Origin: an uncultured Thermoanaerobaculia bacterium | GTDB lineage: Bacteria > Acidobacteriota > Thermoanaerobaculia > Thermoanaerobaculales > Sulfomarinibacteraceae | Assembly (NCBI GenBank): GCA_964609835.1 | Contig: CAZSTH010000003.1 | Location: forward strand, 10,101-74,100 | Reading direction: 5' to 3' | DNA: 64,000 nucleotides | Shown here: in pieces, positions 1 to 64,000 of the stretch | Numbering within the stretch: position 1 is the first letter of the stretch | Layout of the letters: each line of letters begins with the position of its first letter | Notes under the pieces: generated by a model | Seen by the model: only the letters and a program-made list of their open reading frames with translations | Told to the model about the DNA's origin: nothing | Databases searched by the model: none | Position numbers and translations under genes: made by a program

Positions 1-89
1 GCCGAGCCGATCTTGAACGGGCTGCCGTCCGAGATGAAGGTTCGGGTATGCCCGTCACCGTCGTAGTAGCTGAGGGTGAGGTGGTTCAT
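1..89 (-). CDS. 5' end of a gene leaving the window (hypothetical; N-terminus MNHLTLSYYDGDGHTRTFISDGSPFKIGS)
   Basis: ATG (complement of 87-89) with GGGAGA 7 nt upstream. The frame stays open to position 1. Divergent from the FHA gene. Confidence 0.4.
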   Translation of the reverse strand, partial: MNHLTLSYYDGDGHTRTFISDGSPFKIGS

Positions 90-269
90 CGACTGGTCTC
101 CCGGTTTCCGGACCGCATCATCGCCGCCTCTCCATTGTACGAAGGCGCAAAATTCCTGAGAAAAAAGCGACAGTGTGGCAACTGATTACGAGACAGAGTT
201 CCGCTCTCATGAGCGCGTCACCGTATACTCGATATGGGGCGGCCGTCACAGAAGGGGGATCGCCAACGC

Positions 270-1322
270 ATGCCCAAGCTTCTCATTCGCGGATCCGGTG
301 AGCGGGACGAGCCGATCCAGGAGATCGAGCTGGCCCTCGGCGAGTCGCTGCTCGGCCGGTCGGAAGACTGTCACATTCAGCTCGAAAACAAGACCATCTC
401 GAGGCGCCACGCGACGATCGCCAGCACGATCCAGGGGTTCGTGCTGACCGACCTGGGGAGCGTCAACGGCGTCTGGGTCAACGGCGAGCGGGTCACCCGA
501 CACCTGCTCCGGCACGAGGACTCGATCTGCTTCGGCACCGCGGTGGCGGTCTTCCACGATCCGCCCGACCCCGACGCCACGGTGCAAATCGACGTTCAAG
601 GGCTGCTCGAAAAGGCGCACAAGACGGCGTCCTTGAACATTGCCGATGTCATGGAGGACGCACCGACGAGGCCGCCACGGGCTGCTGCTCCCGCACCCGA
701 CGCGGCGCCGGTTCGAACGCCGCCACCGCCGCCGGCTCCGCCTCGTTCTGCCCCACCCCCGCAGGCGGCGCCTCCGCCGCCTGCAAAGCCTGCTCGGCGT
801 CCGGCGCCGCCTCCGAGATCGGTCGGCGAGCACGAGCTCGAGCCCCGTCAAGCCGCCCCGCCGCCCGCCGGACGACCGTCCGCGGCTCGGACCGATCGCA
901 GCTATGCCGGTTTTTGGATTCGCGTTCTCGCGTGGGTTGTCGACGCGCTTGTCCTGGCTGTTGTGAGCGGGCTCCTGACCATCGGTGCCGGCCTGCTTGG
1001 CGGCCTCCTCGGTCAGCGCGCCCCGGCTTTGCAGATCTACCTGATATCCGTCACCTGGGCTCTGACCATGCTGCTCCCGGCGCTCTACCTCGTTGTCGGA
1101 TGGGCCCGCTCCGGGCGCACGCTCGGCAAGATGGCGTGCGGTGTTCGAATCCTCCGCGACGACGGCTCGAAGCTCGGCGTCGGAACCGCGATCGTTCGCC
1201 TTTTCGGCTATGTGGTCAGTTCGATGCTGCTGTGTGTCGGCTACCTGATGGTCGCCTTCACCGATCGTAAGCGCGGTCTCCACGACATGATCGCGGGAAC
1301 CATCGTCGTCCGCGATCGTTGA
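270..1322 (+). CDS. FHA domain / Pro-rich linker / RDD-family membrane domain protein
   Basis: N-terminal FHA pattern (LGRSEDCHIQLENKTISRRHATI...GSVNGVWVNGERV). A roughly 90-aa Pro/Ala linker follows. The C-terminal TM region has the RDD-type ending (GRTLGKMACGVRI...RKRGLHDMIAGTIVV). AAGGGGGA lies 8-9 nt before the ATG at 270, which I prefer over the ORF-track ATG at 234. Confidence 0.8.
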   Translation: MPKLLIRGSGERDEPIQEIELALGESLLGRSEDCHIQLENKTISRRHATIASTIQGFVLTDLGSVNGVWVNGERVTRHLLRHEDSICFGTAVAVFHDPPDPDATVQIDVQGLLEKAHKTASLNIADVMEDAPTRPPRAAAPAPDAAPVRTPPPPPAPPRSAPPPQAAPPPPAKPARRPAPPPRSVGEHELEPRQAAPPPAGRPSAARTDRSYAGFWIRVLAWVVDALVLAVVSGLLTIGAGLLGGLLGQRAPALQIYLISVTWALTMLLPALYLVVGWARSGRTLGKMACGVRILRDDGSKLGVGTAIVRLFGYVVSSMLLCVGYLMVAFTDRKRGLHDMIAGTIVVRDR

Positions 1323-1348
1323 ACGCGGCACCACCGTGGGGAGGAAGC

Positions 1349-2680
1349 ATGTGGCTGCGGAAGTATTCCGCGATCGTCCTGATCTCGCTCGGCGCGGCGC
1401 TGGTCTACCTGCAGTTTCCGGACCGGCTCGAGGGTGAGACGAGCCAGGACATCGTGGCGCTCGAGGTCGAAAAGGCGCCATTCACCGAGTCGCAGGTGCG
1501 AGAGAGATTCGGGGACAATCTCCTCGAGCTCGACTACGAGGGGCTGGAGTCGACGCCTGAGATCCGGGATGTGGTGCTCAGCTTGATGGGCGAGTCGGGA
1601 TCCTATTGCGTGGACGAGACCGAGTGGCAGTGGTTTGTCGACGAACGGTCGATCATCGAACCGGTCGGACTGGTCTACAGCTTTCGCGACGGCCTGCACG
1701 AGATCGCCTCCGTCGAGCTCCTCGACCATGCGACGTACGGAGAGATCGCGTGCCTCGAGATCACCCTGCTCGGTGCGTATGACAACCCCGACTGGGGCTC
1801 GATGGTCTGGCTGGAGAAGGAGCAGCTGAGCGAGTACCTCTCCCTCGCCGCCGAGCTCGAGCGGCTCGCCGCCGGCGTGGTCCCCGCGGAGGGAGGCCGC
1901 GGCGTGCCGGTTCGTGAGTGGCGGCGCTTTCGTCGCCGCGAGCTCGATACACTGGATTTCCGTCCGCAGTTCATCGCCTTCGGGCAGCTTTTCGCCGGCT
2001 CGGTGGACGAGGAGGAGGTGCCCTGGACCCTCGCGACGCCGTGGCTCGACACCACGGCGGCGGCGGGCGGCGTCGCGGCTCTCCTCGCCGGACTCGTGTT
2101 GCTGGGCGGGTCCTACCGGGCTACCGCCGGACGCCCGGGGGTGCCGATCGCGCCCGCCTGGCTCGCGGTATTCTGCGATGCGATCTGCATGGTCGGCGGT
2201 CTGATCTTCGTCACTCTGGCGATTGACACCCTGTGGGTCGGGCCGCTCGGCCGGCCCTCGCTGCTCGGCCTCGAACCCGAGTGGCCCTCGGAGCAGGCGA
2301 TCACCGGCCTTCACTTCATCTCGATTCCGGTCGTGTCCCTCGCTCTGCCTTTGCTGACCCTCTGGTTCGTCAGCATTTCGGCGCAGCGCGTCGAAATCGA
2401 CGAACAGGGCGTGACCTCGCACGGCGCGATCGGCTCGCGCACCATCACCTGGGGCGAGATCTGGAAGGTCGAATTGAGGGAGCAGAGCAACCCATTCGCC
2501 TTCACCGTGGTCGACTTTCGTAAGCTGCAGATGGTGCTCGATCTCGAGGGGGACGGTGCCACACTGACCATCAACGAGCCGCAATCGGCGAGGCGCAAGC
2601 GGCAGATCCTCGGCCTGCTCCTCGAGCACGCACCGAATGACCGCAAGGACCTGATCCGCGCCGTCGAATCCGGGTGGTGA
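1349..2680 (+). CDS. hypothetical membrane protein (N-terminal anchor, central TM bundle, C-terminal soluble domain)
   Basis: GGAGGA RBS before the ATG at 1349. High GC3. Starts 27 nt after the FHA-RDD stop, so probably co-transcribed. I recognise no family. Confidence 0.65.
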   Translation: MWLRKYSAIVLISLGAALVYLQFPDRLEGETSQDIVALEVEKAPFTESQVRERFGDNLLELDYEGLESTPEIRDVVLSLMGESGSYCVDETEWQWFVDERSIIEPVGLVYSFRDGLHEIASVELLDHATYGEIACLEITLLGAYDNPDWGSMVWLEKEQLSEYLSLAAELERLAAGVVPAEGGRGVPVREWRRFRRRELDTLDFRPQFIAFGQLFAGSVDEEEVPWTLATPWLDTTAAAGGVAALLAGLVLLGGSYRATAGRPGVPIAPAWLAVFCDAICMVGGLIFVTLAIDTLWVGPLGRPSLLGLEPEWPSEQAITGLHFISIPVVSLALPLLTLWFVSISAQRVEIDEQGVTSHGAIGSRTITWGEIWKVELREQSNPFAFTVVDFRKLQMVLDLEGDGATLTINEPQSARRKRQILGLLLEHAPNDRKDLIRAVESGW

Positions 2681-2720
2681 TCAGATTCAAATACCTCTAG
2701 CCTGCATATCTCACCGGGTT

Positions 2721-2783
2721 TCGTCGTAACGGTTTCCGCAATCGTCGTAATGGTGTCCACGATCGTCGGAATCGCAGTGTGAG
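2721..2783. repeat. about 2.5 tandem copies of a 21-bp unit (TCGTCGTAAYGGTKTCCRCRA)
   Basis: Units at 2721-2741, 2742-2762 (17/21 identical) and a degenerate third at 2763-2783. Located just upstream of the IS21-like transposase fragment. Confidence 0.7.
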
Positions 2784-2840
2784 GTGAGCTGAGCAGAGAG
2801 ATCCGGAACAGGCAATCTTGCCGCCTGGAGAGGAGGCAGG

Positions 2841-2969
2841 ATGCCGGGAAGAAGGATCGAGATGCGGAAGCTCGAGGAGGTGCTCCGGCTTCTTTTAACG
2901 GCGAAGTTCGGGTGGGCACGCGGCACCACTGGGCACCACTCTCGGCGACACCTTCGCATCAGCGACTGA
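2841..2969 (+). pseudogene. remnant of an IS21-family (IstA-like) transposase N-terminus
   Basis: A 42-codon ORF, MPGRRIEMRKLEEVLRLLLTAK... The first 17-18 aa resemble the R-R-hydrophobic-x-MRK-hydrophobic-x-EVLRL opening that I recall for IS21-family transposases. The rest is unrelated and stops early. The segment has lower GC. Confidence 0.4.
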
Positions 2970-2978
2970 TCCCGGACC

Positions 2979-4472
2979 TCAGCGTGCCGGTTGCCCGCGC
3001 TCCTCGAGCCACTCCTGCATCTCTTTGACCCGCTTCGAGTGCGTGTAGTGGCCGTCGGCGAAGACCGCGTAGTCGCCGCCGCCGGCCATCGCCGCGGTGA
3101 AACGGATCGAGTTGGCATAGAACAGCCAGATATCGGCCCAACGGTGCTCGATCGCCTCGTCGAACGGGCTGCCACCGGCAGCCGGTCCCTCTGCAAGTCC
3201 CCGCTCCCAGACCTCCTTCAGGATCTGGGTCGCGGTGATCGTGGCGGCGTTGGTGGTCTCGTGACTCCGCTCGTAGCGGTCGAAGTGGCCGCGCACCCAG
3301 GCCTCGCCGTGGCAGGAGAGGCAGATCGCCGACATCGTCTTCCGCCTCCGCGCCTGCTCCTCGGCATCGATCAGGAACTCGGACGCCGGCGTGCCGTCGA
3401 GCGCCGTCGGCAGCGGCATGCCGTCCTTGTTGCGGATCTTCGTGGTGTCGGGATCCTTCGGGTGGGCGTGGGAGTACACGAGGCCGAAGATCCGCCACGC
3501 GATGCGGCCGTTCATGCCGTGGGTGCGCTCGGCGATCGTCTCACCGTCCGGGCTCACCAGCAGGCTGACGTGACAGGCCGCGCAGGTCGGGGCCGTGAAG
3601 TCGCGGCCAACCGTCCAGGGCACCACCTCGAAGTCCCATTCCTGCTTCTTCGAGTGGTAGATGTTGCCGTGCTTGCTCGCGGAGTAGACCTTGTAGACCG
3701 GCACGTCGGGGCCCACGTGGCACTCCTTGCAGGTGTAGGGCTTGCGTGCGATCTCGATGGCGAAGCTGTGCCTGGTGTGGCAGGCGGAACAGGAGCCCAA
3801 CGTGCCGTCCAGATTGACGCGGCCGACGCCCTGGTTGGGCCAGCCGGCGATCGCCGCGAACTCCATATCTCCGAAGTCGGTCTCACGGGTCTCGATGCCG
3901 GTGACCTCGAGGCGGGTGCCGTGGCAGTACAGGCAGCCCAGGGCCTCGGTCTCCGGGTCCGGCTCCCGGAACACCAGCCGCCCGCCGTCGCGAACCGGTA
4001 CTCCCAGGATGTTCCGCTCGAGGTCCTGGTAGAGCGCGTTGCCCTCGAGGTTGCCATGGGCGTGCGCCATGATGTTGCCGGCATACTGCTCCGCCTCCAC
4101 CGGGTGACAGACCGCGCAGTCGCCCGGGCTGACCACTGAGTGGACGCGGTAATCGTTGTGGTCGAAAACTCCCTCGTGCTGGTCCGGGCGCAGGGTGTGG
4201 CACTCGGCACATCCGACGACCACGCCGGCGAGGTCGCCCGGAATGTCATCGCTCGAGACCTTGCGGGAGAGTCCCTCGACCGCGGTGGCCGCTGCCGGGG
4301 TGATCGCAGCGTGTCGGCTCGACCTCCAGCCCGCCACGATTCCCGGGTGGAGCGACTCGTGACAGATCAGACAGGTCTCCGTGGCCTCGCTCACCGGTCG
4401 CGGTTCGTCAGCGGCGGCAGGCAGTGCGAGCAGGCAGGCGGCGAGGATCGGGGCGATGTGGACGGCTTTCAT
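2979..4472 (-). CDS. octaheme c-type cytochrome, hydroxylamine-oxidoreductase (HAO)-like family, secreted
   Basis: Signal peptide (MKAVHIAPILAACLLALPAAA). Eight CXXCH motifs: CLICH, CAECH, CAVCH, CLYCH, CSACH, CKECH, CAACH, CLSCH. Size about 500 aa. GGGGAGGGA RBS. Confidence 0.85.
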   Translation of the reverse strand: MKAVHIAPILAACLLALPAAADEPRPVSEATETCLICHESLHPGIVAGWRSSRHAAITPAAATAVEGLSRKVSSDDIPGDLAGVVVGCAECHTLRPDQHEGVFDHNDYRVHSVVSPGDCAVCHPVEAEQYAGNIMAHAHGNLEGNALYQDLERNILGVPVRDGGRLVFREPDPETEALGCLYCHGTRLEVTGIETRETDFGDMEFAAIAGWPNQGVGRVNLDGTLGSCSACHTRHSFAIEIARKPYTCKECHVGPDVPVYKVYSASKHGNIYHSKKQEWDFEVVPWTVGRDFTAPTCAACHVSLLVSPDGETIAERTHGMNGRIAWRIFGLVYSHAHPKDPDTTKIRNKDGMPLPTALDGTPASEFLIDAEEQARRRKTMSAICLSCHGEAWVRGHFDRYERSHETTNAATITATQILKEVWERGLAEGPAAGGSPFDEAIEHRWADIWLFYANSIRFTAAMAGGGDYAVFADGHYTHSKRVKEMQEWLEERGQPAR

Positions 4473-4861
4473 GGCAGTGCTCCCTCCCCGTTGAGCTTGG
4501 TCCCCATACTACCGGAGCCCTTGCGAGGTGTACGGACGCAAAGGGTGCAAAAGCAAAGGGCACACAGGGCGGTGTCACAACCTCACGTTGGCAGAATGGA
4601 TCCGGAGCGTCCCGCGTGCTTGAGGAATTCCTGGAAAACATCACAAGTGGGTGTCAGGCACCTGAGATGATCCTCGCAGAGCGATCACGGCGAAAATTGA
4701 GAGGGCGGTGAGCTCACCGATGTCAGCCTCGCCCTCAGCTGGTACCCCGACCCAGCGGCCAGGGTGGTGGCGAACTACGTCCGCGCCATGCCGAAGGACC
4801 GCGGCGCGGCCGCCGTTTCCTGCTTCGCGTCCACTTCAACCCGTGGTGACGACGGCGTGGA

Positions 4862-5566
4862 CTACGGGGCGGGAAAGATCGGCAGCTCGCGCAGCCGGCC
4901 GCGCGGCCCGCTGACGGCGGCCGTGAGCAGCGCGCGGGCGATTTCCGCCGGGTCGATCCACTGCTCGCGGTCGGCATCCGGCATGGCGTTTCGGTTGCCC
5001 GGGGTGTCGACGACGCCCATCGGGTAGACGACGGCGGTCGAGATCCCCTGACTCGAGAGCTCGTCCTCCACCGCGTGCAGGTAGGCCTGCACCGCGGCCT
5101 TGGCCGCCGCGTACACGCTCATGCCGCCACCACCCGAGCGATGCCATGCCGGGCCCGCTGAAAACGCGGCCACGAAGCCTCCGCCGTCCTCGAGCAGCAC
5201 GGGTAGGACCGCGCCCGCGGTGATCACCAGGGACCGCACGTTGAGGTCGAACATCTTCTCGTAGAGCCCGACGTCGAGCTCGTCGGCAGGCGCCATCGCG
5301 AAGCCCCCGGTGGTGTGAATCAGCCCGTCGAGGCCGCCGAGGCGGTCGCGGGCCTCCCGCACCATCATGGTGGTCGCCTCGGGGTCGGTGAGATCGGCCT
5401 CGAGGGCGACGGCGCCGTGGGCCTCGGCCCGCTGCCGGACCTCGTCGAGGAGGATGTCGGCCAGCGCGAGACGGCCGCCGGCCTCTGCGAAGGTCGAGAT
5501 GATGCTGCCGGCGATGCCGCCGCCGGCACCGGTGATGAGGTAGCGCCCGTCAGTTTGGAGTTGCAT
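4862..5566 (-). CDS. short-chain dehydrogenase/reductase (SDR) family oxidoreductase
   Basis: N-terminal TGAGGGIAG Rossmann motif. YAAAK catalytic motif (SVYAAAKAAV). About 234 aa. Confidence 0.85.
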   Translation of the reverse strand: MQLQTDGRYLITGAGGGIAGSIISTFAEAGGRLALADILLDEVRQRAEAHGAVALEADLTDPEATTMMVREARDRLGGLDGLIHTTGGFAMAPADELDVGLYEKMFDLNVRSLVITAGAVLPVLLEDGGGFVAAFSAGPAWHRSGGGGMSVYAAAKAAVQAYLHAVEDELSSQGISTAVVYPMGVVDTPGNRNAMPDADREQWIDPAEIARALLTAAVSGPRGRLRELPIFPAP

Positions 5567-5748
5567 GTTCCCCCCCGGGAGAAAGTCTGGTGAGAGAAAC
5601 CGTCAGCCGAGCGACCGGATTCCGCGCCCTCGAGGGACGCGGAGAGACGACGCCGTCGGAAGGCCCGGCGGTCTCCGCGAGGTTCACACAGGTGCCGTCG
5701 GAAGAGCAGCGGGTCCTCGGCCGGCGCCGGCGGCGTGCTTGGAGGATC

Positions 5749-6306
5749 ATGAACGTCGAACAGGTTGCCCGTTGGCTCAATCGCGCCGGCCTCAACGCCG
5801 CAGCCTGCGGCTGGCTGCCGGCGGTGTCGATCTTCGTGGATGAGTTCTACGACAACCACGACTACGATCTCCTCCACCCATCGGCGCGTCTCCGGATCGC
5901 GGCGGTCTTGAAGGAGCGGGGTTTCCGGCAGCGGTCTGGCCGCCGGTTCGAGGGCCCTGCCGGGCGGATCGAGTTCCCGCGGCCGCCGCGTCTGCTGTCG
6001 TCGGACCCGCTGGCCGAGCTCGAGGAGGCCGTGCGCAACGGGGCCGACGCGGTCTTCGCGACGCCGACGCAGGTGGTGCTGGCGACCTGGCGGCGGGAGG
6101 GCCCGGAGCTCGGCGACGCGCGGCAGCGCGAGCTGCGGGAGCTGGTACGGGAGCAGCCGGCGAACCTCGACAAGGTCGGCGACTGGCTGCGGCGGACGGC
6201 GAGCGGGGCGGAGTACGCACGCTTCAAGCCGGAGCTGGCGGCCGCCCAGGAGGAAGGCTTTCAGCTCCGGCGGACGGGGCGGTTCCGCTCGTCGTTGCCG
6301 CGGTGA
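5749..6306 (+). CDS. hypothetical protein
   Basis: GGAGGA RBS directly upstream of the ATG at 5749 (MNVEQVARWL...). High GC3. No family recognised. Confidence 0.55.
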   Translation: MNVEQVARWLNRAGLNAAACGWLPAVSIFVDEFYDNHDYDLLHPSARLRIAAVLKERGFRQRSGRRFEGPAGRIEFPRPPRLLSSDPLAELEEAVRNGADAVFATPTQVVLATWRREGPELGDARQRELRELVREQPANLDKVGDWLRRTASGAEYARFKPELAAAQEEGFQLRRTGRFRSSLPR

Positions 6307-6386
6307 CCGCACGGCGCTCGGCCCTGGGATCCGTCGGCCCGGCCCGGTGCTAGACTCGAGAGGGCTCGTCGAGAGCCTTTCTCCTC

Positions 6387-8606
6387 ATGACGACCCCTTT
6401 CGAGCCTTCCGTCCACGATCGGCCGGCGCTGGCGCTGATCGCTGCCGTTGCCCTGGCGGCTGTGGTGGTCTCCTGCTTCCACATCACCGAGTCCGACCTT
6501 TTCATGCACCTGAGAAACGGCGAGCGGTTGCTGGAGAGCGGCCGACTCGAGCGTGCCGAGGTCTACTCGTACACCACCACCGAAGCCGTGTTCCCCAACC
6601 ACGAGTGGCTCTCGAACCTGGTGATGGCCATCGTGTGGAGGCTCGGCGGATTCGATCTCCTGGTCGCCGTCAAGGCGGCAGCCGCCGGTGCTCTGGTGCT
6701 GCTGTGGGCCGCCGCGGCTCGCGCCCGCGGGGCGCGCGGACCGGCGGTGCCGCTGGCGCTGCTTTTGGGCCTCGTGCTGATCCGTTTCCGGCTCTACACG
6801 CGGCCGGAAATCTTCACGCTGCTTCTGTTGCCGGTGGTCGACCTGCTGTGTCTGCGTTCGGTGGCGCGGCCGGCCGGGCGGGTGGCGTGGTGGATTCCGG
6901 TCCTGTGCATCCCCTGGGCCAACCTTCACCCCGGAGTGGTGCTGGCGCCCGTGGTGGTGGCGGCCCACGGTGCGGGGGCCCTGCCGGCCGGGCGGCTGCC
7001 ACTGATCGCGGCGCGCGGCACGCCGGCCGCCGGCCGCCGGCTGCTGTTGGCCGGCGCCGCCTGCCTGCCGGCGATGCTGGTCAACCCGTTCGGCCTCCAC
7101 ATCTTTACCCCGCTGTGGCGGATCGCCACTTCGGACGCGATCCGCGCTGCCAAGGTGCGGGAGTGGCTGCCGCCGGGTCTCGACGATTTCCTCTTCTTTT
7201 ACCTCGTGCTCGCAGGGGGCAGCGCGCTGCTGGCGGCCACGCTCCGGCGGATGGCCCTCGCCGATCTCGCGCTGTGGGTCGGCTTCGCCCTGCTCGCGCT
7301 GCGCTCGCTGCGCCACATCGGAGTCTTCGCGGTGGTGGTTGCGCCGATCCTGGCGCTGGGCCTGACAACGGCGGCGGAGGCGGTCGGCCGCGGCTCGGTG
7401 CGGCACGCACCCAACCTCCACCGACTGTTGGCTCCGGGAATCCGGGCAGCAATGGTGGCGGTCCTGGTCGTCATCACCACCGCCGCGCTGCTGTCACCAC
7501 GGCCGACCATCGTCCACCAGGACCAGAGCCGGCACTACCGGTTCGGCCTCGGGCTCGACAACCTGTCGGCCCCGATTGCCACGGTCGATCTCGTCGAGCG
7601 TTGGGGGCTGCCGGGCCCGCTCTACAACTCGTGGGGTTTTGGCGGCTACCTGATCTGGCGCTCGTGGCCGCGGCTGCAGGTCTTCCTCGACGGCCGAGAC
7701 TACATGTACGCGAAGCTCATCGAGAGTCTGCGGAGGACCCCTGCCGAGGAGCTGATCGGATCCTTCGGCTTCCGCACCCTTCTGATCGGGCACGATGACG
7801 AGGCGATGCTGGAGGCGGCCGCCGCCTCGACCGAGCTGTCGCTGTTGGGCTTCGACGACCGGGCGCAGCTGTGGGTGCGACGGGGCGCGAGCACAACGCG
7901 GCCGGAGCCGCAGCCGCTCCCCAACCTGCAGCCGCACGATTTGTCGCTGGCGTGGTTCGATCGGCTCGAGCCCGCGCAGCAGGCGGCGGCGCAGCGAGGT
8001 GCGGTGTTGGCCGCGGAGCGGGCGACGGACCACGCCCTTCCGTGGGCGGTCCTCGGCTCGATCCAGCGCCGGCGCGGAGAGGCGGAGGCGGCCGCGCGTT
8101 CCTACGCGCGGGCAGTGGAGCGCGACCCTGACCAGGCTTCGTACCACAACAACTACGGCGCGATCCTGCTCGACCTCCACCGGCCGTGGCGGGTCGTGGA
8201 AGCCCAGAAAACCCACCCGCACGCCCGGCGGCGCTTCCGCGGTCCGGTCCCGTCCCATCAGCACGCTCGGCGTGCGCGGCGCATAGTGCGCGCGATCCTG
8301 CTCGACCTCCACCGTGTCGACGCGGCGGCCGCGAGCTTTCTGACCGCGGCCCGTCTCGCGCCGGATCGCTTCGAAGGGTGGCTCAATCTCGGCCGCGCCC
8401 GGCTGCGGGCGGGTGACGGTGCGGGGGCGGCGGCGGCTCTCGAGAAGGCGCGGCGTGTGGCGCCGCGGCGGGCGGAAACCCACTACCTGCTCGGGCTCGC
8501 CGTCAATGATCCCGAGCGCGCACGGAAGTTCCTCCGCCGGAGCCTCGAGCTCGATCCGCAGGGGCCGTGGGCGGCCGACGCACGCGAGCGGCTCGGCGTA
8601 CGCTGA
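6387..8606 (+). CDS. large polytopic membrane protein with C-terminal TPR repeats (glycosyltransferase-39/ArnT-like topology)
   Basis: At least 10 predicted TM segments in the first 400 aa or so. C-terminal TPR-like repeats (AAARSYARAVERDPD..., AAAALEKARRVAPRRAETHYLLG...). Confidence 0.75.
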   Translation: MTTPFEPSVHDRPALALIAAVALAAVVVSCFHITESDLFMHLRNGERLLESGRLERAEVYSYTTTEAVFPNHEWLSNLVMAIVWRLGGFDLLVAVKAAAAGALVLLWAAAARARGARGPAVPLALLLGLVLIRFRLYTRPEIFTLLLLPVVDLLCLRSVARPAGRVAWWIPVLCIPWANLHPGVVLAPVVVAAHGAGALPAGRLPLIAARGTPAAGRRLLLAGAACLPAMLVNPFGLHIFTPLWRIATSDAIRAAKVREWLPPGLDDFLFFYLVLAGGSALLAATLRRMALADLALWVGFALLALRSLRHIGVFAVVVAPILALGLTTAAEAVGRGSVRHAPNLHRLLAPGIRAAMVAVLVVITTAALLSPRPTIVHQDQSRHYRFGLGLDNLSAPIATVDLVERWGLPGPLYNSWGFGGYLIWRSWPRLQVFLDGRDYMYAKLIESLRRTPAEELIGSFGFRTLLIGHDDEAMLEAAAASTELSLLGFDDRAQLWVRRGASTTRPEPQPLPNLQPHDLSLAWFDRLEPAQQAAAQRGAVLAAERATDHALPWAVLGSIQRRRGEAEAAARSYARAVERDPDQASYHNNYGAILLDLHRPWRVVEAQKTHPHARRRFRGPVPSHQHARRARRIVRAILLDLHRVDAAAASFLTAARLAPDRFEGWLNLGRARLRAGDGAGAAAALEKARRVAPRRAETHYLLGLAVNDPERARKFLRRSLELDPQGPWAADARERLGVR
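8158..8314. repeat. 25-bp exact direct repeat flanking a 107-bp insert inside the TPR gene
   Basis: GCGCGATCCTGCTCGACCTCCACCG occurs at 8158-8182 and 8290-8314. The period of 132 bp is in frame. Confidence 0.9.
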
Positions 8607-8652
8607 GGATCGACGGGGGTCGTCGCGGCCGCGGGCCGCTGCTCCGGCAGGG

Positions 8653-9801
8653 TCACGTCCGGCGCAAGGCGGGGGGGACCTCCACCCGCTCGTCGGGTCC
8701 CGCCCCGTGGAGGTAGTCGCCGATCGGCGGGACCACGGCCTTGTCGACGTAGGGCGAGAGCATGAGGCGGACCATCGCGCCGTAGCTGGGCCGGAACGAG
8801 ATCGTGTCACCGATCGACAGGCCCTCCGAGATGTCGCCGATGTTGAGCACCGCCAGGTCAGAGCTGGCGCCGGCGAGCTGGTAGCGGTTGTCGAGCGGGC
8901 TCAGCCCGCGGATGTCGGTGTCGAGCTGGCCGATGGTGATGACCGCGCGGTAACCGCGCTGCCCGGGCTGGACCTCGTCATCGTCGTCGAAAGTCTCGAA
9001 CGGCGTCATGGAGGTGACCTCGCCCAGCGGCACGAGCCCCTTCTCGCGGACCTCGACGACCTCCACCTCGAGCGTGATGGCGTCGTCTCGCAGTCCGGGC
9101 AGGGTGCCGCCGTTGACGAGGTCGGTGCCGAGGAAGACGGCTTCGCCGATGCGGTAGTGGTTGACCGCTGCAGGCACCCGGTCCTCGAGCATCAGCGGCA
9201 GGACCGCGCTGGAGCCGGCGGAAATGAACCGAAGCCGACGCCCGAACTTGAGCTCCAGCAGCTCGCGGTAGAGCACCAGCTGGCTGATCTGGTCGACGTT
9301 CGGAACCACCCCTGACAGACAGCCGAGATTGGCGCCGATGCCGATCACCTCGATGTGATCGAACCGGAAGGCTCGCTCGTAGAACTCCACCAGTGATCCC
9401 GGCAGCACGCCCTCGCGCAGGTCGCCGAGCTCCACCATCACCACGACGCGGTGGACTCTGCCGCGACGTCCGGCCTCCGCGTCGAGGGCCTCGATGGCCC
9501 GCATCTCCGAGTTGAGGCTGACGTCGGCGAGCTCGACGATCGTCGGCACCGCCGGCAGGTGCGGGAGCCGCAGGTACCACGACTCGAAATCGTCGATCAC
9601 CCGGGTGATGGCCTTGAGGTTGGCCAACCTCGAGTCGGCCATCGACCGCACGCCGAGCCGCTGCAGCGCGTCGAGCGTATCGACGTGCCCGCACAGCACC
9701 TTGGTGACCAGGGTCCACGAAGCATCGCGCGCGGTCAGCCATTCGTCGACGGTGCGGATGTTGTGCTCGAGGGCGTTCAGGTCGATGGTGACGCGGTTCA
9801 T
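8653..9801 (-). CDS. PLP-dependent alanine-racemase-fold enzyme (ornithine/lysine-racemase or YhfX-like family)
   Basis: MNRVTIDLNALEHNIRTV...LVTKVLCGH carries the candidate PLP lysine. TIM-barrel plus C-terminal beta domain pattern. ATG at 9801; the upstream ORF-track extension is Ser/Thr-rich junk. Confidence 0.75.
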   Translation of the reverse strand: MNRVTIDLNALEHNIRTVDEWLTARDASWTLVTKVLCGHVDTLDALQRLGVRSMADSRLANLKAITRVIDDFESWYLRLPHLPAVPTIVELADVSLNSEMRAIEALDAEAGRRGRVHRVVVMVELGDLREGVLPGSLVEFYERAFRFDHIEVIGIGANLGCLSGVVPNVDQISQLVLYRELLELKFGRRLRFISAGSSAVLPLMLEDRVPAAVNHYRIGEAVFLGTDLVNGGTLPGLRDDAITLEVEVVEVREKGLVPLGEVTSMTPFETFDDDDEVQPGQRGYRAVITIGQLDTDIRGLSPLDNRYQLAGASSDLAVLNIGDISEGLSIGDTISFRPSYGAMVRLMLSPYVDKAVVPPIGDYLHGAGPDERVEVPPALRRT

Positions 9802-9814
9802 GGGGACTGCCTGC

Positions 9815-10282
9815 TCACTGGTTCTTGTAGCGCATCTCGGCGTAGGCAGAGGTGAAGCCGAGGCGTTCGTAAAGCCGCTTTGCCGGGTTGTCGTACTCGA
9901 CGTGGAGCTTGACATCGCCGTCGCACTCCGAGATCGAACGCCGGATGAGGTCGCCGCCGATGCCTCGGCCACGGGTCTCGGGCAGCACCGACACGAAGAG
10001 CAGGAGATGCTCGGGAATGTATCCGCCCATGCCGGTGCGCAGCATCAGCAGCCCGCCGAGCAGCTTCTCCCGCTCGTGGACGAGCATCAGGAAGCCGCCC
10101 TGGCCGCGAGCCGGCACGAAGGCGTAGTCGAGGGCCGCCTCCACGTCCTCGAGCGCGTCGTTGTAAGGCTTCATGGTCTCGTGGAAGAAGCGGGCGACCT
10201 CGGCTCGCGGCGCCCATGAGGGGAACTCTTCCTCGGTGGCGACCTTCACGTATTCGACATCGTTCGGCGATGATTGTGTCAC
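9815..10282 (-). CDS. GNAT-family N-acetyltransferase
   Basis: Acetyl-CoA binding motif RGRGIGGDLIRR...AKRLYERLGF. GTG at 10282 with AAGGGAG 8 nt upstream. 13 nt upstream of the racemase-fold gene. Confidence 0.8.
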   Translation of the reverse strand: MTQSSPNDVEYVKVATEEEFPSWAPRAEVARFFHETMKPYNDALEDVEAALDYAFVPARGQGGFLMLVHEREKLLGGLLMLRTGMGGYIPEHLLLFVSVLPETRGRGIGGDLIRRSISECDGDVKLHVEYDNPAKRLYERLGFTSAYAEMRYKNQ

Positions 10283-10308
10283 GCTTGGGACTCCCTTATG
10301 CTTGGCAG

Positions 10309-11574
10309 GTGATTGTGGGCGGGGCGAGGTGTCGTCGTAATCTCGCGTCATTATACCGTGGAATCGGAGGCCCCGCCCGACCGCCCCGACCGGGGCGAAA
10401 ACCGACTTGGGGAGCACGAGCCATCGACAGCCGCCACCACGCCGACCTCGTCAATCTGCGCCACGATCTTCACCGCTGTGCGGAGCTGGCCCACCGGGAG
10501 CGGCGGACGGCTGATCGGCTGGTCCGGGAGTTGGAGCGCCTGAACCCGGAGAGTATCGGGCGCGGAATCGCTGGCCACGGGATCGCGGCGGTCTTCGGGG
10601 GCGACGCGGACGGGCCGACGGTGCTGCTGCGATCCGATATGGACGCTCTGCCGATCGACGAGACCCTCGACCTCGCGCACGGCTCGGAAACCGGCGGAGT
10701 CGCGCACAAGTGCGGCCACGACGGCCACATGGCGATGGCGGTCGGTGCCGCGGGGCGGTTCGTGGCGGGCCGGCCGCCGCGGGGGCGCTTGGTGCTGCTG
10801 TTCCAACCGGCCGAGGAGACCGGTGAGGGCGCGGCAGGGATCCTGGCGGACCCGGCGTTCGGCGCACTCCGTCCGGACTGCGCGATCGCTGTCCACAACC
10901 TCCCCGGCTTCGACCTCGGCACTGTCGTGGTCAGGGCGGGTGTCTTCGCGTGCGCGTCGCGCGGTCTCGCGGCCGAGCTGGTGGGGGCGACGTCACACGC
11001 TGCCGAGCCTGAGCGCGGCCGCAGCCCCGCTCTGGCGGTCGCCCAGCTGATCGAATCCTGGAGCGCTGCCCGCCAGCTCTTCACGGGTCTCGAGGACTCG
11101 GTGCAAGCGACCGTCATTCACGCTGCGGTGGGCCATCCGGCCTTCGGGACCTCGCCGGGGGAGGGCCGGGTCATGGCGACGGTTCGCGCCACCAGCGACG
11201 AGGCGTTGGAGAGGCTCGATGAGCGGCTGCGCCGCCTCGCCGAGTCGATCGCGGAGACCTGGGATCTGGAGGTGGAGCTGCGGGCTGCCGAGCCGTTCCC
11301 GGCTACGGTCAACGACCCGAAGATCGTCGCCGTGGTGGCGGCCGCCGCCGCCGAGTGCGGCCGCGAGCTGGTCGAGCCCGAGCGCGCATTCTCGTGGTCG
11401 GAGGACTTCGGCCACTTCGGGCGGCGATGTCCCTCGGTTCTGTTCGGTCTCGGTGCTGGCACGGCGACTCCCGCCCTCCACCACCCGCACTACGATTTTC
11501 CCGACGAGCTGCTGCCGATCGGTTCGGCGCTGCTCGAGACCGCGGTTCAGCGGTTGCTCGAGCGTGATGGCTGA
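10309..11574 (+). CDS. M20/M20D-family amidohydrolase (N-acyl-amino-acid amidohydrolase / hippurate-hydrolase type)
   Basis: LVNLRHDLHRCAELAHRE..., metal ligands in HKCGHDGHMA and QPAEETGEGA. The conserved core begins at about 10424. No canonical start codon lies close upstream, so the 5' end is uncertain (GTG 10309 is only a placeholder). Confidence 0.75.
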   Translation: MIVGGARCRRNLASLYRGIGGPARPPRPGRKPTWGARAIDSRHHADLVNLRHDLHRCAELAHRERRTADRLVRELERLNPESIGRGIAGHGIAAVFGGDADGPTVLLRSDMDALPIDETLDLAHGSETGGVAHKCGHDGHMAMAVGAAGRFVAGRPPRGRLVLLFQPAEETGEGAAGILADPAFGALRPDCAIAVHNLPGFDLGTVVVRAGVFACASRGLAAELVGATSHAAEPERGRSPALAVAQLIESWSAARQLFTGLEDSVQATVIHAAVGHPAFGTSPGEGRVMATVRATSDEALERLDERLRRLAESIAETWDLEVELRAAEPFPATVNDPKIVAVVAAAAAECGRELVEPERAFSWSEDFGHFGRRCPSVLFGLGAGTATPALHHPHYDFPDELLPIGSALLETAVQRLLERDG

Positions 11575-12757
11575 GCCGAAGGGAAACGTCCACGGCTCGT
11601 GGATCGAGCTGAGCGAGGCCGCGCTGCGCAACAACCTGCGGTTTCTCAAGCGCCTGATCGGCTCACGCACGACCTTCGCGTCGGTCATCAAGGGCAACGC
11701 CTACGGCCACGGCATCGAGACCTTCGTACCCCTCGCCGAGCGTTGCGGGGTCCGACAGTTCGCGGTCTTCAGCGCCGACGAGGCGGTTCGGGTCAAGGCC
11801 GTATGCGGGCCGAAGACAGAGCTCATGATCATGGGCAGCGTGCCCGACCCCGCCATTCCGTGGGCGGTGGAGCACGGGATCTCCTTCTACGTCTTCGATC
11901 TCAGACGCCTGGACCGGACAGTCAAGGCGGCGCGCAGGATCGGGCGGGCCGCTCGCATCCACCTCGAGCTCGAAACTGGGTTCAACCGCACGGGTTTCGA
12001 ACCGGACAAGGTGTCCGGTGTCGCCGAGCGGATCGTCACCGCCGGTGATCTCGTGACCGTCGAGGGCGCCTGCACCCACTTCGCCGGCGCCGAATCGATC
12101 GGCAACCACGTGCGGATCCAGAACCAGATCGAACGATTCCACCGGCGGGTCGGCGGGTTGCGCGAGCGCGGCGTCGAACCACGGCGGCTGCACACCGCGT
12201 GCTCGGCGGCGGCCATCAACTACCCGGAGACCCGGATGGATCTGGTGCGCTGCGGTATCGCCCACTACGGCTTCTGGCCGACGGCCGAGACCCGCATGCA
12301 GTATTTCATGTCGCGCAGGTCCCGCACGCAGCGCGACCCGCTGCGTCGGGTGATGGAGTGGAAGAGCCGCGTGATGTCGCTCAAGAGGGTGAAGGAGGGC
12401 GACTTCATCGGCTACGGCATCACCTTCCAGGCGCCTCGGCACATGAAGATCGCGTCGGTGCCGGTCGGGTACTACCATGGCTTCGCCCGCAGCCTCAGCA
12501 ACCTCGGGTACGTGCTGATCCGTGGCGAACGGGCGCCGGTGGTCGGGATCGTGAACATGAACATGTTCGTGGTCGACGTCACCGATCTCAACGGGGTGCG
12601 GGCCGGGGACGAGGTGGTGCTCATGGGCCGCCAGGGCGCCTCCGAAATCTCGGTGGGTTCCTTCGCCGACATGTCCAACAACCTCAACTACGAGGTCCTG
12701 GTGCGGATCCCGTCCGAAATCCCACGCGTCGTCGTCGACGGTCCGTCCGCCGACTGA
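11567..12757 (+). CDS. alr: alanine racemase
   Basis: ASVIKGNAYGHG PLP-lysine motif. Length about 396 aa. C-terminal YEVLVRI motif region. The ATG overlaps the M20 stop (ATGGCTGA). Confidence 0.85.
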   Translation: MAEPKGNVHGSWIELSEAALRNNLRFLKRLIGSRTTFASVIKGNAYGHGIETFVPLAERCGVRQFAVFSADEAVRVKAVCGPKTELMIMGSVPDPAIPWAVEHGISFYVFDLRRLDRTVKAARRIGRAARIHLELETGFNRTGFEPDKVSGVAERIVTAGDLVTVEGACTHFAGAESIGNHVRIQNQIERFHRRVGGLRERGVEPRRLHTACSAAAINYPETRMDLVRCGIAHYGFWPTAETRMQYFMSRRSRTQRDPLRRVMEWKSRVMSLKRVKEGDFIGYGITFQAPRHMKIASVPVGYYHGFARSLSNLGYVLIRGERAPVVGIVNMNMFVVDVTDLNGVRAGDEVVLMGRQGASEISVGSFADMSNNLNYEVLVRIPSEIPRVVVDGPSAD

Positions 12758-13019
12758 AGGCGCCGTCGGGGCGTGGCGCCCTCCTCCCGGCTGCCGCTCA
12801 CCGTCCCTGTCCACGGGCGCGCTCGCGTGCGCTCCAGGTTGTCGAGCGTTCTTGAGATTGCGGCTTTTGAGCAGACATGGAAGTGCATAACCAGTTCGAA
12901 ATATGGGTGTATACTGGCGGCGTGTTTCGTCTCGGAGTCTTCCGGGCATTCGGTGTCACGGCCTCCCCGGTCGCGGGCGATCGCCCCCCGGTGCGGTCTG
13001 GAGAGGAAGGGAGTGCGGC

Positions 13020-15572
13020 ATGACTCGTGAGCCGGTCGATCGATGGTTGCGGCTCGGGACGCTGGTTTTTTTCGGATTGGTGTTGCTCGCCGCGGCGCCG
13101 GCCGCTGCCCAGCACCCCGCCATCTACCTGGTGGACCACGACGGGGACATCATCGATCCCATCAACGGCGAGAACGCGGACGCGGCGTTCTCGGTCAAGC
13201 AGACTTGCGGGATGTGTCACGACTACGACGTCATCACCGAGGGCTACCACTTCCAGATGGGGTGGAACACGGTGTCAGACGATTTCGGCGCCGAGGAGGG
13301 ACGGCCGTGGAGCCTGTCCAACGGCTTCCTCGGGCGCTGGTACCCGTTCGCCTTCCGGCAGCTGGCGAAGAAGCAGAACGACCATCCCGACGAGATCGAC
13401 CTCACGGTCTACGACTTCGTCGGCTTCTCCTCACCGGGCCGGGGCGAGCCGCCGTGCGGCGCCTGCCACCCTGGCGGCGGCGGTCTCGAGTTCGACCGTG
13501 ATGGCAACCGCTACGACGAGCACCTCGCCGACAACCCTGAGCTCGCCGAGTCGCTCGACGGCGACTACCACCGGAGTGCTTGGGACCGAAGCGGGGTGGT
13601 CGAGGCCGACTGTCTGATCTGCCACCTCGCGGGCTACGACTTCGAGGCCAGGGTCGACCAGCTCAAGAACGGCAACTACCGCTGGGCGGTCGTCGCGGGC
13701 TCCCGCATCGGCACCGTCGACGGGGCGGTCCGCCGCGGCGGCGAGCCGAGCGTCACCTACCAGACGCGGCTCTTCAACGTCGACGGCACCATCACCCTCG
13801 ACATGTCGTGGCCGCCGCCGGATGACAACTGCATGTACTGCCACGGCTCTTCGGACGTCAAGAAGCGCGGCTTCTCCTGGAACGACATCTTCAACCCGGA
13901 CATCCATAACCAGCAGGGCGTCAGCTGCACCGCCTGCCACCCGGCGGGCCTCGACCACCAGATCGCCAAGGGCATCGAGCCGGCGTTCACCGTCGCGCCT
14001 GAGTACGACGGCAGCAACAAATCCTGCTCCGAGTGCCACATGGAGGGCTACCTCGGAGCGCCGGTGCCGGAGCACAACACAATCCGACCGGGCCACCTCG
14101 AGAAAATCCGCTGCGAGAGTTGTCACATTCCGCATCTCAATCGCGCGGCGGCGCACGGCCAGGAGGCCACCACCGGCAAGCTCGAGTTCTACACCCGTCC
14201 GGACGACGCCGAGGAGCCGGGCGTCGAGGGCCGCTGGTACCCGGACTACGAGCGTCGGGAGGACGAGAAGATCTACCCCATGAACCGCTTTCTGGCCGTC
14301 TACTGGGCCAACCGGGACGCGGACGGGCTCGTCTATCCGCTGTTCCTGCGCGAGCACGAGGCCGGTTGGAAGGCCTTCAAGCAGCAGGTCGTGGACGACG
14401 ACGAGGACGGCCATCTCGAGGTCAACCGCCACGAGGAGATCGTCGCCGGCCTCGAGGCCTTCGCCGAGACGCTCCAGGGCAACCGGCGATTCGAGCGGGT
14501 TCGTCCGGTGTTCATCAAATCGGAGACGGCCTACGAACTCGACGATGGCGGCATCCTGGTCGAGAGCCCGCTCGCGGGAACGCCGATGGAGGGGGCTTCG
14601 GAGGTCAAGTTCTCGATCAACCACAACACCGCTCCGACCCGCATGGCGCTCGGTGTCAACGGCTGCGAGGACTGCCACGTGGCGTCCGTGCATTTCTTCA
14701 AGGGCCAGCAAACGATCGACCTCCGCGGCCCCGACGGCACACCGGTGACGGTCTCCAACGGGCGCTTCTTCGGCTGCAACCCGTTGTCATTTCACATCAA
14801 CTCGATTCACCAGCAGATCGTCAGCCCATACATCGGACCAATGATCATGCTGGTGGCCTTCTTCATCGTCGTCCACTACCACAGCTACGGGCCCAAGCGC
14901 ATCACCTTCGACCCCTACTCCGAGGAAATCGAGCGCTTCAATCTCGCGGAACGCGGAATCCACCTCTTCCGGCTGATCTCGTTCGTGATCCTGGCGGTGA
15001 CGGGCCTGATCCTCGCTTTCAACCTCAACCTGTGGCAGCATCTGCTCTTCGGCAACGCCAAGAATCTCCACAGCTTCCACGTCTGGGCAGGGATCGTGTT
15101 CATCGTCACAACGCTCGGCGGCGCCCTGTTGTGGTTCCGGGATGCCTTCTTCGAGTCCTACGACAAGGACTGGGTGCGCAAGCTGGGCGGCTACCTCGGC
15201 CACAAGGGCGAGGTGCCGGCGGGCCGATTCAACGCCGGCCAGAAGATGTTCTATTGGTACTCGGGGATCTTCGGTATTTTGATGTCGATCACCGGAGTGA
15301 TGCTGATCTTCAAGGGCGCCTTCGCGCTGTCGACGGTCTGCATCACCTCGACCGTTCACAACCTCTTCGGCTTCTTCCTGATCGCGGGGGTGTTGGCCCA
15401 TGCCTACCTCGGGACGATCGCCAATCCGGGGACGTGGCGGGTGCTGATCGACGGTTCGGTGACCCGTGAGTGGGCCGAGCACCACCACCCGAACTGGTTC
15501 CGCGCCCTGCTGGAAGAAGAGCGAACGAACTCGCCTCCAGAACCCGAGGACGATGACTCCAACGAGACTTGA
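13020..15572 (+). CDS. fusion of a periplasmic octaheme c-type cytochrome domain to a C-terminal FdnI/HydC-type dihaem cytochrome b membrane domain (CbcL-like quinol oxidoreductase)
   Basis: Signal/TM segment. Eight CXXCH motifs: CGMCH, CGACH, CLICH, CMYCH, CTACH, CSECH, CESCH, CEDCH. Then four TM helices with FdnI-type motifs (RFNLAERGIHLFRL, RFNAGQKMFYW, VHNLFGFFLIAGVLAH = H-x13-H, EWAEHHHPNWF). GGAAGGGA RBS before the ATG at 13020. Confidence 0.85.
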   Translation: MTREPVDRWLRLGTLVFFGLVLLAAAPAAAQHPAIYLVDHDGDIIDPINGENADAAFSVKQTCGMCHDYDVITEGYHFQMGWNTVSDDFGAEEGRPWSLSNGFLGRWYPFAFRQLAKKQNDHPDEIDLTVYDFVGFSSPGRGEPPCGACHPGGGGLEFDRDGNRYDEHLADNPELAESLDGDYHRSAWDRSGVVEADCLICHLAGYDFEARVDQLKNGNYRWAVVAGSRIGTVDGAVRRGGEPSVTYQTRLFNVDGTITLDMSWPPPDDNCMYCHGSSDVKKRGFSWNDIFNPDIHNQQGVSCTACHPAGLDHQIAKGIEPAFTVAPEYDGSNKSCSECHMEGYLGAPVPEHNTIRPGHLEKIRCESCHIPHLNRAAAHGQEATTGKLEFYTRPDDAEEPGVEGRWYPDYERREDEKIYPMNRFLAVYWANRDADGLVYPLFLREHEAGWKAFKQQVVDDDEDGHLEVNRHEEIVAGLEAFAETLQGNRRFERVRPVFIKSETAYELDDGGILVESPLAGTPMEGASEVKFSINHNTAPTRMALGVNGCEDCHVASVHFFKGQQTIDLRGPDGTPVTVSNGRFFGCNPLSFHINSIHQQIVSPYIGPMIMLVAFFIVVHYHSYGPKRITFDPYSEEIERFNLAERGIHLFRLISFVILAVTGLILAFNLNLWQHLLFGNAKNLHSFHVWAGIVFIVTTLGGALLWFRDAFFESYDKDWVRKLGGYLGHKGEVPAGRFNAGQKMFYWYSGIFGILMSITGVMLIFKGAFALSTVCITSTVHNLFGFFLIAGVLAHAYLGTIANPGTWRVLIDGSVTREWAEHHHPNWFRALLEEERTNSPPEPEDDDSNET

Positions 15573-15685
15573 ACCCGGCTGACCGCCGCCCGGGCGTGCA
15601 GAAGGCGCGGATTTCGATGGCCCCGCGCCGGCACCCGGCGCGGGGGATCACACGAGAGGTGGAATGTGAAACCTGAACGCAGCGG

Positions 15686-15714
15686 TTGACCACAGGCTAA
15701 AGCGCCATTTATTC
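15686..15714 (+). promoter_or_regulatory. candidate sigma70-type promoter for crtE (TTGACC-17-TTATTC)
   Basis: Only hexamer resemblance in an AT-richer patch about 40 nt before the crtE ATG. Confidence 0.3.
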
Positions 15715-15751
15715 TGTCGATGTTCGCTCGAGCCGACAAACGAAGGGGCCG

Positions 15752-16702
15752 ATGGATTTCCAGGCTGCTGAAGCGGGGGAGCGCGGGCCCCAGTCGCTGG
15801 GGGATCGCGGTCATCGTGACGTCAATCACTCCTCCCGGTTCGAAATCGAACGCCGGCTAGCAGAGCTGGTGCCGACCGAGGACGTCCAGCCCGAACAATT
15901 GCACCGGGCGATGCGTTACAGCCTGCTCGCCGGCGGCAAGCGCATCCGGCCTTTGATGACGATCGAGGTCGCGGCAGCTTTCGGCGGACCGCTGCAGGCT
16001 GCCCTCGACCCCGCCTGCGCCGTCGAGATGATCCACACCGCATCGTTGATCTTCGACGACATGCCGTGCATGGACGATGCGGTCCTGCGACGCAACAGGC
16101 CGACCAATCACCGAGTCTTCGGTGAGGACGTGGCGACGCTGGCGGCCACCTCGCTGTTGAACCGGGCGTTCGGAGTGGTTGCCGACAGCCACCATCTCGA
16201 TCCCGATGTTCGGGTGGTGCTGGTACGGGTCCTGTCCGAGGCGGTGGGGAGCCAAGGCATCATCGCCGGTCAGTTCAGCGACCTGCGCTCAGATTGGGCG
16301 AGCTGCAGCGATGCGTCCGACCTGCTCCAGATGTACGGGCAGAAGACCGGTGCCCTTTTCGTCGCCGCCGTCGAGGCAGGGGCCCGGGTCGCCGGTGTCG
16401 AAGAAGCCTGGGTCGGGGCCGTGCGGAGGTTCGCGGTCGACCTCGGTCTCGCATTCCAGATCCTCGACGACCTCCTGGACCTCTACAGCACCGAGGACCA
16501 CCTCGGCAAGGACATCGGCCAGGATCGTGACAAGACCACGGTTGTGTCGTTCCTGGGCCCGGACCGGGCGCGGGTCGAGGTCTGCCGATACATTCGATCG
16601 GCGGTGGCGGCCCTCGGACCGCTCGGCGATTCCGCGGCGCCGCTGATCGACCTCGCGAAGTCCTACACCGAACCCACGATGGAGCGTGTACTCTACCTCT
16701 GA
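15752..16702 (+). CDS. crtE: geranylgeranyl diphosphate synthase (polyprenyl synthetase)
   Basis: GGKRIRP. First Asp-rich motif IFDDMPCMDD. Second motif FQILDDLLD. Lies in a carotenoid cluster. Confidence 0.85.
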   Translation: MDFQAAEAGERGPQSLGDRGHRDVNHSSRFEIERRLAELVPTEDVQPEQLHRAMRYSLLAGGKRIRPLMTIEVAAAFGGPLQAALDPACAVEMIHTASLIFDDMPCMDDAVLRRNRPTNHRVFGEDVATLAATSLLNRAFGVVADSHHLDPDVRVVLVRVLSEAVGSQGIIAGQFSDLRSDWASCSDASDLLQMYGQKTGALFVAAVEAGARVAGVEEAWVGAVRRFAVDLGLAFQILDDLLDLYSTEDHLGKDIGQDRDKTTVVSFLGPDRARVEVCRYIRSAVAALGPLGDSAAPLIDLAKSYTEPTMERVLYL

Positions 16703-17699
16703 GGTGGAGCACACGCAGTCGGAATCCCGAGACAACGACCGCTCGCGATCGGGAGGGCCTTCGGGCGAAGCGGCCCTGGAGGTCCGGGGGGCACGGCGTG
16801 CATTCGGTCGCCGTCCGGCGCTGGCGGGTGTCGATCTCGAGCTCCGTCCTGGCATGATCTACGGCCTCCTGGGGCCCAACGGCGCCGGCAAGACCAGCCT
16901 GGTTCGTGCGATCTCCGGTCGCCTGCGACTTGACGACGGCACGGTTCTCGTGTGCGGCGGCGATCCGGCCCGCGATCCGCGGGCGCGGCGGCAGCTCGGG
17001 CTGGTCCCGCAGGACATCGCCCTCTATGCCGACCTGACGGCGCGGGAGAACCTCGAGATTTTCGGACGGCTGATGGGGCTGTCGGCCGCGGACACCAGAG
17101 AGGCAGCGCGGGTCCTGCTGGCGACGATCGAGCTCGAGGAACGGGCCGACGACCGGGTCGCGACCCTCTCGGGCGGCATGCGGCGCCGCCTCAACGTGGC
17201 CGCCGGCGTCATCCATCGCCCGCGGCTGCTGCTGCTCGACGAGCCGACCGTCGGGGTCGATCCTGCGGCTCGGGAAGCGATCCACGATCTGCTGCTGCAG
17301 CTGCGCCGGGACGGGATGGCGATCCTGATGACCACCCACGACCTCGACCAGGTTGCCGATCTCGCCGATCGGGTCGGAGTGCTGATCGACGGCCGGCTGC
17401 ATGCGGAGGGGACGGTTCGCGATCTGATCCGGGAGCAGTTCGGCGACGGCAGGGAGCTCATTCTCCGTTTGCGGCAGCCGCCGTCCGGGGATTCGCTGAC
17501 CGCGCTCGAGACTCGGGGCTTTTCACCCTCCGAAGACCAGCGGATCTGGAGCGCGCGTGTGGACTCCAGCATGACCGGGTTGCAGACTGTCAGTGCCGGC
17601 CTCGAGGCGGCGGGGCTGGCAATCGAAGAGATCCGGATTCGCGAGCCGGGCCTGCGCGGCGTCTTCTTCCGTCTCGCCGGCAGGGAGATCGACGCATGA
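16686..17699 (+). CDS. ABC transporter ATP-binding protein (ABC-2 exporter type)
   Basis: Walker A GPNGAGKTS. Signature LSGGMRRR. Walker B LLLLDEPT. Start uncertain (GTG 16686 or 16704). Confidence 0.85.
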   Translation: MYSTSEVEHTQSESRDNDRSRSGGPSGEAALEVRGARRAFGRRPALAGVDLELRPGMIYGLLGPNGAGKTSLVRAISGRLRLDDGTVLVCGGDPARDPRARRQLGLVPQDIALYADLTARENLEIFGRLMGLSAADTREAARVLLATIELEERADDRVATLSGGMRRRLNVAAGVIHRPRLLLLDEPTVGVDPAAREAIHDLLLQLRRDGMAILMTTHDLDQVADLADRVGVLIDGRLHAEGTVRDLIREQFGDGRELILRLRQPPSGDSLTALETRGFSPSEDQRIWSARVDSSMTGLQTVSAGLEAAGLAIEEIRIREPGLRGVFFRLAGREIDA

Positions 17700-18928
17700 C
17701 ATGGGCGGTGTTTCGGACCATGATCTCCGGCCTGGCGAGGGATCGCGCGGCCCTCGCCATGAGCTTCCTGCTGCCGGCGGTGTTCTTTCTGATCTTCGCG
17801 GCGATCTTCTCGAGCGCCACCGGCGAGCAGCTGCGCCTCGACGTGGCCGTCGCCGAGGAGGTCAAAGATGAAACCTCGGGCCGGCTTCTCCGGGCCCTTG
17901 CCGGGGACCGGGCTCTCGCCCTGATCGGCGATGGCGACCTCACGCCGGACCAGGTCCGCGACTGGGTGCGGCGGGGGACCGCTGACGTCGGGCTGATCGT
18001 TCGTGCCGGGGGCGAACCGCTGGACTCGCTCGGCGGCTTCGGTCCGGCGCCGCTGGTCGTGGTTTCCGATCCGGTGCGCGGAGTCGCGGTGCCCATGCTC
18101 AAGGGTCGTATCCAGAAGGCCTATTTCTCGGCGCTCCCCGATGTCGCTCTGGCCGGTGTCACAGGCTTGCTGGAGGACCAGTTCATCGAGCTCAGCGGCC
18201 GCCAGCGCGACGAGCTCGCCGCCGGCCTCGCCGAGCTGCGCGAGGAGGCCGTGAACGGCGAGCTCGTGGGCTGGGGCTTCGAGGATCTCTTCGAGGATGA
18301 GAGCGTCGCCGGGCGGTCGGCGGCAGAGAACCACGTCGCCTACTCCGCGGGAGCGGTCGCCATGCTCTTCCTGCTGTTCTCGGCGGTGCACGGGGCCATC
18401 AGCCTGATCGAGGAACGCGATTCAGGCATCCTTGACCGAATCCTCGCTGGGCCGGGGAGGATCGCCGTCCTCGTCAACGGCAAGTTTTTGTTCCTGGTCG
18501 CCTTGGGTTTCGTCCAGGTCGGGGTGATCTTCGCGATCGCGTGGCTCGTCCACGGCGTCGATCTGCCGGGCCACATCGCACCTTGGGCGGTCACGACCCT
18601 GCTGGCGTCCGCCGCGGCCGGTGCGCTCGCGCTGCTGGTGGTTTCCGCCTGCAACACCAAGCGCCAGGCCCAGACCCTGTCCAACGTTGCCATCCTCGTG
18701 ATCTCGGCAGTCGGCGGCAGCATGGTGCCGAGGTTCTTCATGCCGCAGTGGGTGCAGGATGCCGGGTGGCTGACACCGAATACCTGGGCGCTCGAGGCCT
18801 ACACCGGGATCTTCTGGCGGGATGCGCCGGTGCGGGAGCTGCTGCTGCCGTGGCTGATGCTGACGCTGGTCGCGGCTGCGGCCCTGTGGTTGGCGCGGAG
18901 AATGGCTCGACGGCTGGAAATTCTCTGA
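17696..18928 (+). CDS. ABC-2 type transporter permease
   Basis: The ATG overlaps the ATPase stop (ATGA). N-terminal TM, large extracytoplasmic loop, and five C-terminal TMs, typical of ABC-2 permeases. Confidence 0.8.
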   Translation: MTWAVFRTMISGLARDRAALAMSFLLPAVFFLIFAAIFSSATGEQLRLDVAVAEEVKDETSGRLLRALAGDRALALIGDGDLTPDQVRDWVRRGTADVGLIVRAGGEPLDSLGGFGPAPLVVVSDPVRGVAVPMLKGRIQKAYFSALPDVALAGVTGLLEDQFIELSGRQRDELAAGLAELREEAVNGELVGWGFEDLFEDESVAGRSAAENHVAYSAGAVAMLFLLFSAVHGAISLIEERDSGILDRILAGPGRIAVLVNGKFLFLVALGFVQVGVIFAIAWLVHGVDLPGHIAPWAVTTLLASAAAGALALLVVSACNTKRQAQTLSNVAILVISAVGGSMVPRFFMPQWVQDAGWLTPNTWALEAYTGIFWRDAPVRELLLPWLMLTLVAAAALWLARRMARRLEIL

Positions 18929-18960
18929 TCGAGCCGCCGGGTTAGGGCGAGGGGAGGCTC

Positions 18961-19494
18961 GTGGTGGTCTGGATACAAATCGGGATCGTCGTGGCGACCG
19001 TGGTGGCGATGGAGGGCATCGCATACCTCATGCACAAGTACCTCATGCACGGCCCCCTGTGGTTCCTCCACGAATCGCACCACGTGCGGCGAAAGGGCCG
19101 CTTCGAGCTCAATGATCTGTTCGGGGTGTTCTTCGCGATCCCCTCGGTCATCCTGATCTACCTCGGGACCCATGGAGCGCCGGTGTTGCTCGCGGTCGGT
19201 CTCGGTATGACCGCCTACGGCATCATCTACTTCGGCTTCCACGATGTCATCGTTCATCGCCGGGTGCCGCACGGTGTGCGGCCAGGGAGCGGGTACCTGC
19301 AGCGCATCATCAAAGCCCACCGCATTCACCATGCCACGCGCAGCAGAGACGGTGCGGTGTCGTTCGGCTTCATCTACGCGCCGCCGATCGAGAAGCTGGT
19401 CGCGAAACGCGAACGAGTGAACCCATCGTCCTCGTTCGAACCACAGAGCCGCGGAGCGCACAGAGCGGCACCGAGCATCAGAAAATCTCTGTGA
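18961..19494 (+). CDS. crtZ: beta-carotene 3-hydroxylase
   Basis: His boxes HKYLMHG..LHESHH, HDVIVH, HRIHH. About 175 aa. GGGGAGG RBS before the GTG. Confidence 0.85.
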   Translation: MVVWIQIGIVVATVVAMEGIAYLMHKYLMHGPLWFLHESHHVRRKGRFELNDLFGVFFAIPSVILIYLGTHGAPVLLAVGLGMTAYGIIYFGFHDVIVHRRVPHGVRPGSGYLQRIIKAHRIHHATRSRDGAVSFGFIYAPPIEKLVAKRERVNPSSSFEPQSRGAHRAAPSIRKSL

Positions 19495-20488
19495 ATCGCT
19501 CTGGGATCTCTGGGTCTCTATGGTGATCGTTCGTCGATGAACGGTTTGAGGACCTGACAACCGGTCGTGTCCAGAGTCCACTTCGTGGCGCCGCGTCCGG
19601 CCCCGGCCCCCAGGCCGTGGCCGTCAGCGCCCGCATGCCGCCGCCGAGCGCGAGCAGCAGCTTACGCCCCTTGCCGGTCGAGGCGCGCCGGTCCCAGGCA
19701 GCGGGACCGCGCTTCAGAATCAGGCGCCCGATGTCGCGGTAGACCGCGCGCGCGGCGGCGATCGCCCACGCCGAACGGAACGGCAGCCGCGCGATGCCGG
19801 CACGGGCCGAGTCGTAGTAGCGTTCGGCCTCCGCCAGTGCCCGCTGGGCGACCCCGGCGAGCGCGCTGCGGTGAGCTTCACCGGCGACATCGTCGACCGG
19901 AATGCCGGCCGTCGCGAGCCAGTCCTCCGGCAGGTACACGCGGCCGACCTCCGCGTCCTCGACCACGTCGCGACAGATGTTCGTGAGCTGGAACGCGATG
20001 CCGAGGTCGGTTGCCCGGTCGAGGGTCGGCTCGTCGCGAACGCCCATGACGTAGGCCATCATCACCCCGACCACACCCGCCACGTGGTAGCAGTACTCGA
20101 GTGTGTCATCGAGGTTCCGGTAGCGGCGTCCCGCAACATCCATGTCGAAGCCGGCGAGGTGCTCGAACGGGTAGCGATCGGGAATCTCGTGACGGAGCAC
20201 CACGCGCTGCAGGCCTGCGAAGGCCGGCTCGAGGTCGGTGGCACCGTCGAGCGCCCGGCGGGTTGCCTCGCGCAGACCTTCGACGCGCGCGCGAGCCTCT
20301 TCGCCGCCGATCCTGCGAGCACCGAAACCGAGCTCCTGGTCGTCGGTCTGGTCATCGCAGTGGCGGCACCATGCGTAGAGCAGCGAGGCGCTGGCGCGGG
20401 TGGCGGGGTCGAAGAGGCGTGAAGCTGCCGCGAAGCTCTTCGAGCCCTTTTTGATCACGGTGTGGCTCTGCCGCACGAGCTCGTCCAT
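19478..20488 (-). CDS. crtB: phytoene synthase
   Basis: SKSFAAASRLF, YAWCRHCDDQTDD, YCYHVAGVVG, NICRDVVEDAEVGRVYLP. ATG at 20488. The 3' end overlaps the crtZ 3' end by 17 bp (convergent). Confidence 0.9.
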   Translation of the reverse strand: MDELVRQSHTVIKKGSKSFAAASRLFDPATRASASLLYAWCRHCDDQTDDQELGFGARRIGGEEARARVEGLREATRRALDGATDLEPAFAGLQRVVLRHEIPDRYPFEHLAGFDMDVAGRRYRNLDDTLEYCYHVAGVVGVMMAYVMGVRDEPTLDRATDLGIAFQLTNICRDVVEDAEVGRVYLPEDWLATAGIPVDDVAGEAHRSALAGVAQRALAEAERYYDSARAGIARLPFRSAWAIAAARAVYRDIGRLILKRGPAAWDRRASTGKGRKLLLALGGGMRALTATAWGPGPDAAPRSGLWTRPVVRSSNRSSTNDHHRDPEIPERFTEIF

Positions 20489-20496
20489 GGCTGCCT

Positions 20497-21993
20497 TCAG
20501 CGTTCGCTGCCCAGCAGGTCGGGGATCATCAGCCCGGCAGTCGCCTTGGCCGAGTTGACGACGCCGGGAACCCCGGCCCCGGGATGCGTTCCCGCTCCGG
20601 CGAAGTAGAGCCCCCCGATCCTGCGGTCGCGGTTGTGGACGCGGAACCAGGCACTCTGGGTGAGGATCGGCTCGAGTGAAAAGGCCGACCCGAGGTGCGA
20701 ATTGAGCACGTTCTTGAAATCGTCCGGAGTAAGGATTCGGACGGTTTCGAGATCGGATCCGAGGTTCGGGATGTACCGTTCTTCCAGGTAGTCGAGGATC
20801 CGGTCGCGGTAACGCGGCCCCTCCTCGCTCCAATCGATAGGTGCATTGCCGAGATGCGGGACCGGTGACAGCACGTAGAAGGCCTCGCAGCCCTCCGGCG
20901 CGACCGAGGGGTCGGTGAGCGTCGGTGCGTGCAGGTAGAGAGAGAAGTCGTCAGCGAGGCCGCGGCTGCCGAAGATGTCGTCGAGCAGGCTCTTGTAGCG
21001 GGGTCCGAAGATGATGTCGTGGTGGGCGAGCCGGGTGTGGCGGCGCCGAACCCCGAAGTAGGCCACGAAGAGCGACATGCTGAAGCGCTTGCGCTCGAGC
21101 CGGTTCGCCTCCTGTTGCGCCGCAGGGTGATCCTCGAGGAGCGTCCGGTAGGTGTGGATGACGTCGGCATTGGAGGCGACGGCATCGAAGTCGGCGCTCC
21201 AACCGTCGGCCGTGCTGAGCCCGGTGACCCGTCCGTTGGCGGTGTGAATCCTCTCCACTGGAGCGTTGAGCCGCACCTCGCCGCCGAGCTCCTCGAAGAG
21301 GGTGACCATCGCGCGGACCAGCGCACCGGTGCCGCCCTTGACGAAGAACACGCCCCAATTGCGTTCGAGGTAGTGGATTAGGGTGTAGATGGACGAGGAG
21401 GTGAAGGGATTGCCGCCCACCAGCAGCGGATGGAAGCTGAAGACCTGGCGCAGCGACTCGTCCTTGATGAATTTGGAGATGATGGAGTAGACGCTGCGGT
21501 AGCTCTGCAGCCGCATCAGCTGCGGCGACACCCGGATCATGCTCCAGAAGTCGAGAAACGGTGTTGCCGCGAGCTTGGTGTAGCCCTCGTGGAAGACGTC
21601 CTCGGCGTAGTCGAGAAACCGCAGGTAGCCGTCGACGTCGGCCGGGTTGCGCTCCGCGATCTGCGCGGTGATGGCCTCCATGTCGTTGGAGTAGTCGAAG
21701 CTCGTGCCGTCCTCCCAGTACAGCCGGTAGAACGGCATGACGGGCAGCAGCGTCGCGTAATCGTAAAGGTCGCGGCCGGCGGCCGCGAAGACCTCCTCGA
21801 TGCTCGGAGGTGCGGTGATGATGGTCGGGCCGCCGTCGAAGCTGTAGCCCTTGTCCTCGTAGACGTAGGCGCGGCCGCCGGGCTTGTCCCGTTTCTCGAT
21901 CAGGGTCGTGTCGATGCCCGCGGCCTGGAGCCTCACCGCCAAAGTGAGGCCTCCGAAGCCGCTGCCGATCACGGCTGCTCTGGGGCGAGTCAT
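20497..21993 (-). CDS. crtI: phytoene desaturase
   Basis: N-terminal VIGSGFGGL FAD motif. About 498 aa. C-terminal GAGTHPGAGVPGV. Confidence 0.9.
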   Translation of the reverse strand: MTRPRAAVIGSGFGGLTLAVRLQAAGIDTTLIEKRDKPGGRAYVYEDKGYSFDGGPTIITAPPSIEEVFAAAGRDLYDYATLLPVMPFYRLYWEDGTSFDYSNDMEAITAQIAERNPADVDGYLRFLDYAEDVFHEGYTKLAATPFLDFWSMIRVSPQLMRLQSYRSVYSIISKFIKDESLRQVFSFHPLLVGGNPFTSSSIYTLIHYLERNWGVFFVKGGTGALVRAMVTLFEELGGEVRLNAPVERIHTANGRVTGLSTADGWSADFDAVASNADVIHTYRTLLEDHPAAQQEANRLERKRFSMSLFVAYFGVRRRHTRLAHHDIIFGPRYKSLLDDIFGSRGLADDFSLYLHAPTLTDPSVAPEGCEAFYVLSPVPHLGNAPIDWSEEGPRYRDRILDYLEERYIPNLGSDLETVRILTPDDFKNVLNSHLGSAFSLEPILTQSAWFRVHNRDRRIGGLYFAGAGTHPGAGVPGVVNSAKATAGLMIPDLLGSER

Positions 21994-23186
21994 GATCCTG
22001 CCTCCTCATTCGCGTGCTGGGTTGATTGCCGTCGCCTGGCCGGGCTCGGTTCGACCACGCACCGGAGTGCGCGGAGGATCGGGACCGGCGGCTTGCCGAT
22101 CAGCACCCGCAGCTTGTCGATCCATCCCAACCGCCCGGCGTAGAACCTCTCGATGAGCCCGCCGGGAAGCCCGTAGAAGCGCTCGAAGATGCGGTAGCGC
22201 TGATTCGGCTCGGCGGCCAGGAAGAGCATCCGGTTGAGGAGTCGGAAGTACGCGTTGCGGCGCCAGAGATCCAGCGACCTCCGTTGGCAGAGCCCGAAGA
22301 GGCTCGCAGCGTCGCGGACTCCCACCCGTGCGATCTCGTCGGCCAGGCGCACGGCTTCGAGCAGGGAGTATCCCGTGGTCGGGTGGAACAGCGCCGCGCG
22401 CATGCCGCTGCGGGGCACGTCGTTCGCTCCGTCGGACCAGAACGCTTGGATGTCACCGCCGAGCGTGATCGGCAGCACTCCGGCCTCCTCGCCCGTAATC
22501 TCGGCGATCCGCCACCCCCGGCGGTCGGCGTAGGCTCGAATGCCGTCGCGCAGGCGCTGGCGGTCGAGGGCGGTCGTGTCGCTGTAGTAGGTGTCCTCGA
22601 TCAGCAGCTCGCGGCCGCTGAACGGCAACGTGTAGACGAAGCGGTATCCGTCGCGCTGAACAACGGTGGCGTCCATCAGGATCGGCCCGGCGAGCCCGCA
22701 CTCCTCCTCCAGCCGCACGAAAAGGCCGACGAACTTCTGGTAGCGAACGTCGAGCCAGGAGCTGCCGGGGTGGCCGCGGCCATCGATGACGGCCCTGCCT
22801 CCGATCACCGTGCCGTCAGCGAGCGACACCGATGTCGGCTGGACGTCGACGATCTCGGCGTTGGTCAGCACGCGGTTGCCGAGAACGGCGCCGACCACGT
22901 GGTGGAGGCGGCTCGACGAGATCGAGTTGTACCCTCGCGGGATCACCCGGCGCCGTTCTGGGAAGTGCAGCTCGTGCTGCGGCCAGGAGTGGGCCACCAC
23001 AGGCGCCAGCCACGCCCGCTCCTGCGCGTCGAGATCGCTGTCGTGAAATGACCACGTGTGGTTGCCGCCGAGGGTGGGGCCGCGCTCGATGACCCGCAGC
23101 TCGATCTCCGGCCGTACGGTCGCCAGCCGGTACGCGATCAGGCTGTTGGCGAGCCCGCCGCCGGCCAGGATTAGGTCGAGGTTCAC
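21990..23186 (-). CDS. crtY: lycopene beta-cyclase
   Basis: DLILAGGGLANSLIAYRL, HTWSFH, FHPTTGYSL. The GTG start overlaps the upstream gene's stop (GTGA). Its own stop overlaps the crtI ATG (ATGA). Confidence 0.85.
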   Translation of the reverse strand: MNLDLILAGGGLANSLIAYRLATVRPEIELRVIERGPTLGGNHTWSFHDSDLDAQERAWLAPVVAHSWPQHELHFPERRRVIPRGYNSISSSRLHHVVGAVLGNRVLTNAEIVDVQPTSVSLADGTVIGGRAVIDGRGHPGSSWLDVRYQKFVGLFVRLEEECGLAGPILMDATVVQRDGYRFVYTLPFSGRELLIEDTYYSDTTALDRQRLRDGIRAYADRRGWRIAEITGEEAGVLPITLGGDIQAFWSDGANDVPRSGMRAALFHPTTGYSLLEAVRLADEIARVGVRDAASLFGLCQRRSLDLWRRNAYFRLLNRMLFLAAEPNQRYRIFERFYGLPGGLIERFYAGRLGWIDKLRVLIGKPPVPILRALRCVVEPSPARRRQSTQHANEEAGS

Positions 23187-23740
23187 CGATCCGCCGCCAG
23201 CCGCTCGACCTCGGCGGCCACGGTGGCCGCGAGTTGGGGATCGTGACGGCCCTCGAAGGCGGCAGCCAGCGTGCCATCGGCCCGCATCAGAAGGAGGTTG
23301 GGGCGGCTGGTGTCGAGCCCGAGGGTGGTGCTCCAAAATCCGTTCATGTCGATCAGCACCTGCACCTCCTCCGGCACCCGCTGGGCGAGCTTCTCCGCCA
23401 CCCGTTCGTAGGTCGTCGGCGGCTCTCGCGGCACGTCGGCGATCCGCAGGTAGTCGAGATCGCCGAAACGCCCGCGGAGGTCACGCTCCCAGACCTTGAG
23501 CGTGCGCAGGCGCCTGGCGTCCACCACCATGACCACTACCGGCCGGCCGCGATGGGCGGCGAGGCTGTCGGTGCCGCCCCGCAAATCACGAAGCTCGAGG
23601 GCGGCGAGCGGCTTCAACGACGGCTGCTCCGCGGCGGCGGTTGCGGCGAGGCAGGAGACGAGCAGCGCTCCGATCAGCCGCCGGTGCCAGGACCCGCCGT
23701 CCACCTCACGTCTCTGCGACGCTCTGCCGGCTCTCTTCAC
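23183..23740 (-). CDS. secreted thioredoxin-fold (TlpA/AhpC-like, no CXXC) protein translationally coupled to crtY
   Basis: Signal-like LIGALLVSCLAATAAA. The redoxin-like beta-alpha pattern (GRPVVVMVVD...) lacks an active-site Cys pair. Start uncertain (GTG 23740 or ATG 23809). Confidence 0.55.
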   Translation of the reverse strand: MKRAGRASQRREVDGGSWHRRLIGALLVSCLAATAAAEQPSLKPLAALELRDLRGGTDSLAAHRGRPVVVMVVDARRLRTLKVWERDLRGRFGDLDYLRIADVPREPPTTYERVAEKLAQRVPEEVQVLIDMNGFWSTTLGLDTSRPNLLLMRADGTLAAAFEGRHDPQLAATVAAEVERLAADR

Positions 23741-23910
23741 GTCAGAGAGGATTGTACTCCTGCCTTGAATCCGATCCCGATCCCGAACCCGCACGTCGCG
23801 CCTGCCCACGTCAGCCCGTCATGACGAATCCCGGGAACTGGCGACCTGGGAACGGTGTCATCGCCCGGCTGCTATCGTGGGACGAGGGAACTCCGAAGCC
23901 GGGAGGTTCG

Positions 23911-24396
23911 ATGGTCAATGATCTGCGCATCATCGCAGTGACCGGGTTCGTGTTGGTGCTCGCGTGTTCAGCGGTGCCGGTCGTCGCCGCCGACCGACCG
24001 CCGGCGATGATCGACGATCTGGCGTGGATCGCGGGTCACTGGCGGAGCACGGAAGGGGAGGCGGTCTCCGAGGAGGCGTGGTTGGCACCGCTCGGCGGTG
24101 TCATGCTGGGTGTCCACCGCGACGTGCTGCCGACGCGGGGGGCATTCTTCGAGTACCTGCGAATCGAAGAGCGCGGCGGGTCACTCGTGTACGTGGCGAG
24201 CCCTTTGGGGCGTGGCGCCACCGAGTTCTTCCTCGTTGAACAATGCGGGCCCTCGGTTGTTTTCTCCAACCCCGGCCACGACTTTCCCCAACGCATCGCG
24301 TACACCAGGGAAGGCGATCGGTTGACGGCGACCGTCGAAGGCGAGATGGACGGCGAGCTTCGTTTCGAGCAGTGGGTGTGGGAGCTGCTGCCGTAG
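23911..24396 (+). CDS. DUF6265-like secreted protein
   Basis: GGGAGG RBS. Signal peptide. Motif LAWIAGHWRS...EEAWL...GVMLG. Confidence 0.6.
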   Translation: MVNDLRIIAVTGFVLVLACSAVPVVAADRPPAMIDDLAWIAGHWRSTEGEAVSEEAWLAPLGGVMLGVHRDVLPTRGAFFEYLRIEERGGSLVYVASPLGRGATEFFLVEQCGPSVVFSNPGHDFPQRIAYTREGDRLTATVEGEMDGELRFEQWVWELLP

Positions 24397-24455
24397 CTTG
24401 ACGACGGCCGCGCGAGGGGAGAGTCTCTTGACGGGATCGAGATCGGGATCGGATC

Positions 24456-25295
24456 ATGGCGACCTGGGTCATCGGTGACATCCACGGCTGCTGGCAGACG
24501 CTGCAGTCGCTGCTCGAGCGCATGGAATGGCGCCCGGACCGCGACCGGCTGTGGCTGGTGGGCGATCTCGTCAACCGTGGTCCCTCGTCGCTGGAGGTGG
24601 TGCGCTGGGCGTGGGAGCACCGCGATCGCGTGGCGGCAGTCCTCGGCAACCATGACCTCCACCTGCTGGCGCGGGCGTCGGGAGCCGCCAGGAAGAAGAA
24701 GGACGACGTGCTCGAGGATGTCCTGCGGGCGCCGGACCGCGGCCGGCTCCTTGACTGGATGCGAGGCTGGCCGTTGGTTCATAGCTTCGGTCGGTACGTG
24801 GTCGTTCACGCCGGCTTCTGCCCCGAGTGGAACATCGAACTGACTCGGCGCCTGGCGGCCGCGGTGTCGGCGCGGTTGGCCGGCTCCGGTGGTGATCAAC
24901 TCCTGGCCTCCCTCTACCGTCGCCGCAAGAAGTCGTGGCGTCCGGGGCTCGAGGGTAGGGAGGCGCTGGCGTCGGCTGCCGCGGTCTTCTCGCGCATCCG
25001 CATGGTGGACCGAGGCGGCTCTGCGCGGCTTTCCTACAACGGGCCGCCGGGGTCGGCGCCCGCCGGCTGGAGCCCGTGGTTTCGGGACTCGGCAATCCGC
25101 CGCCAGGGCTACACCGTCATCTTCGGTCACTGGGCCATGTTCGGTTTCTATCGCGCTCGCGACGTCATCTGTCTGGACTCGGGGTGCGTGTACGGCGGAC
25201 GGCTGACAGCGATCCGCCTCGATGACGGCGAGGTCGTGCAGGAGCGGCTGGTGGACGAGGTCGCGATCGCGGGGGATGCCGAGGTGAAAACGTGA
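24456..25295 (+). CDS. apaH: bis(5'-nucleosyl)-tetraphosphatase (symmetrical)
   Basis: Calcineurin-like metallophosphatase motifs GDIHGC, GDLVNRG, GNHD, VHAG. Confidence 0.85.
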   Translation: MATWVIGDIHGCWQTLQSLLERMEWRPDRDRLWLVGDLVNRGPSSLEVVRWAWEHRDRVAAVLGNHDLHLLARASGAARKKKDDVLEDVLRAPDRGRLLDWMRGWPLVHSFGRYVVVHAGFCPEWNIELTRRLAAAVSARLAGSGGDQLLASLYRRRKKSWRPGLEGREALASAAAVFSRIRMVDRGGSARLSYNGPPGSAPAGWSPWFRDSAIRRQGYTVIFGHWAMFGFYRARDVICLDSGCVYGGRLTAIRLDDGEVVQERLVDEVAIAGDAEVKT

Positions 25296-25302
25296 GGAGA
25301 CG

Positions 25303-25800
25303 ATGAAGACACTGCTGGTGATGCGGCATGCCAAGTCCGACTGGGAGGCCGCCTTCAACGACGACCACGAGCGGCCGTTGGCATCGCGCGGCGTCAAGGC
25401 GGCCCGCCGCATGGGGCGGTTCGTCCGCGATGCAGGCACCGTGCCGGAGCTCGTGATCAGCTCGACCGCGGTGCGTGCCAGGACCACGGCGGAGCTGGCG
25501 GCCGAAGCCGGCTCGTGGGGCTGCCCGCTCGAGACGGCCCGTGATCTCTACAGCGGCGGCGTGGAGCGCGTGGTCGAGCTGATGGCCCACGCCGATCCGG
25601 CCGTCGATCGGTTCCTGATCGCGGGCCACCAGCCGACCTGGTCGAGCCTGGTGGGCTGGTTGATCGGCGGCGGCAGGGTGCGCATGCCGACGGCCGCGGT
25701 GGCCTGCCTCGATCTCGCGATCGGTGATTGGGCCGCCCTGCGAGCCGGCAGCTGCGAGCTGCGCTGGCTTGCGATCCCGAAGATGCTGGGGGAGAGCTAG
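25303..25800 (+). CDS. sixA: SixA-type histidine phosphatase
   Basis: LVMRHAKS catalytic RHG-like motif. About 165 aa. Confidence 0.75.
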   Translation: MKTLLVMRHAKSDWEAAFNDDHERPLASRGVKAARRMGRFVRDAGTVPELVISSTAVRARTTAELAAEAGSWGCPLETARDLYSGGVERVVELMAHADPAVDRFLIAGHQPTWSSLVGWLIGGGRVRMPTAAVACLDLAIGDWAALRAGSCELRWLAIPKMLGES

Positions 25801-25907
25801 GAGCTTGCACCGAATAGACCCTCGACGAGAGCAAGGGTCTATCGGTAGGGTTTCTGCCGAGGGTTTTTTCGGCACAAGCTCCTACCGGGATTCGCTCTGC
25901 GAATCCC
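25798..25907 (+). other. cluster of nested hairpins immediately after sixA (possible terminator or structured RNA)
   Basis: Outer imperfect inverted repeat TAGGAGCTTGCACCG / CGGCACAAGCTCCTA. It encloses a 9-bp stem (25814-22/25834-42) and a 6-bp stem with a T6 loop (25855-60/25869-74). A 9-bp stem GGGATTCGC-TCT-GCGAATCCC follows at 25887-25907. Confidence 0.5.
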
Positions 25908-26075
25908 TGAAAACGGGACAGTTATTGCGGGGATCGGCGGTTTCTGGGGTGATTTCGCGTGCGAAGAAGGCTCAGGCGCCGCCTTACGCACTCGCGAGAT
26001 CAGGCTGGACGGTGAGGAGCTTGTGAAGGTTGTGACATAGGCAAACCAGGGTCCGCTCGGCGCGGACCTTCAGCC

Positions 26076-27021
26076 TGTCCGATGAACTGTGTAAGCGGGA
26101 GATGTGCTTGACTCAAGGGAGAATCCAATGATGGAGTCAAGCGAAATGGCGAGGAAGAAGAGGGACGATTCAGGGATTCCGACGGAGCTGCTCGACGAAC
26201 TGCTCAAGGACTACGAAAAGCCGGAAGACCTCCTGGGCAAGGACGGGATATTCGACCAGCTGAAAAAGGCGGTGATGGAGCGAGCGCTGGGGGCCGAGCT
26301 GACGGATCACCTCGGCTACGAAGAAGGTGATCCCACAGGGAAAGGCAGTGGTAATTCGCGCAACGGCTATGGCAGGAAGCGGGTGACCACCGACAGCAGC
26401 CAGGTTGAGATCGAAGTACCGCGCGACCGCGAGGGTTCATTCGAGCCCCGGCTGGTCCGTGAACGCCAGACCAGATTACCGGGTTTCGACGAGAAAGTGA
26501 TCTCGATGTACGCGCGCGGGATGACGGTACGAGAGATCCGAGGGCACCTTGAAGAGCTTTACGGAATCGGTGTGTCGCCGGATCTGATCAGCCGGGTGAC
26601 CGCCGAGGTTCTTGACGAGGTCAAGGCCTGGCAATCACGGCCGCTCGAGCGCCTGTACATGGTGGTGTTTTTCGACGCCCTTCGGGTCAAGATCCGCGAT
26701 GAGGGCGTGGTGCGAAACAAGGCGGTGTACCTCGCCCTGGGCGTTCGCCCCGATGGCATCAAAGAGGTTCTGGGCCTGTGGATCGAGCAAAACGAGGGGG
26801 CCAAATTCTGGCTTTTGGTCATGAACGAGCTCAAAAACCGCGGCGTCGAGGACATCCTGATCGCCGTAGTAGACGGGCTCAAGGGCTTCCCGGAGTCGAT
26901 CAACGCAGCCTTCCCAAAGACAACGGTGCAAACCTGTATCGTGCACCTACTGCGCCACAGCCTGAGTTTCATAGGCTCATGATCAACGGCACTGACCCGC
27001 CCTTACACAGTCCGCCGGACA
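26076..27021 (+). mobile_element. internally deleted IS256-family insertion sequence (both terminal inverted repeats retained)
   Basis: Left end TGTCCGATGAACTGTGTAAG (26076-95). The reverse complement of the right end is TGTCCGGCGGACTGTGTAAG (27002-21), 17/20 identical. The element is only about 946 bp and encloses a truncated transposase. Confidence 0.75.
26128..26982 (+). pseudogene. IS256/mutator-family transposase lacking roughly the C-terminal third
   Basis: MARKKRDDSGIPTELLDELLK...NSRNGY...REGSFEP...MYARGMTVREI...VFFDALRVKIR...CIVHLLRHSL, then an immediate stop. Full-length members are about 400 aa. Confidence 0.8.
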
Positions 27022-27033
27022 CGGCCGTACCCG

Positions 27034-27065
27034 GATTACTACGTAACTCTGTACCTGGCACCTAT
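27034..27065 (+). repeat. left copy of a 32-bp imperfect direct repeat bounding the Zn island
   Basis: GATTACTACGTAACTCTGTACCTGGCACCTAT here versus GATTCCTACGTAACTCCGTACCTGGGATCTAT at 39976-40007 (28/32, same orientation). Confidence 0.8.
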
Positions 27066-27106
27066 TCAGCGAAGTACAAGGTATCAGCGGTCGACTTGAC
27101 TTCGCG

Positions 27107-27138
27107 GCGAAGTACATGTACGGTGTTCCTGTACATGT
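27107..27138 (+). promoter_or_regulatory. candidate YefM-YoeB operator (GTAC-core palindromes)
   Basis: GTACATGTAC palindrome at 27112-21 and TGTACA at 27130-35, about 13 bp centre to centre, 20-40 nt upstream of the yefM ATG. GCGAAGTACA is also repeated at 27069 and 27107. Confidence 0.55.
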
Positions 27139-27154
27139 TAGGCGGGAGGCGAAC

Positions 27155-27445
27155 ATGCCGACAGTGACAACCTACACAAACGCACGAGCCACTCTCGCAG
27201 CGCTTTGTGAGAAAGTGTCGTCGACCCGGGAGCCTGTCATCATTCGACGCCGCAATGCGGAAGATGTTGCACTGGTTTCTGCGGACGAGCTCGAGAGTAT
27301 TCTGGAAACCGCCCACCTCATGCGTTCCCCGAAGAATGCGGAACGGCTTCTGGCGGCTCTTACGCGGGCGCAAAGCAGTGAGCTCCCCCCCTCATCGATT
27401 GAGGAACTTCGAAGAGAGCTCGGCCTTGACCAAGAAACGAAGTAA
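27155..27445 (+). CDS. yefM: Phd/YefM-family antitoxin
   Basis: MPTVTTYTNARATLAALCEKVSSTREPVIIRRRNAEDVALVSADELESILETAHLM. GGGAGG RBS. Confidence 0.85.
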   Translation: MPTVTTYTNARATLAALCEKVSSTREPVIIRRRNAEDVALVSADELESILETAHLMRSPKNAERLLAALTRAQSSELPPSSIEELRRELGLDQETK

Positions 27446-27476
27446 GAGACCCAAGGCAACGGCGCGTTGCGATCGG

Positions 27477-27728
27477 GTGGCTGTTTTTCAGCCCGAGTTC
27501 GTCGAGGATATCAAATACTGGGTGCAGGCAAATCGCAAAGTCGCTCCTCGCGCCCTGGACCTTGTGCAAGCCATTTTACGCGATCCTTTTTCGGGCATCG
27601 GAAAACCTGAACCGCTCAAGTACCTGCCCAGTGGTTCATGGTCGCGCCGGCTTACCGAAGAACACCGAATTGTCTATCTTGTGAGTGATGGTCGAATCGA
27701 CTTCCTGCAAGCGCGATATCACTACTGA
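27477..27728 (+). CDS. yoeB: Txe/YoeB-family toxin
   Basis: ...DIKYWVQANRKVAPRALDLVQAILRDPFSGIGKPEPLKYLPSGSWSRRLTEEHRIVYLVSDGRIDFLQARYHY, 83 aa, colinear with E. coli YoeB. GTG start assumed. Confidence 0.8.
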   Translation: MAVFQPEFVEDIKYWVQANRKVAPRALDLVQAILRDPFSGIGKPEPLKYLPSGSWSRRLTEEHRIVYLVSDGRIDFLQARYHY

Positions 27729-27771
27729 TGTGCAGACCTAACTCCGATTGGTAGATTGGTAGATTGGTACG

Positions 27772-27793
27772 ACGTTCACCATTGTTGCATTGT
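27772..27793 (+). repeat. 22-bp exact repeat, copy 1 (ACGTTCACCATTGTTGCATTGT)
   Basis: An identical 22-mer in the same orientation is at 61054-61075. Here it is preceded by the tandem GGTAGATT GGTAGATT GGTACGAC. Confidence 0.9.
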
Positions 27794-27825
27794 AACCAGT
27801 GGTTGGTAGAACCGTAAAGGTCCCA

Positions 27826-27906
27826 GGTGCGGGGGTTATGATGGTGGTGGTGTCCGGCGCCGTCACCTCGACCCTGCTCACGCTGATGGTCCTGCCGGTG
27901 CTCTAC
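27826..27906 (+). pseudogene. C-terminal fragment of an RND (CzcA/CusA-type) efflux pump
   Basis: GAGVMMVVVSGAVTSTLLTLMVLPVLY resembles the last TM helix of HME-RND pumps. No upstream body. Abutted by a MITE. Confidence 0.5.
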
Positions 27907-28082
27907 CCCGCCCTTCTCACCAACTTTCGACTGCGGCCGACGATGCACCGCACCCGGCGGTGTTTTCTCGCCTCGGGGTGCTCCACGTACTGTCGAGTAC
28001 GCGTCCGCGCCCCTCGGGTCGCAAACCCCACCGGGCACGGCGCCTCGCCGCCCTCGTGACGAAACCTGGTGAGAAGTGCGGG
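27907..28082. mobile_element. MITE-like element, copy 1 (176 bp, 15-bp terminal inverted repeats, CTAC flanks)
   Basis: Ends CCCGCCCTTCTCACC ... GGTGAGAAGTGCGGG (14/15 complementary). CTAC at 27903-06 and 28083-86. About 70% identical, and gapless over the first 135 bp or so, to the element at 62943-63117. Confidence 0.75.
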
Positions 28083-28205
28083 CTACGAACGCTTTGGAGG
28101 CGGCACAGAGACTCCCGCGAGGGTGGGCGGGATCGGCGGTTCGCCGTGATGTGGGTACTGTGAGTCGGAACCTGGTGACGGCGAAAGCCGCTCCCAAGTC
28201 TATGC

Positions 28206-28934
28206 TCAGTAGAGGTATGGCCTTCGCGGTGGCCGGATTCGCATGATCCGATCGATCCGAAGGCGGATCGTGGCCCGCCTGTCGTGATCCTCGAAAGCAA
28301 CGGTGCCGTCGGCCCGGACCCAGGTGTCGTCCGGCCATTCCTCGGGTACGTCCCCGGTGACAGCCACGGCGACGGGTACGGCGTCTGCAACGCAGCACGT
28401 CATGACGAAGCGGTACAGCAGGGTGGCATCGGGCCCGAAGTCCCCCGTCAACTCCGGTGCGTGCGTGATCATGCCGTCGACCCTGACTCGGTGGCCGTCG
28501 TAGTGTCTGGCTTTCCTCCAGAGGTCGGCGAGCGTGGCGGCGCGCAGACCGTCCGACGCCGCCGCAGCCGCCTGGTCGACGAGCGGCGGGCCGTCCGAGG
28601 CTCCACTCTGTTCAAATCCAGTCCACCGCTTTTCGAAAGCACGGCTGTCGAGCACGACATCGCTGGCAATCGGGAGGTACACCAGGGGAGCTGCGAGCAC
28701 GAGCCACCGCATCGCCTCCGGAAACGAGGGTCGTTCGGGGTCGCTCGATCGACCCATCTCCGCGAGGGCGAAGCCGACAAGCGTCAGGACGCCCAAACCC
28801 AGAAGCCATGCAAAATCCGGTCGCAAGAACGTCTCATGACCCCGATCGCCAAGTAAACGGCCCAATGCATAGAACCAGGCTCCGTACAGAAGCACGCGCC
28901 AGTAACGTCGTGGAACGGAGAACAGGCCCTTCAC
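28206..28934 (-). CDS. TIGR03943/DUF1980-family protein (second subunit of a two-component permease)
   Basis: Two N-terminal TMs. C-terminal domain with the VMTCCVADA motif. The GTG start overlaps the permease stop (GTGA). Confidence 0.75.
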   Translation of the reverse strand: MKGLFSVPRRYWRVLLYGAWFYALGRLLGDRGHETFLRPDFAWLLGLGVLTLVGFALAEMGRSSDPERPSFPEAMRWLVLAAPLVYLPIASDVVLDSRAFEKRWTGFEQSGASDGPPLVDQAAAAASDGLRAATLADLWRKARHYDGHRVRVDGMITHAPELTGDFGPDATLLYRFVMTCCVADAVPVAVAVTGDVPEEWPDDTWVRADGTVAFEDHDRRATIRLRIDRIMRIRPPRRPYLY

Positions 28935-30037
28935 GGCGCCAGAACCCCCGAGACTTCGAGGACGACACTCACGAACAACACCGCCAACAGAATCGCGGTC
29001 GCCAGGACGGCGATCGCACGCCGGGTGAACAGTGTCCGGTACATCAGCAGAAGCTTCAGGTCGAACATCGGGCCGGTCAGCATGAACGCGATCTGGGCGG
29101 GCAGGGGAAGGAGGCCCCGGAAGGAGGCCGCGATGAAGGCGTCCGCCTCGGAGCAGAGATTCAACAGAATCGCCAGAGCCATCATGGTGAGCGAGGGAAG
29201 CACCGGCAACGCGGCGAACTCGAGGACGGATCGGCGTTCAAGCACCGTCTGCGCAAACCCGGCGATCGCGGCGCCGATCACCAGATAATGAGCAACCGTC
29301 AGGAAGTCGTCCGACGCGTGGCGGAGGGCCTGCAGCATGCGCCTGGCAAGGGGAGTGCCGTGCGCAGGCTCCCCATGGTCATGCGAGCAGCCATGGGATG
29401 ACTGCCCCGATGCGTGCTCGTCCTTGATGAACGCGCTGCGATCGGAGAACACCCGCCCCATCAGCAGTCCCACAGCCACTGCAATGACGTAACCGCAGCC
29501 GAGTCGCGCGGCGACGACGCGCCAGTCGAACGCATACGCCAGGGCGGTCGACGTCCCCACGATCGGGTTGACGATCGGGCCGGCGAGCAAGTAGGCGATG
29601 GCCCCTGACAGCGGCAACCCCTTCCGTGTCAGCCGACGGACCACCGGAACGACGGCGCACTCACACAGCGGGAAGACCAGCCCCAGGGCTGCCGACATGC
29701 AGGTCACGGCCCAGGGACGCCGCGGCAGGCGAGCCATCAGACGCTCTCGGCTGACGAATACCTCGATGAGTCCGCCGACGCCCGAACCGATGAGCATGAA
29801 GGGCAGTGCCTCCAGGACGATGCTCAGAAAGACCAGGGCGAAGGTCTGCACACCGGCGTCCCGGCCACCTACCAGGGGGAGGCACAGAAAGGCAAGGGCC
29901 GCTGACGCGACGAGCGCGTTCCTCCAGAGGGACGGTTGAGGCGGTGGCCGAAGATCCGCCCTGTCGCAGCATGCCGGGCGGTGGTCACGATGCGAGGATG
30001 GATCAACAGGCTGAGTTGCCGGTCGGGAAGAGGTCAT
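28931..30037 (-). CDS. DUF318-type permease (putative metal permease, partner of DUF1980)
   Basis: Polytopic. Motifs FPLCECAVVP and LAGPIVNP. The ATG at 30037 overlaps the znuB stop (ATGA). Confidence 0.75.
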   Translation of the reverse strand: MTSSRPATQPVDPSSHRDHRPACCDRADLRPPPQPSLWRNALVASAALAFLCLPLVGGRDAGVQTFALVFLSIVLEALPFMLIGSGVGGLIEVFVSRERLMARLPRRPWAVTCMSAALGLVFPLCECAVVPVVRRLTRKGLPLSGAIAYLLAGPIVNPIVGTSTALAYAFDWRVVAARLGCGYVIAVAVGLLMGRVFSDRSAFIKDEHASGQSSHGCSHDHGEPAHGTPLARRMLQALRHASDDFLTVAHYLVIGAAIAGFAQTVLERRSVLEFAALPVLPSLTMMALAILLNLCSEADAFIAASFRGLLPLPAQIAFMLTGPMFDLKLLLMYRTLFTRRAIAVLATAILLAVLFVSVVLEVSGVLAP

Positions 30038-30882
30038 CCCTCGACCCGACGCCATATTCGTTTGCCGACCAGCGCCACGAGGTAGGTTGCGCCGGCGACC
30101 TGGATCACCGTCGCCCCGGTGGGAAGCTCCGGACCGTAGCTCAGAACGATGCCGCCGAGCGTGAACAGGAAGCACAGCGCGGACGCTCCGAGCATCGCGC
30201 TCCACAGGCGCCGCGCGAACTGCAGGGCCGTCGCGGCCGGCAGCGTCAGCAGGGCGATCACCATCACCAGGCCCACCACCTGGGTCAGGAGGACCACCGT
30301 CAGCGAGATCAACACGAGCAGCAGCGTGTGATAGAAGCCGACGGGAATGCCGCGCAAGCGGGCCAGCTCGGGCTGAAAGCTGATGACGAGGAACTTGTCA
30401 TAAAAGAGCAGCATCAGCGCGACGATGACTGCGTCCAGCACGACCATGTGGCCGAGGTCGGAGGAGCCGACCATCAGGATGTTGCCGAACAGGTAGCTCA
30501 TCAAGTCTTCGGAGTACCCCGGTGTCGCCGTGATGAAGCTGATGCCAATCGCCATCCCGAGCGCCCAAATGGCGGACAGCACAGTGTCCTCGCGTTGCCG
30601 TCCCGATTCGGTGACGACCGCGATGATCAGCGCCGCGACCACCGCCGCGACGGTTGCACCGAGGAGGGGGGTCGACCACTCGATGCCGTGGACGCGCTGC
30701 AGGTAACGCGCCGCCCCCATGCCCCCGAGAACGCAGTGCGCGATGGCGCCGGCCACGTACGTTGTGCGTCGTACCACGACGAAGCTCCCGACGACGCCGC
30801 ACGCCACCGACGCCAGCAGGCCGGCCAGGACTGCGTACTGGAGGAACGCGTGCTTCAGGAGGTGCTCCCAGAACAGGCTCAC
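30034..30882 (-). CDS. znuB: zinc/manganese ABC transporter permease
   Basis: ABC-3 family pattern (FLQYAVLAGLL...GAIAHCVLGG...). GTG start 2 nt after the znuC stop. Confidence 0.85.
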   Translation of the reverse strand: MSLFWEHLLKHAFLQYAVLAGLLASVACGVVGSFVVVRRTTYVAGAIAHCVLGGMGAARYLQRVHGIEWSTPLLGATVAAVVAALIIAVVTESGRQREDTVLSAIWALGMAIGISFITATPGYSEDLMSYLFGNILMVGSSDLGHMVVLDAVIVALMLLFYDKFLVISFQPELARLRGIPVGFYHTLLLVLISLTVVLLTQVVGLVMVIALLTLPAATALQFARRLWSAMLGASALCFLFTLGGIVLSYGPELPTGATVIQVAGATYLVALVGKRIWRRVEG

Positions 30883-30884
30883 GG

Positions 30885-31685
30885 CTAGGCCTCCTCGCCG
30901 TGGTGCAGCTCGTCCATGGCGTCGGCAGGGTCGAGAACGTGACAGCTCGGATCGTGCTGGAGCACCGTCATATCTCCGCGGTGAAAGGCATGCAGCTCGC
31001 CCGCGGTGAGGTTGTCGACGCGGGTAAGCGACGCCGTGCGGTTCACGCACGCGACGTGCGAGGCATGGCGGGTCACCACGTTCAGGTTGTGCGAGACGAC
31101 AACGATCGTCATACGTTCATTGAGTTCGTGCAGTAGCTCGTAGATCTCGTGCTCGACGGCCGTGTCCACGTTGGCGGTGGGCTCGTCGAGCAGCAGGAGA
31201 TCGGGATCCGACGCCAACGCCTGCGCGATCAGCGCACGCTGGCGCTCGCCGCCGGACAGCTGTGCGAGGGAACGTCGGCTCAGGTGCCCGAGGCGCACAC
31301 GCTCCAGCGCCCGGGTGGCTTTTTCGCGGTCAATCCGGCGGAACGGGCCCAGCCAGTGTCGATCCACCCGCCCCATGAGCACGACGTCTAATGCGCTCAC
31401 CGGAAACTGCGCATCGAAGGCGAGGTGCTGGGCAACGTAGCCGATCCCTCTTCGTCGACGCTCCGGCGCGTTGCCGAAGACCCGGACCGTCCCTCGCTGA
31501 GGTTTCATCAGACCCAGCGCCAACCTGACCAGTGTCGTCTTGCCGCCTCCATTGGGGCCAACCACCGCCACGAGGCTGTTCTCCGGCACCGACAGCTCGA
31601 CGTTGTGCAAGACCTCCTCGCGGTCATAGGCAAAACAGACACCACTGAACTGGAGTGCGGCTCGAGTGCTCACGTTCTGGCTCAC
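30885..31685 (-). CDS. znuC: zinc ABC transporter ATP-binding protein
   Basis: Walker A GPNGGGKTT. LSGGERQR. LLLLDEPT. Confidence 0.85.
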   Translation of the reverse strand: MSQNVSTRAALQFSGVCFAYDREEVLHNVELSVPENSLVAVVGPNGGGKTTLVRLALGLMKPQRGTVRVFGNAPERRRRGIGYVAQHLAFDAQFPVSALDVVLMGRVDRHWLGPFRRIDREKATRALERVRLGHLSRRSLAQLSGGERQRALIAQALASDPDLLLLDEPTANVDTAVEHEIYELLHELNERMTIVVVSHNLNVVTRHASHVACVNRTASLTRVDNLTAGELHAFHRGDMTVLQHDPSCHVLDPADAMDELHHGEEA

Positions 31686-31704
31686 AGCGTCTCCGAACCT
31701 CTCA

Positions 31705-32694
31705 TCACTCTTGTTTTTGGAGCGCCTCGTGAATCGCCGCCGCGACTCCTTCCAGATTGGCTACGTAGTCTCGCGCGAGGGGATCGATGGGCACCACGGC
31801 GCCGTCGATGGCCTCGGCAACCCGCTCGGCCGAGCTCGTGCTGAACTGGGGTTGGACGAAGATCATGCGCACGCCTTCGCTCTTCGCCATTTCGATCACC
31901 CGGGCAAGCTGCTGCCCGCTCGGGTCCTTCCCCTCGATCTCGATGGGTGTCTGCTCGAGCCCATAGGCATCGGCGAAGTAGCCCCAGGCCGGGTGGAACA
32001 CCATGAAGGTTTTCCCCTTGACCGGCGCCAGCGCCTCGACGAGGTGGGCGTCGAGCGCGTCCAGATCCTCGACAAAGGCAGCAAGGTTCTTCTCATAGGT
32101 CGCCCTGCCCGCCGGGTCGACGTCGATCAGCGCATCCGCGATGGTCCGGGCCTGGACCTTCACGAGCCGGGGGCTGAGCCAGATGTGCGGATCAGTGCCG
32201 CCGTGGTGGTGGTGATGCTCTTCTTCGGCGTGGTGGTTGTGTGCTTCGGAATGCTCGGCATCATGGGCGTTGTGCTCATGAGCGTGACCGTGTTCATGGT
32301 GCTCTTCCTGGTATCCGCCGTTGCCGTTATGATGGGCCTTCATCTCGCGAAGCGTGATCCCCTTGCGCGTGTCGACGATCCGAGGTCCCTTCGCCATCCC
32401 TTCGATCTTCGGGACGAAGGCGTTTTCGAACGGCACGCCGATGCGGAAGAAGATCGTCGCCTCGGACAGGGCCGCCATCTGGCGCGGCGTGGGCTCGTAG
32501 GTCGCGGGACTGCTGCCCGGCGTCACCAGTGCCTGCGCCCGGACCCGATCGCCGCCGACCCGCTCGACGAAGTGCTCCTGGGGCAGGATGCTGGTGAAGA
32601 CGGTGATCCTGATCTCATCTGCTGCGAAGCCAACGGTCGGGAGCGTGCAGAGAATCCCCAGGATCAGACACTCGGCCCTTCTGCTGCAGTTCAT
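31705..32694 (-). CDS. znuA: zinc ABC transporter substrate-binding lipoprotein with His-rich loop
   Basis: Cluster-9 SBP pattern (PHIWLSP). Long His/Glu/Asp loop (HHNGNGGYQEEHHEHGHAHEHNAHDAEHSEAHNHHAEEEHHHHH). The ATG overlaps the zur stop. Confidence 0.9.
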   Translation of the reverse strand: MNCSRRAECLILGILCTLPTVGFAADEIRITVFTSILPQEHFVERVGGDRVRAQALVTPGSSPATYEPTPRQMAALSEATIFFRIGVPFENAFVPKIEGMAKGPRIVDTRKGITLREMKAHHNGNGGYQEEHHEHGHAHEHNAHDAEHSEAHNHHAEEEHHHHHGGTDPHIWLSPRLVKVQARTIADALIDVDPAGRATYEKNLAAFVEDLDALDAHLVEALAPVKGKTFMVFHPAWGYFADAYGLEQTPIEIEGKDPSGQQLARVIEMAKSEGVRMIFVQPQFSTSSAERVAEAIDGAVVPIDPLARDYVANLEGVAAAIHEALQKQE

Positions 32695-33167
32695 GTCGCA
32701 TTTCCTCTCTTGAGTTCCGTTTTGGTCGGGGGCTCATCACCGTGTTCCAGACAGTCCGGGCAGTGGCCTCGGATCTCCACCGACGCCTTCTCGACTGACT
32801 GGGCCCACGGCCCGTCCACCGACATCGAAGCGGTCAGCTCGACCGGCAGACAGGCAACCCGACCGCAGTCTTCGCACACGAAGTGCGGATGGCGGTGCAC
32901 GGCGCCCCCGGGCGGCGCCAGGGCGTATCGATCGATGCCCTCGGCGCGGGAGACGACGGGTGCAATGCCGGCTTCGCGCAGCTTTACGAGGTTGCGGAAG
33001 ACCGTTGCCGGATCCCAATCCGTGTCCCCGAGTCGGGCGAGCACGTCGCCGCAGGAGAGCGGGCCGTCCGATTCGGCCAGTACGCGAAGCACCGCAAGTC
33101 GCGGCGCCGTCGCTCGTAGGCCACGCTCGTGCAGGATTGCTCGCGCTTTGTCCCTGGTGATGTCCAT
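32691..33167 (-). CDS. zur: Fur-family zinc uptake regulator
   Basis: Winged-helix N-terminus (RATAPRLAVLRVL). HRHPHFVCEDCG and CPDC Zn-site motifs. First gene of the znu operon. Confidence 0.85.
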   Translation of the reverse strand: MDITRDKARAILHERGLRATAPRLAVLRVLAESDGPLSCGDVLARLGDTDWDPATVFRNLVKLREAGIAPVVSRAEGIDRYALAPPGGAVHRHPHFVCEDCGRVACLPVELTASMSVDGPWAQSVEKASVEIRGHCPDCLEHGDEPPTKTELKRGNAT

Positions 33168-33203
33168 ACCGCCTCCCCGAACGATGGACCGGCGACCAGC
33201 GTC

Positions 33204-33232
33204 ATTGTAGGGGAAATGACTTGCATCTGCAA
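33204..33232 (-). promoter_or_regulatory. sigma70-type promoter of the zur-znu operon (TTGCAG-17-TACAAT)
   Basis: On the minus strand: TTGCAG (33232-27), a 17-nt spacer, then TACAAT (33209-04), about 35 nt upstream of the zur ATG and its GGGGAGG RBS. Confidence 0.6.
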
Positions 33233-33276
33233 ATCGTTTGCGTTACGATCTCGGCTCAATTGCCCAGATGCAAGTC
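33218..33276. promoter_or_regulatory. 12-bp perfect inverted repeat in the divergent zur / COG0523 control region (candidate Zur operators)
   Basis: GACTTGCATCTG (33218-29) and CAGATGCAAGTC (33265-76). The left arm lies in the spacer/-35 of the zur promoter. Confidence 0.5.
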
Positions 33277-33318
33277 GTATGCATCAAGGCGATACATCGG
33301 CAAGAAAAGGGAGACACC

Positions 33319-34554
33319 ATGACCGTGGCACATTCTCAACCCGATAGGCGGCTTCCCGTCACCGTGCTGTCAGGCTTTCTAGGAGCTGGGAAGACCACCC
33401 TCCTCAACCAGATACTCAACAACCGGGAGGGCCGGCGGGTGGCGGTGATCGTCAACGACATGAGCGAGGTCAACATCGACGCGACGCTCGTTGAACGCGG
33501 CGGGGCCGAGCTCTCGCGGACCGAGGAGAAGCTGGTCGAGATGACCAACGGCTGCATTTGCTGCACCCTCCGCGATGACCTTCTCGCTGAGGTCTCCCGG
33601 CTCGCCAAGGAGGGTCGCTTCGACTATCTGCTCATCGAATCCACGGGGATTTCGGAGCCCATTCCCGTCGCTCAGACCTTCACGTTCGAGGACGAAGAGG
33701 GCGTCTGCCTGAGCCAGGTGTCGCGTCTCGACACGATGGTCACGGTCGTGGATGCCGCGAGCTTCCTCTCCGACTACAACGCCGCCGAAGCACTCCAGCA
33801 ACGCGGCGAGTCGCTGGGCGAGGACGACGAGCGGACCGTGACCGATCTGCTCGTCGACCAGATCGAGTTCGCCGACGTCATCGTGCTCAACAAGCTCGAT
33901 CTGGTGAGCGACGAACAGGCCCGCGAAGTGGCGGCCGTCGTCACAGCGCTCAATCCCGGCGCCATGGTGCATATGGCGACGCGCGGACGAGTGCCCCTCG
34001 AGTGCGTGATGGACACGGGCCGGTTCGACTACGAGAAGGCCGCGAGTTCTGCCGGTTGGATTCGAGAGCTTCAGGGCGAGCATACCCCGGAGACCGAGGA
34101 GTACGGAATTTCGAGCTTCACGTATCGAACCTCGCAGCCGTTCGACGCCGAGAAGCTGTGGGCGTTCCTCAACGACGACGACAACTGGCAGGACGTGCTC
34201 CGCTCGAAAGGGTTCTTCTGGGTTGCGGCGGATCATCGGGTGGCGTACGAGTGGTCCCAGGCTGGCGCCGTCAGCGACGTCCGATCGGCCGGGATGTGGT
34301 GGGCCGCCGTACCTTGCGAGCACTGGGGTCACCCCGAGGGCCAGCGACCCGACCAGCAACCGGGCTGGCATCCGCGCTTCGGCGATCGCAAGCAGCAGAT
34401 CGTCTTCATCGGTCGGCACATGGACGAGGCCGGCATCCGTGCTCGGCTCGACGAGTGCCTGCTGCATGAGCACCTCGCCGCCGCCGACAGCTCGTCGTGG
34501 TCGGGGCTTGAAAACCCCTTCCCAGAATTGCAATCGGACGAGGACGCGGCGTAG
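33319..34554 (+). CDS. COG0523-family GTPase metallochaperone (CobW/ZigA/YeiR-like)
   Basis: Walker [10 protein letters not shown]. Metal motif [18 protein letters not shown]-terminal CobW_C-type domain. AAAGGGAG RBS. Confidence 0.85.
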
Positions 34555-34584
34555 CAGGAGCTGCGCCCTCTCGGCGGCGAGGAA

Positions 34585-35784
34585 TTGGTCATGAACACGC
34601 ATCCTCGAACCGACAGCACGCTGGCCGGGCTGGACTGGCTGATCATCGGCGGCGGGATCCATGGCGTCCACATTGCCGCCCGGCTCATCGGAGAAGGTCG
34701 AGTGGCATCCGAGCGGCTGCGCATCCTGGAACCCGCGGACCGGTTGCTCGCGCGATGGCGGACGTGCACCGCGACGACGGGCATGACCCACCTCCGCTCT
34801 CCGTCGGTCCACCATCTCGACCTCGATCCTTGGTCGCTCCAGCGCTTTGCCGGCGCGCAGAGTGTCCCCAGGTCCAAGCTCTTCGCACCCCCGTACGACC
34901 GGCCTTCGTTGGAGCTCTTCAATGCGCACAGCGACCGGGTGGTGGCGGCCTATGCGCTCGAGGACCTGCACATTCGCGGTCGCGCCGCGGCATGCGAGGT
35001 CCACCGCGATGGTGTGGCCGTTCGCACCGCCGACGGGGTCGAAATCGACGCGCGCTCCGTGGTGCTGGCGATCGGTGCGAGCGAGCAGCCGGAGTGGCCC
35101 GATTGGGCGCCGCGGGCCCACCCTCGCATTGCCCACGTGTACGAGCCGGGCTTCGCGGGATGGCCGTCTCCCGACCTTGAGGTGGTGGCCGTCGTGGGCG
35201 GTGGAATCTCGGCCACCCAGGTGGCGCTCCGACTGGCCGACGAAGGCCATCAGGTTCACCTCATCACCCGGCACCATCTCCGCCGGCATCAGTTCGACAG
35301 CGACCCGGGCTGGCTCGGCCCGAAGTTCATGGCGAAGTTCCATCGCGAGCGGAACCTCGACCGGCGTCGCGCGATGATCCTCAAGGCTCGTCACCGGGGT
35401 TCGGTGCCGCCGGACGTCCGGCAGGCACTCCACAAGGCCGTCGACCAGGGGCGGATCGCCCGCCACGTGACTGAGATCGAGGGGGTTGTGGCCGGGGGCG
35501 ACGGGCTCCGACTTCGTCTGGCCGATGCCGAGTGCCTCGAGGTGGAGCGCGTGCTGCTCGCCACCGGCTTCGCGCCAGAGCGCCCGGGAAAAGCGATGGT
35601 GGACGAGCTGGTCGCTTCTGCCGGATTGCCATGCGCACGCTGCGGGTACCCGGTGGTCGACTCGGCGCTGCGCTGGCATCCCAGGATTCACGTGTCCGGC
35701 CCGCTCGCCGAGCTGGAGCTCGGCCCGGCCTCGAGGAACATCGCCGGGGCTCGTGACGCCGCCGACCGGTTGGTCGAGGTGTGA
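34585..35784 (+). CDS. FAD/NAD(P)-binding two-dinucleotide-domain flavoprotein (uncharacterised oxidoreductase/monooxygenase)
   Basis: IIGGGIHGVHIA and VVGGGISATQVA Rossmann motifs. LLATGF near the C-terminus. Confidence 0.7.
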   Translation: MVMNTHPRTDSTLAGLDWLIIGGGIHGVHIAARLIGEGRVASERLRILEPADRLLARWRTCTATTGMTHLRSPSVHHLDLDPWSLQRFAGAQSVPRSKLFAPPYDRPSLELFNAHSDRVVAAYALEDLHIRGRAAACEVHRDGVAVRTADGVEIDARSVVLAIGASEQPEWPDWAPRAHPRIAHVYEPGFAGWPSPDLEVVAVVGGGISATQVALRLADEGHQVHLITRHHLRRHQFDSDPGWLGPKFMAKFHRERNLDRRRAMILKARHRGSVPPDVRQALHKAVDQGRIARHVTEIEGVVAGGDGLRLRLADAECLEVERVLLATGFAPERPGKAMVDELVASAGLPCARCGYPVVDSALRWHPRIHVSGPLAELELGPASRNIAGARDAADRLVEV

Positions 35785-35785
35785 G

Positions 35786-36196
35786 ATGGCGATTCATGCG
35801 ACTCAAGCTCTCACGGGAGTGCGTCTGCCACGCCTCAGGGTGAGCTTTCGCTCCACAGAGCTGAGAACAGCCTCCGCCTGCGTTTGCCTGGTAATGATCG
35901 GGTGGGCCCTCGCGGGAAGCTGGCCGGCTCACACCTGCATCCCTCGCTGCCACAGCGACGGCTGCCATTCGACAAGTGCTTCTCACAGCAAGACCGGGCT
36001 GTCCGCGCTCCACGTTGAGAATGCTCGGGGCTGTCCTGCGTGTCATCTGCTGCGCTGCCTCCAGCACACCACCTGCGTGGCGCCCCCGACCATTCTGAGC
36101 GCCCCCCATCGAGAGCCATACTCATCGATCGAACGCCGGTTCTCGTCGGCGCCGGTCCGCCCGTTCGGTTGCGCGCGCGCTCCTCCTCGCGTCTGA
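35786..36196 (+). CDS. small membrane-anchored Cys/His-rich protein, DUF2946-like
   Basis: The ATG is 2 nt after the flavoprotein stop. One TM (CVCLVMIGWALAG). Motifs CIPRCHSDGCH and CPACHLLRC. The C-terminus ...CARAPPRV resembles the ARAPP ending I recall for DUF2946. Sits directly upstream of a TonB-dependent receptor, as that family usually does. Confidence 0.55.
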   Translation: MAIHATQALTGVRLPRLRVSFRSTELRTASACVCLVMIGWALAGSWPAHTCIPRCHSDGCHSTSASHSKTGLSALHVENARGCPACHLLRCLQHTTCVAPPTILSAPHREPYSSIERRFSSAPVRPFGCARAPPRV

Positions 36197-36248
36197 GTCC
36201 GTTCCGTCCGACAGCTCTGACGACGAAACAAACTCCAAGGAGGAGACC

Positions 36249-38495
36249 ATGCTTACATCGAGCTTCAAGCGCCGCTTGGCGTGTGCTGCGTTTGTCATCG
36301 TGTCCCTATCGTCCATCGTCTTCGCGGTCACTCCCGCGCCATCGCGAGCCGGCCACACCCTCGAGGGGCTGGTGGTCGAAGCGGGAGGCGCGACCGCCCT
36401 TCCCGGCGCCCAGGTCCACCTGGTCGAGCTGAACCGGGTCGTCTCGAGCGACGACCTCGGTCGCTTCGTCCTGCGCAACGTCCCTCCGGGGCGCTTCACT
36501 CTGGGCGTGCATCTCGCCGGCTTCGCCAGCTACCACGCGGCGATCGACATCCCGAGCGGAGAGGTCACGGTCGAGCTCGCACCGGCGCTTTTCGAGGACG
36601 AGATCTCGGTCACCGCCTCGCCCTTCGCCGTCGACCGCCTCGAGGTCGCTCAGCAGGTCGATGTGGTGGCGGGAGAGGAGATCAAGCGGGCGAGCACCGC
36701 CTCACTCGGCCAGGCCCTGAGCGCCGTCCCCGGCGTCGCCAACATCCCGACCGGCGAAGCGCTGGGCACGCCGGTGATCCGCGGTCTCTCCGAGAGTCGC
36801 ATTCGCGTGCTCAGCGACGGGGTGCCCTTGAACCACCAGCAGTGGAGCTGGCGGCACTCGCCCAACGTCGAGGCCAGCCTGGCGCGCTCCGTCGAGGTTG
36901 TCCGCGGGCCGGCGAGCGTCCTGTACGGCCCGGACGCCATGGGTGGCGTGATCAATGTCATCCCGCCGCCGTTGCTCGCCGCCCACGGCAATGATCCCGT
37001 GGTTCGTGGCGAGGTCGCCGCGGGCTGGGGCAGCAACGCAGACGAGTTCACGGGTCGTGCCGAGGCGGAGGGTGCTGCCGGTGGCTTCGGCTGGAATCTC
37101 GGCCTCGTCCGCCGCGATTCCGGCGACATCGAGACTCCCGACGGCACGCTCGACAACACCGACTTCGAGCAGACCAACGGCAACGCGACCGTCGGGCTGT
37201 CAGGCGCCTGGGGAACCGCCCGGGTGCGGTGGAACCACTGGGAGCTCGACACCGGCTTCTTCAGGCCGCCCGACTTCCGGTTGAAGCTCGACAACGACCT
37301 GTTTGCCGGTGATCTCTACATCCCGACTCGGATCGGAGATCTCGAGTTCTCGTTCGGCCACCAGACCAACATCCGACAGGCCTTCCCGGCGGCGCTCGGA
37401 GGCCAGCCATCGGTTGACCTGAAGCTCGTGACCCAGAGCAACCGAGCCAGCCTCAACCATCAACCCATCGGTCCGTTCCGCGGTCGTGTCGCAGTCGAGT
37501 ACATCGGGCTCAACAACACACCCCGTGCCCTCGGCCGCCTTCTGCCCGAGTACACGAGCGACGGATACGCGGTGATGGTGTTCGAAGAAGGCCGATTCCT
37601 CCGCGAGGACGACTTCGATCGCTTGGTGGTGAGCTTCGGCGCGCGATGGGACGGGTCGGACATGGAGGTGCCGACCGATCTCAGCCGGAACCTGCCTGAC
37701 GGTTTCTCCAACGACTACAGCGCGGTGACCGGTTCGCTCGGCGTGGTGTATCGAATCAACCGCACCGTGTCGCTGGCCGGCAACCTTGGGCGCGGCTGGC
37801 GCCCACCGAACGCCTTCGAGCTGTTTGCCAACGGGGTTCACGGAGGGGTTTCGGCCGTGCAGATCGGCAATTCAAATCTCGAAGAAGAAGAAAACCTCAA
37901 CGCAGAGCTGTCGGTGCGCTACGAGAGCGGCCGGTTCCGGGGCTACGTCACCGGCTACCGGACCGAGTTCGACCGCTTCATCTACATGGCCGACACCGGA
38001 GAGGTGCAGGGCGCCCTGCCGGTGTTCGAGTTTCGGCAGGCGGATGCCACGATCCAAGGTTTCGAGGCCTCGCTGGAGGGGCTCGCCACCGACTGGCTTC
38101 GCCTCGGGGCGACCTACGCCCTCGTCGACACGGAGAATGACGAGACCGGCACCCCGCTGCCGCAGGAGCCGGCGGCGAGGTGGCTGCTGCTCGCATCGGT
38201 CGAAGGCCGAAGGCTCGGTCCGCTGCGCGAGCCGTTCGTCGGCATCGACGTCTACCTGGTGAACTCACAGGAAGTCTCCGGGCCCGACGAGCCTTTCGGG
38301 GTGGCGACCGACAGCTACGAGCTGGTCGATCTCCGCGCGGGATTCGAGCTGCCTGCAGGCAGCGTGACGTGGGGCCTCGACCTCACGGTGCGCAACCTCT
38401 TCGACAAGGCCTACACCGACTTCCTCTACAGCTACAAGGCGGTTGCCCTCAACCCCGGTCGCGACGTGCGATTGGTCGGGCGCCTTCGATTCTGA
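36249..38495 (+). CDS. TonB-dependent outer-membrane receptor with N-terminal carboxypeptidase-regulatory-like domain
   Basis: Signal peptide. CarboxypepD_reg-like beta-sandwich (GLVVEAGG...LRNVPPGRFTL). Plug domain (VIRGLSESRIRVLSDGVPL...VEVVRGPASVLYGPDAMGGVINV). C-terminal ...VGRLRF. Confidence 0.9.
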   Translation: MLTSSFKRRLACAAFVIVSLSSIVFAVTPAPSRAGHTLEGLVVEAGGATALPGAQVHLVELNRVVSSDDLGRFVLRNVPPGRFTLGVHLAGFASYHAAIDIPSGEVTVELAPALFEDEISVTASPFAVDRLEVAQQVDVVAGEEIKRASTASLGQALSAVPGVANIPTGEALGTPVIRGLSESRIRVLSDGVPLNHQQWSWRHSPNVEASLARSVEVVRGPASVLYGPDAMGGVINVIPPPLLAAHGNDPVVRGEVAAGWGSNADEFTGRAEAEGAAGGFGWNLGLVRRDSGDIETPDGTLDNTDFEQTNGNATVGLSGAWGTARVRWNHWELDTGFFRPPDFRLKLDNDLFAGDLYIPTRIGDLEFSFGHQTNIRQAFPAALGGQPSVDLKLVTQSNRASLNHQPIGPFRGRVAVEYIGLNNTPRALGRLLPEYTSDGYAVMVFEEGRFLREDDFDRLVVSFGARWDGSDMEVPTDLSRNLPDGFSNDYSAVTGSLGVVYRINRTVSLAGNLGRGWRPPNAFELFANGVHGGVSAVQIGNSNLEEEENLNAELSVRYESGRFRGYVTGYRTEFDRFIYMADTGEVQGALPVFEFRQADATIQGFEASLEGLATDWLRLGATYALVDTENDETGTPLPQEPAARWLLLASVEGRRLGPLREPFVGIDVYLVNSQEVSGPDEPFGVATDSYELVDLRAGFELPAGSVTWGLDLTVRNLFDKAYTDFLYSYKAVALNPGRDVRLVGRLRF

Positions 38496-38544
38496 CCTCG
38501 ACTGAACTCCTACGCGTCAGCCACCCGGATGAGGGTGGCTGGCG
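38445..38544 (+). repeat. TBDR 3' end plus hairpin, copy 1 of a 100-bp duplicated segment
   Basis: Gapless 76/100 match to 39515-39614. Contains the stop codon and the hairpin CCACCC-GGATGA-GGGTGG (38521-38). Confidence 0.85.
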
Positions 38545-38654
38545 ACTTCGATCGCGTGGCGGGTAAACCTGGGCGGGGAACCACCAGCGCCCGCCCGACA
38601 CCGACGAGAAGCGCGACGCGTCGGACGATCACTCGGAGACGAACGATGACCCCG

Positions 38655-38699
38655 CCTCAAAATGAACAATGCCGCCCTTCCGCACGGCGAAAGGGCGGC
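38655..38699 (-). terminator. probable terminator of the NTF2-like lipoprotein gene
   Basis: 9-bp stem GCCGCCCTT / AAGGGCGGC (38671-79 / 38691-99), followed on the minus strand by ATTGTTCATTTTGAGG. Confidence 0.5.
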
Positions 38700-38760
38700 G
38701 ATTTCGAGAACTGAGGACGTGCTGAGGTTCCCGGGCGTGGCTGAAGCCGCGCGCGGCGGA

Positions 38761-39372
38761 TCAGTCGGCCGGCGAGAACGGCAACGACGAGTGATGCAGG
38801 TTGATGCGGAGGTTGCCCTCAGCGTCGCGGATGTAGCCGAATGAGTATTCGACCTTGGTTTCGACCCCCTCCTCGTTGGTGAAGTAGTAGTTGCCCATCG
38901 CGACCGCGGTGTCGCCGAGCACGGAGATAGCGGTCTCGTCCCAGCGGACGTTCGTGTAGGGCGCGATCGCAAAGCCCTTGTCCTCGGGATGGTCATCGTT
39001 GCCGCCAACGAAGTAGCTGAGCGCCTGCTCGAAGGTCTCGCGATACTGGTCCTCGGAGGCGAGCGTCGGCTTGAAGAGCACCGGCCCGAGATCATAGGCG
39101 TACAGCGTGTTGATGTGCTCGCTGGCCCGCGCGACGTAGTCGCCCTCCTCGCGATAGACCTTGCCGATGGCGACGATGCCGTCACCCCAGGCTTTCTGGG
39201 CGGCCAGGACCTCGTTCTCGGTGATGGGGTTAGCGGTCGTCGCAGCGTCAGCGGTGGCGGTGGCATCGTCGTCGTAACCGTTGCCGGTTGGCGCCTGCTG
39301 GGCGCACCCGGTGACGACCAGCGAGAGGAACAAAACGGTCATCATGGCATTGCGGGAAAGAGCGTTTGTCAT
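38761..39372 (-). CDS. NTF2-like (SnoaL/DUF4440-type) lipoprotein
   Basis: Lipobox LVVTGC. Low-complexity Asp/Ala/Thr linker. Then an NTF2-fold-like pattern (EVLAAQKAWGDGIVAIG...VLFKPTLA...GNYYF). Confidence 0.65.
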   Translation of the reverse strand: MTNALSRNAMMTVLFLSLVVTGCAQQAPTGNGYDDDATATADAATTANPITENEVLAAQKAWGDGIVAIGKVYREEGDYVARASEHINTLYAYDLGPVLFKPTLASEDQYRETFEQALSYFVGGNDDHPEDKGFAIAPYTNVRWDETAISVLGDTAVAMGNYYFTNEEGVETKVEYSFGYIRDAEGNLRINLHHSSLPFSPAD

Positions 39373-39514
39373 TGTGTTCAGCCTCCATCCGGTTGTGTCT
39401 TCGTGTCAGAAACCTCGAGTTACTACCGACACCTTTGTCGAGCAAAAAAAGCCCCCGCGATAACCCGAGGCTCGGATTTCCTATTCCGTCCGCGATGTCC
39501 GCGTCGAGGCGTTC

Positions 39515-39614
39515 GCGCTCAACCCTTGCCGCGACGTGCGAGTGGTGGGTCGCCTTCGATTCTGACCCCGACGGAACGACGTGCTGCCATCCACCTAGCT
39601 CGAGGTGGCTGGCG
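39515..39614 (+). repeat. orphan TBDR 3'-end remnant plus hairpin, copy 2
   Basis: Reads ALNPCRDVRVVGRLRF-stop, versus ALNPGRDVRLVGRLRF-stop in the intact gene. The hairpin CCACCT-AGCTCG-AGGTGG carries compensatory changes. Confidence 0.85.
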
Positions 39615-39647
39615 GCATTGTTCGCGTCTCGAAATCGTCCGAAACGG

Positions 39648-39821
39648 TCACTTCAACGGCTCTGGCTGGCAGAGGTTGGTCGCCTCGTTGGCCGCTCGGG
39701 CGCAGGCGGTGCAGATGAACTTTGGCTCGTCGACCAGCGGCTTGATCTTCTCGATTTCGATCGTACAGGGGCAGCAGGTCATCGAGCACAACTTTTCGGG
39801 TCCACAGCAGCTTTCGCTCAT
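39648..39821 (-). CDS. unannotated 57-aa cysteine-rich protein (candidate metal-binding / metallothionein-like)
   Basis: MSESCCGPEKLCSMTCCPCTIEIEKIKPLVDEPKFICTACARAANEATNLCQPEPLK. AAGGAG lies 6 nt before the ATG. 48 of 57 codons end in G/C. 9 Cys. Below the 60-aa cutoff of the ORF track. Confidence 0.65.
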   Translation of the reverse strand: MSESCCGPEKLCSMTCCPCTIEIEKIKPLVDEPKFICTACARAANEATNLCQPEPLK

Positions 39822-39859
39822 CGTTGTCTCCTTGCGGTCAGTGGTGAGTTCATCATCGA

Positions 39860-39888
39860 AGATTACTGAGTACTGTCGTCGGCGTCAA
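39860..39888 (-). promoter_or_regulatory. sigma70-type promoter of the Cys-rich ORF (TTGACG-17-TAATCT)
   Basis: Minus strand: TTGACG (39888-83), 17 nt, TAATCT (39865-60). A second TTGACGCCGA copy lies 10 bp upstream. The GTTAAATTG direct repeat (39936-44, 39947-55) lies further upstream. Confidence 0.5.
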
Positions 39889-39975
39889 TCGGCGTCAAAT
39901 GGTGGCGGTCGGGATAGAACCTTGGCGCGCGCGACGTTAAATTGAGGTTAAATTGTGTCGGCCTTTCGGTGGTAC

Positions 39976-40007
39976 GATTCCTACGTAACTCCGTACCTGG
40001 GATCTAT
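39976..40007 (+). repeat. right copy of the 32-bp imperfect direct repeat bounding the Zn island
   Basis: See 27034-27065. Followed by the hairpin GTCATCCC-ATTC-GGGATGAC, downstream of the beta-CASP gene. Confidence 0.8.
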
Positions 40008-40072
40008 AGCGGTCATCCCATTCGGGATGACTTCCCGCGATTCCGTCGGCGGCCGGTGCGATCGTCGGGTGC

Positions 40073-41659
40073 CTATTCGTCCAGTGCCGCCCTCAATCTG
40101 GCGATGAGTTGCTCCCGTTTTGCGGGTTCGGGAGTGGCCTGCAGCCGGTCCGCCAGGCGGAGAATGAAAATGGCGTAGTCGCTGTGCCAGTCGCGTTCGA
40201 GAGCGGCGTCCTCGATGCGCTCGGCAGCCCGGCCCTTGCTCTGGGCGGTACCGGCCACCAATTCGAATGTTTCATCAAAGGAGGGGATGACGATTTTCTC
40301 GGAACTCAGTCCGCGCTCGATCAAGATCTCGGCCAGTGCGCGACGTGCGCCGTCGTCGCCGTGGTTGAGAAAGAGCCGTCCGATCACCGGTGTTCTCTCC
40401 ATGATCCAGTCGGCCAGCTCCGATTGGTCGGCGTGGGCGGAGTAGTTCCCGATGCGACGGATTTGCGCCGCTACATTGAACTCCCGGCCGTGGATCCGTA
40501 CCTTTTTGGCGCCGTTCGAAATCACATGGCCGAGGGAACCCGGGGCCTGATAACCCACGAACAGGATCGTGGCCTCGGGCCGCCAGATGTTCGCCCGCAA
40601 GTGGTGCTTGATGCGGCCGGCGTCGCACATCCCGCTGGCCGAGATGATGATGGCCCCGCCGGCGACGCCGTTGATGTTCTTACTCTCCTGAACCGTCTGC
40701 ACCAGACGGAAGTTCTTGTGTTTGAAAAGCTCGGCTCCCTCCACGTCGACGTCTTCGAGCGAGTCGGAATAGCGCATGAAGACCTCGGTGGCCTTCCTGG
40801 CAAGCGGTGAATCCAGGTAGACGGTGGCCTCGGGGATCTCGCGCTGAATCAGCAGCGTGTGGATGTCGTGCAGCAGCTCCTGGCTGCGTTCGAGGGCGAA
40901 GGCCGGTATAACGACGTTTCCGCCGCGCTCGAGCCCGGCCGTCAGCTCGGCCTGCAGAATCCCGCGCCGGCTTTCGATGGTGTAGTCCGGACGCTCGCGG
41001 TCGCCGTAGGTGGCTTCGCAGACAACATAGTCAAAGCCCTCGGGTGCCTCCGGCTCGGGGTGGAAAACCTTGTGCTCCGGACCGAGGTCGCCGGAGAACA
41101 GGGCGCGCAGAGTGTTCCCGGAGCGGTCCGGATCGAACATCACTTCGGCCGAAGCCGACCCGAGAATGTGGCCCGCGTTCCAATACCGCACCTGCACGCC
41201 TTCTTTGGGCTCGAACCATGTTTCGTAATCCATGCGCCTCATCCGGGCGAGGGCGGCAGCGACATCCTCGGAGGAGTAGGCGGGCTCGATCAGTGGCAGC
41301 CCGCGCCGCTTCAGGCTTCGATTGCGCCGCTCGGCGTTGGACTCCTGAATGTGGGCCGAATCGGCGAGCATGAACTGCAGCAGGTCCGCCGTCGCCCGCG
41401 TCGCGAAGATCGGGCCCTCGAAACCCTCCTTGACCAGTTTGGGCACCAGACCGCTGTGGTCGATGTGAGCGTGGGTCAGAATCAGAAAGTCGATCGTGGA
41501 GGGTTCGAATGGGAAGTCCCGCGAGTTGAGCTCGCGCACCGACTTGTTGCCCTGATATAAACCGCAGTCGATCAGAAACCGGGTCTCGTCCGATTCGATC
41601 AGCGAGCAGGATCCGGTGACTGTCCCGGCCGCGCCATGGAAGGAGATGTGGGTCGTCAT
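40073..41659 (-). CDS. MBL-fold beta-CASP family hydrolase (RNA-metabolising metallo-beta-lactamase)
   Basis: LTHAHIDHSG motif. Beta-CASP region. C-terminal RMMBL-like region (YSAHADQSEL). GGAGG RBS before the ATG at 41659. Confidence 0.8.
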   Translation of the reverse strand: MTTHISFHGAAGTVTGSCSLIESDETRFLIDCGLYQGNKSVRELNSRDFPFEPSTIDFLILTHAHIDHSGLVPKLVKEGFEGPIFATRATADLLQFMLADSAHIQESNAERRNRSLKRRGLPLIEPAYSSEDVAAALARMRRMDYETWFEPKEGVQVRYWNAGHILGSASAEVMFDPDRSGNTLRALFSGDLGPEHKVFHPEPEAPEGFDYVVCEATYGDRERPDYTIESRRGILQAELTAGLERGGNVVIPAFALERSQELLHDIHTLLIQREIPEATVYLDSPLARKATEVFMRYSDSLEDVDVEGAELFKHKNFRLVQTVQESKNINGVAGGAIIISASGMCDAGRIKHHLRANIWRPEATILFVGYQAPGSLGHVISNGAKKVRIHGREFNVAAQIRRIGNYSAHADQSELADWIMERTPVIGRLFLNHGDDGARRALAEILIERGLSSEKIVIPSFDETFELVAGTAQSKGRAAERIEDAALERDWHSDYAIFILRLADRLQATPEPAKREQLIARLRAALDE

Positions 41660-41914
41660 CGCGCCTCCGATTGCAGGGCGATCATCATACCGGGAGACAG
41701 GAGATCGCCAAGCACCCCTATGCCGGACAAATGTCGCTCGCGCTCCTTTCCAGATTTGCGACAGCAACCGTGTCAGGTATCACAACCTCACGATAGCTGG
41801 TGGATTCGAACTGGAGTTCGGCGAGTCGGTCGCGAAGTGCGTGTTCGTCGGCCGACATGCTGACGAGAGCGTCAGGCCGAGGCCGTCGGTGAGCGTCGAC
41901 AGCCGCGACACCTC

Positions 41915-43372
41915 CTACTTCCCGCCATCGTGCGGCTGGAGCATCACGCCTGGCAGGATGATCCTGCAGCTCTCCACCTTCTCGCCGCGCAGGAACGCCT
42001 GTACCAGGACGCGGTACTCGGGAGACATCAGCTCGCGCGCGTCGTGGCCGGTATTCTCGACGACGATGTGCGCGTGCTCCGCAAAGCCCGAGACGATCTC
42101 GCCGACATTGCTCGGCGGCGTGCGCACGTCGAGGGTGCCGCTGACGAACAGGACGGGAACATCCGATTGAAACGGAGCGCGGAACGCGTCGCCGAGCTCG
42201 GGTTTGCCGGCCGCCTGACATGAGGCCGGATACAGCGGCGCCATGATGGCGTCGGCGAGGACGTTCCCCGCGTCGCGACGCTCGCGCTCGATGCGCTCGA
42301 GGCGAGCGGCGCTGCCGCCCGATGCGCAGTCCATCATCAGCGTCATGGCGTTGATCCCAGCGCGACGATTCTCGAGCGCAGTCGATGCCAGCGATTCCGC
42401 GTCGCCGCGTGAGAGGCGCACCAGCGTCGCGGGAAGCTCGGCCAATGTGTCGGTCGACGCGAGGGCGCGCGCCACGTGCACCTGCAGGTCGAAGGGCCCC
42501 ACCGTAACGCGCGATCCGTCGTCCGTCACGACGGAGATCGGCCGCTCGGCGAGCCTCGCAAGCAGGTCACGCAGGAGGCCGATGAGGTTCGGCAGTTCGG
42601 CGCCCCAGGTCGGATCGCTGGCAAGCTGCTCGGAAAGTCGCCCGAGGTGCTGCTGCACGGCGCTCGGCAGCTTCCAGGTCTGGTCGGGCCCCTCGACCTT
42701 GAACATCAGCGCCCGTGCGACATGCGTCGAGTAGCGGCGCAGGTACGCGAGCGACAGGTGCGAGCCGTAGCTGGTGCCGTACGTGACGATGCGATCGACG
42801 CCCAGCGCGCGACGCACGTCGTCGATGTCGTCGGCGCTCTCGCGCGTGTTGTAGGCGCTCAGGTCCACGCCGCGCTCGCGCCAGTATGCGACCGTGTCCC
42901 GGATCACCTCGTTCATCGCCTCGATCAGCGTCGATCGATCGATCGCCAAATCGCGCGGCAGCTCGTGTTCGATGACGGTCTCGGTGAGGCAGGGAACGCT
43001 GAGCCCGGTGCCCCGTTGATCGATTCCGATGACGTCGGCGTGCTCCAGCAGGCGCAGCTGCGGGTGCGTGGCAATGCGCCCGGCGAGGTCGACGCCGGAG
43101 CCTCCGGGACCCCCGGCGAGGTAGAAAATCGGTGGTCCCGAACGCGGGTTGGTCGTGCGATAGCGCACGAATGCCAGCTCGATGGTCGTGTCGGAGGTCC
43201 GGTCGCGACGCTCAGGGACCCGGATGCGGCCGAGCTCACCGACGAGCGTGCTGCCGTCGAAGGCGCGGCCCGCATACGGTTGCCAGTCGATCGGCGGCAC
43301 CTCGGATGCGGTGACCTGCGCCGCGATCGAGACCAGCGCGACGAGTACGGGAACGTGTGTCATCGGTCGCAT
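41915..43372 (-). CDS. secreted alpha/beta hydrolase (S33 prolyl/tripeptidyl aminopeptidase-like)
   Basis: Signal peptide. GGPGGSG oxyanion region. Nucleophile elbow GTSYGS. Confidence 0.75.
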   Translation of the reverse strand: MRPMTHVPVLVALVSIAAQVTASEVPPIDWQPYAGRAFDGSTLVGELGRIRVPERRDRTSDTTIELAFVRYRTTNPRSGPPIFYLAGGPGGSGVDLAGRIATHPQLRLLEHADVIGIDQRGTGLSVPCLTETVIEHELPRDLAIDRSTLIEAMNEVIRDTVAYWRERGVDLSAYNTRESADDIDDVRRALGVDRIVTYGTSYGSHLSLAYLRRYSTHVARALMFKVEGPDQTWKLPSAVQQHLGRLSEQLASDPTWGAELPNLIGLLRDLLARLAERPISVVTDDGSRVTVGPFDLQVHVARALASTDTLAELPATLVRLSRGDAESLASTALENRRAGINAMTLMMDCASGGSAARLERIERERRDAGNVLADAIMAPLYPASCQAAGKPELGDAFRAPFQSDVPVLFVSGTLDVRTPPSNVGEIVSGFAEHAHIVVENTGHDARELMSPEYRVLVQAFLRGEKVESCRIILPGVMLQPHDGGK

Positions 43373-43380
43373 AGGTGTCG

Positions 43381-45798
43381 TCACTCCGTGATCAGCCGAG
43401 GTCGCTGTGGAACGCCGAATGTCCAGGTAATGGCATAGACGAGGACGGGCAAGGCGAGCAGCGCGAAGCCGAGGTCGAGCCATGGCATGACGAGCTGGAC
43501 GGGCAGGTTTGCGGCCTCGAACAGGGCCACTGCGGTCAACAGGCCGGCGGGGACGGCGAGCGCGCAGCCGAGTAGCGCCAGATATCCGGCACGTGCGGCG
43601 AGGTGTGCCCGCAACAGCGCCGGCGCCGCACCGACCGTTTGCAGAACGCGCTCTTCGCCGGCCGACTCCGACGCCGAGAGCGACGTTGCGATGAGTACGA
43701 CGATAAGACCGGTCAGCGCGCACAGCACGACAACGGCATGATAGAAACCGCGGGCGGGGCTCACATGGAGCAGGTTGGCATCGAGCGAGGTGCCGGTGGT
43801 TCCGGCCGCGATCTCCTGCGCGCGCTCGAGGAGGTCGGCCGTGATCGGGCCCTCGAACCGCACCAGCCACGGGACGAGGCTACGGTTCAGCGGAGGTCCC
43901 GGATCGAAATCGAGCGCCGCCGCCGCCGACCTCGACAGAATGAAGCGCGGCTCGCGCACCCGCTGTGACGTCGCGACACGAGCGAGCACGGGTGCGTCGA
44001 GCTGGCGTCCGTCGAGCCAGGCGCTGAGGACGAGGGGTTCGGCGTCGTCGGGCGGGTCGAGCGCCAGGAGTCGTCCGGCTCGAAACGCCGGCAGTTCGTC
44101 CTCGATGCCGAGCGTGCGGACGAGGTCGTCGTCACCGACCGCGATCCACTCCTTGCGCAGTCGATCGGGCTCTGCGCCGAAGCGTGCGCGCACGGGGTCG
44201 CCGCTGACGTAGGCCGCTTGCAGCGGGGCGCTGGCGACGACTTCGAGCTCGGCGGCCAGCCGCCGCGCGGCCTCCTCGGCGCCCGCGCCCTCGACGAGCA
44301 GCTGATCGTCGCGATAGCCGGCGGGGATGGCATCGAGTGCGGACTCGAGGCTCGAGACGAGGATGGCGACGGTGACACTCATCGACATCCCGGCGAGGAC
44401 GGCCGTGACGACCGCTCCGTTGCGGCCCCTGAAGCGGCCGGCGTCGCGCACCGCGAGGCGCCACGCCAGCGGCAGCCGGGCTGCGCGACGGGACAGCCAG
44501 TCGAGCAGCCACGGGCTGCAGGCGCCGAACCCGAGCAGTCCGAGCACGGGGCCGCCGACGACGCCGAGAGCGTTCGTTACGAGGTGCTCACGTGGTGCGA
44601 ACAGCAGCAGTCCCAGCCCGGCCGCGACCATGGTCACGCCGACCGCGAGCCACGTGGACGACGGCGATGTGACGGGACGGCGACCGCCGAGCGCCTCGCG
44701 GATCGGGACGCGAGCTGCACTGCGTGCCGGCATGGTCGCGGCGAGCACCGCCGTCACGACGCCGAGCACGACCGCACCGAGCGCCTGGATGAGGGACAGT
44801 TCGAAGCCGCCGTTCAAGCGGCCGTTCAGGCCGTCGAGCCACGGGTGGACGGCCATCGCGCCGGTTGCGCCGAGGGCGGCGCCGAGCAGGCCACCGCCGA
44901 GGGCGAGCGCAGCTGCCGAGAGCAGCAGCGATGTCGTAACTCCCTTCATCGTCGCTCCGGTCGAACCCAGCAGACCGATCTCATACTGGCGGCGCCGCAG
45001 GCTGACCGCGAACGCGGCGGCGATCACCAGCGCCGCTTCGAACAGACCGACGCAGCCGAGGACGAACACCAACGCGACGAGGACGGCATCGGCGGTGGCC
45101 GCATCCGCGCGCGTCTCGGCCGGGTAGCCGGCGTCGCCGAGCCGCCGCCGCACCGCACCGAGGTCGTCGTCGGCGACCGCCGCGAGAAGGATGTGGCGAC
45201 CGCCGTGCTCGACGGCCGCCGGAGTCCGCAGCACGACCGGTAGGCTCAGGTCTTCGCTGTCGATAACGACGCCGGTGATGGTGCGGACCGGTCCGTACTC
45301 GAGGGCGACCGTGTCGTCGATGCCGCGGTCGAGTCCGCCCATGAGGACGGGCGACAGCGCGACCTCGCCGGAGTTGGCCGGCGCGCGGCCGCGTTGAATG
45401 AGGAGCATCCCGGAGGCCAGTCCACCCGGCCCGATGGCATCGGGAGAGACGGCGAACAGGCGGGCGCGAAGCCGCCGCCCCGGTACCGAGACCTGCTCCA
45501 TGCCGGTGAACACATCGACCACCTCGGCGTCAGCGGAGATCAGAGCACGGACCTCGGCGCGATCCTCGGGTCGCTGCAGTCCGTCGATTCGCAGCGCCGC
45601 GCGGCCCATCGCGTGCGTCGCGCGCTCGTCGGCCGTCGGCTCGGTGATCCGGACCAGCGCGCTGCCGCCGACGATCGCGGCGACCGGAACCGCGATCAGC
45701 AGCACGACGAGCAGGGATCTACCACGATTTCGTCGCAGTTGCCGCAGCTCGACCCGGGCCAGGGCGCGCAGGGCGCGCAGCTTCGCGGTCACGCTCAT
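43381..45798 (-). CDS. ABC transporter permease with two FtsX domains (MacB-like)
   Basis: About 805 aa with two 4-TM FtsX-type modules. The ATG overlaps the ATPase stop (ATGA). Confidence 0.8.
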   Translation of the reverse strand: MSVTAKLRALRALARVELRQLRRNRGRSLLVVLLIAVPVAAIVGGSALVRITEPTADERATHAMGRAALRIDGLQRPEDRAEVRALISADAEVVDVFTGMEQVSVPGRRLRARLFAVSPDAIGPGGLASGMLLIQRGRAPANSGEVALSPVLMGGLDRGIDDTVALEYGPVRTITGVVIDSEDLSLPVVLRTPAAVEHGGRHILLAAVADDDLGAVRRRLGDAGYPAETRADAATADAVLVALVFVLGCVGLFEAALVIAAAFAVSLRRRQYEIGLLGSTGATMKGVTTSLLLSAAALALGGGLLGAALGATGAMAVHPWLDGLNGRLNGGFELSLIQALGAVVLGVVTAVLAATMPARSAARVPIREALGGRRPVTSPSSTWLAVGVTMVAAGLGLLLFAPREHLVTNALGVVGGPVLGLLGFGACSPWLLDWLSRRAARLPLAWRLAVRDAGRFRGRNGAVVTAVLAGMSMSVTVAILVSSLESALDAIPAGYRDDQLLVEGAGAEEAARRLAAELEVVASAPLQAAYVSGDPVRARFGAEPDRLRKEWIAVGDDDLVRTLGIEDELPAFRAGRLLALDPPDDAEPLVLSAWLDGRQLDAPVLARVATSQRVREPRFILSRSAAAALDFDPGPPLNRSLVPWLVRFEGPITADLLERAQEIAAGTTGTSLDANLLHVSPARGFYHAVVVLCALTGLIVVLIATSLSASESAGEERVLQTVGAAPALLRAHLAARAGYLALLGCALAVPAGLLTAVALFEAANLPVQLVMPWLDLGFALLALPVLVYAITWTFGVPQRPRLITE

Positions 45799-46514
45799 GC
45801 GTCGCGCACCGGCGTCGTGATCGGCGTCGCGGCCGTTTCGTCGATGATCGCGCCGTCGCGCAAGTACAGGACGCGGTCCGCCCACGCCGCGTGGGCCGGG
45901 TTGTGCGTAACGAGAACGACGGTACGACCGCGCTCGCACTGCGCCTTGAGCCGGCGCATGACGACCTCGCCGGTGACCGAGTCGAGGGCGCCGGTCGGCT
46001 CGTCGGCGAGCAGAATCGAGCGTGGGCCGACGAAGGCGCGCGCGATCGCGACCCGTTGCTGCTCACCGCCGGAGAGGTCGTCGGGAAAACGTTCGGCAAG
46101 ATGTCGCAGCCCCACCCGCTCGAGTTCTTCGAGGGCGCTCGACCGGGCTTCGTCCAGGGCGCAGCCGTCGAGCTCGAGGGGCAGGGCGACGTTCTCGACC
46201 GCGGTCAGGCCGGGCAGCAGGTTTAGCGCCTGGAAGACATAACCGATGACGCGCCGCCTCAGCTCGGCGAGCTCGACCGCCGACATCGCCGCCAGATCGC
46301 GTCCGACGACCCGGATCTGACCGCTGGTAGGTCGATCGAGTGCGCCAGCCAGCAACAGCATCGTCGACTTGCCAGATCCGGACGGCCCCATGATGGCGAC
46401 GAACTCGCCCGGTGAGACGTCGAGGTCGACGGGACCGAGGGCGCGCACGGCCTGCGGCCCCTCGCCGTGCACGCGGCTGACATCCGCGAAGGACAGTACC
46501 GTTGCCGCGCTCAT
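45795..46514 (-). CDS. ABC transporter ATP-binding protein (MacB/LolD type)
   Basis: GPSGSGKST, LSGGEQQRVAIARA, LLADEPTGALD. The ATG overlaps the padR stop. Confidence 0.85.
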   Translation of the reverse strand: MSAATVLSFADVSRVHGEGPQAVRALGPVDLDVSPGEFVAIMGPSGSGKSTMLLLAGALDRPTSGQIRVVGRDLAAMSAVELAELRRRVIGYVFQALNLLPGLTAVENVALPLELDGCALDEARSSALEELERVGLRHLAERFPDDLSGGEQQRVAIARAFVGPRSILLADEPTGALDSVTGEVVMRRLKAQCERGRTVVLVTHNPAHAAWADRVLYLRDGAIIDETAATPITTPVRDA

Positions 46515-47056
46515 CGGGGCTCCTTTCGGTCGCGCAGTCGCAGTCGCTCCTCGCAAAGATCGAGCCAGCGGACCTCGGCCTCGGCCTTGAGGATGACGGC
46601 GTCGAGCAGCAGGACCCACGGAAGCTGGCGATCGGGGTCCGCGGCCATCTTTTGTCGGGTGTACTCCTGCAGCTGATTCATCGTTGCGGCGCGCTGAGTC
46701 TGCAGGATGGCCCTGACGTCGACGGCGTCGGCGGCGACGGCGAGGAGGACCTTGATGGCGAGCTCGTCGCGGGTCGGCCGGTCGTCGACCGGGGAGGCGT
46801 ACCAGTCGCGGAGCTCGGCGCGGCCGACGGTGGTGATCCGCCACGAGCGCCGCGCCGGGTCGTCACCTTCGTTGGCCTCGACGAGACCGTCGCGCTCGAG
46901 TCGGTTGAGCGTGGTGTAGACCTGTCCGACATTGAGGGGCCAGGCGCCGGCGGTCGAGGCTTCGAACTCTGACTTCAGGCCGTAGCCATGGGTGGAATGG
47001 TCAGCGAGGATGGCGAGGATACTGTTCCGTACGGACATGAGATACTGAGTATGCAT
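46511..47056 (-). CDS. PadR-family transcriptional regulator
   Basis: ILAILADHSTHGYGLKSE...GQVYTTLNRLERDGLV plus a C-terminal dimerisation domain. Start is either 47056 or 47038. Confidence 0.8.
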   Translation of the reverse strand: MHTQYLMSVRNSILAILADHSTHGYGLKSEFEASTAGAWPLNVGQVYTTLNRLERDGLVEANEGDDPARRSWRITTVGRAELRDWYASPVDDRPTRDELAIKVLLAVAADAVDVRAILQTQRAATMNQLQEYTRQKMAADPDRQLPWVLLLDAVILKAEAEVRWLDLCEERLRLRDRKEPR

Positions 47057-47065
47057 ACTCGGTAT
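47042..47065. promoter_or_regulatory. 24-bp near-perfect palindrome at the padR start (candidate autoregulatory operator)
   Basis: ATACTGAGTATGCATACTCGGTAT, with a perfect 14-bp core GAGTATGCATACTC at 47047-60. It overlaps the first ATG of padR. Confidence 0.55.
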
Positions 47066-47250
47066 GCTAAGGTCAAGCCGTCAACACGATTGCAGGGTTC
47101 AGTGGCGATCCGCATCGGCACATCGGTGCCCATCAATGCCTGCACTTTTTGCCTTTTGGCATCTTCTTCCTTTTCCTTTTATGAGCGCCAGGGCCGGCGT
47201 TTCAGGCACCTTTGCCGAGCGACCAACCGTGCCGGGAGAAGATGTCAAGA

Positions 47251-47266
47251 GTGCCGGACCCGGCAC
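47251..47266 (-). terminator. possible terminator after the NifX-SlyD gene
   Basis: 7-bp GC stem GTGCCGG/CCGGCAC 10 nt past the stop, followed on the minus strand by TCTTGACATCTTCTC. Confidence 0.35.
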
Positions 47267-47275
47267 CGCCCCCCG

Positions 47276-48145
47276 CTATTCTTCTTTGAGGCCCTCGACG
47301 GAGGTGACCGTCATGTCGAAGACCACGTCTTTCCCCGCGAGGGGGTGGTTGGCGTCGAGGCGGGCGACGTCGTCGTTGAGTTCCATGACGACCAGGGGAA
47401 AACGAACACCTTGCTGGCTCTCGGCCGTGACCATGGTGCCGACCGTGGCGTTGGGCGGAAGCTGCGACCGGGGCACCTCGAAGACGTGCTTCTCGTTGCG
47501 CTCGCCGAACCCTTCGGCTGCCGGCACCTCGGCGACAGCGTGGGCCCCCTGCTCCAGCCCGGCCAGGGCCTCCTCGACCGCCGGGAAGTTCTGCCCGGCA
47601 CCATAGACGAATCGCATGGGGCCGGCCTCGGAGGAGGTGGTCAGGACGGTGCCGTCGGTGTCCTTGATCTCGTACTCCACCGTCACCAGGCGGCCTGCGC
47701 GGATGTCGGGGGTGCCCTCGATGGGCACCGTCTCGGGCTCGTGATGGTGGTGGTGGCCGTGGCTGCCGCAGCTCCCCTCGCCGCCGCTGCAGGTCTGAGA
47801 TTCACCGAAGGCGGGGCAGCCACCGGCGACGAAGAGCTCGACCGCGTCGCCGACCGTGGCGGCGCCCGCCGAGTGGCGGACCTCGATGCCCACCTGCTGG
47901 AACCCGGCGAGCGGGCGCACGCCCATGCCGCCGGCGAGCAGCACCTCGACGCCGCGTTCTTTCAGCAGCGTCACGGGCGCCATGCACCCGGCCTCGCCGT
48001 GCGGGGAGTTCTCGATAATTGAAACCTCGCCGATGCCGTTGTCGGCGACGTCCACCAGGGTGAACGCGGCACAGTGGCCGAAGTGCTCCGCGATGCGGGC
48101 GTCGAGTCCGTCAGTGGTGTCCGAGGGAATGGCTACGAGCATCAT
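47276..48145 (-). CDS. fusion protein: NifX/NifB-type cofactor-binding domain, Cys/His-rich linker, SlyD-type FKBP peptidyl-prolyl isomerase
   Basis: N-terminus (LVAIPSD...IAEHFGHCAAFTLVDV...LLAGGMGVRPLAGFQQVGIEV) fits the PF02579-type fold. Linker CPAFGESQTCSGGEGSCGSHGHHHHH. C-terminus colinear with SlyD (VTVEYEIKDTDG...FVYGAG...EALAGLEQG...ANHPLAGKDVVFDMTV). AAAGGAG RBS. Confidence 0.8.
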   Translation of the reverse strand: MMLVAIPSDTTDGLDARIAEHFGHCAAFTLVDVADNGIGEVSIIENSPHGEAGCMAPVTLLKERGVEVLLAGGMGVRPLAGFQQVGIEVRHSAGAATVGDAVELFVAGGCPAFGESQTCSGGEGSCGSHGHHHHHEPETVPIEGTPDIRAGRLVTVEYEIKDTDGTVLTTSSEAGPMRFVYGAGQNFPAVEEALAGLEQGAHAVAEVPAAEGFGERNEKHVFEVPRSQLPPNATVGTMVTAESQQGVRFPLVVMELNDDVARLDANHPLAGKDVVFDMTVTSVEGLKEE

Positions 48146-48254
48146 TTGCTCCTTTCACGAAGGGAGATGGTAACCGGCGAGCCGGCGGCTGTCCACGCCG
48201 ATGGTTGGACGGGTGGGGGCACTCATCGCGGCACCGGTCTGATCGATCGCGTCC

Positions 48255-49238
48255 TCAGGATCGGGGAGTTCGGAGTTGGAGCACGATCAGGCCGAGGTCG
48301 TCGTCGAGGCGATCCAGCTCGTGAAAATCCGCCATCGCCCGCAGGAGGTTGTCGGCGATCTGCGGCGCCGAGCCACCGCGCTGCAGCACATCGGCGGCGC
48401 GGGCGTGGGCGAACATCTCACCGGCGTCGTTGCGCAGCTCGACCAGCCCGTCGGTGTACAGTAGGAGGGTGTCGCCGGGTTCGAGGCGCGCGTGCCCCTG
48501 CTCCCAGGAGGTGCCGTCGATGAGCGCCATCGGCACTCCGGTGGCCTCGAGCTTCTCGACCGAGCCGTTCTTGCAGCACAGGAGCATGGGCTCGTGCCCG
48601 GCGGAGACGAAGCTGATGGAGCCGCCGTCCGCGATCCGAATGAAAGCGCCGGTGGCGTACAGGGGCCTCGGATCGTCGGGGTTGCGGAGAGCCTCGAATC
48701 GGTCTCCGAGCCGTCTCGGGATGTCGGTAAGCGGCAGCGCCGGGTCCGCCTCGGCCAGCAACAGCTTCATGACCACGGCGGCGAAGCCGGATCTCACGCC
48801 GTGTCCGGAGACGTCGATCAGCCACAGCGTGAGCGACCCGTCGGCCTCGCCGCGCCAGCCGAACAGGTCACCGGACAGGTGGCAGTACGACTCGAGGACC
48901 GCCGCTGCATCGACCGGAGAGTCCGGCGGCAAGGCGCGCGGCAGAAGGTGATACTGCACGGCGTGCCCCAGCCGCAGGCCCTCGTCCATGCCGGGGAAGA
49001 GGTGGGGGCGGTAGACGAACGTCAGCGGCTCGTCGACGTCGCGCCGGACGGTACGCCGGTCGCCGGTTTGTCCGAGATCGGGCAGCGGATGCCGGTCGGC
49101 CTCGCGAATTGTCTCGGCCAGCAGGTCGCGGAGAGGCCGGCCGGCGATCGGCTGGTCGAGGAGGAAGTGCTCTGACAGCTGATGCAGCAGGTCTTTCGTC
49201 GTGGAATCGTCTCGGGGAGGGCTCATCGGCGCCGCCAT
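48255..49238 (-). CDS. PP2C/SpoIIE-family serine phosphatase
   Basis: LSGDLFGW...IDVSGHGVRSG...LYTDGLVE...DDLGLIVLQL. N-terminal start uncertain. Confidence 0.8.
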   Translation of the reverse strand: MAAPMSPPRDDSTTKDLLHQLSEHFLLDQPIAGRPLRDLLAETIREADRHPLPDLGQTGDRRTVRRDVDEPLTFVYRPHLFPGMDEGLRLGHAVQYHLLPRALPPDSPVDAAAVLESYCHLSGDLFGWRGEADGSLTLWLIDVSGHGVRSGFAAVVMKLLLAEADPALPLTDIPRRLGDRFEALRNPDDPRPLYATGAFIRIADGGSISFVSAGHEPMLLCCKNGSVEKLEATGVPMALIDGTSWEQGHARLEPGDTLLLYTDGLVELRNDAGEMFAHARAADVLQRGGSAPQIADNLLRAMADFHELDRLDDDLGLIVLQLRTPRS

Positions 49239-49295
49239 TGTAGCGGTCGCGTGATCCGGTGGCGAGGTTGGTGGGTCGCCGTGACAGGCTGGCTG

Positions 49296-49356
49296 CCCCA
49301 CAAGGAACTCGGGGGCGATCGCGGCTTGTGGGGCAGCCTTCCCGGCTGCCGGGCGG
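49296..49356 (+). repeat. 60-bp hairpin-containing direct repeat, copy 1
   Basis: CCCCACAAG-N20-CTTGTGGGG followed by CAGCC-TTCCC-GGCTG. Near-identical copy at 49555-49614. Confidence 0.85.
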
Positions 49357-49429
49357 GGGGGACGGTGATCTGTGTCGGTGTTCAGTGACGGTGATCAGTG
49401 GCGGGTCTTGGTGACGGCTTTCGGCGACG

Positions 49430-49545
49430 GTGGCAGCGGACCGCGTCCGCGATCCGCGATCCGCGACCGCGACCGTGGACCGCGACCGCTGACCGCGACC
49501 GCTGACCGCCACCGCCACCGTCGACCGCCACCCACCCGGCAGGCG
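49430..49545. repeat. GC-rich simple-sequence tract (CGCGAT/CGCGAC/CACCGC-type short tandem units)
   Basis: ...CGCGATCCGCGATCCGCGACCGCGACCGTGGACCGCGACCGCTGACCGCGACCGCTGACCGCCACCGCCACCG... Confidence 0.8.
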
Positions 49546-49554
49546 AGACGCGTG

Positions 49555-49614
49555 CCCCACAAGGAACTCGGGGGTGATCGCGGCTTGTGGGCAGCCTTCC
49601 CGGCTGCCGGGCGG
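49555..49614 (+). repeat. 60-bp hairpin-containing direct repeat, copy 2
   Basis: One substitution and one 1-nt deletion relative to copy 1. Confidence 0.85.
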
Positions 49615-49627
49615 TTGGGTGGGTTGG

Positions 49628-49770
49628 GTCATCCTGAGCGAACGAGTGAAGCAAGTGAGTCGAAGAATCCCCCGCAGCTCAGATTGGCGCTCCGGTCACG
49701 GTGCACTCACCAGGGAGGTGAGGGGATCCTCCGGCTTCGCGCGCCTCCGGCGCGCTTCGCGCAGGATGAC
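49628..49770. repeat. 143-bp palindrome-ended element (GTCATCCTGAGCGAA...TTCGCGCAGGATGAC)
   Basis: Perfect 9-bp termini GTCATCCTG / CAGGATGAC, extended by imperfect pairing. It resembles the GTCATCCTGAGCGAAGCGAAGGA-type intergenic repeats that I recall as common in soil-bacterial genomes. Confidence 0.6.
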
Positions 49771-49781
49771 AGGAGCTCGGG

Positions 49782-52499
49782 TCACCGGCGCGACCTACCG
49801 CCTTCCGCCGTCAGGCGGCGCAGCTCCTCGAACCAGCCGCTGACGACGTGGACGGAGGACGAGCCGCCCTCCTCCTCGGTGCGGCGCGGGAAGACGACGA
49901 ACTGCTCGCCGTCGGCGCTGACGTCGTAGTCGTAGAACAGGTAGCCGGGCACCTGCACGCCCGCCGGGCCGCCGAAGACCTCGCCGAACAACAGCTCGGG
50001 TCGTCCGGCCCGGAACTCGTCGCCGCGGGCTTCCACCGGGACCGCGTTGAGCCCTTCGCGGCTGCGGTAGAAGAGGGTCTTCGTATCCCCAGACCACAGC
50101 GGCTGCCAGCCGCCGCCGTCCGAGATCTGCCACTTGCCCGGGCCCTCGGTGGAGCGCACGTAGATCTCCGAGCCGCCGGTTTCGTTGGAACGATAGGCGA
50201 TCCACCGGCCGTCGGGCGAGAAGTGGCCATCGCTCTCGTCGAAAGGCGTCGAGAGGTACGGCTCGGGCTCGCCGGAGCCGTCCGCGGGGACGAGCAGGAG
50301 GTCGTCCGAGCCGTTCGATCCCGGCGTCGTCACGATCAAGTTGCTGCCGTCGGGCGACCAGCTCAGCGGCGCCGGAAACTCGATCGTGCCCGGTTCGGTC
50401 AGCTGCTCCGCTTCGCCGGTACCGTCGCTGCGGGTGCGGTAGGTCGCGACCTGACCGTCCGCACGATCGGAGGCGAAGGCCACCCAGCGCCCGTCCGGAG
50501 ACCACACGGGATCGGCGTCGTAGCCGTCCTCGAAGGTGAGGCGCGTGGCGACCTGGCGCTCGATGTCATAGACCCAGACGTCCCAGTTATCGCCGCGTTG
50601 GACCGACACCGCCAGCCGGTCTCCGCCGGGCGACAGCCTCGGGGTGCCGTAGATGCCTTCGTCGTCCCACAGGCTCTCAAGGCGTCCGGAATGGTCCGCC
50701 CACGAGACCGGGAAGGGGTTCAGCTGGTCCGTGCCTGGCCGGTAGACCAACAGGCCGGTGTCCGAGACGTGGTAGTGGGCCTCGCCCCCGGGCGGGAACG
50801 AGGCGACCCCCTCGAGCACCGGCATCGGCGACCCGGTGCGCTCGAGCCGCCCGGCGTCGTACGGCATCGCGAACACGGCGTCGCCGTCGACGAACAGCAC
50901 GTGGCCGGTGGGGATGTAGCGGCCGTAGAAGCCGCCCTCGTGGAGCACGCTCCGCTCGCCGCTTTCGACCTCGACGACCTCGAGGCGGGTGCCCGACGGA
51001 TCGACGGTGGTGAAGAGCACGGCACCATCGCCGGGGAGCCACTGCGGATAGCGGTGGCTCTCGAAGCCCTCCTCCTCGGGGACGGACGTCAGTGGCACGA
51101 CGTCGCCGCCGGCCGCCGGCACGATCGACAGCCCTCCGTTCGATTGTGCCGCAAAGACGATCCGTCCGTCCGCGCTCCAGCTCCCGCCGCGCGGCATCTC
51201 GGTCTCGGCGAGGGTGATCGGCGAGCCGCCGGTGACCGGCACCTTCTTGAGCTCGGCGACCGTGAAGAAGCCGAGCCACGTGTTGTCCGGGGAGAAGAAG
51301 GGGTTGTGCGGCCAGTCTCGGGCTTGCCCGACGGCCACCTGCAGGCTCTCGAGCCGGTCGATGGACCGCAGGTACAGTGCACCGCCCCCGTCGACGGCGG
51401 TCTGGAAGGCCAGGTAGCGGCCGTCGGGCGAGGGCACCGCGGCGGCGCCGCGGGCGCCGAACAGCGGCTCCTCGCCGAGCTCGGCGGCGAAGCGCTGTAC
51501 CGGCGGTGGCGCCTGCGCCTGCGAACCTAGAAAGAGGCTTCCCAATCCGAGGCCGATGAGGCCCGCGACGGCGGCCGCGGTCCACGGCAGCCAGCCCGTC
51601 CGCGACCCCGCTGCCTCGACCGGCTCCTCCTCGGGGTTTTCCATCCATTCCTCGAGCGCGATGCGCGCCTCGCCGATCGACTGCAGGCGGCGGGTCGGGT
51701 CCTTCTGCAGGCAGCGTTCGAGCAGGCGGCGGATGCGCATCGGCACCGACGAGGGGAGCTGGTCGATGTCCGGCTCCTTGTGGACCACGGCGCCGATGAC
51801 GTCGGTGGCGGTCTCGCCGGTGAACAGCCGTTGCCCGGTCACCATCTCGTACAGGATGCAACCGAAGGCCCAGATGTCGGCCCGCCGGTCGACCGGCCTG
51901 CCGCGCGCCTGCTCGGGGCTCATGTACCCCGCCGTGCCGAGCAGCATCCCGATGCCCGTCATCGCCTTGGTCATGGTCGGCGACAGCGACAGATCCTGGT
52001 CGACCGGATCCCCGGACAGCGGGTCTCCGGTCAGTGCCTTGGCGAGGCCGAAGTCGAGCACCTTTATGTTGCCGTCGGGCGTGATGTTCACGTTGGCCGG
52101 TTTGAGATCCCGGTGGATCACGCCTTTCTGGTGCGCCGCCTCCACCGCCTCGGCAATCTGCTTGGCGATGCGCACCACCTCGTCGATCGGCATCGGGCCG
52201 CGCTGGATTCTCGCGTCCAGCGTCTCGCCGTCCACCAGCTCCATCACCAGGAAGCGCTGGCCGTCGACCTCCTCGAGGCCGTGGATGCCGGCGATGTTCG
52301 GGTGGGAGAGCGACGCCAGCACGCGGGCCTCGCGCTCGAAACGTGCCAGGCGGTCGGGATCCTGCGCGAAGACCTCGGGCAGCATTTTGAGCGCCACCTC
52401 GCGGCCCAGCTTGGTGTCCTCGGCGCGCCACACCTCGCCCATTCCGCCCTCGCCGAGCTTCGAAGTCACCGTGTACTGCGCAAGACTGCTGCCGATCAT
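49782..52499 (-). CDS. Ser/Thr protein kinase with TM segment and C-terminal TolB-like (PD40/WD40) beta-propeller
   Basis: Kinase motifs GEGGMGEVW, VALK, HRDLKPAN, DFG, SPE. A long C-terminus with repeated SPDG/WSPDG propeller blades. Confidence 0.9.
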   Translation of the reverse strand: MIGSSLAQYTVTSKLGEGGMGEVWRAEDTKLGREVALKMLPEVFAQDPDRLARFEREARVLASLSHPNIAGIHGLEEVDGQRFLVMELVDGETLDARIQRGPMPIDEVVRIAKQIAEAVEAAHQKGVIHRDLKPANVNITPDGNIKVLDFGLAKALTGDPLSGDPVDQDLSLSPTMTKAMTGIGMLLGTAGYMSPEQARGRPVDRRADIWAFGCILYEMVTGQRLFTGETATDVIGAVVHKEPDIDQLPSSVPMRIRRLLERCLQKDPTRRLQSIGEARIALEEWMENPEEEPVEAAGSRTGWLPWTAAAVAGLIGLGLGSLFLGSQAQAPPPVQRFAAELGEEPLFGARGAAAVPSPDGRYLAFQTAVDGGGALYLRSIDRLESLQVAVGQARDWPHNPFFSPDNTWLGFFTVAELKKVPVTGGSPITLAETEMPRGGSWSADGRIVFAAQSNGGLSIVPAAGGDVVPLTSVPEEEGFESHRYPQWLPGDGAVLFTTVDPSGTRLEVVEVESGERSVLHEGGFYGRYIPTGHVLFVDGDAVFAMPYDAGRLERTGSPMPVLEGVASFPPGGEAHYHVSDTGLLVYRPGTDQLNPFPVSWADHSGRLESLWDDEGIYGTPRLSPGGDRLAVSVQRGDNWDVWVYDIERQVATRLTFEDGYDADPVWSPDGRWVAFASDRADGQVATYRTRSDGTGEAEQLTEPGTIEFPAPLSWSPDGSNLIVTTPGSNGSDDLLLVPADGSGEPEPYLSTPFDESDGHFSPDGRWIAYRSNETGGSEIYVRSTEGPGKWQISDGGGWQPLWSGDTKTLFYRSREGLNAVPVEARGDEFRAGRPELLFGEVFGGPAGVQVPGYLFYDYDVSADGEQFVVFPRRTEEEGGSSSVHVVSGWFEELRRLTAEGGRSRR

Positions 52500-52827
52500 G
52501 CCGACCCCCCGGTGTCCGCCGCCGCGGGCAGTGGATAAAGCTGTCGTCTACCTGAGCAGACTTGGTCCCAAACCCCGCGGTGCCAGAAATATTCCTCGCG
52601 GTGGACGACTCGTGCAGACTGGTGCTGGCCGGAGGCCCGCACGACGAAGGCGGTCGCTCGAATCAGTGGCGAGACGTCCATAAATACGGAGATCGGTGCC
52701 CGGCACCTTTCTTTCCCTTTCCGACACGACCGTCGCTCTGCTCAGAATGGCGGGTGGGCCTCGAGGGGGGTGGTGGCCGCCGCCCGGTCGGGATGGTGGG
52801 TTTCGCGGGTCATCCCAGGCGGGCGCC

Positions 52828-54438
52828 TCAGTCTTCTTCCCAGAACTCCTTCACCTCGTCGTCCAGGCCGGTCATCTCCCATCTGATGAGGGAGATCGGG
52901 ATCATGCCGGTGGCGAGGAATTGGTCGTGGAAGTCCTCGAGGCTGAACTCGTCGCCGAGCTGCATCGCCCGTTCGGCGAGGAGCTGGTCGATCTGCACCT
53001 TGCCCATCTGGTAGCTGATGCCGTAGCCGGGCTCGCGGAGGTAGATCTCGGCGTCGACGCGGGCGACGTCGTCGTCCATCATCGGGGTGCGATCGACCAT
53101 GAAGCGCGCGGCCTCCCGGATGGTGTACTCGTTGGTGTGGAGCCCGACCTCGGCGCGGTTTCGCGCGGCGCGCGCGATCTGGAAGATGTAGAAGAGCTCG
53201 CGCGTCCTCGGCAGGTCGTCGAGCAGGCCCGCCTGCAGGAACATCTCCTCCAGGTAGGTCGCCCAGCCCTCGATGCGGCCGGGGTCGTAATAGGGCCCGC
53301 GGATGGGCCGCGCGTCGCGCTCCTTGATCGCCATGTCGAAGCGGTGGCCGGGGATGACGGCGTGCACGTGGTCGGGTCGGGGATCGCGGTACTGGACCTC
53401 CTCCCAGAAGTTCCTCTTCCCTCCGGGCCGCTCGATCCAGGGCACGTTGTGGCCGAACTCGCCAATGTTGGGGGGAACGGTCAAGATCTCCTCGTCGCGG
53501 ATGAAGCGGCGGATCTGCTCGTCCGCTTCTCGAATCTTCTCCGCGTAGTCTCCGGCGTTCGCGGCCGGCTCGAGAGGCGGCAGTTCGCGGTTTTTGTTGA
53601 GCTCGAGGGCGAGGAAGGCCCAGCTCCGCTGCAGCTCGCGGTCCCCGACGACGGCGATGTCCTGGATGGTGAAGGGCATGTAGAGGACGTGCTTCAGGTA
53701 CCAGTCGTAGTGCTCGCGACCGATGCCGGCCGGAGCGTCCATCTCGCTGTCCTCGAGCCAGTCGCGGAATCCGATGACCGCGTCGAGCGCCGCCTCGGCC
53801 GTCGGCACCAGGTCCGGGTGGTGCTGTCCGAGGCGCTGGATGAGGTCCCGGTACCAGCCGATGACGCCAGCCGGAGCGACCTTGCGGTAGGGGTGGCCGT
53901 GGCCCACGCCGTCGTGGTGCTGGAGATCCCGGAGCGCCGTCTTCCGGAACTCACCTGCGCCCTCGGTGAGGTTGGCTGTGGCCTGGCTGAGGAAGGCGGG
54001 CACCATCTCGAGCCTGCTCCCGAGCTCCGCAAGCTCGTCAACGCTCGCCGGAAGCTCGGTAAACGCCACTCTCATCACGGAGCCGACGTAGACCCCGGGG
54101 TCGCGCGCCCACGGCCGCAGCACGCGGTGCGAGAAATCGAGCTGGTTGAGCTCAGCGCGCACCAGCAGGTAGTCCACCTGCTGCGGGACCGGCCAGCCAC
54201 CGGGGTCGATTGCCTCGAACCGGTTGAAGAAGCCGCGGAGGACCTGCTGCTGCGCCGCAGTGACCTCCCGCCGGTAGTCGGGGAAGCCTCCTACGGTCAC
54301 CGGCTCGCGGAGCTCGAGAATTTCCTGGTTGAGCGTGACCAGCGCCTGATAGCCATCGCTCTGCGCTCCGACCTCGAAGGCCACGAAACTCTGCAGCACC
54401 CAAGCAACTCCCACCAGGACGATCATTCCGTGTCGCAT
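52828..54438 (-). CDS. DUF885-family secreted protein
   Basis: AAGGGAG RBS before the ATG at 54438. Signal peptide. Conserved HExxPGH-like region (HAVIPGHRFD) and GWATYLEE. Confidence 0.75.
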   Translation of the reverse strand: MRHGMIVLVGVAWVLQSFVAFEVGAQSDGYQALVTLNQEILELREPVTVGGFPDYRREVTAAQQQVLRGFFNRFEAIDPGGWPVPQQVDYLLVRAELNQLDFSHRVLRPWARDPGVYVGSVMRVAFTELPASVDELAELGSRLEMVPAFLSQATANLTEGAGEFRKTALRDLQHHDGVGHGHPYRKVAPAGVIGWYRDLIQRLGQHHPDLVPTAEAALDAVIGFRDWLEDSEMDAPAGIGREHYDWYLKHVLYMPFTIQDIAVVGDRELQRSWAFLALELNKNRELPPLEPAANAGDYAEKIREADEQIRRFIRDEEILTVPPNIGEFGHNVPWIERPGGKRNFWEEVQYRDPRPDHVHAVIPGHRFDMAIKERDARPIRGPYYDPGRIEGWATYLEEMFLQAGLLDDLPRTRELFYIFQIARAARNRAEVGLHTNEYTIREAARFMVDRTPMMDDDVARVDAEIYLREPGYGISYQMGKVQIDQLLAERAMQLGDEFSLEDFHDQFLATGMIPISLIRWEMTGLDDEVKEFWEED

Positions 54439-54683
54439 CGCAATCTCCCTTCCGGATACCAGGGTGCCACGGGCGATGCGGCTGTGCCAGGCGTCCAGCC
54501 CGATCGGTGAAAAGGTCGAAACCAAACCGCTGGCCGCGTCAAGTCGGGGTACGGCGAGGACGTACTGCCGGTCGCCCGGCACAGGGCGGTGATCGGGTCG
54601 TCGTCGCGGCAGGCCGGCGGAGGGCAAGGATCTCCGTCCACGAGCCTAGGTGTTTTCTTTGGATATGTAATTCTAACTAATGG

Positions 54684-54725
54684 TATAATGACATTGTCAG
54701 AAAGAGCAATGTCTTTTGACAATGT
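54684..54725 (+). promoter_or_regulatory. TATAAT box followed by inverted repeats upstream of the DUF1810 gene
   Basis: TATAAT at 54684-89 in a conspicuously AT-rich patch. GACATTGTCA (54690-99) pairs with TGACAATGT (54717-25). A third half-site, GCAATGTC, is at 54706-13. Confidence 0.5.
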
Positions 54726-54844
54726 GTCGAGGCCCGCGAAGTGGGCGAGAGTCGTTCGGGGAGTTGCGATGGGATGCCGGCGGCAAGTGATGGGAAGCAG
54801 CGGGGCCCTACCTGCTGAGGGTCCTGCGGGTTGAGGGTCGTGCG

Positions 54845-55294
54845 ATGGCGGACCCCTTCAACCTCCAGCGGTTCGTCGATGCACAGGAGCGGGAGTACGA
54901 GTTCGTGCTCGAGGAGCTGCGGGCCGGCCAGAAGCTGACCCACTGGATGTGGTTCGTGTTCCCCCAGGTCATCGGTCTCGGCTACAGCCCGATGTCGGTG
55001 AGGTACGCCATCACCTCGCTCGAGGAGGCGCAGGCCTACCTCGAGCACTCGGTGCTCGGCACGAGGCTGGAGGAGTGCACGCGGCTGGTGCTCCGGATCG
55101 ACGGTTGTACCGTCGAGGAGATCTTCGGTTACCCGGACTTCTATAAGTTCCGCTCCTGCATGACCCTGTTCGCCGCCTGCACCCCGGGCAACGGCATTTT
55201 CCGCGACGCCCTCGACGCGTTCTTCGAAGGCGAGCCCGACGAGACCACGATCAGCATCCTCGGTGGGATGGAGTCGGCCTCTCGCGACTCCTGA
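54845..55294 (+). CDS. DUF1810-family protein
   Basis: FNLQRFVDAQ...ELRAGQKLTHWMWFVFPQ...GLGYS... Confidence 0.8.
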   Translation: MADPFNLQRFVDAQEREYEFVLEELRAGQKLTHWMWFVFPQVIGLGYSPMSVRYAITSLEEAQAYLEHSVLGTRLEECTRLVLRIDGCTVEEIFGYPDFYKFRSCMTLFAACTPGNGIFRDALDAFFEGEPDETTISILGGMESASRDS

Positions 55295-55312
55295 GGCGCG
55301 CGAGGCAGGAGA

Positions 55313-55393
55313 TCACTGCGTCATCAGAAGGCCTGCCGGTGGTCGATCCGCCTTCGTTCGGCGATACACGATCTTTTCGTGATGACGCAGTGA
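55313..55393. repeat. 14-bp perfect inverted repeat with a 53-nt spacer between convergent genes
   Basis: TCACTGCGTCATCA (55313-26) and TGATGACGCAGTGA (55380-93). A nested GAAGGC/GCCTTC stem lies inside. Confidence 0.8.
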
Positions 55394-55429
55394 ATCACTG
55401 GCTGCGCGGGGTGGCGGTCAGCTGGCCGG

Positions 55430-56494
55430 TCAGTCCTCGGTCGGTCTGGGGATCGCGTCGGTGAGGTGCCGGCCGACTGCGGCAAGGGCCTGCTCGAGAG
55501 CGGTGGTGCCGCCGACGGGCTCTGAGCGCGGCACGTTGTCGCCATAGAAGACCATCGCCACGCGGTCGGCGACCATGATCGGGATCGCGACTCCCTCGCT
55601 TGGCCACTCGCCGCCGAGGGTGTGCATCAGCCTGGTGTTGGCGCGCACATGGTCGGGGACACCACGGATGACCTCCCGCTCCTTGGCGGCTGCCGTCACC
55701 AGGCAGTACTCGTCCATCTGGAACCGCAGATTCCGGATCCTCTCGCTGGGGGGAGCGATGGTCTCCTCGAGCCCGAAGTGGCCCAGCCCCTGCGCGCTGT
55801 GCTCGTGGACCACGAACAGCACTCCTCGGGCGAGGGTCTTGGCGCCCGCCCTGAGGATCTCGCGCAGGGTCTCGGCGGTCAGCGCGGGTCCCGCCACCTC
55901 GGCCATGATCTGGGCCATGGTGGCGCGCTTCGTGGGTTCGGGCGCGGCCTCGGCTTCGGCCTCGGCCTCGGGCTCCGGTTCCTTGGTGGCCTCGTCGAGA
56001 GCGCGCGCGGCGTCGAGAGCGATGCTGCGGGTGTCGAGCGCGGCGCCGACCATGAAGTCGCGGGCGTCGACCTCGAACTTCCCGAACTCCTCGATCTCCA
56101 GGTTTCGGAACCGGAAGAAGCCGCTCTTCCAATCGAAGATGTCGCGCACCACGCGGCCGACCTGGACCCCGAGGACCTGCTGGATGCCCTCCTCCTTCAT
56201 CGCCATCATGTCGATCAGGATCTCGCCGAGGCGCTTCTCCTCCTTCGACCGGTGCTGCTCGTCGAGCGCCTTCTCGAGCTGGAAGTGATTGATCAGCCCG
56301 AGGTTGAGCGCGATGCTGCCGAAGGTCTCGCGAATCGAGCTCGAGGCCGCGTAGACGATCTTGCCCTCGCGGAAGACGATGATCGCCTCCTGGGTGCCGG
56401 TCGTGTAGTGGAGCTTGCCGGTCTTCATCGAGTCCGCGATGTAGACCATGGTCTCCGCCGGCGCGAGATCCTCCAGCTTTCCGACCAGCGCCAT
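55430..56494 (-). CDS. DUF4388-domain protein with acidic linker and GAF-like C-terminal domain
   Basis: N-terminus MALVGKLEDLAPAETMVYIADSMKTGKLHY...IVFREGKIVYA is the DUF4388 (PatA-N-like) signature. Confidence 0.7.
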   Translation of the reverse strand: MALVGKLEDLAPAETMVYIADSMKTGKLHYTTGTQEAIIVFREGKIVYAASSSIRETFGSIALNLGLINHFQLEKALDEQHRSKEEKRLGEILIDMMAMKEEGIQQVLGVQVGRVVRDIFDWKSGFFRFRNLEIEEFGKFEVDARDFMVGAALDTRSIALDAARALDEATKEPEPEAEAEAEAAPEPTKRATMAQIMAEVAGPALTAETLREILRAGAKTLARGVLFVVHEHSAQGLGHFGLEETIAPPSERIRNLRFQMDEYCLVTAAAKEREVIRGVPDHVRANTRLMHTLGGEWPSEGVAIPIMVADRVAMVFYGDNVPRSEPVGGTTALEQALAAVGRHLTDAIPRPTED

Positions 56495-56680
56495 GCTTGG
56501 GCCTCCACTCCTCCATGGGCGGCGCGGCGATCGCGGCCCGCCGCGTACCACTTTACGCCATTCGAAGCGTGATGGGATCGGGTTCGGGGCGCGCATTCGA
56601 TTTCACGGAGTGGGCTCCTCCCCTGGAAGGCCGGGATCATTTCTCGCGCTCGGAGCCCGAGGGTCTTCCGCGAAACGCGG

Positions 56681-57709
56681 TCAGAACTGCAGCGTCATCA
56701 TGGTGACGCCGTGCTTCATGCTCTGGTCCATGGGCGAGGTGGGACCCTTGTAGCGCTCGGGAACCGCGTCCCAGCCTTCGAAGATGCTGCCCTGGACAAC
56801 GATGCGCTGCTTCTCGGGCAGCGCCTCGGGCTCCTCGCCGAAGACGTCGTAGACCGAGCCCGGTAGCAGCGGCGTGACGTGGTCGCCCAGCGCCACCAGC
56901 TCGTCGAGGCCGTCGCCGTCCACGTCAGCGCGAATCCAGGCCACCTGCAGGATCTCGGAGTAGGTGCCGTCGGCCAGCATGGCGCGGATCTCGCTGTTGA
57001 AGCGCTCCATGATCTCCTCGGCACCGGGGAGGTCGCGGCGGAGGACGAAGTGGAGCGTGCGGCGGGCAAGTGTCCGGGAGCCGATCTCGAGGACGGAGGA
57101 GGCCTCGTCGGGCTGGTAGGTCATCAGGTAGCGCGCCACCAGCTCGTCCACCAGCATGTAGTCGACCTCACCGGCCAGCAGTTTGTCGAGGCTGTCCTGG
57201 TCGTTTGTGGAGTTGACGAAGTAGACGCCGACCGCGTTGTCCACCGTGTCGCCGTAGGCGTAGCGGCCGACCGCGGCGACCCGTTTGCCGGTGAGGTCGG
57301 AGAGCTCGGTGGCCGAGACGTCCGAGCCCTTGCGCCCGACCAGCACCAGCCGGTTCTCGAGGTACGGCACCGAGAAGAGCAGCAGTTCGGCGCGCTGATC
57401 GTTGCGCCACATGGCGGCGCTGCCGTCCCAGTCGCCGCTGCGGAGGCCGTTCTCCACCTCTCGCCACTCGACGATCGAGGTCGAGGACTCGACGCCCGCC
57501 CGCTCGAGGGCGGTTTGCACCAGGTCGACGGCGACGCACGCCAACTCCGGCTTGTTGGTGAAGGGTGGCCACCGGTCGGAGGCAAGCTCGAGACTGCGTG
57601 GCTCCTGTGCCGCCGCCCCAGCCGGCAGGACAGCCACGCTCAGTACGGTCGCGAGCGCGGCTCGGATCACGGATCCAGCAACTTCCGTTCGGGGTCGCAT
57701 CGAAATCAT
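56681..57709 (-). CDS. family-3 periplasmic solute-binding protein with about 90-aa C-terminal extension
   Basis: Signal peptide. The SBP_bac_3 pattern (WPPFTN..., GDWDG..., RVAAVGRYAYGD) is followed by a DGDG-containing tail. GAGGAT RBS. Confidence 0.7.
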   Translation of the reverse strand: MISMRPRTEVAGSVIRAALATVLSVAVLPAGAAAQEPRSLELASDRWPPFTNKPELACVAVDLVQTALERAGVESSTSIVEWREVENGLRSGDWDGSAAMWRNDQRAELLLFSVPYLENRLVLVGRKGSDVSATELSDLTGKRVAAVGRYAYGDTVDNAVGVYFVNSTNDQDSLDKLLAGEVDYMLVDELVARYLMTYQPDEASSVLEIGSRTLARRTLHFVLRRDLPGAEEIMERFNSEIRAMLADGTYSEILQVAWIRADVDGDGLDELVALGDHVTPLLPGSVYDVFGEEPEALPEKQRIVVQGSIFEGWDAVPERYKGPTSPMDQSMKHGVTMMTLQF

Positions 57710-57824
57710 GGCCCATCCTCCAGTCGTGTCGCGTGCGGGCGTTCGAAGCAGTGTATTCGTTTTGTCGAACCTTTGCCGGGAGGTTACCGATTCCTGGATT
57801 CTCGCCTGGGTTACAGTGGTGCCC

Positions 57825-58124
57825 ATGATCGAACGCATCGTGTTGCTGCAGATGAAGCCGGACTTCGAATCCCGCGAAGCGTTGGAGGCGGTGGCCGCAC
57901 GCTCCCGTGAGTTGCTTCCGGCGCTGCCGGGCGTGCTCGAGTGCCACGTTGGCCTGGCGGCCGACGAACGCACCGCCGACTCGTGGCACGTGGCGCTGGT
58001 GCTGCGGTTCGCGAAGGCGGAGGACCTCCCGCCGTACGCCGCCCACCCGGACCACCGCGCCTACGTCGACACCTACCTGCGTCCGAAGCTGGCGAGCATC
58101 GTCGCCCACAACTTCGAGATCTGA
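57825..58124 (+). CDS. Dabb (stress-responsive alpha/beta-barrel) family protein
   Basis: MIERIVLLQMKPD...HVALVLRFAKAEDLPPYAAHPDHRAYV. Confidence 0.75.
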   Translation: MIERIVLLQMKPDFESREALEAVAARSRELLPALPGVLECHVGLAADERTADSWHVALVLRFAKAEDLPPYAAHPDHRAYVDTYLRPKLASIVAHNFEI

Positions 58125-58130
58125 ACCGCA

Positions 58131-58174
58131 ATTCTGCCGTCTTGGGCCCTCGGCTCGAGACGGCAGAATTTTTG
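58131..58174 (+). terminator. rho-independent terminator
   Basis: 12-bp perfect stem ATTCTGCCGTCT / AGACGGCAGAAT followed by TTTTT, 7 nt after the Dabb stop. Confidence 0.85.
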
Positions 58175-58270
58175 CCTCTCTCCAGTTCGAACCGGATGGG
58201 TTGCGGCGTGCACCTCGGGGTCGGATCAGCTGGTTGGTTCTGGTGGTGCGGCCGTCCCGGCCGCACGCCG

Positions 58271-59041
58271 TCAGTGATGGGGGTCGGCGTGGGGCACCAG
58301 CGAGTGCGGGCGCTCGAGGCCGTGGCGCTCCATCAGGGAAACGTCGTTCATGATCCCCGCCGACGGCCCGTCCGCCACCACCCGGCCGTCGTCGAGAAGT
58401 ACCGCCCGGGGGCAGACCTCGAGGATCATCTCGAGATCGTGCGACGCGACGAGCCGCGCCCGCGACGAGCCCTGCAGGAAGCGGATCAGCCGCCGCCGCG
58501 AGCGGATGTCGAGATTGGCGGTGGGCTCGTCGTAGATCACGAGCCGGGGCCGCATGGCGAGCACGGTGGCGATCGAGACCATGCGCTTCTCGCCGCCCGA
58601 CAGGTGGTGCGGCGCGCAGCCTTCGATGTCGCTGACGCCGGTGGCCGCCACCGCCTCGGCGACCCGCGCCCGCACCTCCTGAGGCGGCAGACCGAGGTTG
58701 CGGGGCCCAAAGGCCAGGTCCTCGGCGACGGTCGGGCAGAAGAGCTGGTGGTCGGGATTCTGGAAGACCAGCCCGACCTCGGGGCGGTAGCTGCCCGGCC
58801 GCACCGGCTCGTCGAAGAGCCGGATCGAGCCGCCGGAGGGCGCGACCACGCCGCACACCGCGAGAAACAGGGTCGTCTTGCCGGCGCCGTTCGGCCCGAT
58901 CACGCCGACGTGCTCGCCCTCGCGGAGGGCGAGGTTAACGCCGCGCAGGACTTCGGGCCGGTCCGGGTAGGCGACCGCGAGGTTCTTGACCTCGAGAATC
59001 GCGCTGCCGTTGATCACGTGCGGTGCCGTCACGGCGTTCAT
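58271..59041 (-). CDS. cbiO: energy-coupling-factor type Ni/Co transporter ATPase
   Basis: GPNGAGKTT, LSGGEKRMVSIA, VIYDEPTANLD. Last gene of the cbiM operon. Confidence 0.85.
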   Translation of the reverse strand: MNAVTAPHVINGSAILEVKNLAVAYPDRPEVLRGVNLALREGEHVGVIGPNGAGKTTLFLAVCGVVAPSGGSIRLFDEPVRPGSYRPEVGLVFQNPDHQLFCPTVAEDLAFGPRNLGLPPQEVRARVAEAVAATGVSDIEGCAPHHLSGGEKRMVSIATVLAMRPRLVIYDEPTANLDIRSRRRLIRFLQGSSRARLVASHDLEMILEVCPRAVLLDDGRVVADGPSAGIMNDVSLMERHGLERPHSLVPHADPHH

Positions 59042-59042
59042 C

Positions 59043-59819
59043 CTATCCCGCGCCGCCGGTGAGCAGGAGCTCGGCGATCAGGAACGCGGTCCCCGCCACC
59101 ACACCGGCGGCCGCGAAGGCAACGTCCCGTACGTCCGGCCGCGCTGCGTCGGCGACCGGCGCCCGGCTCGCGTAGCCGCGCAGGATCATGGCTCGGTGCA
59201 CGTGCTCGGCACGCGCGTGGCTCGACACGAACAAACTGCCGAGCAGCTCCCCGATCCGAAGCGCGGTGCTGCCCGACAGGTGCCGCCAGCGCAGCCCGCG
59301 CAGGCCGGCGGCGGTGCGCATCATCTGGAGATCGTTGCCGATCTCGTGGATCGCCCGGTAGGAGAAGAGCGACATGTCGGCAATCAACGACGGCAGGCCG
59401 AGGCGCTGCATGGCGACCACGTTGACCGGCAGCGGCGCGACGCCGAACAGCACCACCGCGGTGCTGCCGATCGCCCCGAACTTGGCGACTATGATCGCGA
59501 ACCGGCGCAGCCCGTCGGCGTGAATCGCGAGCGGCCCGAGCTGCCACAGCTCCGGGCCGCTGCCGACCAGCGGCAGCATCACGCCGAGGACCAACAGGAA
59601 GAGCAGCGCGGCCCGCAACCTCATGGCCACGAAGCCCGCGGGCAGACGTGAGGCGGCCACGATCAGTGTGGCGGTGGCCAGCATGGGCGGCATAAGCAGC
59701 GGCGACCGTGCGATTGCGAAGCCAACGATCAACGCGCCGAGACCGATGATGCGGCAGCGCGGCTCGAGCCGGTGGAGCGGCGCGTCGAGGCTCGAGTGCC
59801 GGTCGAGGTCGAGGACCAT
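59043..59819 (-). CDS. cbiQ: Ni/Co transporter transmembrane component
   Basis: CbiQ/EcfT-like TM pattern with a conserved Arg-rich loop (AMILRGY). Start 2 nt after the cbiM stop. Confidence 0.75.
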   Translation of the reverse strand: MVLDLDRHSSLDAPLHRLEPRCRIIGLGALIVGFAIARSPLLMPPMLATATLIVAASRLPAGFVAMRLRAALLFLLVLGVMLPLVGSGPELWQLGPLAIHADGLRRFAIIVAKFGAIGSTAVVLFGVAPLPVNVVAMQRLGLPSLIADMSLFSYRAIHEIGNDLQMMRTAAGLRGLRWRHLSGSTALRIGELLGSLFVSSHARAEHVHRAMILRGYASRAPVADAARPDVRDVAFAAAGVVAGTAFLIAELLLTGGAG

Positions 59820-59821
59820 CG

Positions 59822-60460
59822 TCAGCCGTCGAGAAGATCGGGCTGGACCTGGTGGAAGAACATCACCACCACTGCGGTCAGCAGGCCCTCCAGCACCGCC
59901 AGCGGCAGGTGGCCGGCGACCAGCACGGCGAGGCCGGTACCGCGCAGCGACGGGTCGATCTCGGGCGGGACCGTGGCGACCAGCAGCAGCGAGAAACCGA
60001 CCGCCGCCAGCACGATGCCACCGGTGCCGGCGGCGAAGCCGAGCACCGATGCCCACGCCCGGCTCGACCCCCACAGCGGACGGGCCGACCGGAACATGGC
60101 CCCCATCAGCAGCGCCGGGATCCCCATGATGCTTGCGTTGGCTCCGAGGGTGGTGAGCCCGCCGTGCTGGAACATGACGGCCTGGAAGAAGAGGCCGATG
60201 GCGATGGCGAGGAAGGCGAATGGCCCGAGCACGACGCCGAGGAGTCCGTTGAGCACAAGGTGGACGCTGGCCGGCGGCAGGGGAATGTGAATCCACGATG
60301 CGACGAAAAACGCCGCGGTGAAGATCGACGCGCGGGGGATCGCGCGGTGCGGATCGGGCCGCCGCTTGATGGCCGCCAGCGACCCGGCGCCGGTCGCGAT
60401 CGCCGCACCGTAACCCGCGAGGCAGGCGCCTGCGGGCAGGATGCCGTCCGGAATGTGCAT
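59822..60460 (-). CDS. cbiM: Ni/Co transporter substrate-capture component
   Basis: Canonical N-terminus MHIPDGIL. Seven-TM pattern. The ATG shares one nt with the upstream gene's stop. Confidence 0.85.
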   Translation of the reverse strand: MHIPDGILPAGACLAGYGAAIATGAGSLAAIKRRPDPHRAIPRASIFTAAFFVASWIHIPLPPASVHLVLNGLLGVVLGPFAFLAIAIGLFFQAVMFQHGGLTTLGANASIMGIPALLMGAMFRSARPLWGSSRAWASVLGFAAGTGGIVLAAVGFSLLLVATVPPEIDPSLRGTGLAVLVAGHLPLAVLEGLLTAVVVMFFHQVQPDLLDG

Positions 60461-60963
60461 CAGCCGCTGCGGCGCGAGAAGAAGAGGGCGGTGCCGACAA
60501 GGCCCCAGATCACGCACGCCCCCATGAGCACGCGCTGCAGGGTCGAGAGGTGGGGCGCCGACGATGCCTCGGCACGGACCTCGGACCGGGCGGGAGCTCC
60601 GGCGCCATCGCCTCCCGGTGGCGGCAAGGCGATGGTGACGACGCCGGCGTGCCCGCGGTCGGTGACCCGGACCGTCCACTCGCCGCCCTTCCCTGGTGGC
60701 GGTTCGAAGCTGAACGATCCGTCGTCCGCGCAGGCGCCGGTGAGCCAGGGTTCGTCGCCCGATCCCGGAGCGTAGACCGCGGCGCGCGCAGCCGCCATCG
60801 GGCGGCCCGAGTGGTAGCTGGCGCGGACCTCGACCCGACGTTCGACCCGGACCTCTTCCACAACGGTGGCGCCGACGGTGACGCCGTGTGCCTGCGACAC
60901 GGCCGGCGCGGCAACGGCCGCCGCGGCGGCGAGGCTCGCGAAGATCGAGAGTGAGCGCATCAT
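60460..60963 (-). CDS. secreted beta-sandwich protein with C-terminal TM anchor, first gene of the cbiMQO operon (occupies the CbiN/NikK/NikL accessory position)
   Basis: Signal peptide MMRSLSIFASLAAAAAVAAPAVSQAHG. GGAGG RBS. C-terminal TM LMGACVIWGLVGTALFF. Not a canonical CbiN. Confidence 0.65.
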   Translation of the reverse strand: MMRSLSIFASLAAAAAVAAPAVSQAHGVTVGATVVEEVRVERRVEVRASYHSGRPMAAARAAVYAPGSGDEPWLTGACADDGSFSFEPPPGKGGEWTVRVTDRGHAGVVTIALPPPGGDGAGAPARSEVRAEASSAPHLSTLQRVLMGACVIWGLVGTALFFSRRSG

Positions 60964-61053
60964 CGGCAGTACCTCCGGCGCCATCGTAGCGCGCCCGGCC
61001 GCCACGGCGCCCTCGCCAGGATCAACCCACCGCGTAGGCGCCACGTAGGTGCC

Positions 61054-61075
61054 ACGTTCACCATTGTTGCATTGT
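61054..61075 (+). repeat. 22-bp exact repeat, copy 2 (ACGTTCACCATTGTTGCATTGT)
   Basis: Identical to 27772-27793. Preceded by the tandem GTAGGCGCCAC GTAGGTGCCAC. Lies about 90 nt upstream of the cbiM-operon start (opposite strand sense). Confidence 0.9.
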
Positions 61076-61265
61076 GGTTTTCGGTTTGCTGATTCGGCGG
61101 CCGAGGTCGTCAATGCGACTGCGGAACTCCTGGTCGTCACGATGGAGACGGAGGCCCGGGTCGAGCCAGCGGGTCAAGGATGAACCGTTTTTCCCGACAA
61201 GTTTCGCGATGGTGAGTGGAGCCTGGCACTGCTCACTGTTCGAAGGGCACCGGTCACACGTCCGG

Positions 61266-61484
61266 TCACCCCAGGAGGATGATCAGCAGGATGCCGCCCA
61301 TGAACAGGGCGACGGCCGCGAGGAGCCCCCAGGTGAAGGCCTTGCCGCGGGTTCGAAAGGCGCTGTAGTAGCCGAGCTTGGGTCCCCTGGTCAGCAGCTC
61401 CCAGTTGGTGGGCTCGAGGTCGAGCGGGTTGTCGACGCGGCCGAGATCGCGGCCGTGGCGATCGGGAGGGTCGTCGCTGCCCAC
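61266..61484 (-). CDS. possible small tail-anchored membrane protein downstream of cls
   Basis: High-GC3 frame ending ...GKAFTWGLLAAVALFMGGILLIILLG. Only a GTG start with a poorly spaced RBS, so this call is weak. Confidence 0.3.
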   Translation of the reverse strand: MGSDDPPDRHGRDLGRVDNPLDLEPTNWELLTRGPKLGYYSAFRTRGKAFTWGLLAAVALFMGGILLIILLG

Positions 61485-61516
61485 TCCTCTATCGTACCGC
61501 CACCAGAGGCCTGCCT

Positions 61517-62929
61517 TCAAAGGTACGGAGTCAACAGCCAGGCGAGACTGTCGCGGAGGCGGATCGGCAGAGGGCGCGAGTCGACCTCTTCGAGGGTGAC
61601 CTCGCGGGAGCGGTCGCGGACGGCGTCGAAATGGTCGTGGATGACGGCGGCGAAGTCGCGGTCGTAGACCTCGACCTGGAGCTCGAAGTTGAGGCGCAGG
61701 CTGCGGTGGTCCATGTTGGCGGAGCCGATCTGCACGTAGTGCCGGTCGACCATGACCAGCTTGGTGTGGACGAAGGGCGGCGGCTGCTCGTAGACGCGCA
61801 CGCCGCGTTCCAGCAGCTCCCACAGCATGTTGCGACTCGCCCAATGGACGAGGGGGAGGTTGTTCGTGCCTGGGATGACCACCGTGACATCGACGCCGCG
61901 CAGAGCGGCGCCCTTGAGCGCTCCCACCAGCTCGCGCGGCGGCACGAAGTAGGGGGTCATGATGGCCACCTGCTTGCGTGCAGACGCCACGGCTGCCAGC
62001 AGCACACTGAGGAGCTTGTCGAGGTCCTCGTCGGGGCCCTCGACCAGGGCCCGGCAGACCGCGCCGCCGGCCCGGCTGCCGCCGGCCGGGTAGTGATCGA
62101 CCTGTTGCCGTTTCATGAACGCCCAGCCGTCGAGGAAAACCTGCTGCAGCTGTGCGACCACCGGCCCCTCGAGCCGGAAGTGCGCGTCCACGACGCGGTC
62201 AGGGTTGTGGTTGCGGTCGGCGAGGTGGCGGTCGCCGATGTTGATGCCGCCGGTGAAGGCGACCTCGCCGTCGGCGACCAGGATCTTGCGGTGGTTGCGG
62301 AGGTTGATCCGCAGGGTCGGCGGCAACAGCCGCGGCGGCAGGAAGCAGGCGACCTCGACTCCGCGTCGGGCCAGCAGCCTGCCGGCGGGCGGCCGCGAGT
62401 AGTGCTGGCCGATGCCGTCGATCACGACCCGGACGTCGACGCCGCGGTTACCGGCGCGCTCGAGGGCGTCGATGAAGTCGAGCCCGCTGCGGTCGGTCTG
62501 GAGGATGTAGGTGGAGAGGAAGACGTGGCTGGTGGCTTCGTCGATCGCTGCCAGCATTGCCGGATAGGCTTGTTCGCCGTTGTGGAGGATCGAGACCGAG
62601 TTACCGGTGGTGAGCTCGAAACGGGAAACCGCGTCGCCGATGCCGGCGAGCTCGGAGAACTCGCGCGGCAGATGATCCCTGCGGGCGTCGGGGCGGCGCT
62701 CGCCGTCGGCTCCGCTGCCGGGCATGGGCATCCTCTGCGCGCGGGTCCGGATGCGGTTGACGCCGAACGCGTAGTAGAGGAGCGGGCCCAGGACGGGCAC
62801 GGTCAGCGAGATGACGATCCAGCCGAGGGCGGCGCGCGGGTCACGCTTCCACAGAAGGGCGTGGCCGGCGGCGGCGATTGCGGCCGCGATCGCCGCCGGG
62901 ATCAGCAGCCACACCAGCGCCGTGTACAT
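61517..62929 (-). CDS. cls: cardiolipin synthase
   Basis: Two N-terminal TMs. Two HKD motifs (HRKILVADGEVAFTGGINIGD and HTKLVMVDRHYVQIGSANMD). ATG at 62929. Confidence 0.9.
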   Translation of the reverse strand: MYTALVWLLIPAAIAAAIAAAGHALLWKRDPRAALGWIVISLTVPVLGPLLYYAFGVNRIRTRAQRMPMPGSGADGERRPDARRDHLPREFSELAGIGDAVSRFELTTGNSVSILHNGEQAYPAMLAAIDEATSHVFLSTYILQTDRSGLDFIDALERAGNRGVDVRVVIDGIGQHYSRPPAGRLLARRGVEVACFLPPRLLPPTLRINLRNHRKILVADGEVAFTGGINIGDRHLADRNHNPDRVVDAHFRLEGPVVAQLQQVFLDGWAFMKRQQVDHYPAGGSRAGGAVCRALVEGPDEDLDKLLSVLLAAVASARKQVAIMTPYFVPPRELVGALKGAALRGVDVTVVIPGTNNLPLVHWASRNMLWELLERGVRVYEQPPPFVHTKLVMVDRHYVQIGSANMDHRSLRLNFELQVEVYDRDFAAVIHDHFDAVRDRSREVTLEEVDSRPLPIRLRDSLAWLLTPYL

Positions 62930-62942
62930 GACGCGATCATAG

Positions 62943-63117
62943 CCCGTACTTCTCACCACCCCGCTGCTGCGGCCCGCGACATGCCGCAATCTGCGGTGTT
63001 TCCTCGCCTCGGGAAGCTCGACGTACTGTCTATTACGCCTCCGTGCCCCTCGGGTCGAGAACGCCACATCTCACGACATCCCACGGGTGTCGCGACGCGG
63101 GGGGTGAGAAGTACGGG
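62943..63117. mobile_element. MITE-like element, copy 2 (175 bp, perfect 15-bp terminal inverted repeats)
   Basis: CCCGTACTTCTCACC (62943-57) and GGTGAGAAGTACGGG (63103-17). Flanks ATAG / ACAG. Begins 14 nt upstream of the cls start codon. Confidence 0.75.
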
Positions 63118-63344
63118 ACAGCGCCAGATCGCGAATCGGCTTCGGGATCGGGATCAGTTTTTCTTTCGGCGCGGCCTGACGGCGGCGCGCAGTCCTCGTG
63201 GCGTACCCGTTCGGGTTACCGGGTGGGTGGGTGCAAGCGCGAAGGCGGCCTCTCCGCTCGGCGCGCGAGACGCGTGCCCCACGAACGGGGCACACCGCAG
63301 AGGAATCTGCCGCCGCAACACCTGACGTTGGGGCCGCGCGGGGC

Positions 63345-64000
63345 TCAGGAAATGGTGCGGATCTCGGCGATCGAGACCCCGAAGGCGTCCGACAGGATGC
63401 GCTCGAGCTGGACCCGGCCGTTGCCGGCGAACCTGAGGAACCGGACGCCGATCCCGTCGATGCCGTCGAAGTCGGGGTGGGCCTGGCGCACCACTGCGGC
63501 GGTGGCGGTGATGGGCTCCGCCTCCTGACCGATGTCGATGGACACCGCCACGTGCTGGCCTGGCACGAGGTCGGCGTCGGTCTCGACCAGCACGCCGGAG
63601 AGCGACATGTTGACGACGGCGCCGAGCGTTTCCTCGCTGCCGTCGGCGAGCTCCACGAGCAGCCGGGTGCCGAGGCGGAGGGTGGCGCGCGGTGCGATGT
63701 TCAACAGGGCGGCTACCTGCTCTGCGATGAGCCGTGACGGATCGGTGGCCAACATGACGCGGTTGACGCCGCGGCCGATCAGCCCGCGCGCTCGATCCTC
63801 ACTGCCGGGCTGGGCGAGGACCAGCAGCGAGCCCTTGCGGGACGCCGACGACGGGGCGCGGATGAGCTCGACGACCTCCTCGAGGCGCATCTCCCGCGGC
63901 TCGGCGTCGAGAATCACCAGATCGACCGGATCGTCGTGGGCGAAACGGGTCGCATCCTCGGCGGACGTCACCTGCACGATCTCCAGCTTCTGGCGATCGA
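63345..64000 (-). CDS. receiver-like domain plus PilZ domain protein (5' end outside the window)
   Basis: REC-like VDLVILDAEP... C-terminal PilZ motifs (RATLRLGTRL ... NMSLSGVLVE). The frame is open to the window edge. Confidence 0.7.
   Translation of the reverse strand, partial: DRQKLEIVQVTSAEDATRFAHDDPVDLVILDAEPREMRLEEVVELIRAPSSASRKGSLLVLAQPGSEDRARGLIGRGVNRVMLATDPSRLIAEQVAALLNIAPRATLRLGTRLLVELADGSEETLGAVVNMSLSGVLVETDADLVPGQHVAVSIDIGQEAEPITATAAVVRQAHPDFDGIDGIGVRFLRFAGNGRVQLERILSDAFGVSIAEIRTIS

Follow-up and report, generated by a model that had tools for sequence, protein, structure and literature searches.

The known points at which electrons enter or leave at the inner membrane in extracellular or periplasmic electron transfer, namely CymA, ImcH, CbcL/MtoC and CbcBA, come from a few Proteobacteria and Desulfuromonadia. 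CymA, NapC, NirT and ImcH are all-c-type proteins with a single or three transmembrane helices (TMs) and a periplasmic-side quinol site, and they connect the menaquinone pool with periplasmic multihaem carriers. In E. coli formate dehydrogenase-N the gamma subunit is FdnI, or cytochrome b556 (1KQF/1KQG chain C), a four-helix dihaem cytochrome b that works in the quinone-reducing direction and whose loop Y109-N-A-G-Q-K114 lines the cytoplasmic-side menaquinone/HQNO site of the 1KQF/1KQG structures. A further family is that of the inner-membrane bc-cytochromes CbcL, MtrH and MtoC (Zhong & Shi, 2018, PMC6295460; Antunes, 2022, PMC9129911; Zacharoff, 2016), of which CbcL (GSU0274), defined genetically by the need for it when low-potential extracellular acceptors are reduced, has 619 aa, nine CXXCH motifs within aa 34-257 and six TMs (at 285-611), and CbcL/MtoC-type proteins have been proposed to be bidirectional (PMC6295460).

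Here, we confirm that the window, the whole 64-kb stretch of DNA analysed, encodes a real single membrane protein, hereafter the octahaem-FdnI protein, in which eight periplasmic c haems are joined to a formate dehydrogenase-type dihaem cytochrome b. The ORF at 12903..15572 (+) is present among the listed reading frames, and the ATG at 13020 gives an 850-aa product laid out from the N to the C terminus as signal peptide, octahaem domain, an extra helix (TM0) and an FdnI four-helix domain. A previous sequence-only reading had described one 850-aa ORF with a signal stretch and eight CXXCH motifs, which the reading frame and the motif count bear out, and had considered that the gene might be a mis-joined pair of ORFs, which is refuted by more than 120 collinear full-length homologues of ~850 aa from many phyla. 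The GC3 of the ORF (0.88) is similar to that of the neighbouring genes, and a scan for promoters and terminators was uninformative in this high-GC lineage. The gene and its periplasmic part comprise:

13000..13013 (+), purine-rich ribosome-binding-like stretch GGAGAGGAAGGGAG, 6 nt 5' of the ATG (direct reading)
13020..15572 (+), coding sequence, 850 aa plus stop (reading frame; full-length collinear homologues)
13020..13109 (+), Sec-type signal peptide, aa 1-30, with probable cleavage at AAA|Q (hydropathy segment aa 8-32, with hydrophobic residues 8-30 leading up to AAA|Q; cleavage position predicted)
13110..14813 (+), octahaem c-type cytochrome domain, aa 31-598 (eight invariant CXXCH; weak NrfA/OTR/MmcA similarity)
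13206..13220 (+), haem 1, CGMCH, aa 63-67 (invariant in 47 homologues; in ~82% of distant relatives)
13455..13469 (+), haem 2, CGACH, aa 146-150 (invariant in 47 homologues; in only 34% of distant relatives)
13611..13625 (+), haem 3, CLICH, aa 198-202 (invariant in 47 homologues; 100% in distant relatives)
13830..13844 (+), haem 4, CMYCH, aa 271-275 (invariant in 47 homologues; 100% in distant relatives)
13926..13940 (+), haem 5, CTACH, aa 303-307 (invariant in 47 homologues; aligns to the NrfA haem-4/5 region)
14025..14039 (+), haem 6, CSECH, aa 336-340 (invariant in 47 homologues)
14112..14126 (+), haem 7, CESCH, aa 365-369 (invariant in 47 homologues)
14136..14615 (+), beta-rich insertion between haems 7 and 8, aa 373-532 (AF2 full-length model)
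14664..14678 (+), haem 8, CEDCH, aa 549-553 (invariant in 47 homologues)

Since the attachment of c haems is a periplasmic process, the octahaem domain must be periplasmic. It contains exactly eight CXXCH motifs (at aa 63, 146, 198, 271, 303, 336, 365 and 549), which cannot be due to chance because all of them are invariant in 47 aligned homologues (56-82% identity), and which are scattered from aa 63 to aa 553, some of them as much as 184 residues apart, or ~71 residues per haem; the protein has no CXXCK or other atypical haem motif. Seven non-motif histidines are likewise invariant in the 47 homologues and an eighth, H597, is present in 94%, and judging by this conservation they could serve as ligands for the eight haems. 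Haem 2 sits within a subfamily-specific insertion (about aa 80-150) which also bears the invariant K118 and co-varies with it, and haem 2 itself has no assigned distal His, an arrangement that speaks against a plain electron gate. The full-length AF2 model is of moderate quality (pLDDT 69.8) and falls below 50 in the haem-binding stretches, the best-predicted periplasmic part being the beta-rich insertion (strands at 373-532, block mean pLDDT 73-94); an AF2 run on the periplasmic domain alone (13 sequences) reached a pLDDT of 46 and was unusable.

The octahaem domain has 846 relatives among 50%-identity representatives. Its core of haems 3-7 gives repeated weak profile matches to MmcA from Methanosarcina (TIGR04314; E 7e-15), OTR (TIGR04315; E 3e-7) and the haem-4/5 region of NrfA (E about 1e-3), but the scores fall well short of the cut-offs for these families (54.8 vs 250 bits for TIGR04314 and 29.9 vs 375 for TIGR04315). 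Similar to this group in its number of residues per haem, the domain differs in the absence of CXXCK, in the added beta-rich insertion and in its membrane anchor, and on this weak similarity the periplasmic module is probably a distant relative of NrfA, OTR and MmcA. The wide haem spacing and the beta-rich insertion make it look more like the enzymes NrfA and OTR than like a wire.

Hydropathy identifies five hydrophobic helices after the haem domain, TM0 and then the four of FdnI. All FdnI signatures named in the sequence-only reading are present (ERFNLAERGIH, RFNAGQK, VHNLFGFFLIAGVLAH with H-x13-H, and EWAEHHHPNWF), but its count of four helices has to be corrected to five by the addition of TM0. 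The membrane part comprises:

14814..14882 (+), extra helix TM0, aa 599-621 (hydropathy; unbroken helix 588-621 in the AF2 model)
14874..14897 (+), cytoplasmic motif H-Y-H-x-Y-G-P-K at the end of TM0, aa 619-626 (invariant in 47/47 homologues)
14922..15527 (+), FdnI-type four-helix dihaem cytochrome b domain, aa 635-836 (TIGR01583, PF01292, 1kqf_C)
14961..14963 (+), His648, equivalent to FdnI His18, haem bC ligand (alignment; invariant in 47 homologues)
15078..15080 (+), His687, equivalent to FdnI His57, haem bP ligand (alignment; invariant in 47 homologues)
15225..15245 (+), RFNAGQK loop, aa 736-742, equivalent to FdnI Y109-N-A-G-Q-K114 (alignment; invariant in 47 homologues)
15357..15359 (+), His780, equivalent to FdnI His155, haem bP ligand (alignment; invariant in 47 homologues)
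15399..15401 (+), His794, equivalent to FdnI His169, haem bC ligand and quinone-site residue (alignment; invariant in 47 homologues)

Because the CXXCH motifs are periplasmic and the N terminus of FdnI is cytoplasmic, TM0 is expected to cross the membrane from the periplasmic to the cytoplasmic side, and the positive-inside pattern of the loops agrees with the FdnI topology. The H-Y-H-x-Y-G-P-K linker that follows is invariant in the 47 homologues, is not kept in distant relatives and is missing from FdnI. Profile searches found PF01292 over aa 639-804 (E 2e-18; 67.3 bits vs a cut-off of 30.1) and placed the domain above the curated cut-off of TIGR01583 (143.7 vs 115.85 bits). Sequence matches to 1kqf_C were obtained at E 5e-19 and 2.8e-27, and a Foldseek search with the full AF2 model returned 1kqf_C (E 1.7e-6, TM 0.77) as its sole match at E <= 0.001. 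Despite an identity of only ~25%, the domain has in common with FdnI the four-helix dihaem b fold, the N-A-G-Q-K loop, the H-x13-H of helix IV and the cytoplasmic C-terminal W-A-x-H-H-P-x-W helix. The anticipated alignment to FdnI with four conserved histidines holds (H648/H687/H780/H794), and the C-terminal domain is accordingly a true dihaem cytochrome b of the FdnI type, with its four His ligands in place. The RFNAGQK loop, which matches the FdnI quinone-loop residues N110, G112 and Q113 in the alignment, is a putative cytoplasmic-side menaquinone site. Unlike FdnI, the b domain is covalently fused through TM0 to a periplasmic octahaem c domain, and the protein is without FdnG/FdnH partners.

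The octahaem-FdnI family is widespread, uncharacterised and distinct from Geobacter CbcL. Its members occur in at least 10 mostly uncultured lineages, including Acidobacteriota, Gemmatimonadota-like bacteria, Zixibacteria, Ignavibacteria, Desulfobaccales, Syntrophobacterales and Planctomycetota among others, at 25-83% identity, and the constancy of the architecture over this range argues for a conserved core function. A literature search found no description of the family; the source annotation automatically calls the homologues "formate dehydrogenase subunit gamma", a misleading label that conceals them. Apparently split relatives were considered as a sign of an FdnH/FdnI-like origin, an idea that we dropped after inspecting two surveyed loci: the copy at L088 (656 + 189 aa) is probably a frameshifted fusion, and the 190-aa downstream gene at L087 is unrelated to FdnI.

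The claim that no partner genes are adjacent extends to the entire 64-kb window, in which formate dehydrogenase, hydrogenase, molybdoenzyme and porin-cytochrome genes are all absent. The only other c-type cytochrome gene in the window is the octahaem protein gene 8.5 kb away (2979-4472, -), and the link that had been suggested between the two was rejected for want of support, since no close relative keeps such a neighbour. A haem-motif survey of 51 family loci, 26 of them with at least 8 kb of flanking sequence on both sides, gave a similar picture: 20 of the 26 well-flanked loci have no cytochrome or porin neighbour, the remaining six have a cytochrome, conduit or paralogue neighbour, and no non-cytochrome neighbour is conserved among the 51. 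Orthologues from Acidobacteria, Zixibacteria, Ignavibacteria and GN15, however, reside in operons with an MtrA-like decahaem cytochrome and an MtrB/PioB-like porin. The order decahaem, outer-membrane protein (OMP), family member is found at L012 (72% identical to the octahaem-FdnI protein), L015, L037 and L002; at L005 the family member likewise shares an operon with a decahaem of the MtrA/DmsE family and an MtrB/PioB-like porin, and at L048 a decahaem lies upstream at the same distance with no MtrB/PioB-like OMP flagged. Neighbouring decahaems score 227 and 218 bits against a DmsE/MtrA cut-off of 192, the neighbouring OMP has a signal peptide and the C-terminal Phe signature, and one OMP homologue contains PF11854 MtrB_PioB. 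When the partner OMP was looked for in Gemmatimonadota-labelled genomes, the named homologues proved to be from Acidobacteria and Vicinamibacteria only, which gives no sign of unlinked partners in the lineage of the window itself. The same clusters also hold TetR regulators and further multihaem cytochromes, with no obvious MtrC-like outer cytochrome in the conduits beside the orthologues. Conduits of this kind resemble the MtoAB/PioAB (uptake) type, so that electrons could flow either way. The description of the protein as self-contained is therefore apt for the window, where the gene stands alone, but not for orthologues of up to 72% identity in decahaem/porin operons. Because of these operons, partners probably exist and are unlinked here; because 20 of 26 loci and the window itself are without such neighbours, the connection to extracellular electron transfer (EET) is drawn from the gene neighbourhood at a minority of loci.

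We believe that the octahaem-FdnI protein is an electron gate of the bc type which, as one polypeptide in the inner membrane, connects the quinone pool with the periplasm, a reading to which we give a probability of roughly 0.6. By analogy with FdnI, electrons would pass from the cytoplasmic-face quinone site to haem bC (H648/H794), haem bP (H687/H780), c-haem 8 and on to c-haem 1; haem 8 is the last motif ahead of the membrane and is therefore presumed to contact haem bP. The octahaem domain would substitute for the electron-input module FdnH/FdnG, and TM0 may be a stand-in for the single membrane anchor of FdnH, an analogy that is topological only. Menaquinol would then probably be oxidised at the cytoplasmic face with electrons leaving to the periplasm, although this direction is less certain; since the membrane potential drives electrons outwards, the step would spend proton-motive force but would be able to reduce bis-His haem chains of low potential. 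In the opposite direction, FdnI-like quinone reduction would be feasible only with strongly reducing donors. Likely partners would be periplasmic or outer-membrane multihaem cytochromes, unlinked in this window. The operon position of the orthologues is akin to that of CymA, MtoC or MtrH in mtr/mto clusters. CymA/NapC/NirT and ImcH, which share this proposed role and the mtr/mto-like cluster position, have no homology to the octahaem-FdnI protein, and its dihaem b anchor with a cytoplasmic-side site implies different bioenergetics.

Two simpler identities have little to recommend them. The public annotation, by which the protein would be a true gamma subunit of formate dehydrogenase, has next to no chance of being right: the protein passes the equivalog model TIGR01583 and its homologues are so named, but FdnG/FdnH-type genes are absent from the window, from the vicinity of the surveyed loci (n=51) and from the gene tables of the relatives' loci, and a 600-residue octahaem extension fills the place of FdnH. 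It is also highly improbable that the protein is simply orthologous to CbcL (Cbc1) of Geobacter and short of one haem. The general design is common to both, a periplasmic multihaem c domain at the N terminus, a TM link and a C-terminal quinone-reactive dihaem b anchor of the PF01292 superfamily; both families are found beside MtrAB/MtoAB-type conduits, and the two proteins share a design principle and probably a job. Yet the octahaem-FdnI protein is not, as had been proposed, CbcL with 8 rather than 9 haems, since size, spacing and TM count differ: CbcL holds nine bis-His haems in ~250 mostly disordered residues (28 residues per haem) against eight haems in ~568 residues and a beta-rich insertion, and six TMs against five by hydropathy prediction only. 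For this comparison we used the published coordinates, the CbcL-type paralogues at L005 and L006 in place of CbcL itself, and fragments of CbcL taken from an OCR-garbled supplementary alignment (PMC9129911), which on searching retrieved only short b-type proteins of 81-214 aa. The CbcL-type paralogues match a published CbcL fragment at 52% identity, and the published fragments hit the paralogues (E 7e-15) but gave no match to the octahaem-FdnI protein. BLASTP of the latter against the L005/L006 paralogues aligned the b domain alone, at 21-23% identity (E 1e-8 to 4e-6), and nothing significant was found for the haem domain. In place of RFNAGQK, the CbcL-type paralogue and the CbcL OCR fragment have an RWTYWEKFDY-type loop, and the paralogue's b domain fails TIGR01583 with 34.6 bits compared with 143.7. 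The octahaem-FdnI family is, in addition, absent from the sampled entries of a 138-member CbcL/MtrH/MtoC survey table. CbcL/MtrH/MtoC-type proteins are thus a separate paralogous family, often encoded beside the octahaem-FdnI family, with 19-21 haems and six TMs in the copies at L005, L006, L018, L021, L038 and L088.

The more serious alternatives concern function. The protein might act as an electron-uptake quinone reductase that runs in the direction native to FdnI, passes low-potential electrons along the haem chain to menaquinone at the cytoplasmic face and generates proton-motive force as Fdn-N does. Its electrons might come from a cathode-like mineral, from Fe(0), from a syntrophic partner or from a hydrogenase or dehydrogenase in the periplasm. 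We consider this doubtful, even though the quinone site and the haem ligands of FdnI are all retained, the orthologues' conduits are MtrAB-only as in MtoAB/PioAB, the family extends to Syntrophobacterales and Desulfobaccales, and CbcL/MtoC-type proteins may run both ways (PMC6295460). Quinone reduction at the cytoplasmic face with electrons from the periplasm would oppose the membrane potential, so donors well below the menaquinone potential would be needed and Fe(II) oxidation would be thermodynamically unfavourable, and at none of the 51 loci does a hydrogenase or dehydrogenase gene accompany the family member. Alternatively, the octahaem domain could be a catalyst like NrfA, OTR or ONR. The protein would then be a one-polypeptide respiratory enzyme that reduces or dehydrogenates a soluble compound of nitrogen or sulfur, linked directly by FdnI to the quinone pool and in need of no further partners. 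This is unlikely in our judgement, and its more specific form, in which an NrfA/OTR-like octahaem protein has unusual ligation at haem 2, binds its substrate through the beta domain and constitutes a one-gene respiratory branch, is a shade more speculative still. The active-site haem of OTR is Lys-ligated, and haem 2, within its K118-bearing insertion, would be the counterpart to consider; the spacing of the haems, the confidently predicted beta-rich insertion, the weak similarity to OTR, MmcA and NrfA, which recurs in relatives, and the lack of cytochrome neighbours at most loci, this one included, point the same way. Set against these are the profile scores far under the family cut-offs, the absence of CXXCK and other atypical motifs, candidate distal histidines sufficient for all eight haems, the co-operonic porin-cytochrome conduits of close orthologues, and the fact that Foldseek matched FdnI only.

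As an inner-membrane gate, the octahaem-FdnI family would add another class of entry or exit point, one that EET surveys of metagenomes using CbcL, ImcH or CymA as markers alone would miss. The FdnI anchor with its cytoplasmic-side site predicts either potential-aided electron export or energy-conserving uptake. If instead the octahaem domain were an enzyme, it would couple some soluble compound of nitrogen or sulfur directly with the quinone pool, and the hosts would be widespread uncultured soil and sediment phyla. Finally, the frequent coexistence of the family with a CbcL-type paralogue suggests that, as in Geobacter, the two share out the work according to redox potential or direction.

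We demonstrate here which parts make up the octahaem-FdnI protein, the 850-aa product of the gene at 13020-15572 (+), and how well they are conserved. The open frame 12903..15572 (+) is a genuine ORF whose GC3 (0.88) matches that of the surrounding genes, and its ATG at 13020 lies 6 nt 3' of the purine-rich GGAGAGGAAGGGAG. The product starts with a hydrophobic signal that ends in AAA before a Q and carries exactly eight CXXCH motifs (aa 63, 146, 198, 271, 303, 336, 365, and 549), followed by five hydrophobic helices (approximately aa 599-620, 646-673, 685-706, 746-771, and 773-801). The eight CXXCH motifs, the four membrane histidines, and RFNAGQK are all invariant in 47 aligned homologues (56-82% identity). 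More than 120 homologues of approximately 850 aa, spread over many phyla, are collinear with the protein, which identifies a single gene and not a mis-joined pair of ORFs, and every signature motif cited in the sequence-only reading was found.

C-terminally, the protein has a canonical FdnI domain. PF01292 (Pfam) spans aa 639-804 (E 2e-18), and TIGR01583 (NCBIfam, "formate dehydrogenase subunit gamma") gives 143.7 bits, above its cut-off of 115.85. The best match by sequence among solved structures is FdnI from E. coli formate dehydrogenase-N (Fdn-N; 1kqf_C; E 5e-19 with the single sequence, 2.8e-27 with a profile); FdnI is also the one structure to which the AlphaFold model is significantly similar in fold (E 1.7e-6, TM 0.77). 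At residue level, H648, H687, H780, and H794 stand opposite FdnI H18, H57, H155, and H169, and N738, G740, and Q741 opposite N110, G112, and Q113; the domain thus aligns to FdnI with all four His ligands kept, as the sequence-only reading had proposed. From the Fdn-N structure, we take H57 and H155 to be the ligands of the periplasmic-side haem bP, H18 and H169 those of the cytoplasmic-side haem bC, and N110, G112, Q113, and H169 the lining of the cytoplasmic-face menaquinone/HQNO site.

Because c-haems are attached covalently in the periplasm and the N-terminus of FdnI is cytoplasmic, one helix must span the membrane between the octahaem and FdnI domains. This link is TM0 (aa 599-621), an unbroken helix in the AF2 model, and the Lys/Arg-rich loops of the sequence, which follow TM0, contain NAGQK, or form the C-terminal tail, are predicted to be cytoplasmic. 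TM0 takes the topological place of the single C-terminal anchor of FdnH in Fdn-N, by analogy only, and no sequence similarity supporting homology between the two was found. The motif H-Y-H-x-Y-G-P-K at the cytoplasmic end of TM0 (aa 619-626; window 14874-14897) is invariant in the subfamily; FdnI lacks it, and distant relatives do not conserve it. It might contribute to a quinone site or a proton-entry site.

For the periplasmic octahaem domain, curated libraries and the PDB contained no close relative. Its recurrent weak matches, a pattern repeated by relatives of the protein, are MmcA (TIGR04314; E 7e-15, 54.8 versus 250 bits), octahaem tetrathionate reductase (OTR, TIGR04315; E 3e-7), NrfB, and the haem-4/5 region of NrfA (E ~1e-3). 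An exhaustive search with this domain alone returned 846 representatives (50% clustering) in three architectures:
Octahaem domain fused to TM0 and the four-helix domain; ~750-860 aa, some >1000 aa
Domain with one C-terminal TM; ~600-680 aa, mostly seven haems
Domain in soluble form
Across 80 distant relatives, haems 3-8 are conserved in 99-100%, together with His296, 313, 352, 359, and 535; ~72-82% have haem 1 along with H32 and H77, and just 34% have haem 2, which co-varies with K118, the mark of a subfamily-specific insertion (~aa 80-150). Since the subfamily retains seven invariant non-motif histidines as well as H597 (94% conserved), bis-His ligation of all eight haems is possible, with haem 2 having no assigned distal ligand. 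The AF2 model includes a confident beta-rich insertion between haems 7 and 8 (aa 373-532), and its haem-binding stretches are poorly predicted.

The octahaem-FdnI protein falls outside the CbcL family. Published CbcL (GSU0274) is a 619-aa protein with nine CXXCH in aa 34-257 and six TMs in aa 285-611; its periplasmic domain of 250 residues, 28 per haem, is mostly disordered and all bis-His. Our comparison used these published coordinates and, in place of the authentic GSU0274 sequence, proxy paralogues of the CbcL/MtrH/MtoC type (19-21 CXXCH, ~925-985 aa), to which a legible CbcL fragment is 52% identical (E 7e-15) and which match the octahaem-FdnI protein at 21-23% identity in the b domain only, with no significant match in the haem domain. 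The CbcL fragment does not match the octahaem-FdnI protein, and on TIGR01583 a CbcL-type paralogue scores 34.6 bits versus 143.7. These results argue from sequence that the octahaem-FdnI family, comprising the full-length homologues, and the CbcL type are separate families, paralogous within one superfamily; they have their design in common and often occur in the same genome. Sampled entries of the 138-member CbcL/MtrH/MtoC survey of Zhong & Shi each have 9-21 closely spaced motifs, and the single Gemmatimonadetes entry there has 951 aa, 19 haems, and six TMs; a family member from Gemmatimonas sp. SG8_17, public at the time, is missing from the table (PMC6295460).

CbcL-type paralogues directly adjoin family members in several phyla (loci L005, L006, L018, L021, L038, and L088), including:
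L005 6966-9749, minus strand: CbcL-type paralogue
L006 7158-9938, plus strand: CbcL-type paralogue, six TMs in the copy examined
L088 3046-5823, plus strand: CbcL-type paralogue
Side by side in this way, two bc-type gates of the quinone pool may divide the labour between them.

In the window, alanine racemase lies upstream of the gene, and downstream of it come polyprenyl synthase, ABC transporter, and carotenoid genes. No respiratory partner was found in the remainder of the 64 kb, which agrees with the description of a stand-alone gene, and just one further c-type cytochrome gene is present. These are the features noted in the window:
2979-4472, minus strand: cytochrome of 497 aa with eight CXXCH and a PF13447 match
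15752-16702 and 18961-23336, just downstream: carotenoid-type cluster (polyprenyl synthase, fatty-acid-hydroxylase-family (CrtZ-like), amine-oxidase/phytoene-desaturase-like, lycopene cyclase), with no visible relation to the cytochrome
28931-34554: metal-uptake cluster of ordinary genes (ArsP-like permease, ABC-3 permease, ZnuA, CobW-family GTPase)
36249-38495: TonB-dependent receptor, an ordinary gene
The cytochrome at 2979-4472 matches hydrazine dehydrogenase weakly (57.8 versus 900 bits). Its suggested connection with the octahaem-FdnI protein found no sign in its favour, because this octahaem gene is not kept near the family in any relative surveyed.

Elsewhere, in 36 of the 51 full-length loci the available flanks contain neither a multihaem nor a porin or paralogue gene, and the family member is alone in 20 of the 26 loci flanked by 8 kb or more on each side; complete genomes with a stand-alone copy include CP070666.1. 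A recurrent order of MtrA-like decahaem, ~2.3-kb gene, and family member is found in Acidobacteria (L012; 72% identity to the window protein), GN15 (L015), Ignavibacteriales (L037), and Zixibacteria (L002); a second Zixibacteria locus (L048) has a decahaem at equal upstream distance, with no such outer-membrane protein flagged. The decahaems score 227 and 218 bits against the DmsE/MtrA cut-off of 192, and the product of the middle gene starts with a signal peptide and ends in a Phe of the OMP type; PF11854 (MtrB_PioB) is present in one homologue. Family members in these loci sit where CymA, MtoC, or MtrH sit in mtr/mto clusters (PMC5566968, PMC6295460).

In the MtrB/PioB-like barrel genes beside orthologues, an in-frame TGA directly follows a conserved "...FDG" at all eight loci, from four phyla:
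L012 3723-3725: TGA
L002 and L003 9156-9158: TGA
L005 2564-2566, minus strand: TGA
L015, L018, L021, and L037: same FDG-TGA
These genes, whose products have one CXXCH in the N-terminal part, adjoin MtrA-like decahaems and in most of the eight loci lie upstream of octahaem-FdnI orthologues. Past the TGA, 137-157 further codons in frame lead to the C-terminal Phe of the OMP, and ~21 nt 3' of it lies a small hairpin with compensatory changes at two pairs. The TGA may encode selenocysteine or undergo programmed read-through in an outer-membrane conduit protein, with a conserved split gene as the alternative; in all 57 database homologues the gene call stops there, and none has Cys at this position.

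By homology to FdnI, electrons would pass between a quinone site on the cytoplasmic face, haem bC, haem bP, and the chain of c-haems. We favour quinol oxidation with electron export, which, on thermodynamic grounds, would be aided from a cytoplasmic-side site by the membrane potential; this step would spend proton-motive force, yet allow menaquinol to reduce low-potential bis-His haems. Electron uptake in the Fdn-like direction is a serious rival that would conserve energy but requires donors far below the menaquinone potential, which makes Fe(II) an unlikely donor. A catalytic octahaem domain is a smaller rival to electron export.

Full-length members occur in MAGs labelled Thermoanaerobaculia (79% identity), Gemmatimonadota, Methylomirabilota, other Acidobacteriota, Holophagae, GN15, Ignavibacteria, Fibrobacteraceae, Zixibacteria, and Delongbacteria, at ~47% in Desulfobaccales and Syntrophobacterales, and at 25-36% in Planctomycetota, Brocadiia, Nitrospiraceae, and Hydrogenedentes. 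No cultured isolate was among the full-length matches found, and isolates such as Methylobacterium matched solely via true FdnI. JGI and NCBI pipelines label homologues of the fusion "formate dehydrogenase (subunit) gamma" on the strength of the C-terminal third, which passes TIGR01583. The label is misleading, since FdnG/FdnH genes do not accompany the family, and leaves out both the 600-residue octahaem domain and the missing FDH catalytic subunits. No description of the family turned up in full-text literature searches; as a probable inner-membrane bc-type quinone/periplasm gate, it belongs to a type already known and is not categorically new. At L088 6001-8506, a 656-aa multihaem gene overlaps a 189-aa FdnI-type gene that begins at profile position 22 (sum ~845 aa); this pair is most likely a frameshifted copy of the fused gene, through assembly error or as a pseudogene, and no true split.

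Follow-up and report, generated by a model that had tools for sequence, protein, structure and literature searches.

The analysed stretch of DNA (64,000 nucleotides, hereafter the window) contains a gene whose product joins, in a single chain, a NifX-fold domain, a Cys/His segment and a SlyD-type FKBP domain with an insert-in-flap (IF) domain. This architecture is real, recurrent and under selection. The fusion protein probably helps to build metal-containing proteins, as a Cys/His domain of the Fe-S-holding kind is joined in it to a SlyD-type enzyme, and the most reasonable reading is the role of a metal or metallocluster chaperone. The features of the locus, all on the minus strand, are the following.

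48167..48195 (-): sigma-70-like promoter match between the PP2C gene and the fusion gene (109-nt gap), with TGGACA and TACCAT 17 nt apart
48149..48153 (-): Shine-Dalgarno-like AGGAG, read directly from the sequence
47276..48145 (-): fusion gene; reading from the first ATG gives 289 aa and ends in the stop codon TAG (47276-47278)
47762..48145 (-): N-module, aa 1-128, an entire small protein of the HFGHC-type NifX fold with its Cys tail
48071..48085 (-): HFGHC motif (H21, F22, G23, H24, C25); H21 aligns with NifX H35
47984..48001 (-): loop and helix start with H49 and C54 (PHGEAGC)
47768..47818 (-): Cys motif C110-x8-C119-x6-C126, the "linker" of the earlier note
47741..47761 (-): His run H129, G130, H131-H135 and start of the predicted flexible connector
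47282..47704 (-): SlyD-type module, aa 148-288, FKBP peptidyl-prolyl isomerase (PPIase) with insert-in-flap
47351-47503 (-): insert-in-flap chaperone domain, about aa 215-265

The open reading frame agrees exactly with the ORF list, as claimed earlier, and all motifs quoted from it in the earlier note (HFGHCAAFTLVDV, LLAGGMGVRPL, ANHPLAGK and the segment CPAFGESQTCSGGEGSCGSHGHHHHH) were found in the translation. Translation probably begins at the second ATG (48142), yielding a protein of 288 aa, since AGGAG lies 6 nt before it (3 nt before the first ATG) and homologues begin with MLIA...; a protein from public collections (P0001, 288 aa) is identical to the window protein. The promoter scan gave 2 sites versus 0.2 in shuffled sequences, these being consensus matches only. 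The hairpin after the stop codon was no better than in shuffled sequence (z -0.40), and the consensus scan for terminators yielded none downstream of the gene and a single match inside the coding sequence. An Rfam search gave zero riboswitch or other RNA matches around the fusion gene or elsewhere in the window, and zero tRNAs.

In total 463 homologue clusters matched the fusion protein; both Pfam domains were present in all 120 that were listed, mostly with lengths of 283-301 aa. The co-occurrence of PF02579 and FKBP_C, proposed earlier as a check, is thus shared by at least 120 clusters, which come from Acidobacteriota, Myxococcota and Planctomycetota MAGs and from many samples. That the gene is an assembly or frameshift artefact joining two separate genes, a concern raised earlier, is scarcely credible: the same architecture occurs in several phyla, an independent per-run Logan assembly yields the identical gene, the reading frame is continuous with codon-position GC (GC3 included) uniform over three segments of the gene and over the junction, inspection of the ORF revealed no internal start preceded by a Shine-Dalgarno sequence, residue conservation runs across the junction between the N-module and the SlyD half, and a chimeric join at about 47,700-47,830 is very unlikely because the architecture recurs in homologue clusters. 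In the trees, the core fusion family is monophyletic in both halves, and the SlyD halves of all fusions form one clade. The neighbour-joining tree of the N-half resolves the core family only and leaves the divergent fusions unplaced, so that it is the SlyD half alone that backs a single origin. A literature search found no paper describing the fusion protein, in agreement with the earlier remark that the architecture had not been seen described; however, hundreds of copies are present in public databases under automatically assigned names.

SlyD is a textbook folding catalyst with a metal-binding appendage. In the C-terminal half of the fusion protein, PF00254 (FKBP_C) matched aa 148-234 (E 3.3e-10; 40.6 bits versus the Pfam curated cut-off of 21.1). 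Colinearity with residues 7-136 of Thermus thermophilus SlyD (TtSlyD) extends over residues 152-284 and covers both FKBP and insert-in-flap (E 2.9e-15), as had been noticed from the letters, and the AlphaFold2 model matched full-length TtSlyD in Foldseek with TM 0.75-0.79 (normalised to the target, 144 columns). The substrate pocket of TtSlyD includes Y13, Y29, the backbone of N35/I37, Y63, H119 and F128 (PMC5034536). Its equivalents in the fusion family are Y/F158, F/Y179, Q185, L/F187, F213 (invariant), H267 (invariant) and F276 (114/116), of which the window protein keeps Y158, F179, Q185, F213, H267 and F276. Unlike TtSlyD, the fusions thus have an invariant Phe at the place of Y63; the Y63F mutant of TtSlyD retains 76% activity (PMC5034536). 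Judged from sequence and model, the SlyD half is intact as an FKBP+IF module of the kind found in SlyD of E. coli, T. thermophilus and H. pylori, complete and with the pocket known from TtSlyD kept, and PPIase and chaperone activity is predicted for it.

The tail of SlyD is another matter. The window protein ends in ...VEGLKEE, and its clade has no C-terminal His/Cys-rich metal-binding extension at all, while many fusion clades retain the AT.EE..HGH.H start of the SlyD tail (A..EE..HGH.H in sub-clades P0096-P0120 and in L001, L002, L004 and L005). Hence the idea that the tail had moved from the C-terminus to the middle of the protein fits the loss in the window's clade, but not the C-terminal HGHxH that most fusion clades still carry. 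The fusion, like SlyD, is predicted to attach a metal-binding segment to a folding catalyst; its putative metal part is a folded N-terminal NifX-fold domain of 128 aa, whereas that of SlyD is a disordered C-terminal tail. The fusion protein also scores far below the NCBIfam equivalog cut-offs (PRK10737 SlyD, 48.5 versus 174 bits; PRK15095, 52.4 versus 125). The MAG with fusion locus L001 additionally encodes a conventional His-tailed SlyD (L041), which suggests that the fusion is a specialised paralogue.

The N-module matched PF02579 (Nitro_FeMo-Co) at aa 15-106 (E 3.2e-18; 66.3 bits versus the curated cut-off of 26.3). Its sole match among NCBIfam N-domain models was the C-terminal domain of MrpORP (aa 4-108 on MrpORP positions 267-363), no NifX, NafY or NifB model being matched at E<=0.01. 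In Foldseek, the AlphaFold2 model matched TM1816, PH0822 and ORP structures with TM 0.82-0.88, and stand-alone proteins of 115-160 aa align with the fusion from aa 2 to about 126. By these sequence comparisons the N-module belongs to the HFGHC subfamily of the MrpORP/ORP type and not to NifX/NafY proper; the NifX/NifB/NafY-type assignment of the earlier note is upheld as to the PF02579 fold, but not as to the subfamily.

Several candidate metal ligands are concentrated in this module. The sequence EHFGHC occupies aa 20-25 of the window protein; H21 and H24 are invariant in the fusion family, and C25 is present in 115/116 members. H49 and C54 are invariant in all 116 fusion proteins; among 101 stand-alone representatives, H49 was found in 89, C54 in 98 and C119 in 82, and the three residues are retained or lost jointly (Fisher p 2e-6 to 3e-4 over representatives, with statistics that ignore phylogeny). 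An alignment by hhalign places H21 on H35 of the NifX sequence 9ian_E, although this pairwise alignment is weak (E 0.012); H35 of NifX ligates an apical Fe of NifB-co (PMC13128457). In other proteins the HFGHC module has DUF134 and ArsR HTH domains as fusion partners, which fits a ligand-binding module.

The closest parallel is MrpORP's Di-Nase domain, which has a CxHFGHCE motif and a C-terminal Cys-His (CDH) and has been shown experimentally to bind a [3Fe-4S] cluster (PMC6345978). With MrpORP and the Desulfovibrio ORP-cluster proteins the N-module shares the PF02579/IPR003731 fold, the HFGHC motif and perhaps the C-terminal Cys followed by His, and its stand-alone relatives adjoin Mrp/MinD-type Fe-S ATPases. 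In contrast, the partner in the fusion is SlyD rather than an Mrp/NBP35 ATPase, the gene lies outside any ORP-type cluster, and the first Cys of CxHFGHCE is absent (position 19 is occupied by Ala in the window protein, against Ser in the consensus of the family, ISEHFGHC), while H49, C54, C110 and C126 are additional conserved residues.

The Cys/His segment had been taken for a linker between the two domains. Instead, most of it is the native C-terminal tail of a large stand-alone family of ~130 aa (HFGHC...H-x4-C...C-tail); a whole small protein has been joined to SlyD. In the AlphaFold2 model of a stand-alone protein, the segment is ordered through the equivalent of C119 (block pLDDT 92). 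Stand-alone relatives terminate in ...C-x(1-8)-H, and the fusion has C119 followed by C126 and His residues, the comparison with CDH of MrpORP being made by description. C110 (109/116), C119 (115/116) and C126 (116/116) are all highly conserved in the fusions; C110 is fusion-specific, position 110 usually being Leu in stand-alone proteins. In the full-length model residues 116-135 have pLDDT <50, and on modelling grounds the connector, including its run of 2 to 8 His across the family, is predicted to be flexible only after about C126. The tail of the window protein, CPAFGESQTCSGGEGSCGSHGHHHHHEPE, is both Cys/His-rich and acidic. This chemistry rules out a thioferrate storage function like that of IssA from Pyrococcus furiosus (PMC5524996). 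IssA too has an IPR003731 domain followed by a C-terminal tail that acts in Fe/S binding, but that tail is long, cationic (pI about 10.7), aromatic, Gly- and Pro-rich with a single Cys, and binds polymeric thioferrate electrostatically (PMC5524996), whereas the fusion has a short Cys/His motif, then acidic residues, and continues into SlyD.

The neighbours of the fusion gene were as stated earlier: a SpoIIE/PP2C gene (48255-49301) 109 nt upstream and, on the downstream side, genes for PadR, an ABC ATPase and an FtsX permease, all confirmed by Pfam. The absence of nitrogenase and hydrogenase genes from the window also held, no such structural genes being found in Pfam scans of its about 46 ORFs. 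Among the other genes of the window are those for Zur-ZnuABC, a COG0523 GTPase and CbiM-type transporters. Co-regulation of the fusion gene with the Zur-ZnuABC/COG0523 cluster was considered and rejected: copies of the palindrome TGCAAAnnnTTTGC are confined to positions 33228 and 33269, and the region upstream of the fusion gene has none. Across 10 independent fusion loci no conserved neighbours were found, so that genomic context offers no clue to the clients. The sole recurrent neighbour, a Ser/Thr kinase (3/10 loci), comes from a family with many paralogues, and its recurrence was put down to chance. Genes for Mrp/MinD-type ATPases or MinD-Fer4 were absent at all 10 fusion loci, and IscU genes were likewise not nearby.

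The stand-alone relatives have a different context. In 57/80 loci they adjoin MinD/ParA ATPases bearing 2x[4Fe-4S] inserts, and a NifU_N/IscU scaffold is a neighbour in 11 loci; on two short contigs the only neighbours were an H+-PPase gene and a DUF134 gene, respectively. This context points to Fe-S trafficking. Neighbourhoods do not back a partnership between SlyD and HFGHC proteins outside the fusion, as a Rosetta-stone test found a NifX-like gene in 0/75 stand-alone slyD loci (+-10 kb).

That the fusion protein binds a metal or cluster, the identity of its cargo and clients, and transfer between them are what we infer from these data. The gene product would be a cytoplasmic maturation factor of two modules, with Fe-S or another metal on the N-module and the SlyD half holding and isomerising the client. 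The metal-binding site would draw on the first strand for H21, H24 and C25, on the loop that follows for H49 and C54, and on the tail for C119, C126 and C110, and would adjoin the position where NifX holds its cluster. By analogy with MrpORP, an Fe-S cluster is the likeliest cargo. SlyD, for its part, is an established metallochaperone with a recent link to Fe-S biogenesis, whose proteins it also contacts (PMC10653786). The His-rich flexible connector would tether the modules and may in addition be a site for ions of Ni, Zn or Co. A client that is unfolded or folded in part would be held by the IF domain and have its prolines isomerised at the FKBP site, and the tethered N-module would hand over, or take up, the cluster or metal. 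We consider the chances of this reading as a whole to be about even. A precedent for a prolyl isomerase dedicated to Fe-S enzyme maturation is NifM, a PpiC-type PPIase required to mature the Fe-S protein NifH (PMC12691677). NifM is a parvulin, not an FKBP, and lacks a cluster-binding domain, so the parallel is one of analogy, not homology.

Among the other functional readings, a classical SlyD-like Ni/Zn/Co metallochaperone, in which the tail and the His run bind mononuclear ions, the NifX-fold is a scaffold and the product feeds Ni to [NiFe]-hydrogenase via HypB, or to another Ni/Zn enzyme, as SlyD of E. coli and H. pylori does, seems unlikely but deserves serious weight. The tail of SlyD is a binding site for Ni, Zn and Co and is used in the maturation of hydrogenase (PMC10653786). 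Ca. Sulfomarinibacter relatives encode [NiFe] hydrogenases (PMC8528874). The 2-8 His after the Cys motif, the HGHxH retained by most clades and the metal-related genes of the window (Zur-ZnuABC, COG0523, CbiM) would agree with such a role, as would the core of 2 His and 2 Cys (H21, H49, C54 and C119), whose composition would suit a cubane, but equally a [2Fe-2S] cluster or a mononuclear site for Zn, Ni or Fe. However, the L001 MAG already has its conventional His-tailed SlyD, among characterised proteins the closest homologue of the N-module carries an Fe-S cluster and not a single ion, and the stand-alone relatives have Fe-S ATPases and IscU as neighbours instead of genes of the hyp, ure or nik kind. 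Moreover, no hyp or hydrogenase genes were found near any of the 10 fusion loci (0/10), and the fusion gene does not share the operator of the Zur-controlled promoter.

It is rather improbable that the protein is a regulated or sensing chaperone, in which the cluster or metal of the N-module is not delivered but acts as a redox, iron or oxygen sensor switching the PPIase/chaperone half. Ni bound to the tail of E. coli and H. pylori SlyD does repress PPIase activity (PMC10653786), and DNA-binding partners such as DUF134 and ArsR HTH are typical of sensor domains. The divergent fusion P0215 has lost the ligands while its SlyD half is intact, which suggests that the N-module metal is dispensable for basic chaperone function. 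Yet the ligand set is conserved across the core members (n=116), and the context of the relatives, with ATPases and a scaffold, is of the trafficking type.

A true NifX/NafY-like carrier of NifB-co, FeMo-co or a related complex cluster, combined with a folding helper, is highly improbable: PF02579 membership and the conserved cofactor-binding His of the HFG motif speak for it, but the 64-kb window is devoid of nif genes, as are the surroundings (+-8 kb) of the 9 other fusion loci, the best model is MrpORP, and the nearest relatives are small HFGHC proteins of non-nif clusters. Compared with NifX, NafY and the NifB C-terminal domain, the fusion shares fold and motif but lacks a NifX-type C-terminal docking tail and has additional Cys and His candidate ligands; nitrogenase is not mentioned in the paper on a related lineage (PMC8528874). 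NifX proper is thus ruled out by context and profile-model matches, and a FeMo-co-type cargo is unlikely.

Little is understood of how metal clusters are inserted into clients in the course of folding, above all in organisms other than model aerobes. With a folded domain of the MrpORP/ORP type replacing or supplementing the disordered Ni-binding tail, the fusion family is a natural experiment in the coupling of cargo and chaperone, and the compact (288 aa), soluble protein would be a tractable system. It would open to study what the widespread, uncharacterised HFGHC small proteins bind, whether PPIase/holdase activity is coupled to cofactor delivery, and which enzymes of abundant sediment and soil Acidobacteriota depend on the fusion protein. 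Tentatively, and with more doubt than confidence, it may represent a new class of maturation factor, an Fe-S or mixed-metal carrier tethered covalently to a prolyl isomerase/holdase, which couples insertion and folding for specific metalloenzymes of Acidobacteriota, Myxococcota and Planctomycetota. If this is true, such a cluster-tethered isomerase would mean that cofactor insertion and client folding are mechanically coupled in one polypeptide.

The fusion gene at 47276-48145 (minus strand) codes for 289 aa, and all motifs quoted in the earlier note were found in its product. The two domains are recognized by Pfam: PF02579 (Nitro_FeMo-Co) at aa 15-106 (E 3.2e-18, 66.3 bits versus a cut-off of 26.3) and PF00254 (FKBP_C) at aa 148-234 (E 3.3e-10, 40.6 bits versus a cut-off of 21.1). 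The start codon is likely at 48142, giving a product of 288 aa, as the first ATG is only 3 nt from AGGAG and the second 6 nt, and homologues start with MLIA... A full-length AlphaFold2 model, for which 116 family members served as input (mean pLDDT 81, pTM 0.52), was superposed on TM1816, PH0822, and ORP with TM 0.82-0.88, and on full-length Thermus thermophilus SlyD (TtSlyD) with TM 0.75-0.79 (target-normalised); TM1816 could be aligned to residues 2-111.

The fusion is real, and an assembly artefact is effectively excluded. Among 5.8 billion protein clusters searched, 463 matched at E<=1e-5; both Pfam domains were present in all 120 matches listed, most of them 283-301 aa long and 55-100% identical. 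The fusion occurs in species-representative genomes, including two Acidobacteriota MAGs and one MAG each from Sulfomarinibacteraceae, Myxococcales, and Polyangiaceae, and one fusion protein carries a Planctomycetota name. An independent per-run assembly (Logan SRR7048218) contains the gene in identical form, flanked as in the window. Codon-position GC is equal across the segments encoding the N-domain, the tail, and SlyD (GC3 0.88-0.90), and the ORF contains no internal start preceded by a Shine-Dalgarno sequence. In neighbor-joining trees (indicative only, no bootstrap support), either half of the protein gives a monophyletic core family, and all fusion SlyD halves, those of the divergent homologues P0122, P0132, P0150, and P0215 included, form one clade, whose sole non-fusion member is L041, a stand-alone SlyD from the MAG containing fusion L001.

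The Cys/His segment between the domains, called a linker in the earlier note, mostly belongs to the N-terminal module. Among 116 family members, H21, H24, H49, C54, and C126 are invariant, while C25 and C119 are kept in 115 each and C110 in 109. With aa 1-128 as the query, HMMER was run exhaustively against 1.84 billion representatives and produced 1268 matches (268 below 1e-10); after two fusion representatives, these are mostly stand-alone proteins of 115-160 aa, aligned from aa 2 to ~126 and ending there. Most of them stop a few residues past C119 with a short Cys/His terminus.

Ligand positions kept among 101 stand-alone representatives
C54, 98/101
H21, 92/101
H49, 89/101
C119, 82/101
C25, 68/101
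H24, 64/101

Retention and loss of H49, C54, and C119 go hand in hand (Fisher p 2e-6, 3e-4, and 1e-4, uncorrected for phylogeny). The AlphaFold2 model of one stand-alone member (pLDDT 91, pTM 0.85) is ordered through the Cys equivalent to C119 (block pLDDT 92), with disorder in the last 8 residues only. Given these matches, ligand counts, joint losses, and the ordered tail, the ~128 N-terminal residues amount to an entire small protein that brings along its own Cys tail. C110 is a gain specific to the fusion, the position usually being Leu in stand-alone proteins. The actual flexible connector comprises the His run, of 2 to 8 residues across the 116 members, and the EPETVPIEG segment after it, consistent with pLDDT below 50 at residues 116-135 of the full-length model.

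NCBIfam models of NifX, NafY, and NifB do not match the fusion protein; the only NCBIfam match on the N-domain is the MrpORP C-terminal domain (aa 4-108 versus model positions 267-363 of 365). The MrpORP 'Di-Nase' domain has a conserved CxHFGHCE at its start and CDH at its end, and binds a [3Fe-4S] cluster, as established by EPR and voltammetry (PMC6345978). H21, part of the HFG motif, is aligned by hhalign to H35 of A. vinelandii NifX (sequence from PDB 9ian_E; weak E of 0.012, register unambiguous), a ligand to an apical Fe of NifB-co (PMC13128457). Carriage of FeMo-co or NifB-co by the fusion protein is effectively excluded. As the structures of TM1816, PH0822, MTH1175, and ORP, unlike the fusion module, carry HFGR-type motifs and possess neither C25 nor C54, the HFGHC subfamily has no solved structure. 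The IssA tail, which is cationic and aromatic with one Cys (PMC5524996), matches the fusion tail poorly.

A metagenome scan with the stand-alone alignment provided 80 loci of stand-alone HFGHC genes.

Neighbours at the 80 stand-alone loci
Directly upstream, same strand: 1-2 CbiA/MinD-type P-loop ATPases with a 2x[4Fe-4S] ferredoxin insert, 57/80
Just downstream: ~127-aa weakly receiver-like protein, 45/80
Two or more NifX-like ORFs per locus: 44/80
DUF134 HTH protein: 19 and 15 of 80 (two neighbour clusters, one with a fused NifX-like domain)
Zn-ribbon protein: 17/80
Directly downstream: NifU_N/IscU-type scaffold, 11/80

This neighbourhood is of the ORP/MrpORP type; the gene cluster is strongly conserved and functionally uncharacterised. 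Elsewhere the module is fused to DUF134 and ArsR-type HTH domains, the architectures of P0148, P0152, P0263, P0127, and P0133 being DUF134-HTH or ArsR-HTH plus a NifX-like domain, or two NifX-like domains in tandem. Together, the neighbourhoods and HTH fusions point to a module that would bind an Fe-S or similar cofactor in trafficking or sensing, and the fusions suggest that it may also be a sensor domain of transcription factors.

The fusion gene itself looks free-standing, which is also the usual state of slyD. The neighbours were as the earlier note stated, Pfam recognizing a SpoIIE/PP2C gene 109 nt upstream and PadR, ABC ATPase, and FtsX permease genes downstream. Ten independent fusion loci share no neighbour except the abundant Ser/Thr kinase family (3/10), and 0/75 stand-alone slyD loci have a NifX-like neighbour. 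A promoter-like site (consensus match) precedes the gene at 48195-48167; no significant terminator was found for it and no Rfam element around it. A 12+12 nt palindrome at 47042-47065 (ATACTGAGTATG/CATACTCGGTAT, 92% complementary, no spacer), overlapping the PadR start codon (47056) and a promoter-like site (47076-47048), is a candidate PadR auto-operator.

Other features of the window
15752-16702, polyprenyl synthase
18961-19494, fatty-acid-hydroxylase-family protein
20497-21993, phytoene-desaturase-like amine oxidase
21990-23336, lycopene cyclase
28206-28934, DUF1980 protein
28931-30205, ArsP_1 permease
30034-32694, minus, ZnuB, ZnuC, ZnuA
32691-33167, minus, Fur/Zur-family regulator
33238-34554, COG0523 CobW-type GTPase, divergent
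34585-35784, flavin oxidoreductase
36249-38495, TonB-dependent receptor
58271-59041, minus, ABC ATPase
59822-60679, minus, CbiM-type (Co/Ni ECF) substrate component

The genes at 28206-38495 form a cluster of zinc-limitation type; the palindrome TGCAAAnnnTTTGC, in two copies (33228, 33269) around the cobW start, is a candidate Zur operator. The CbiM-type and ATPase genes (58271-60679) lie ~11 kb from the fusion gene, with no link established. Carotenoid-type genes occupy 15752-23336. Of two multihaem c-type cytochromes (2979-4472 and 12903-15572), the latter (889 aa) is fused C-terminally to a cytochrome b561/Ni_hydr_CYTB membrane domain and is not a hydrogenase; this architecture suggests a module for extracellular or periplasmic electron transfer. 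The Mutator-family (IS256-like) transposase ORF at 26104-26982 is probably truncated or frameshifted, as its match spans just positions 13-265 of a 379-position profile; the GC3 filter called no genes in this stretch. Two Ala_racemase_N proteins are encoded near each other on opposite strands (8653-9972 and 11219-12757), the second being a full alanine racemase with a ~130-aa N-terminal extension.

In the SlyD half, TtSlyD pocket residues (PMC5034536) were mapped onto the fusion family, numbering past residue 80 being adjusted by hand.

TtSlyD pocket residues and their fusion-family equivalents
Y13, Y/F158
Y29, F/Y179
N35, Q185
I37, L/F187
Y63, F213, invariant
H119, H267, invariant
F128, F276, 114/116

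The TtSlyD Y63F mutant keeps 76% activity (PMC5034536). The C-terminus A..EE..HGH.H, found in a large sub-clade (P0096-P0120) and in the MAG proteins L001, L002, L004, and L005, corresponds in alignments to residues 142-153 of E. coli SlyD and 138-149 of TtSlyD; it has been lost in the clade of the window protein. As the MAG of L001 also holds the conventional SlyD L041 (C-terminus ATEEELAHGHSHGEDGHHSH), the fusion is an additional, specialised paralogue.

The fusion protein would be a metallochaperone of SlyD type whose cofactor module is a different one, folded and N-terminal. Full-text literature searches found no published description of a NifX-type plus SlyD architecture; hundreds of copies are already in databases, automatically named, for example, 'FKBP-type PPIase 2/predicted Fe-Mo cluster-binding NifX family protein' or 'NifB/NifX family molybdenum-iron cluster-binding protein'. 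We give about an even chance to a cargo-carrying folding helper, in which the HFGHC module would hold an Fe-S cluster or metal while the tethered SlyD half would hold and isomerise a client. The main rival, a classical Ni/Zn-type SlyD function, is rather unlikely; the His run, the HGHxH motif, and the [NiFe] hydrogenases present in Ca. Sulfomarinibacter (PMC8528874) speak for it. A sensor-regulated chaperone is improbable, its support coming from the repression of SlyD PPIase activity by Ni (PMC10653786), the HTH fusions of the module, and P0215. This divergent fusion from outside the window (295 aa) has EQFENC where others have EHFGHC and lacks most ligands (H21, H24, H49, C54, C119, C126), its tail being Cys/His-free except for one retained Cys, with an intact SlyD half 48.5% identical to that of the window protein; as a natural 'ligand-dead' variant, it may serve as a control. 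Should the folding helper indeed couple cluster delivery with folding, the interest of the fusion family would increase.
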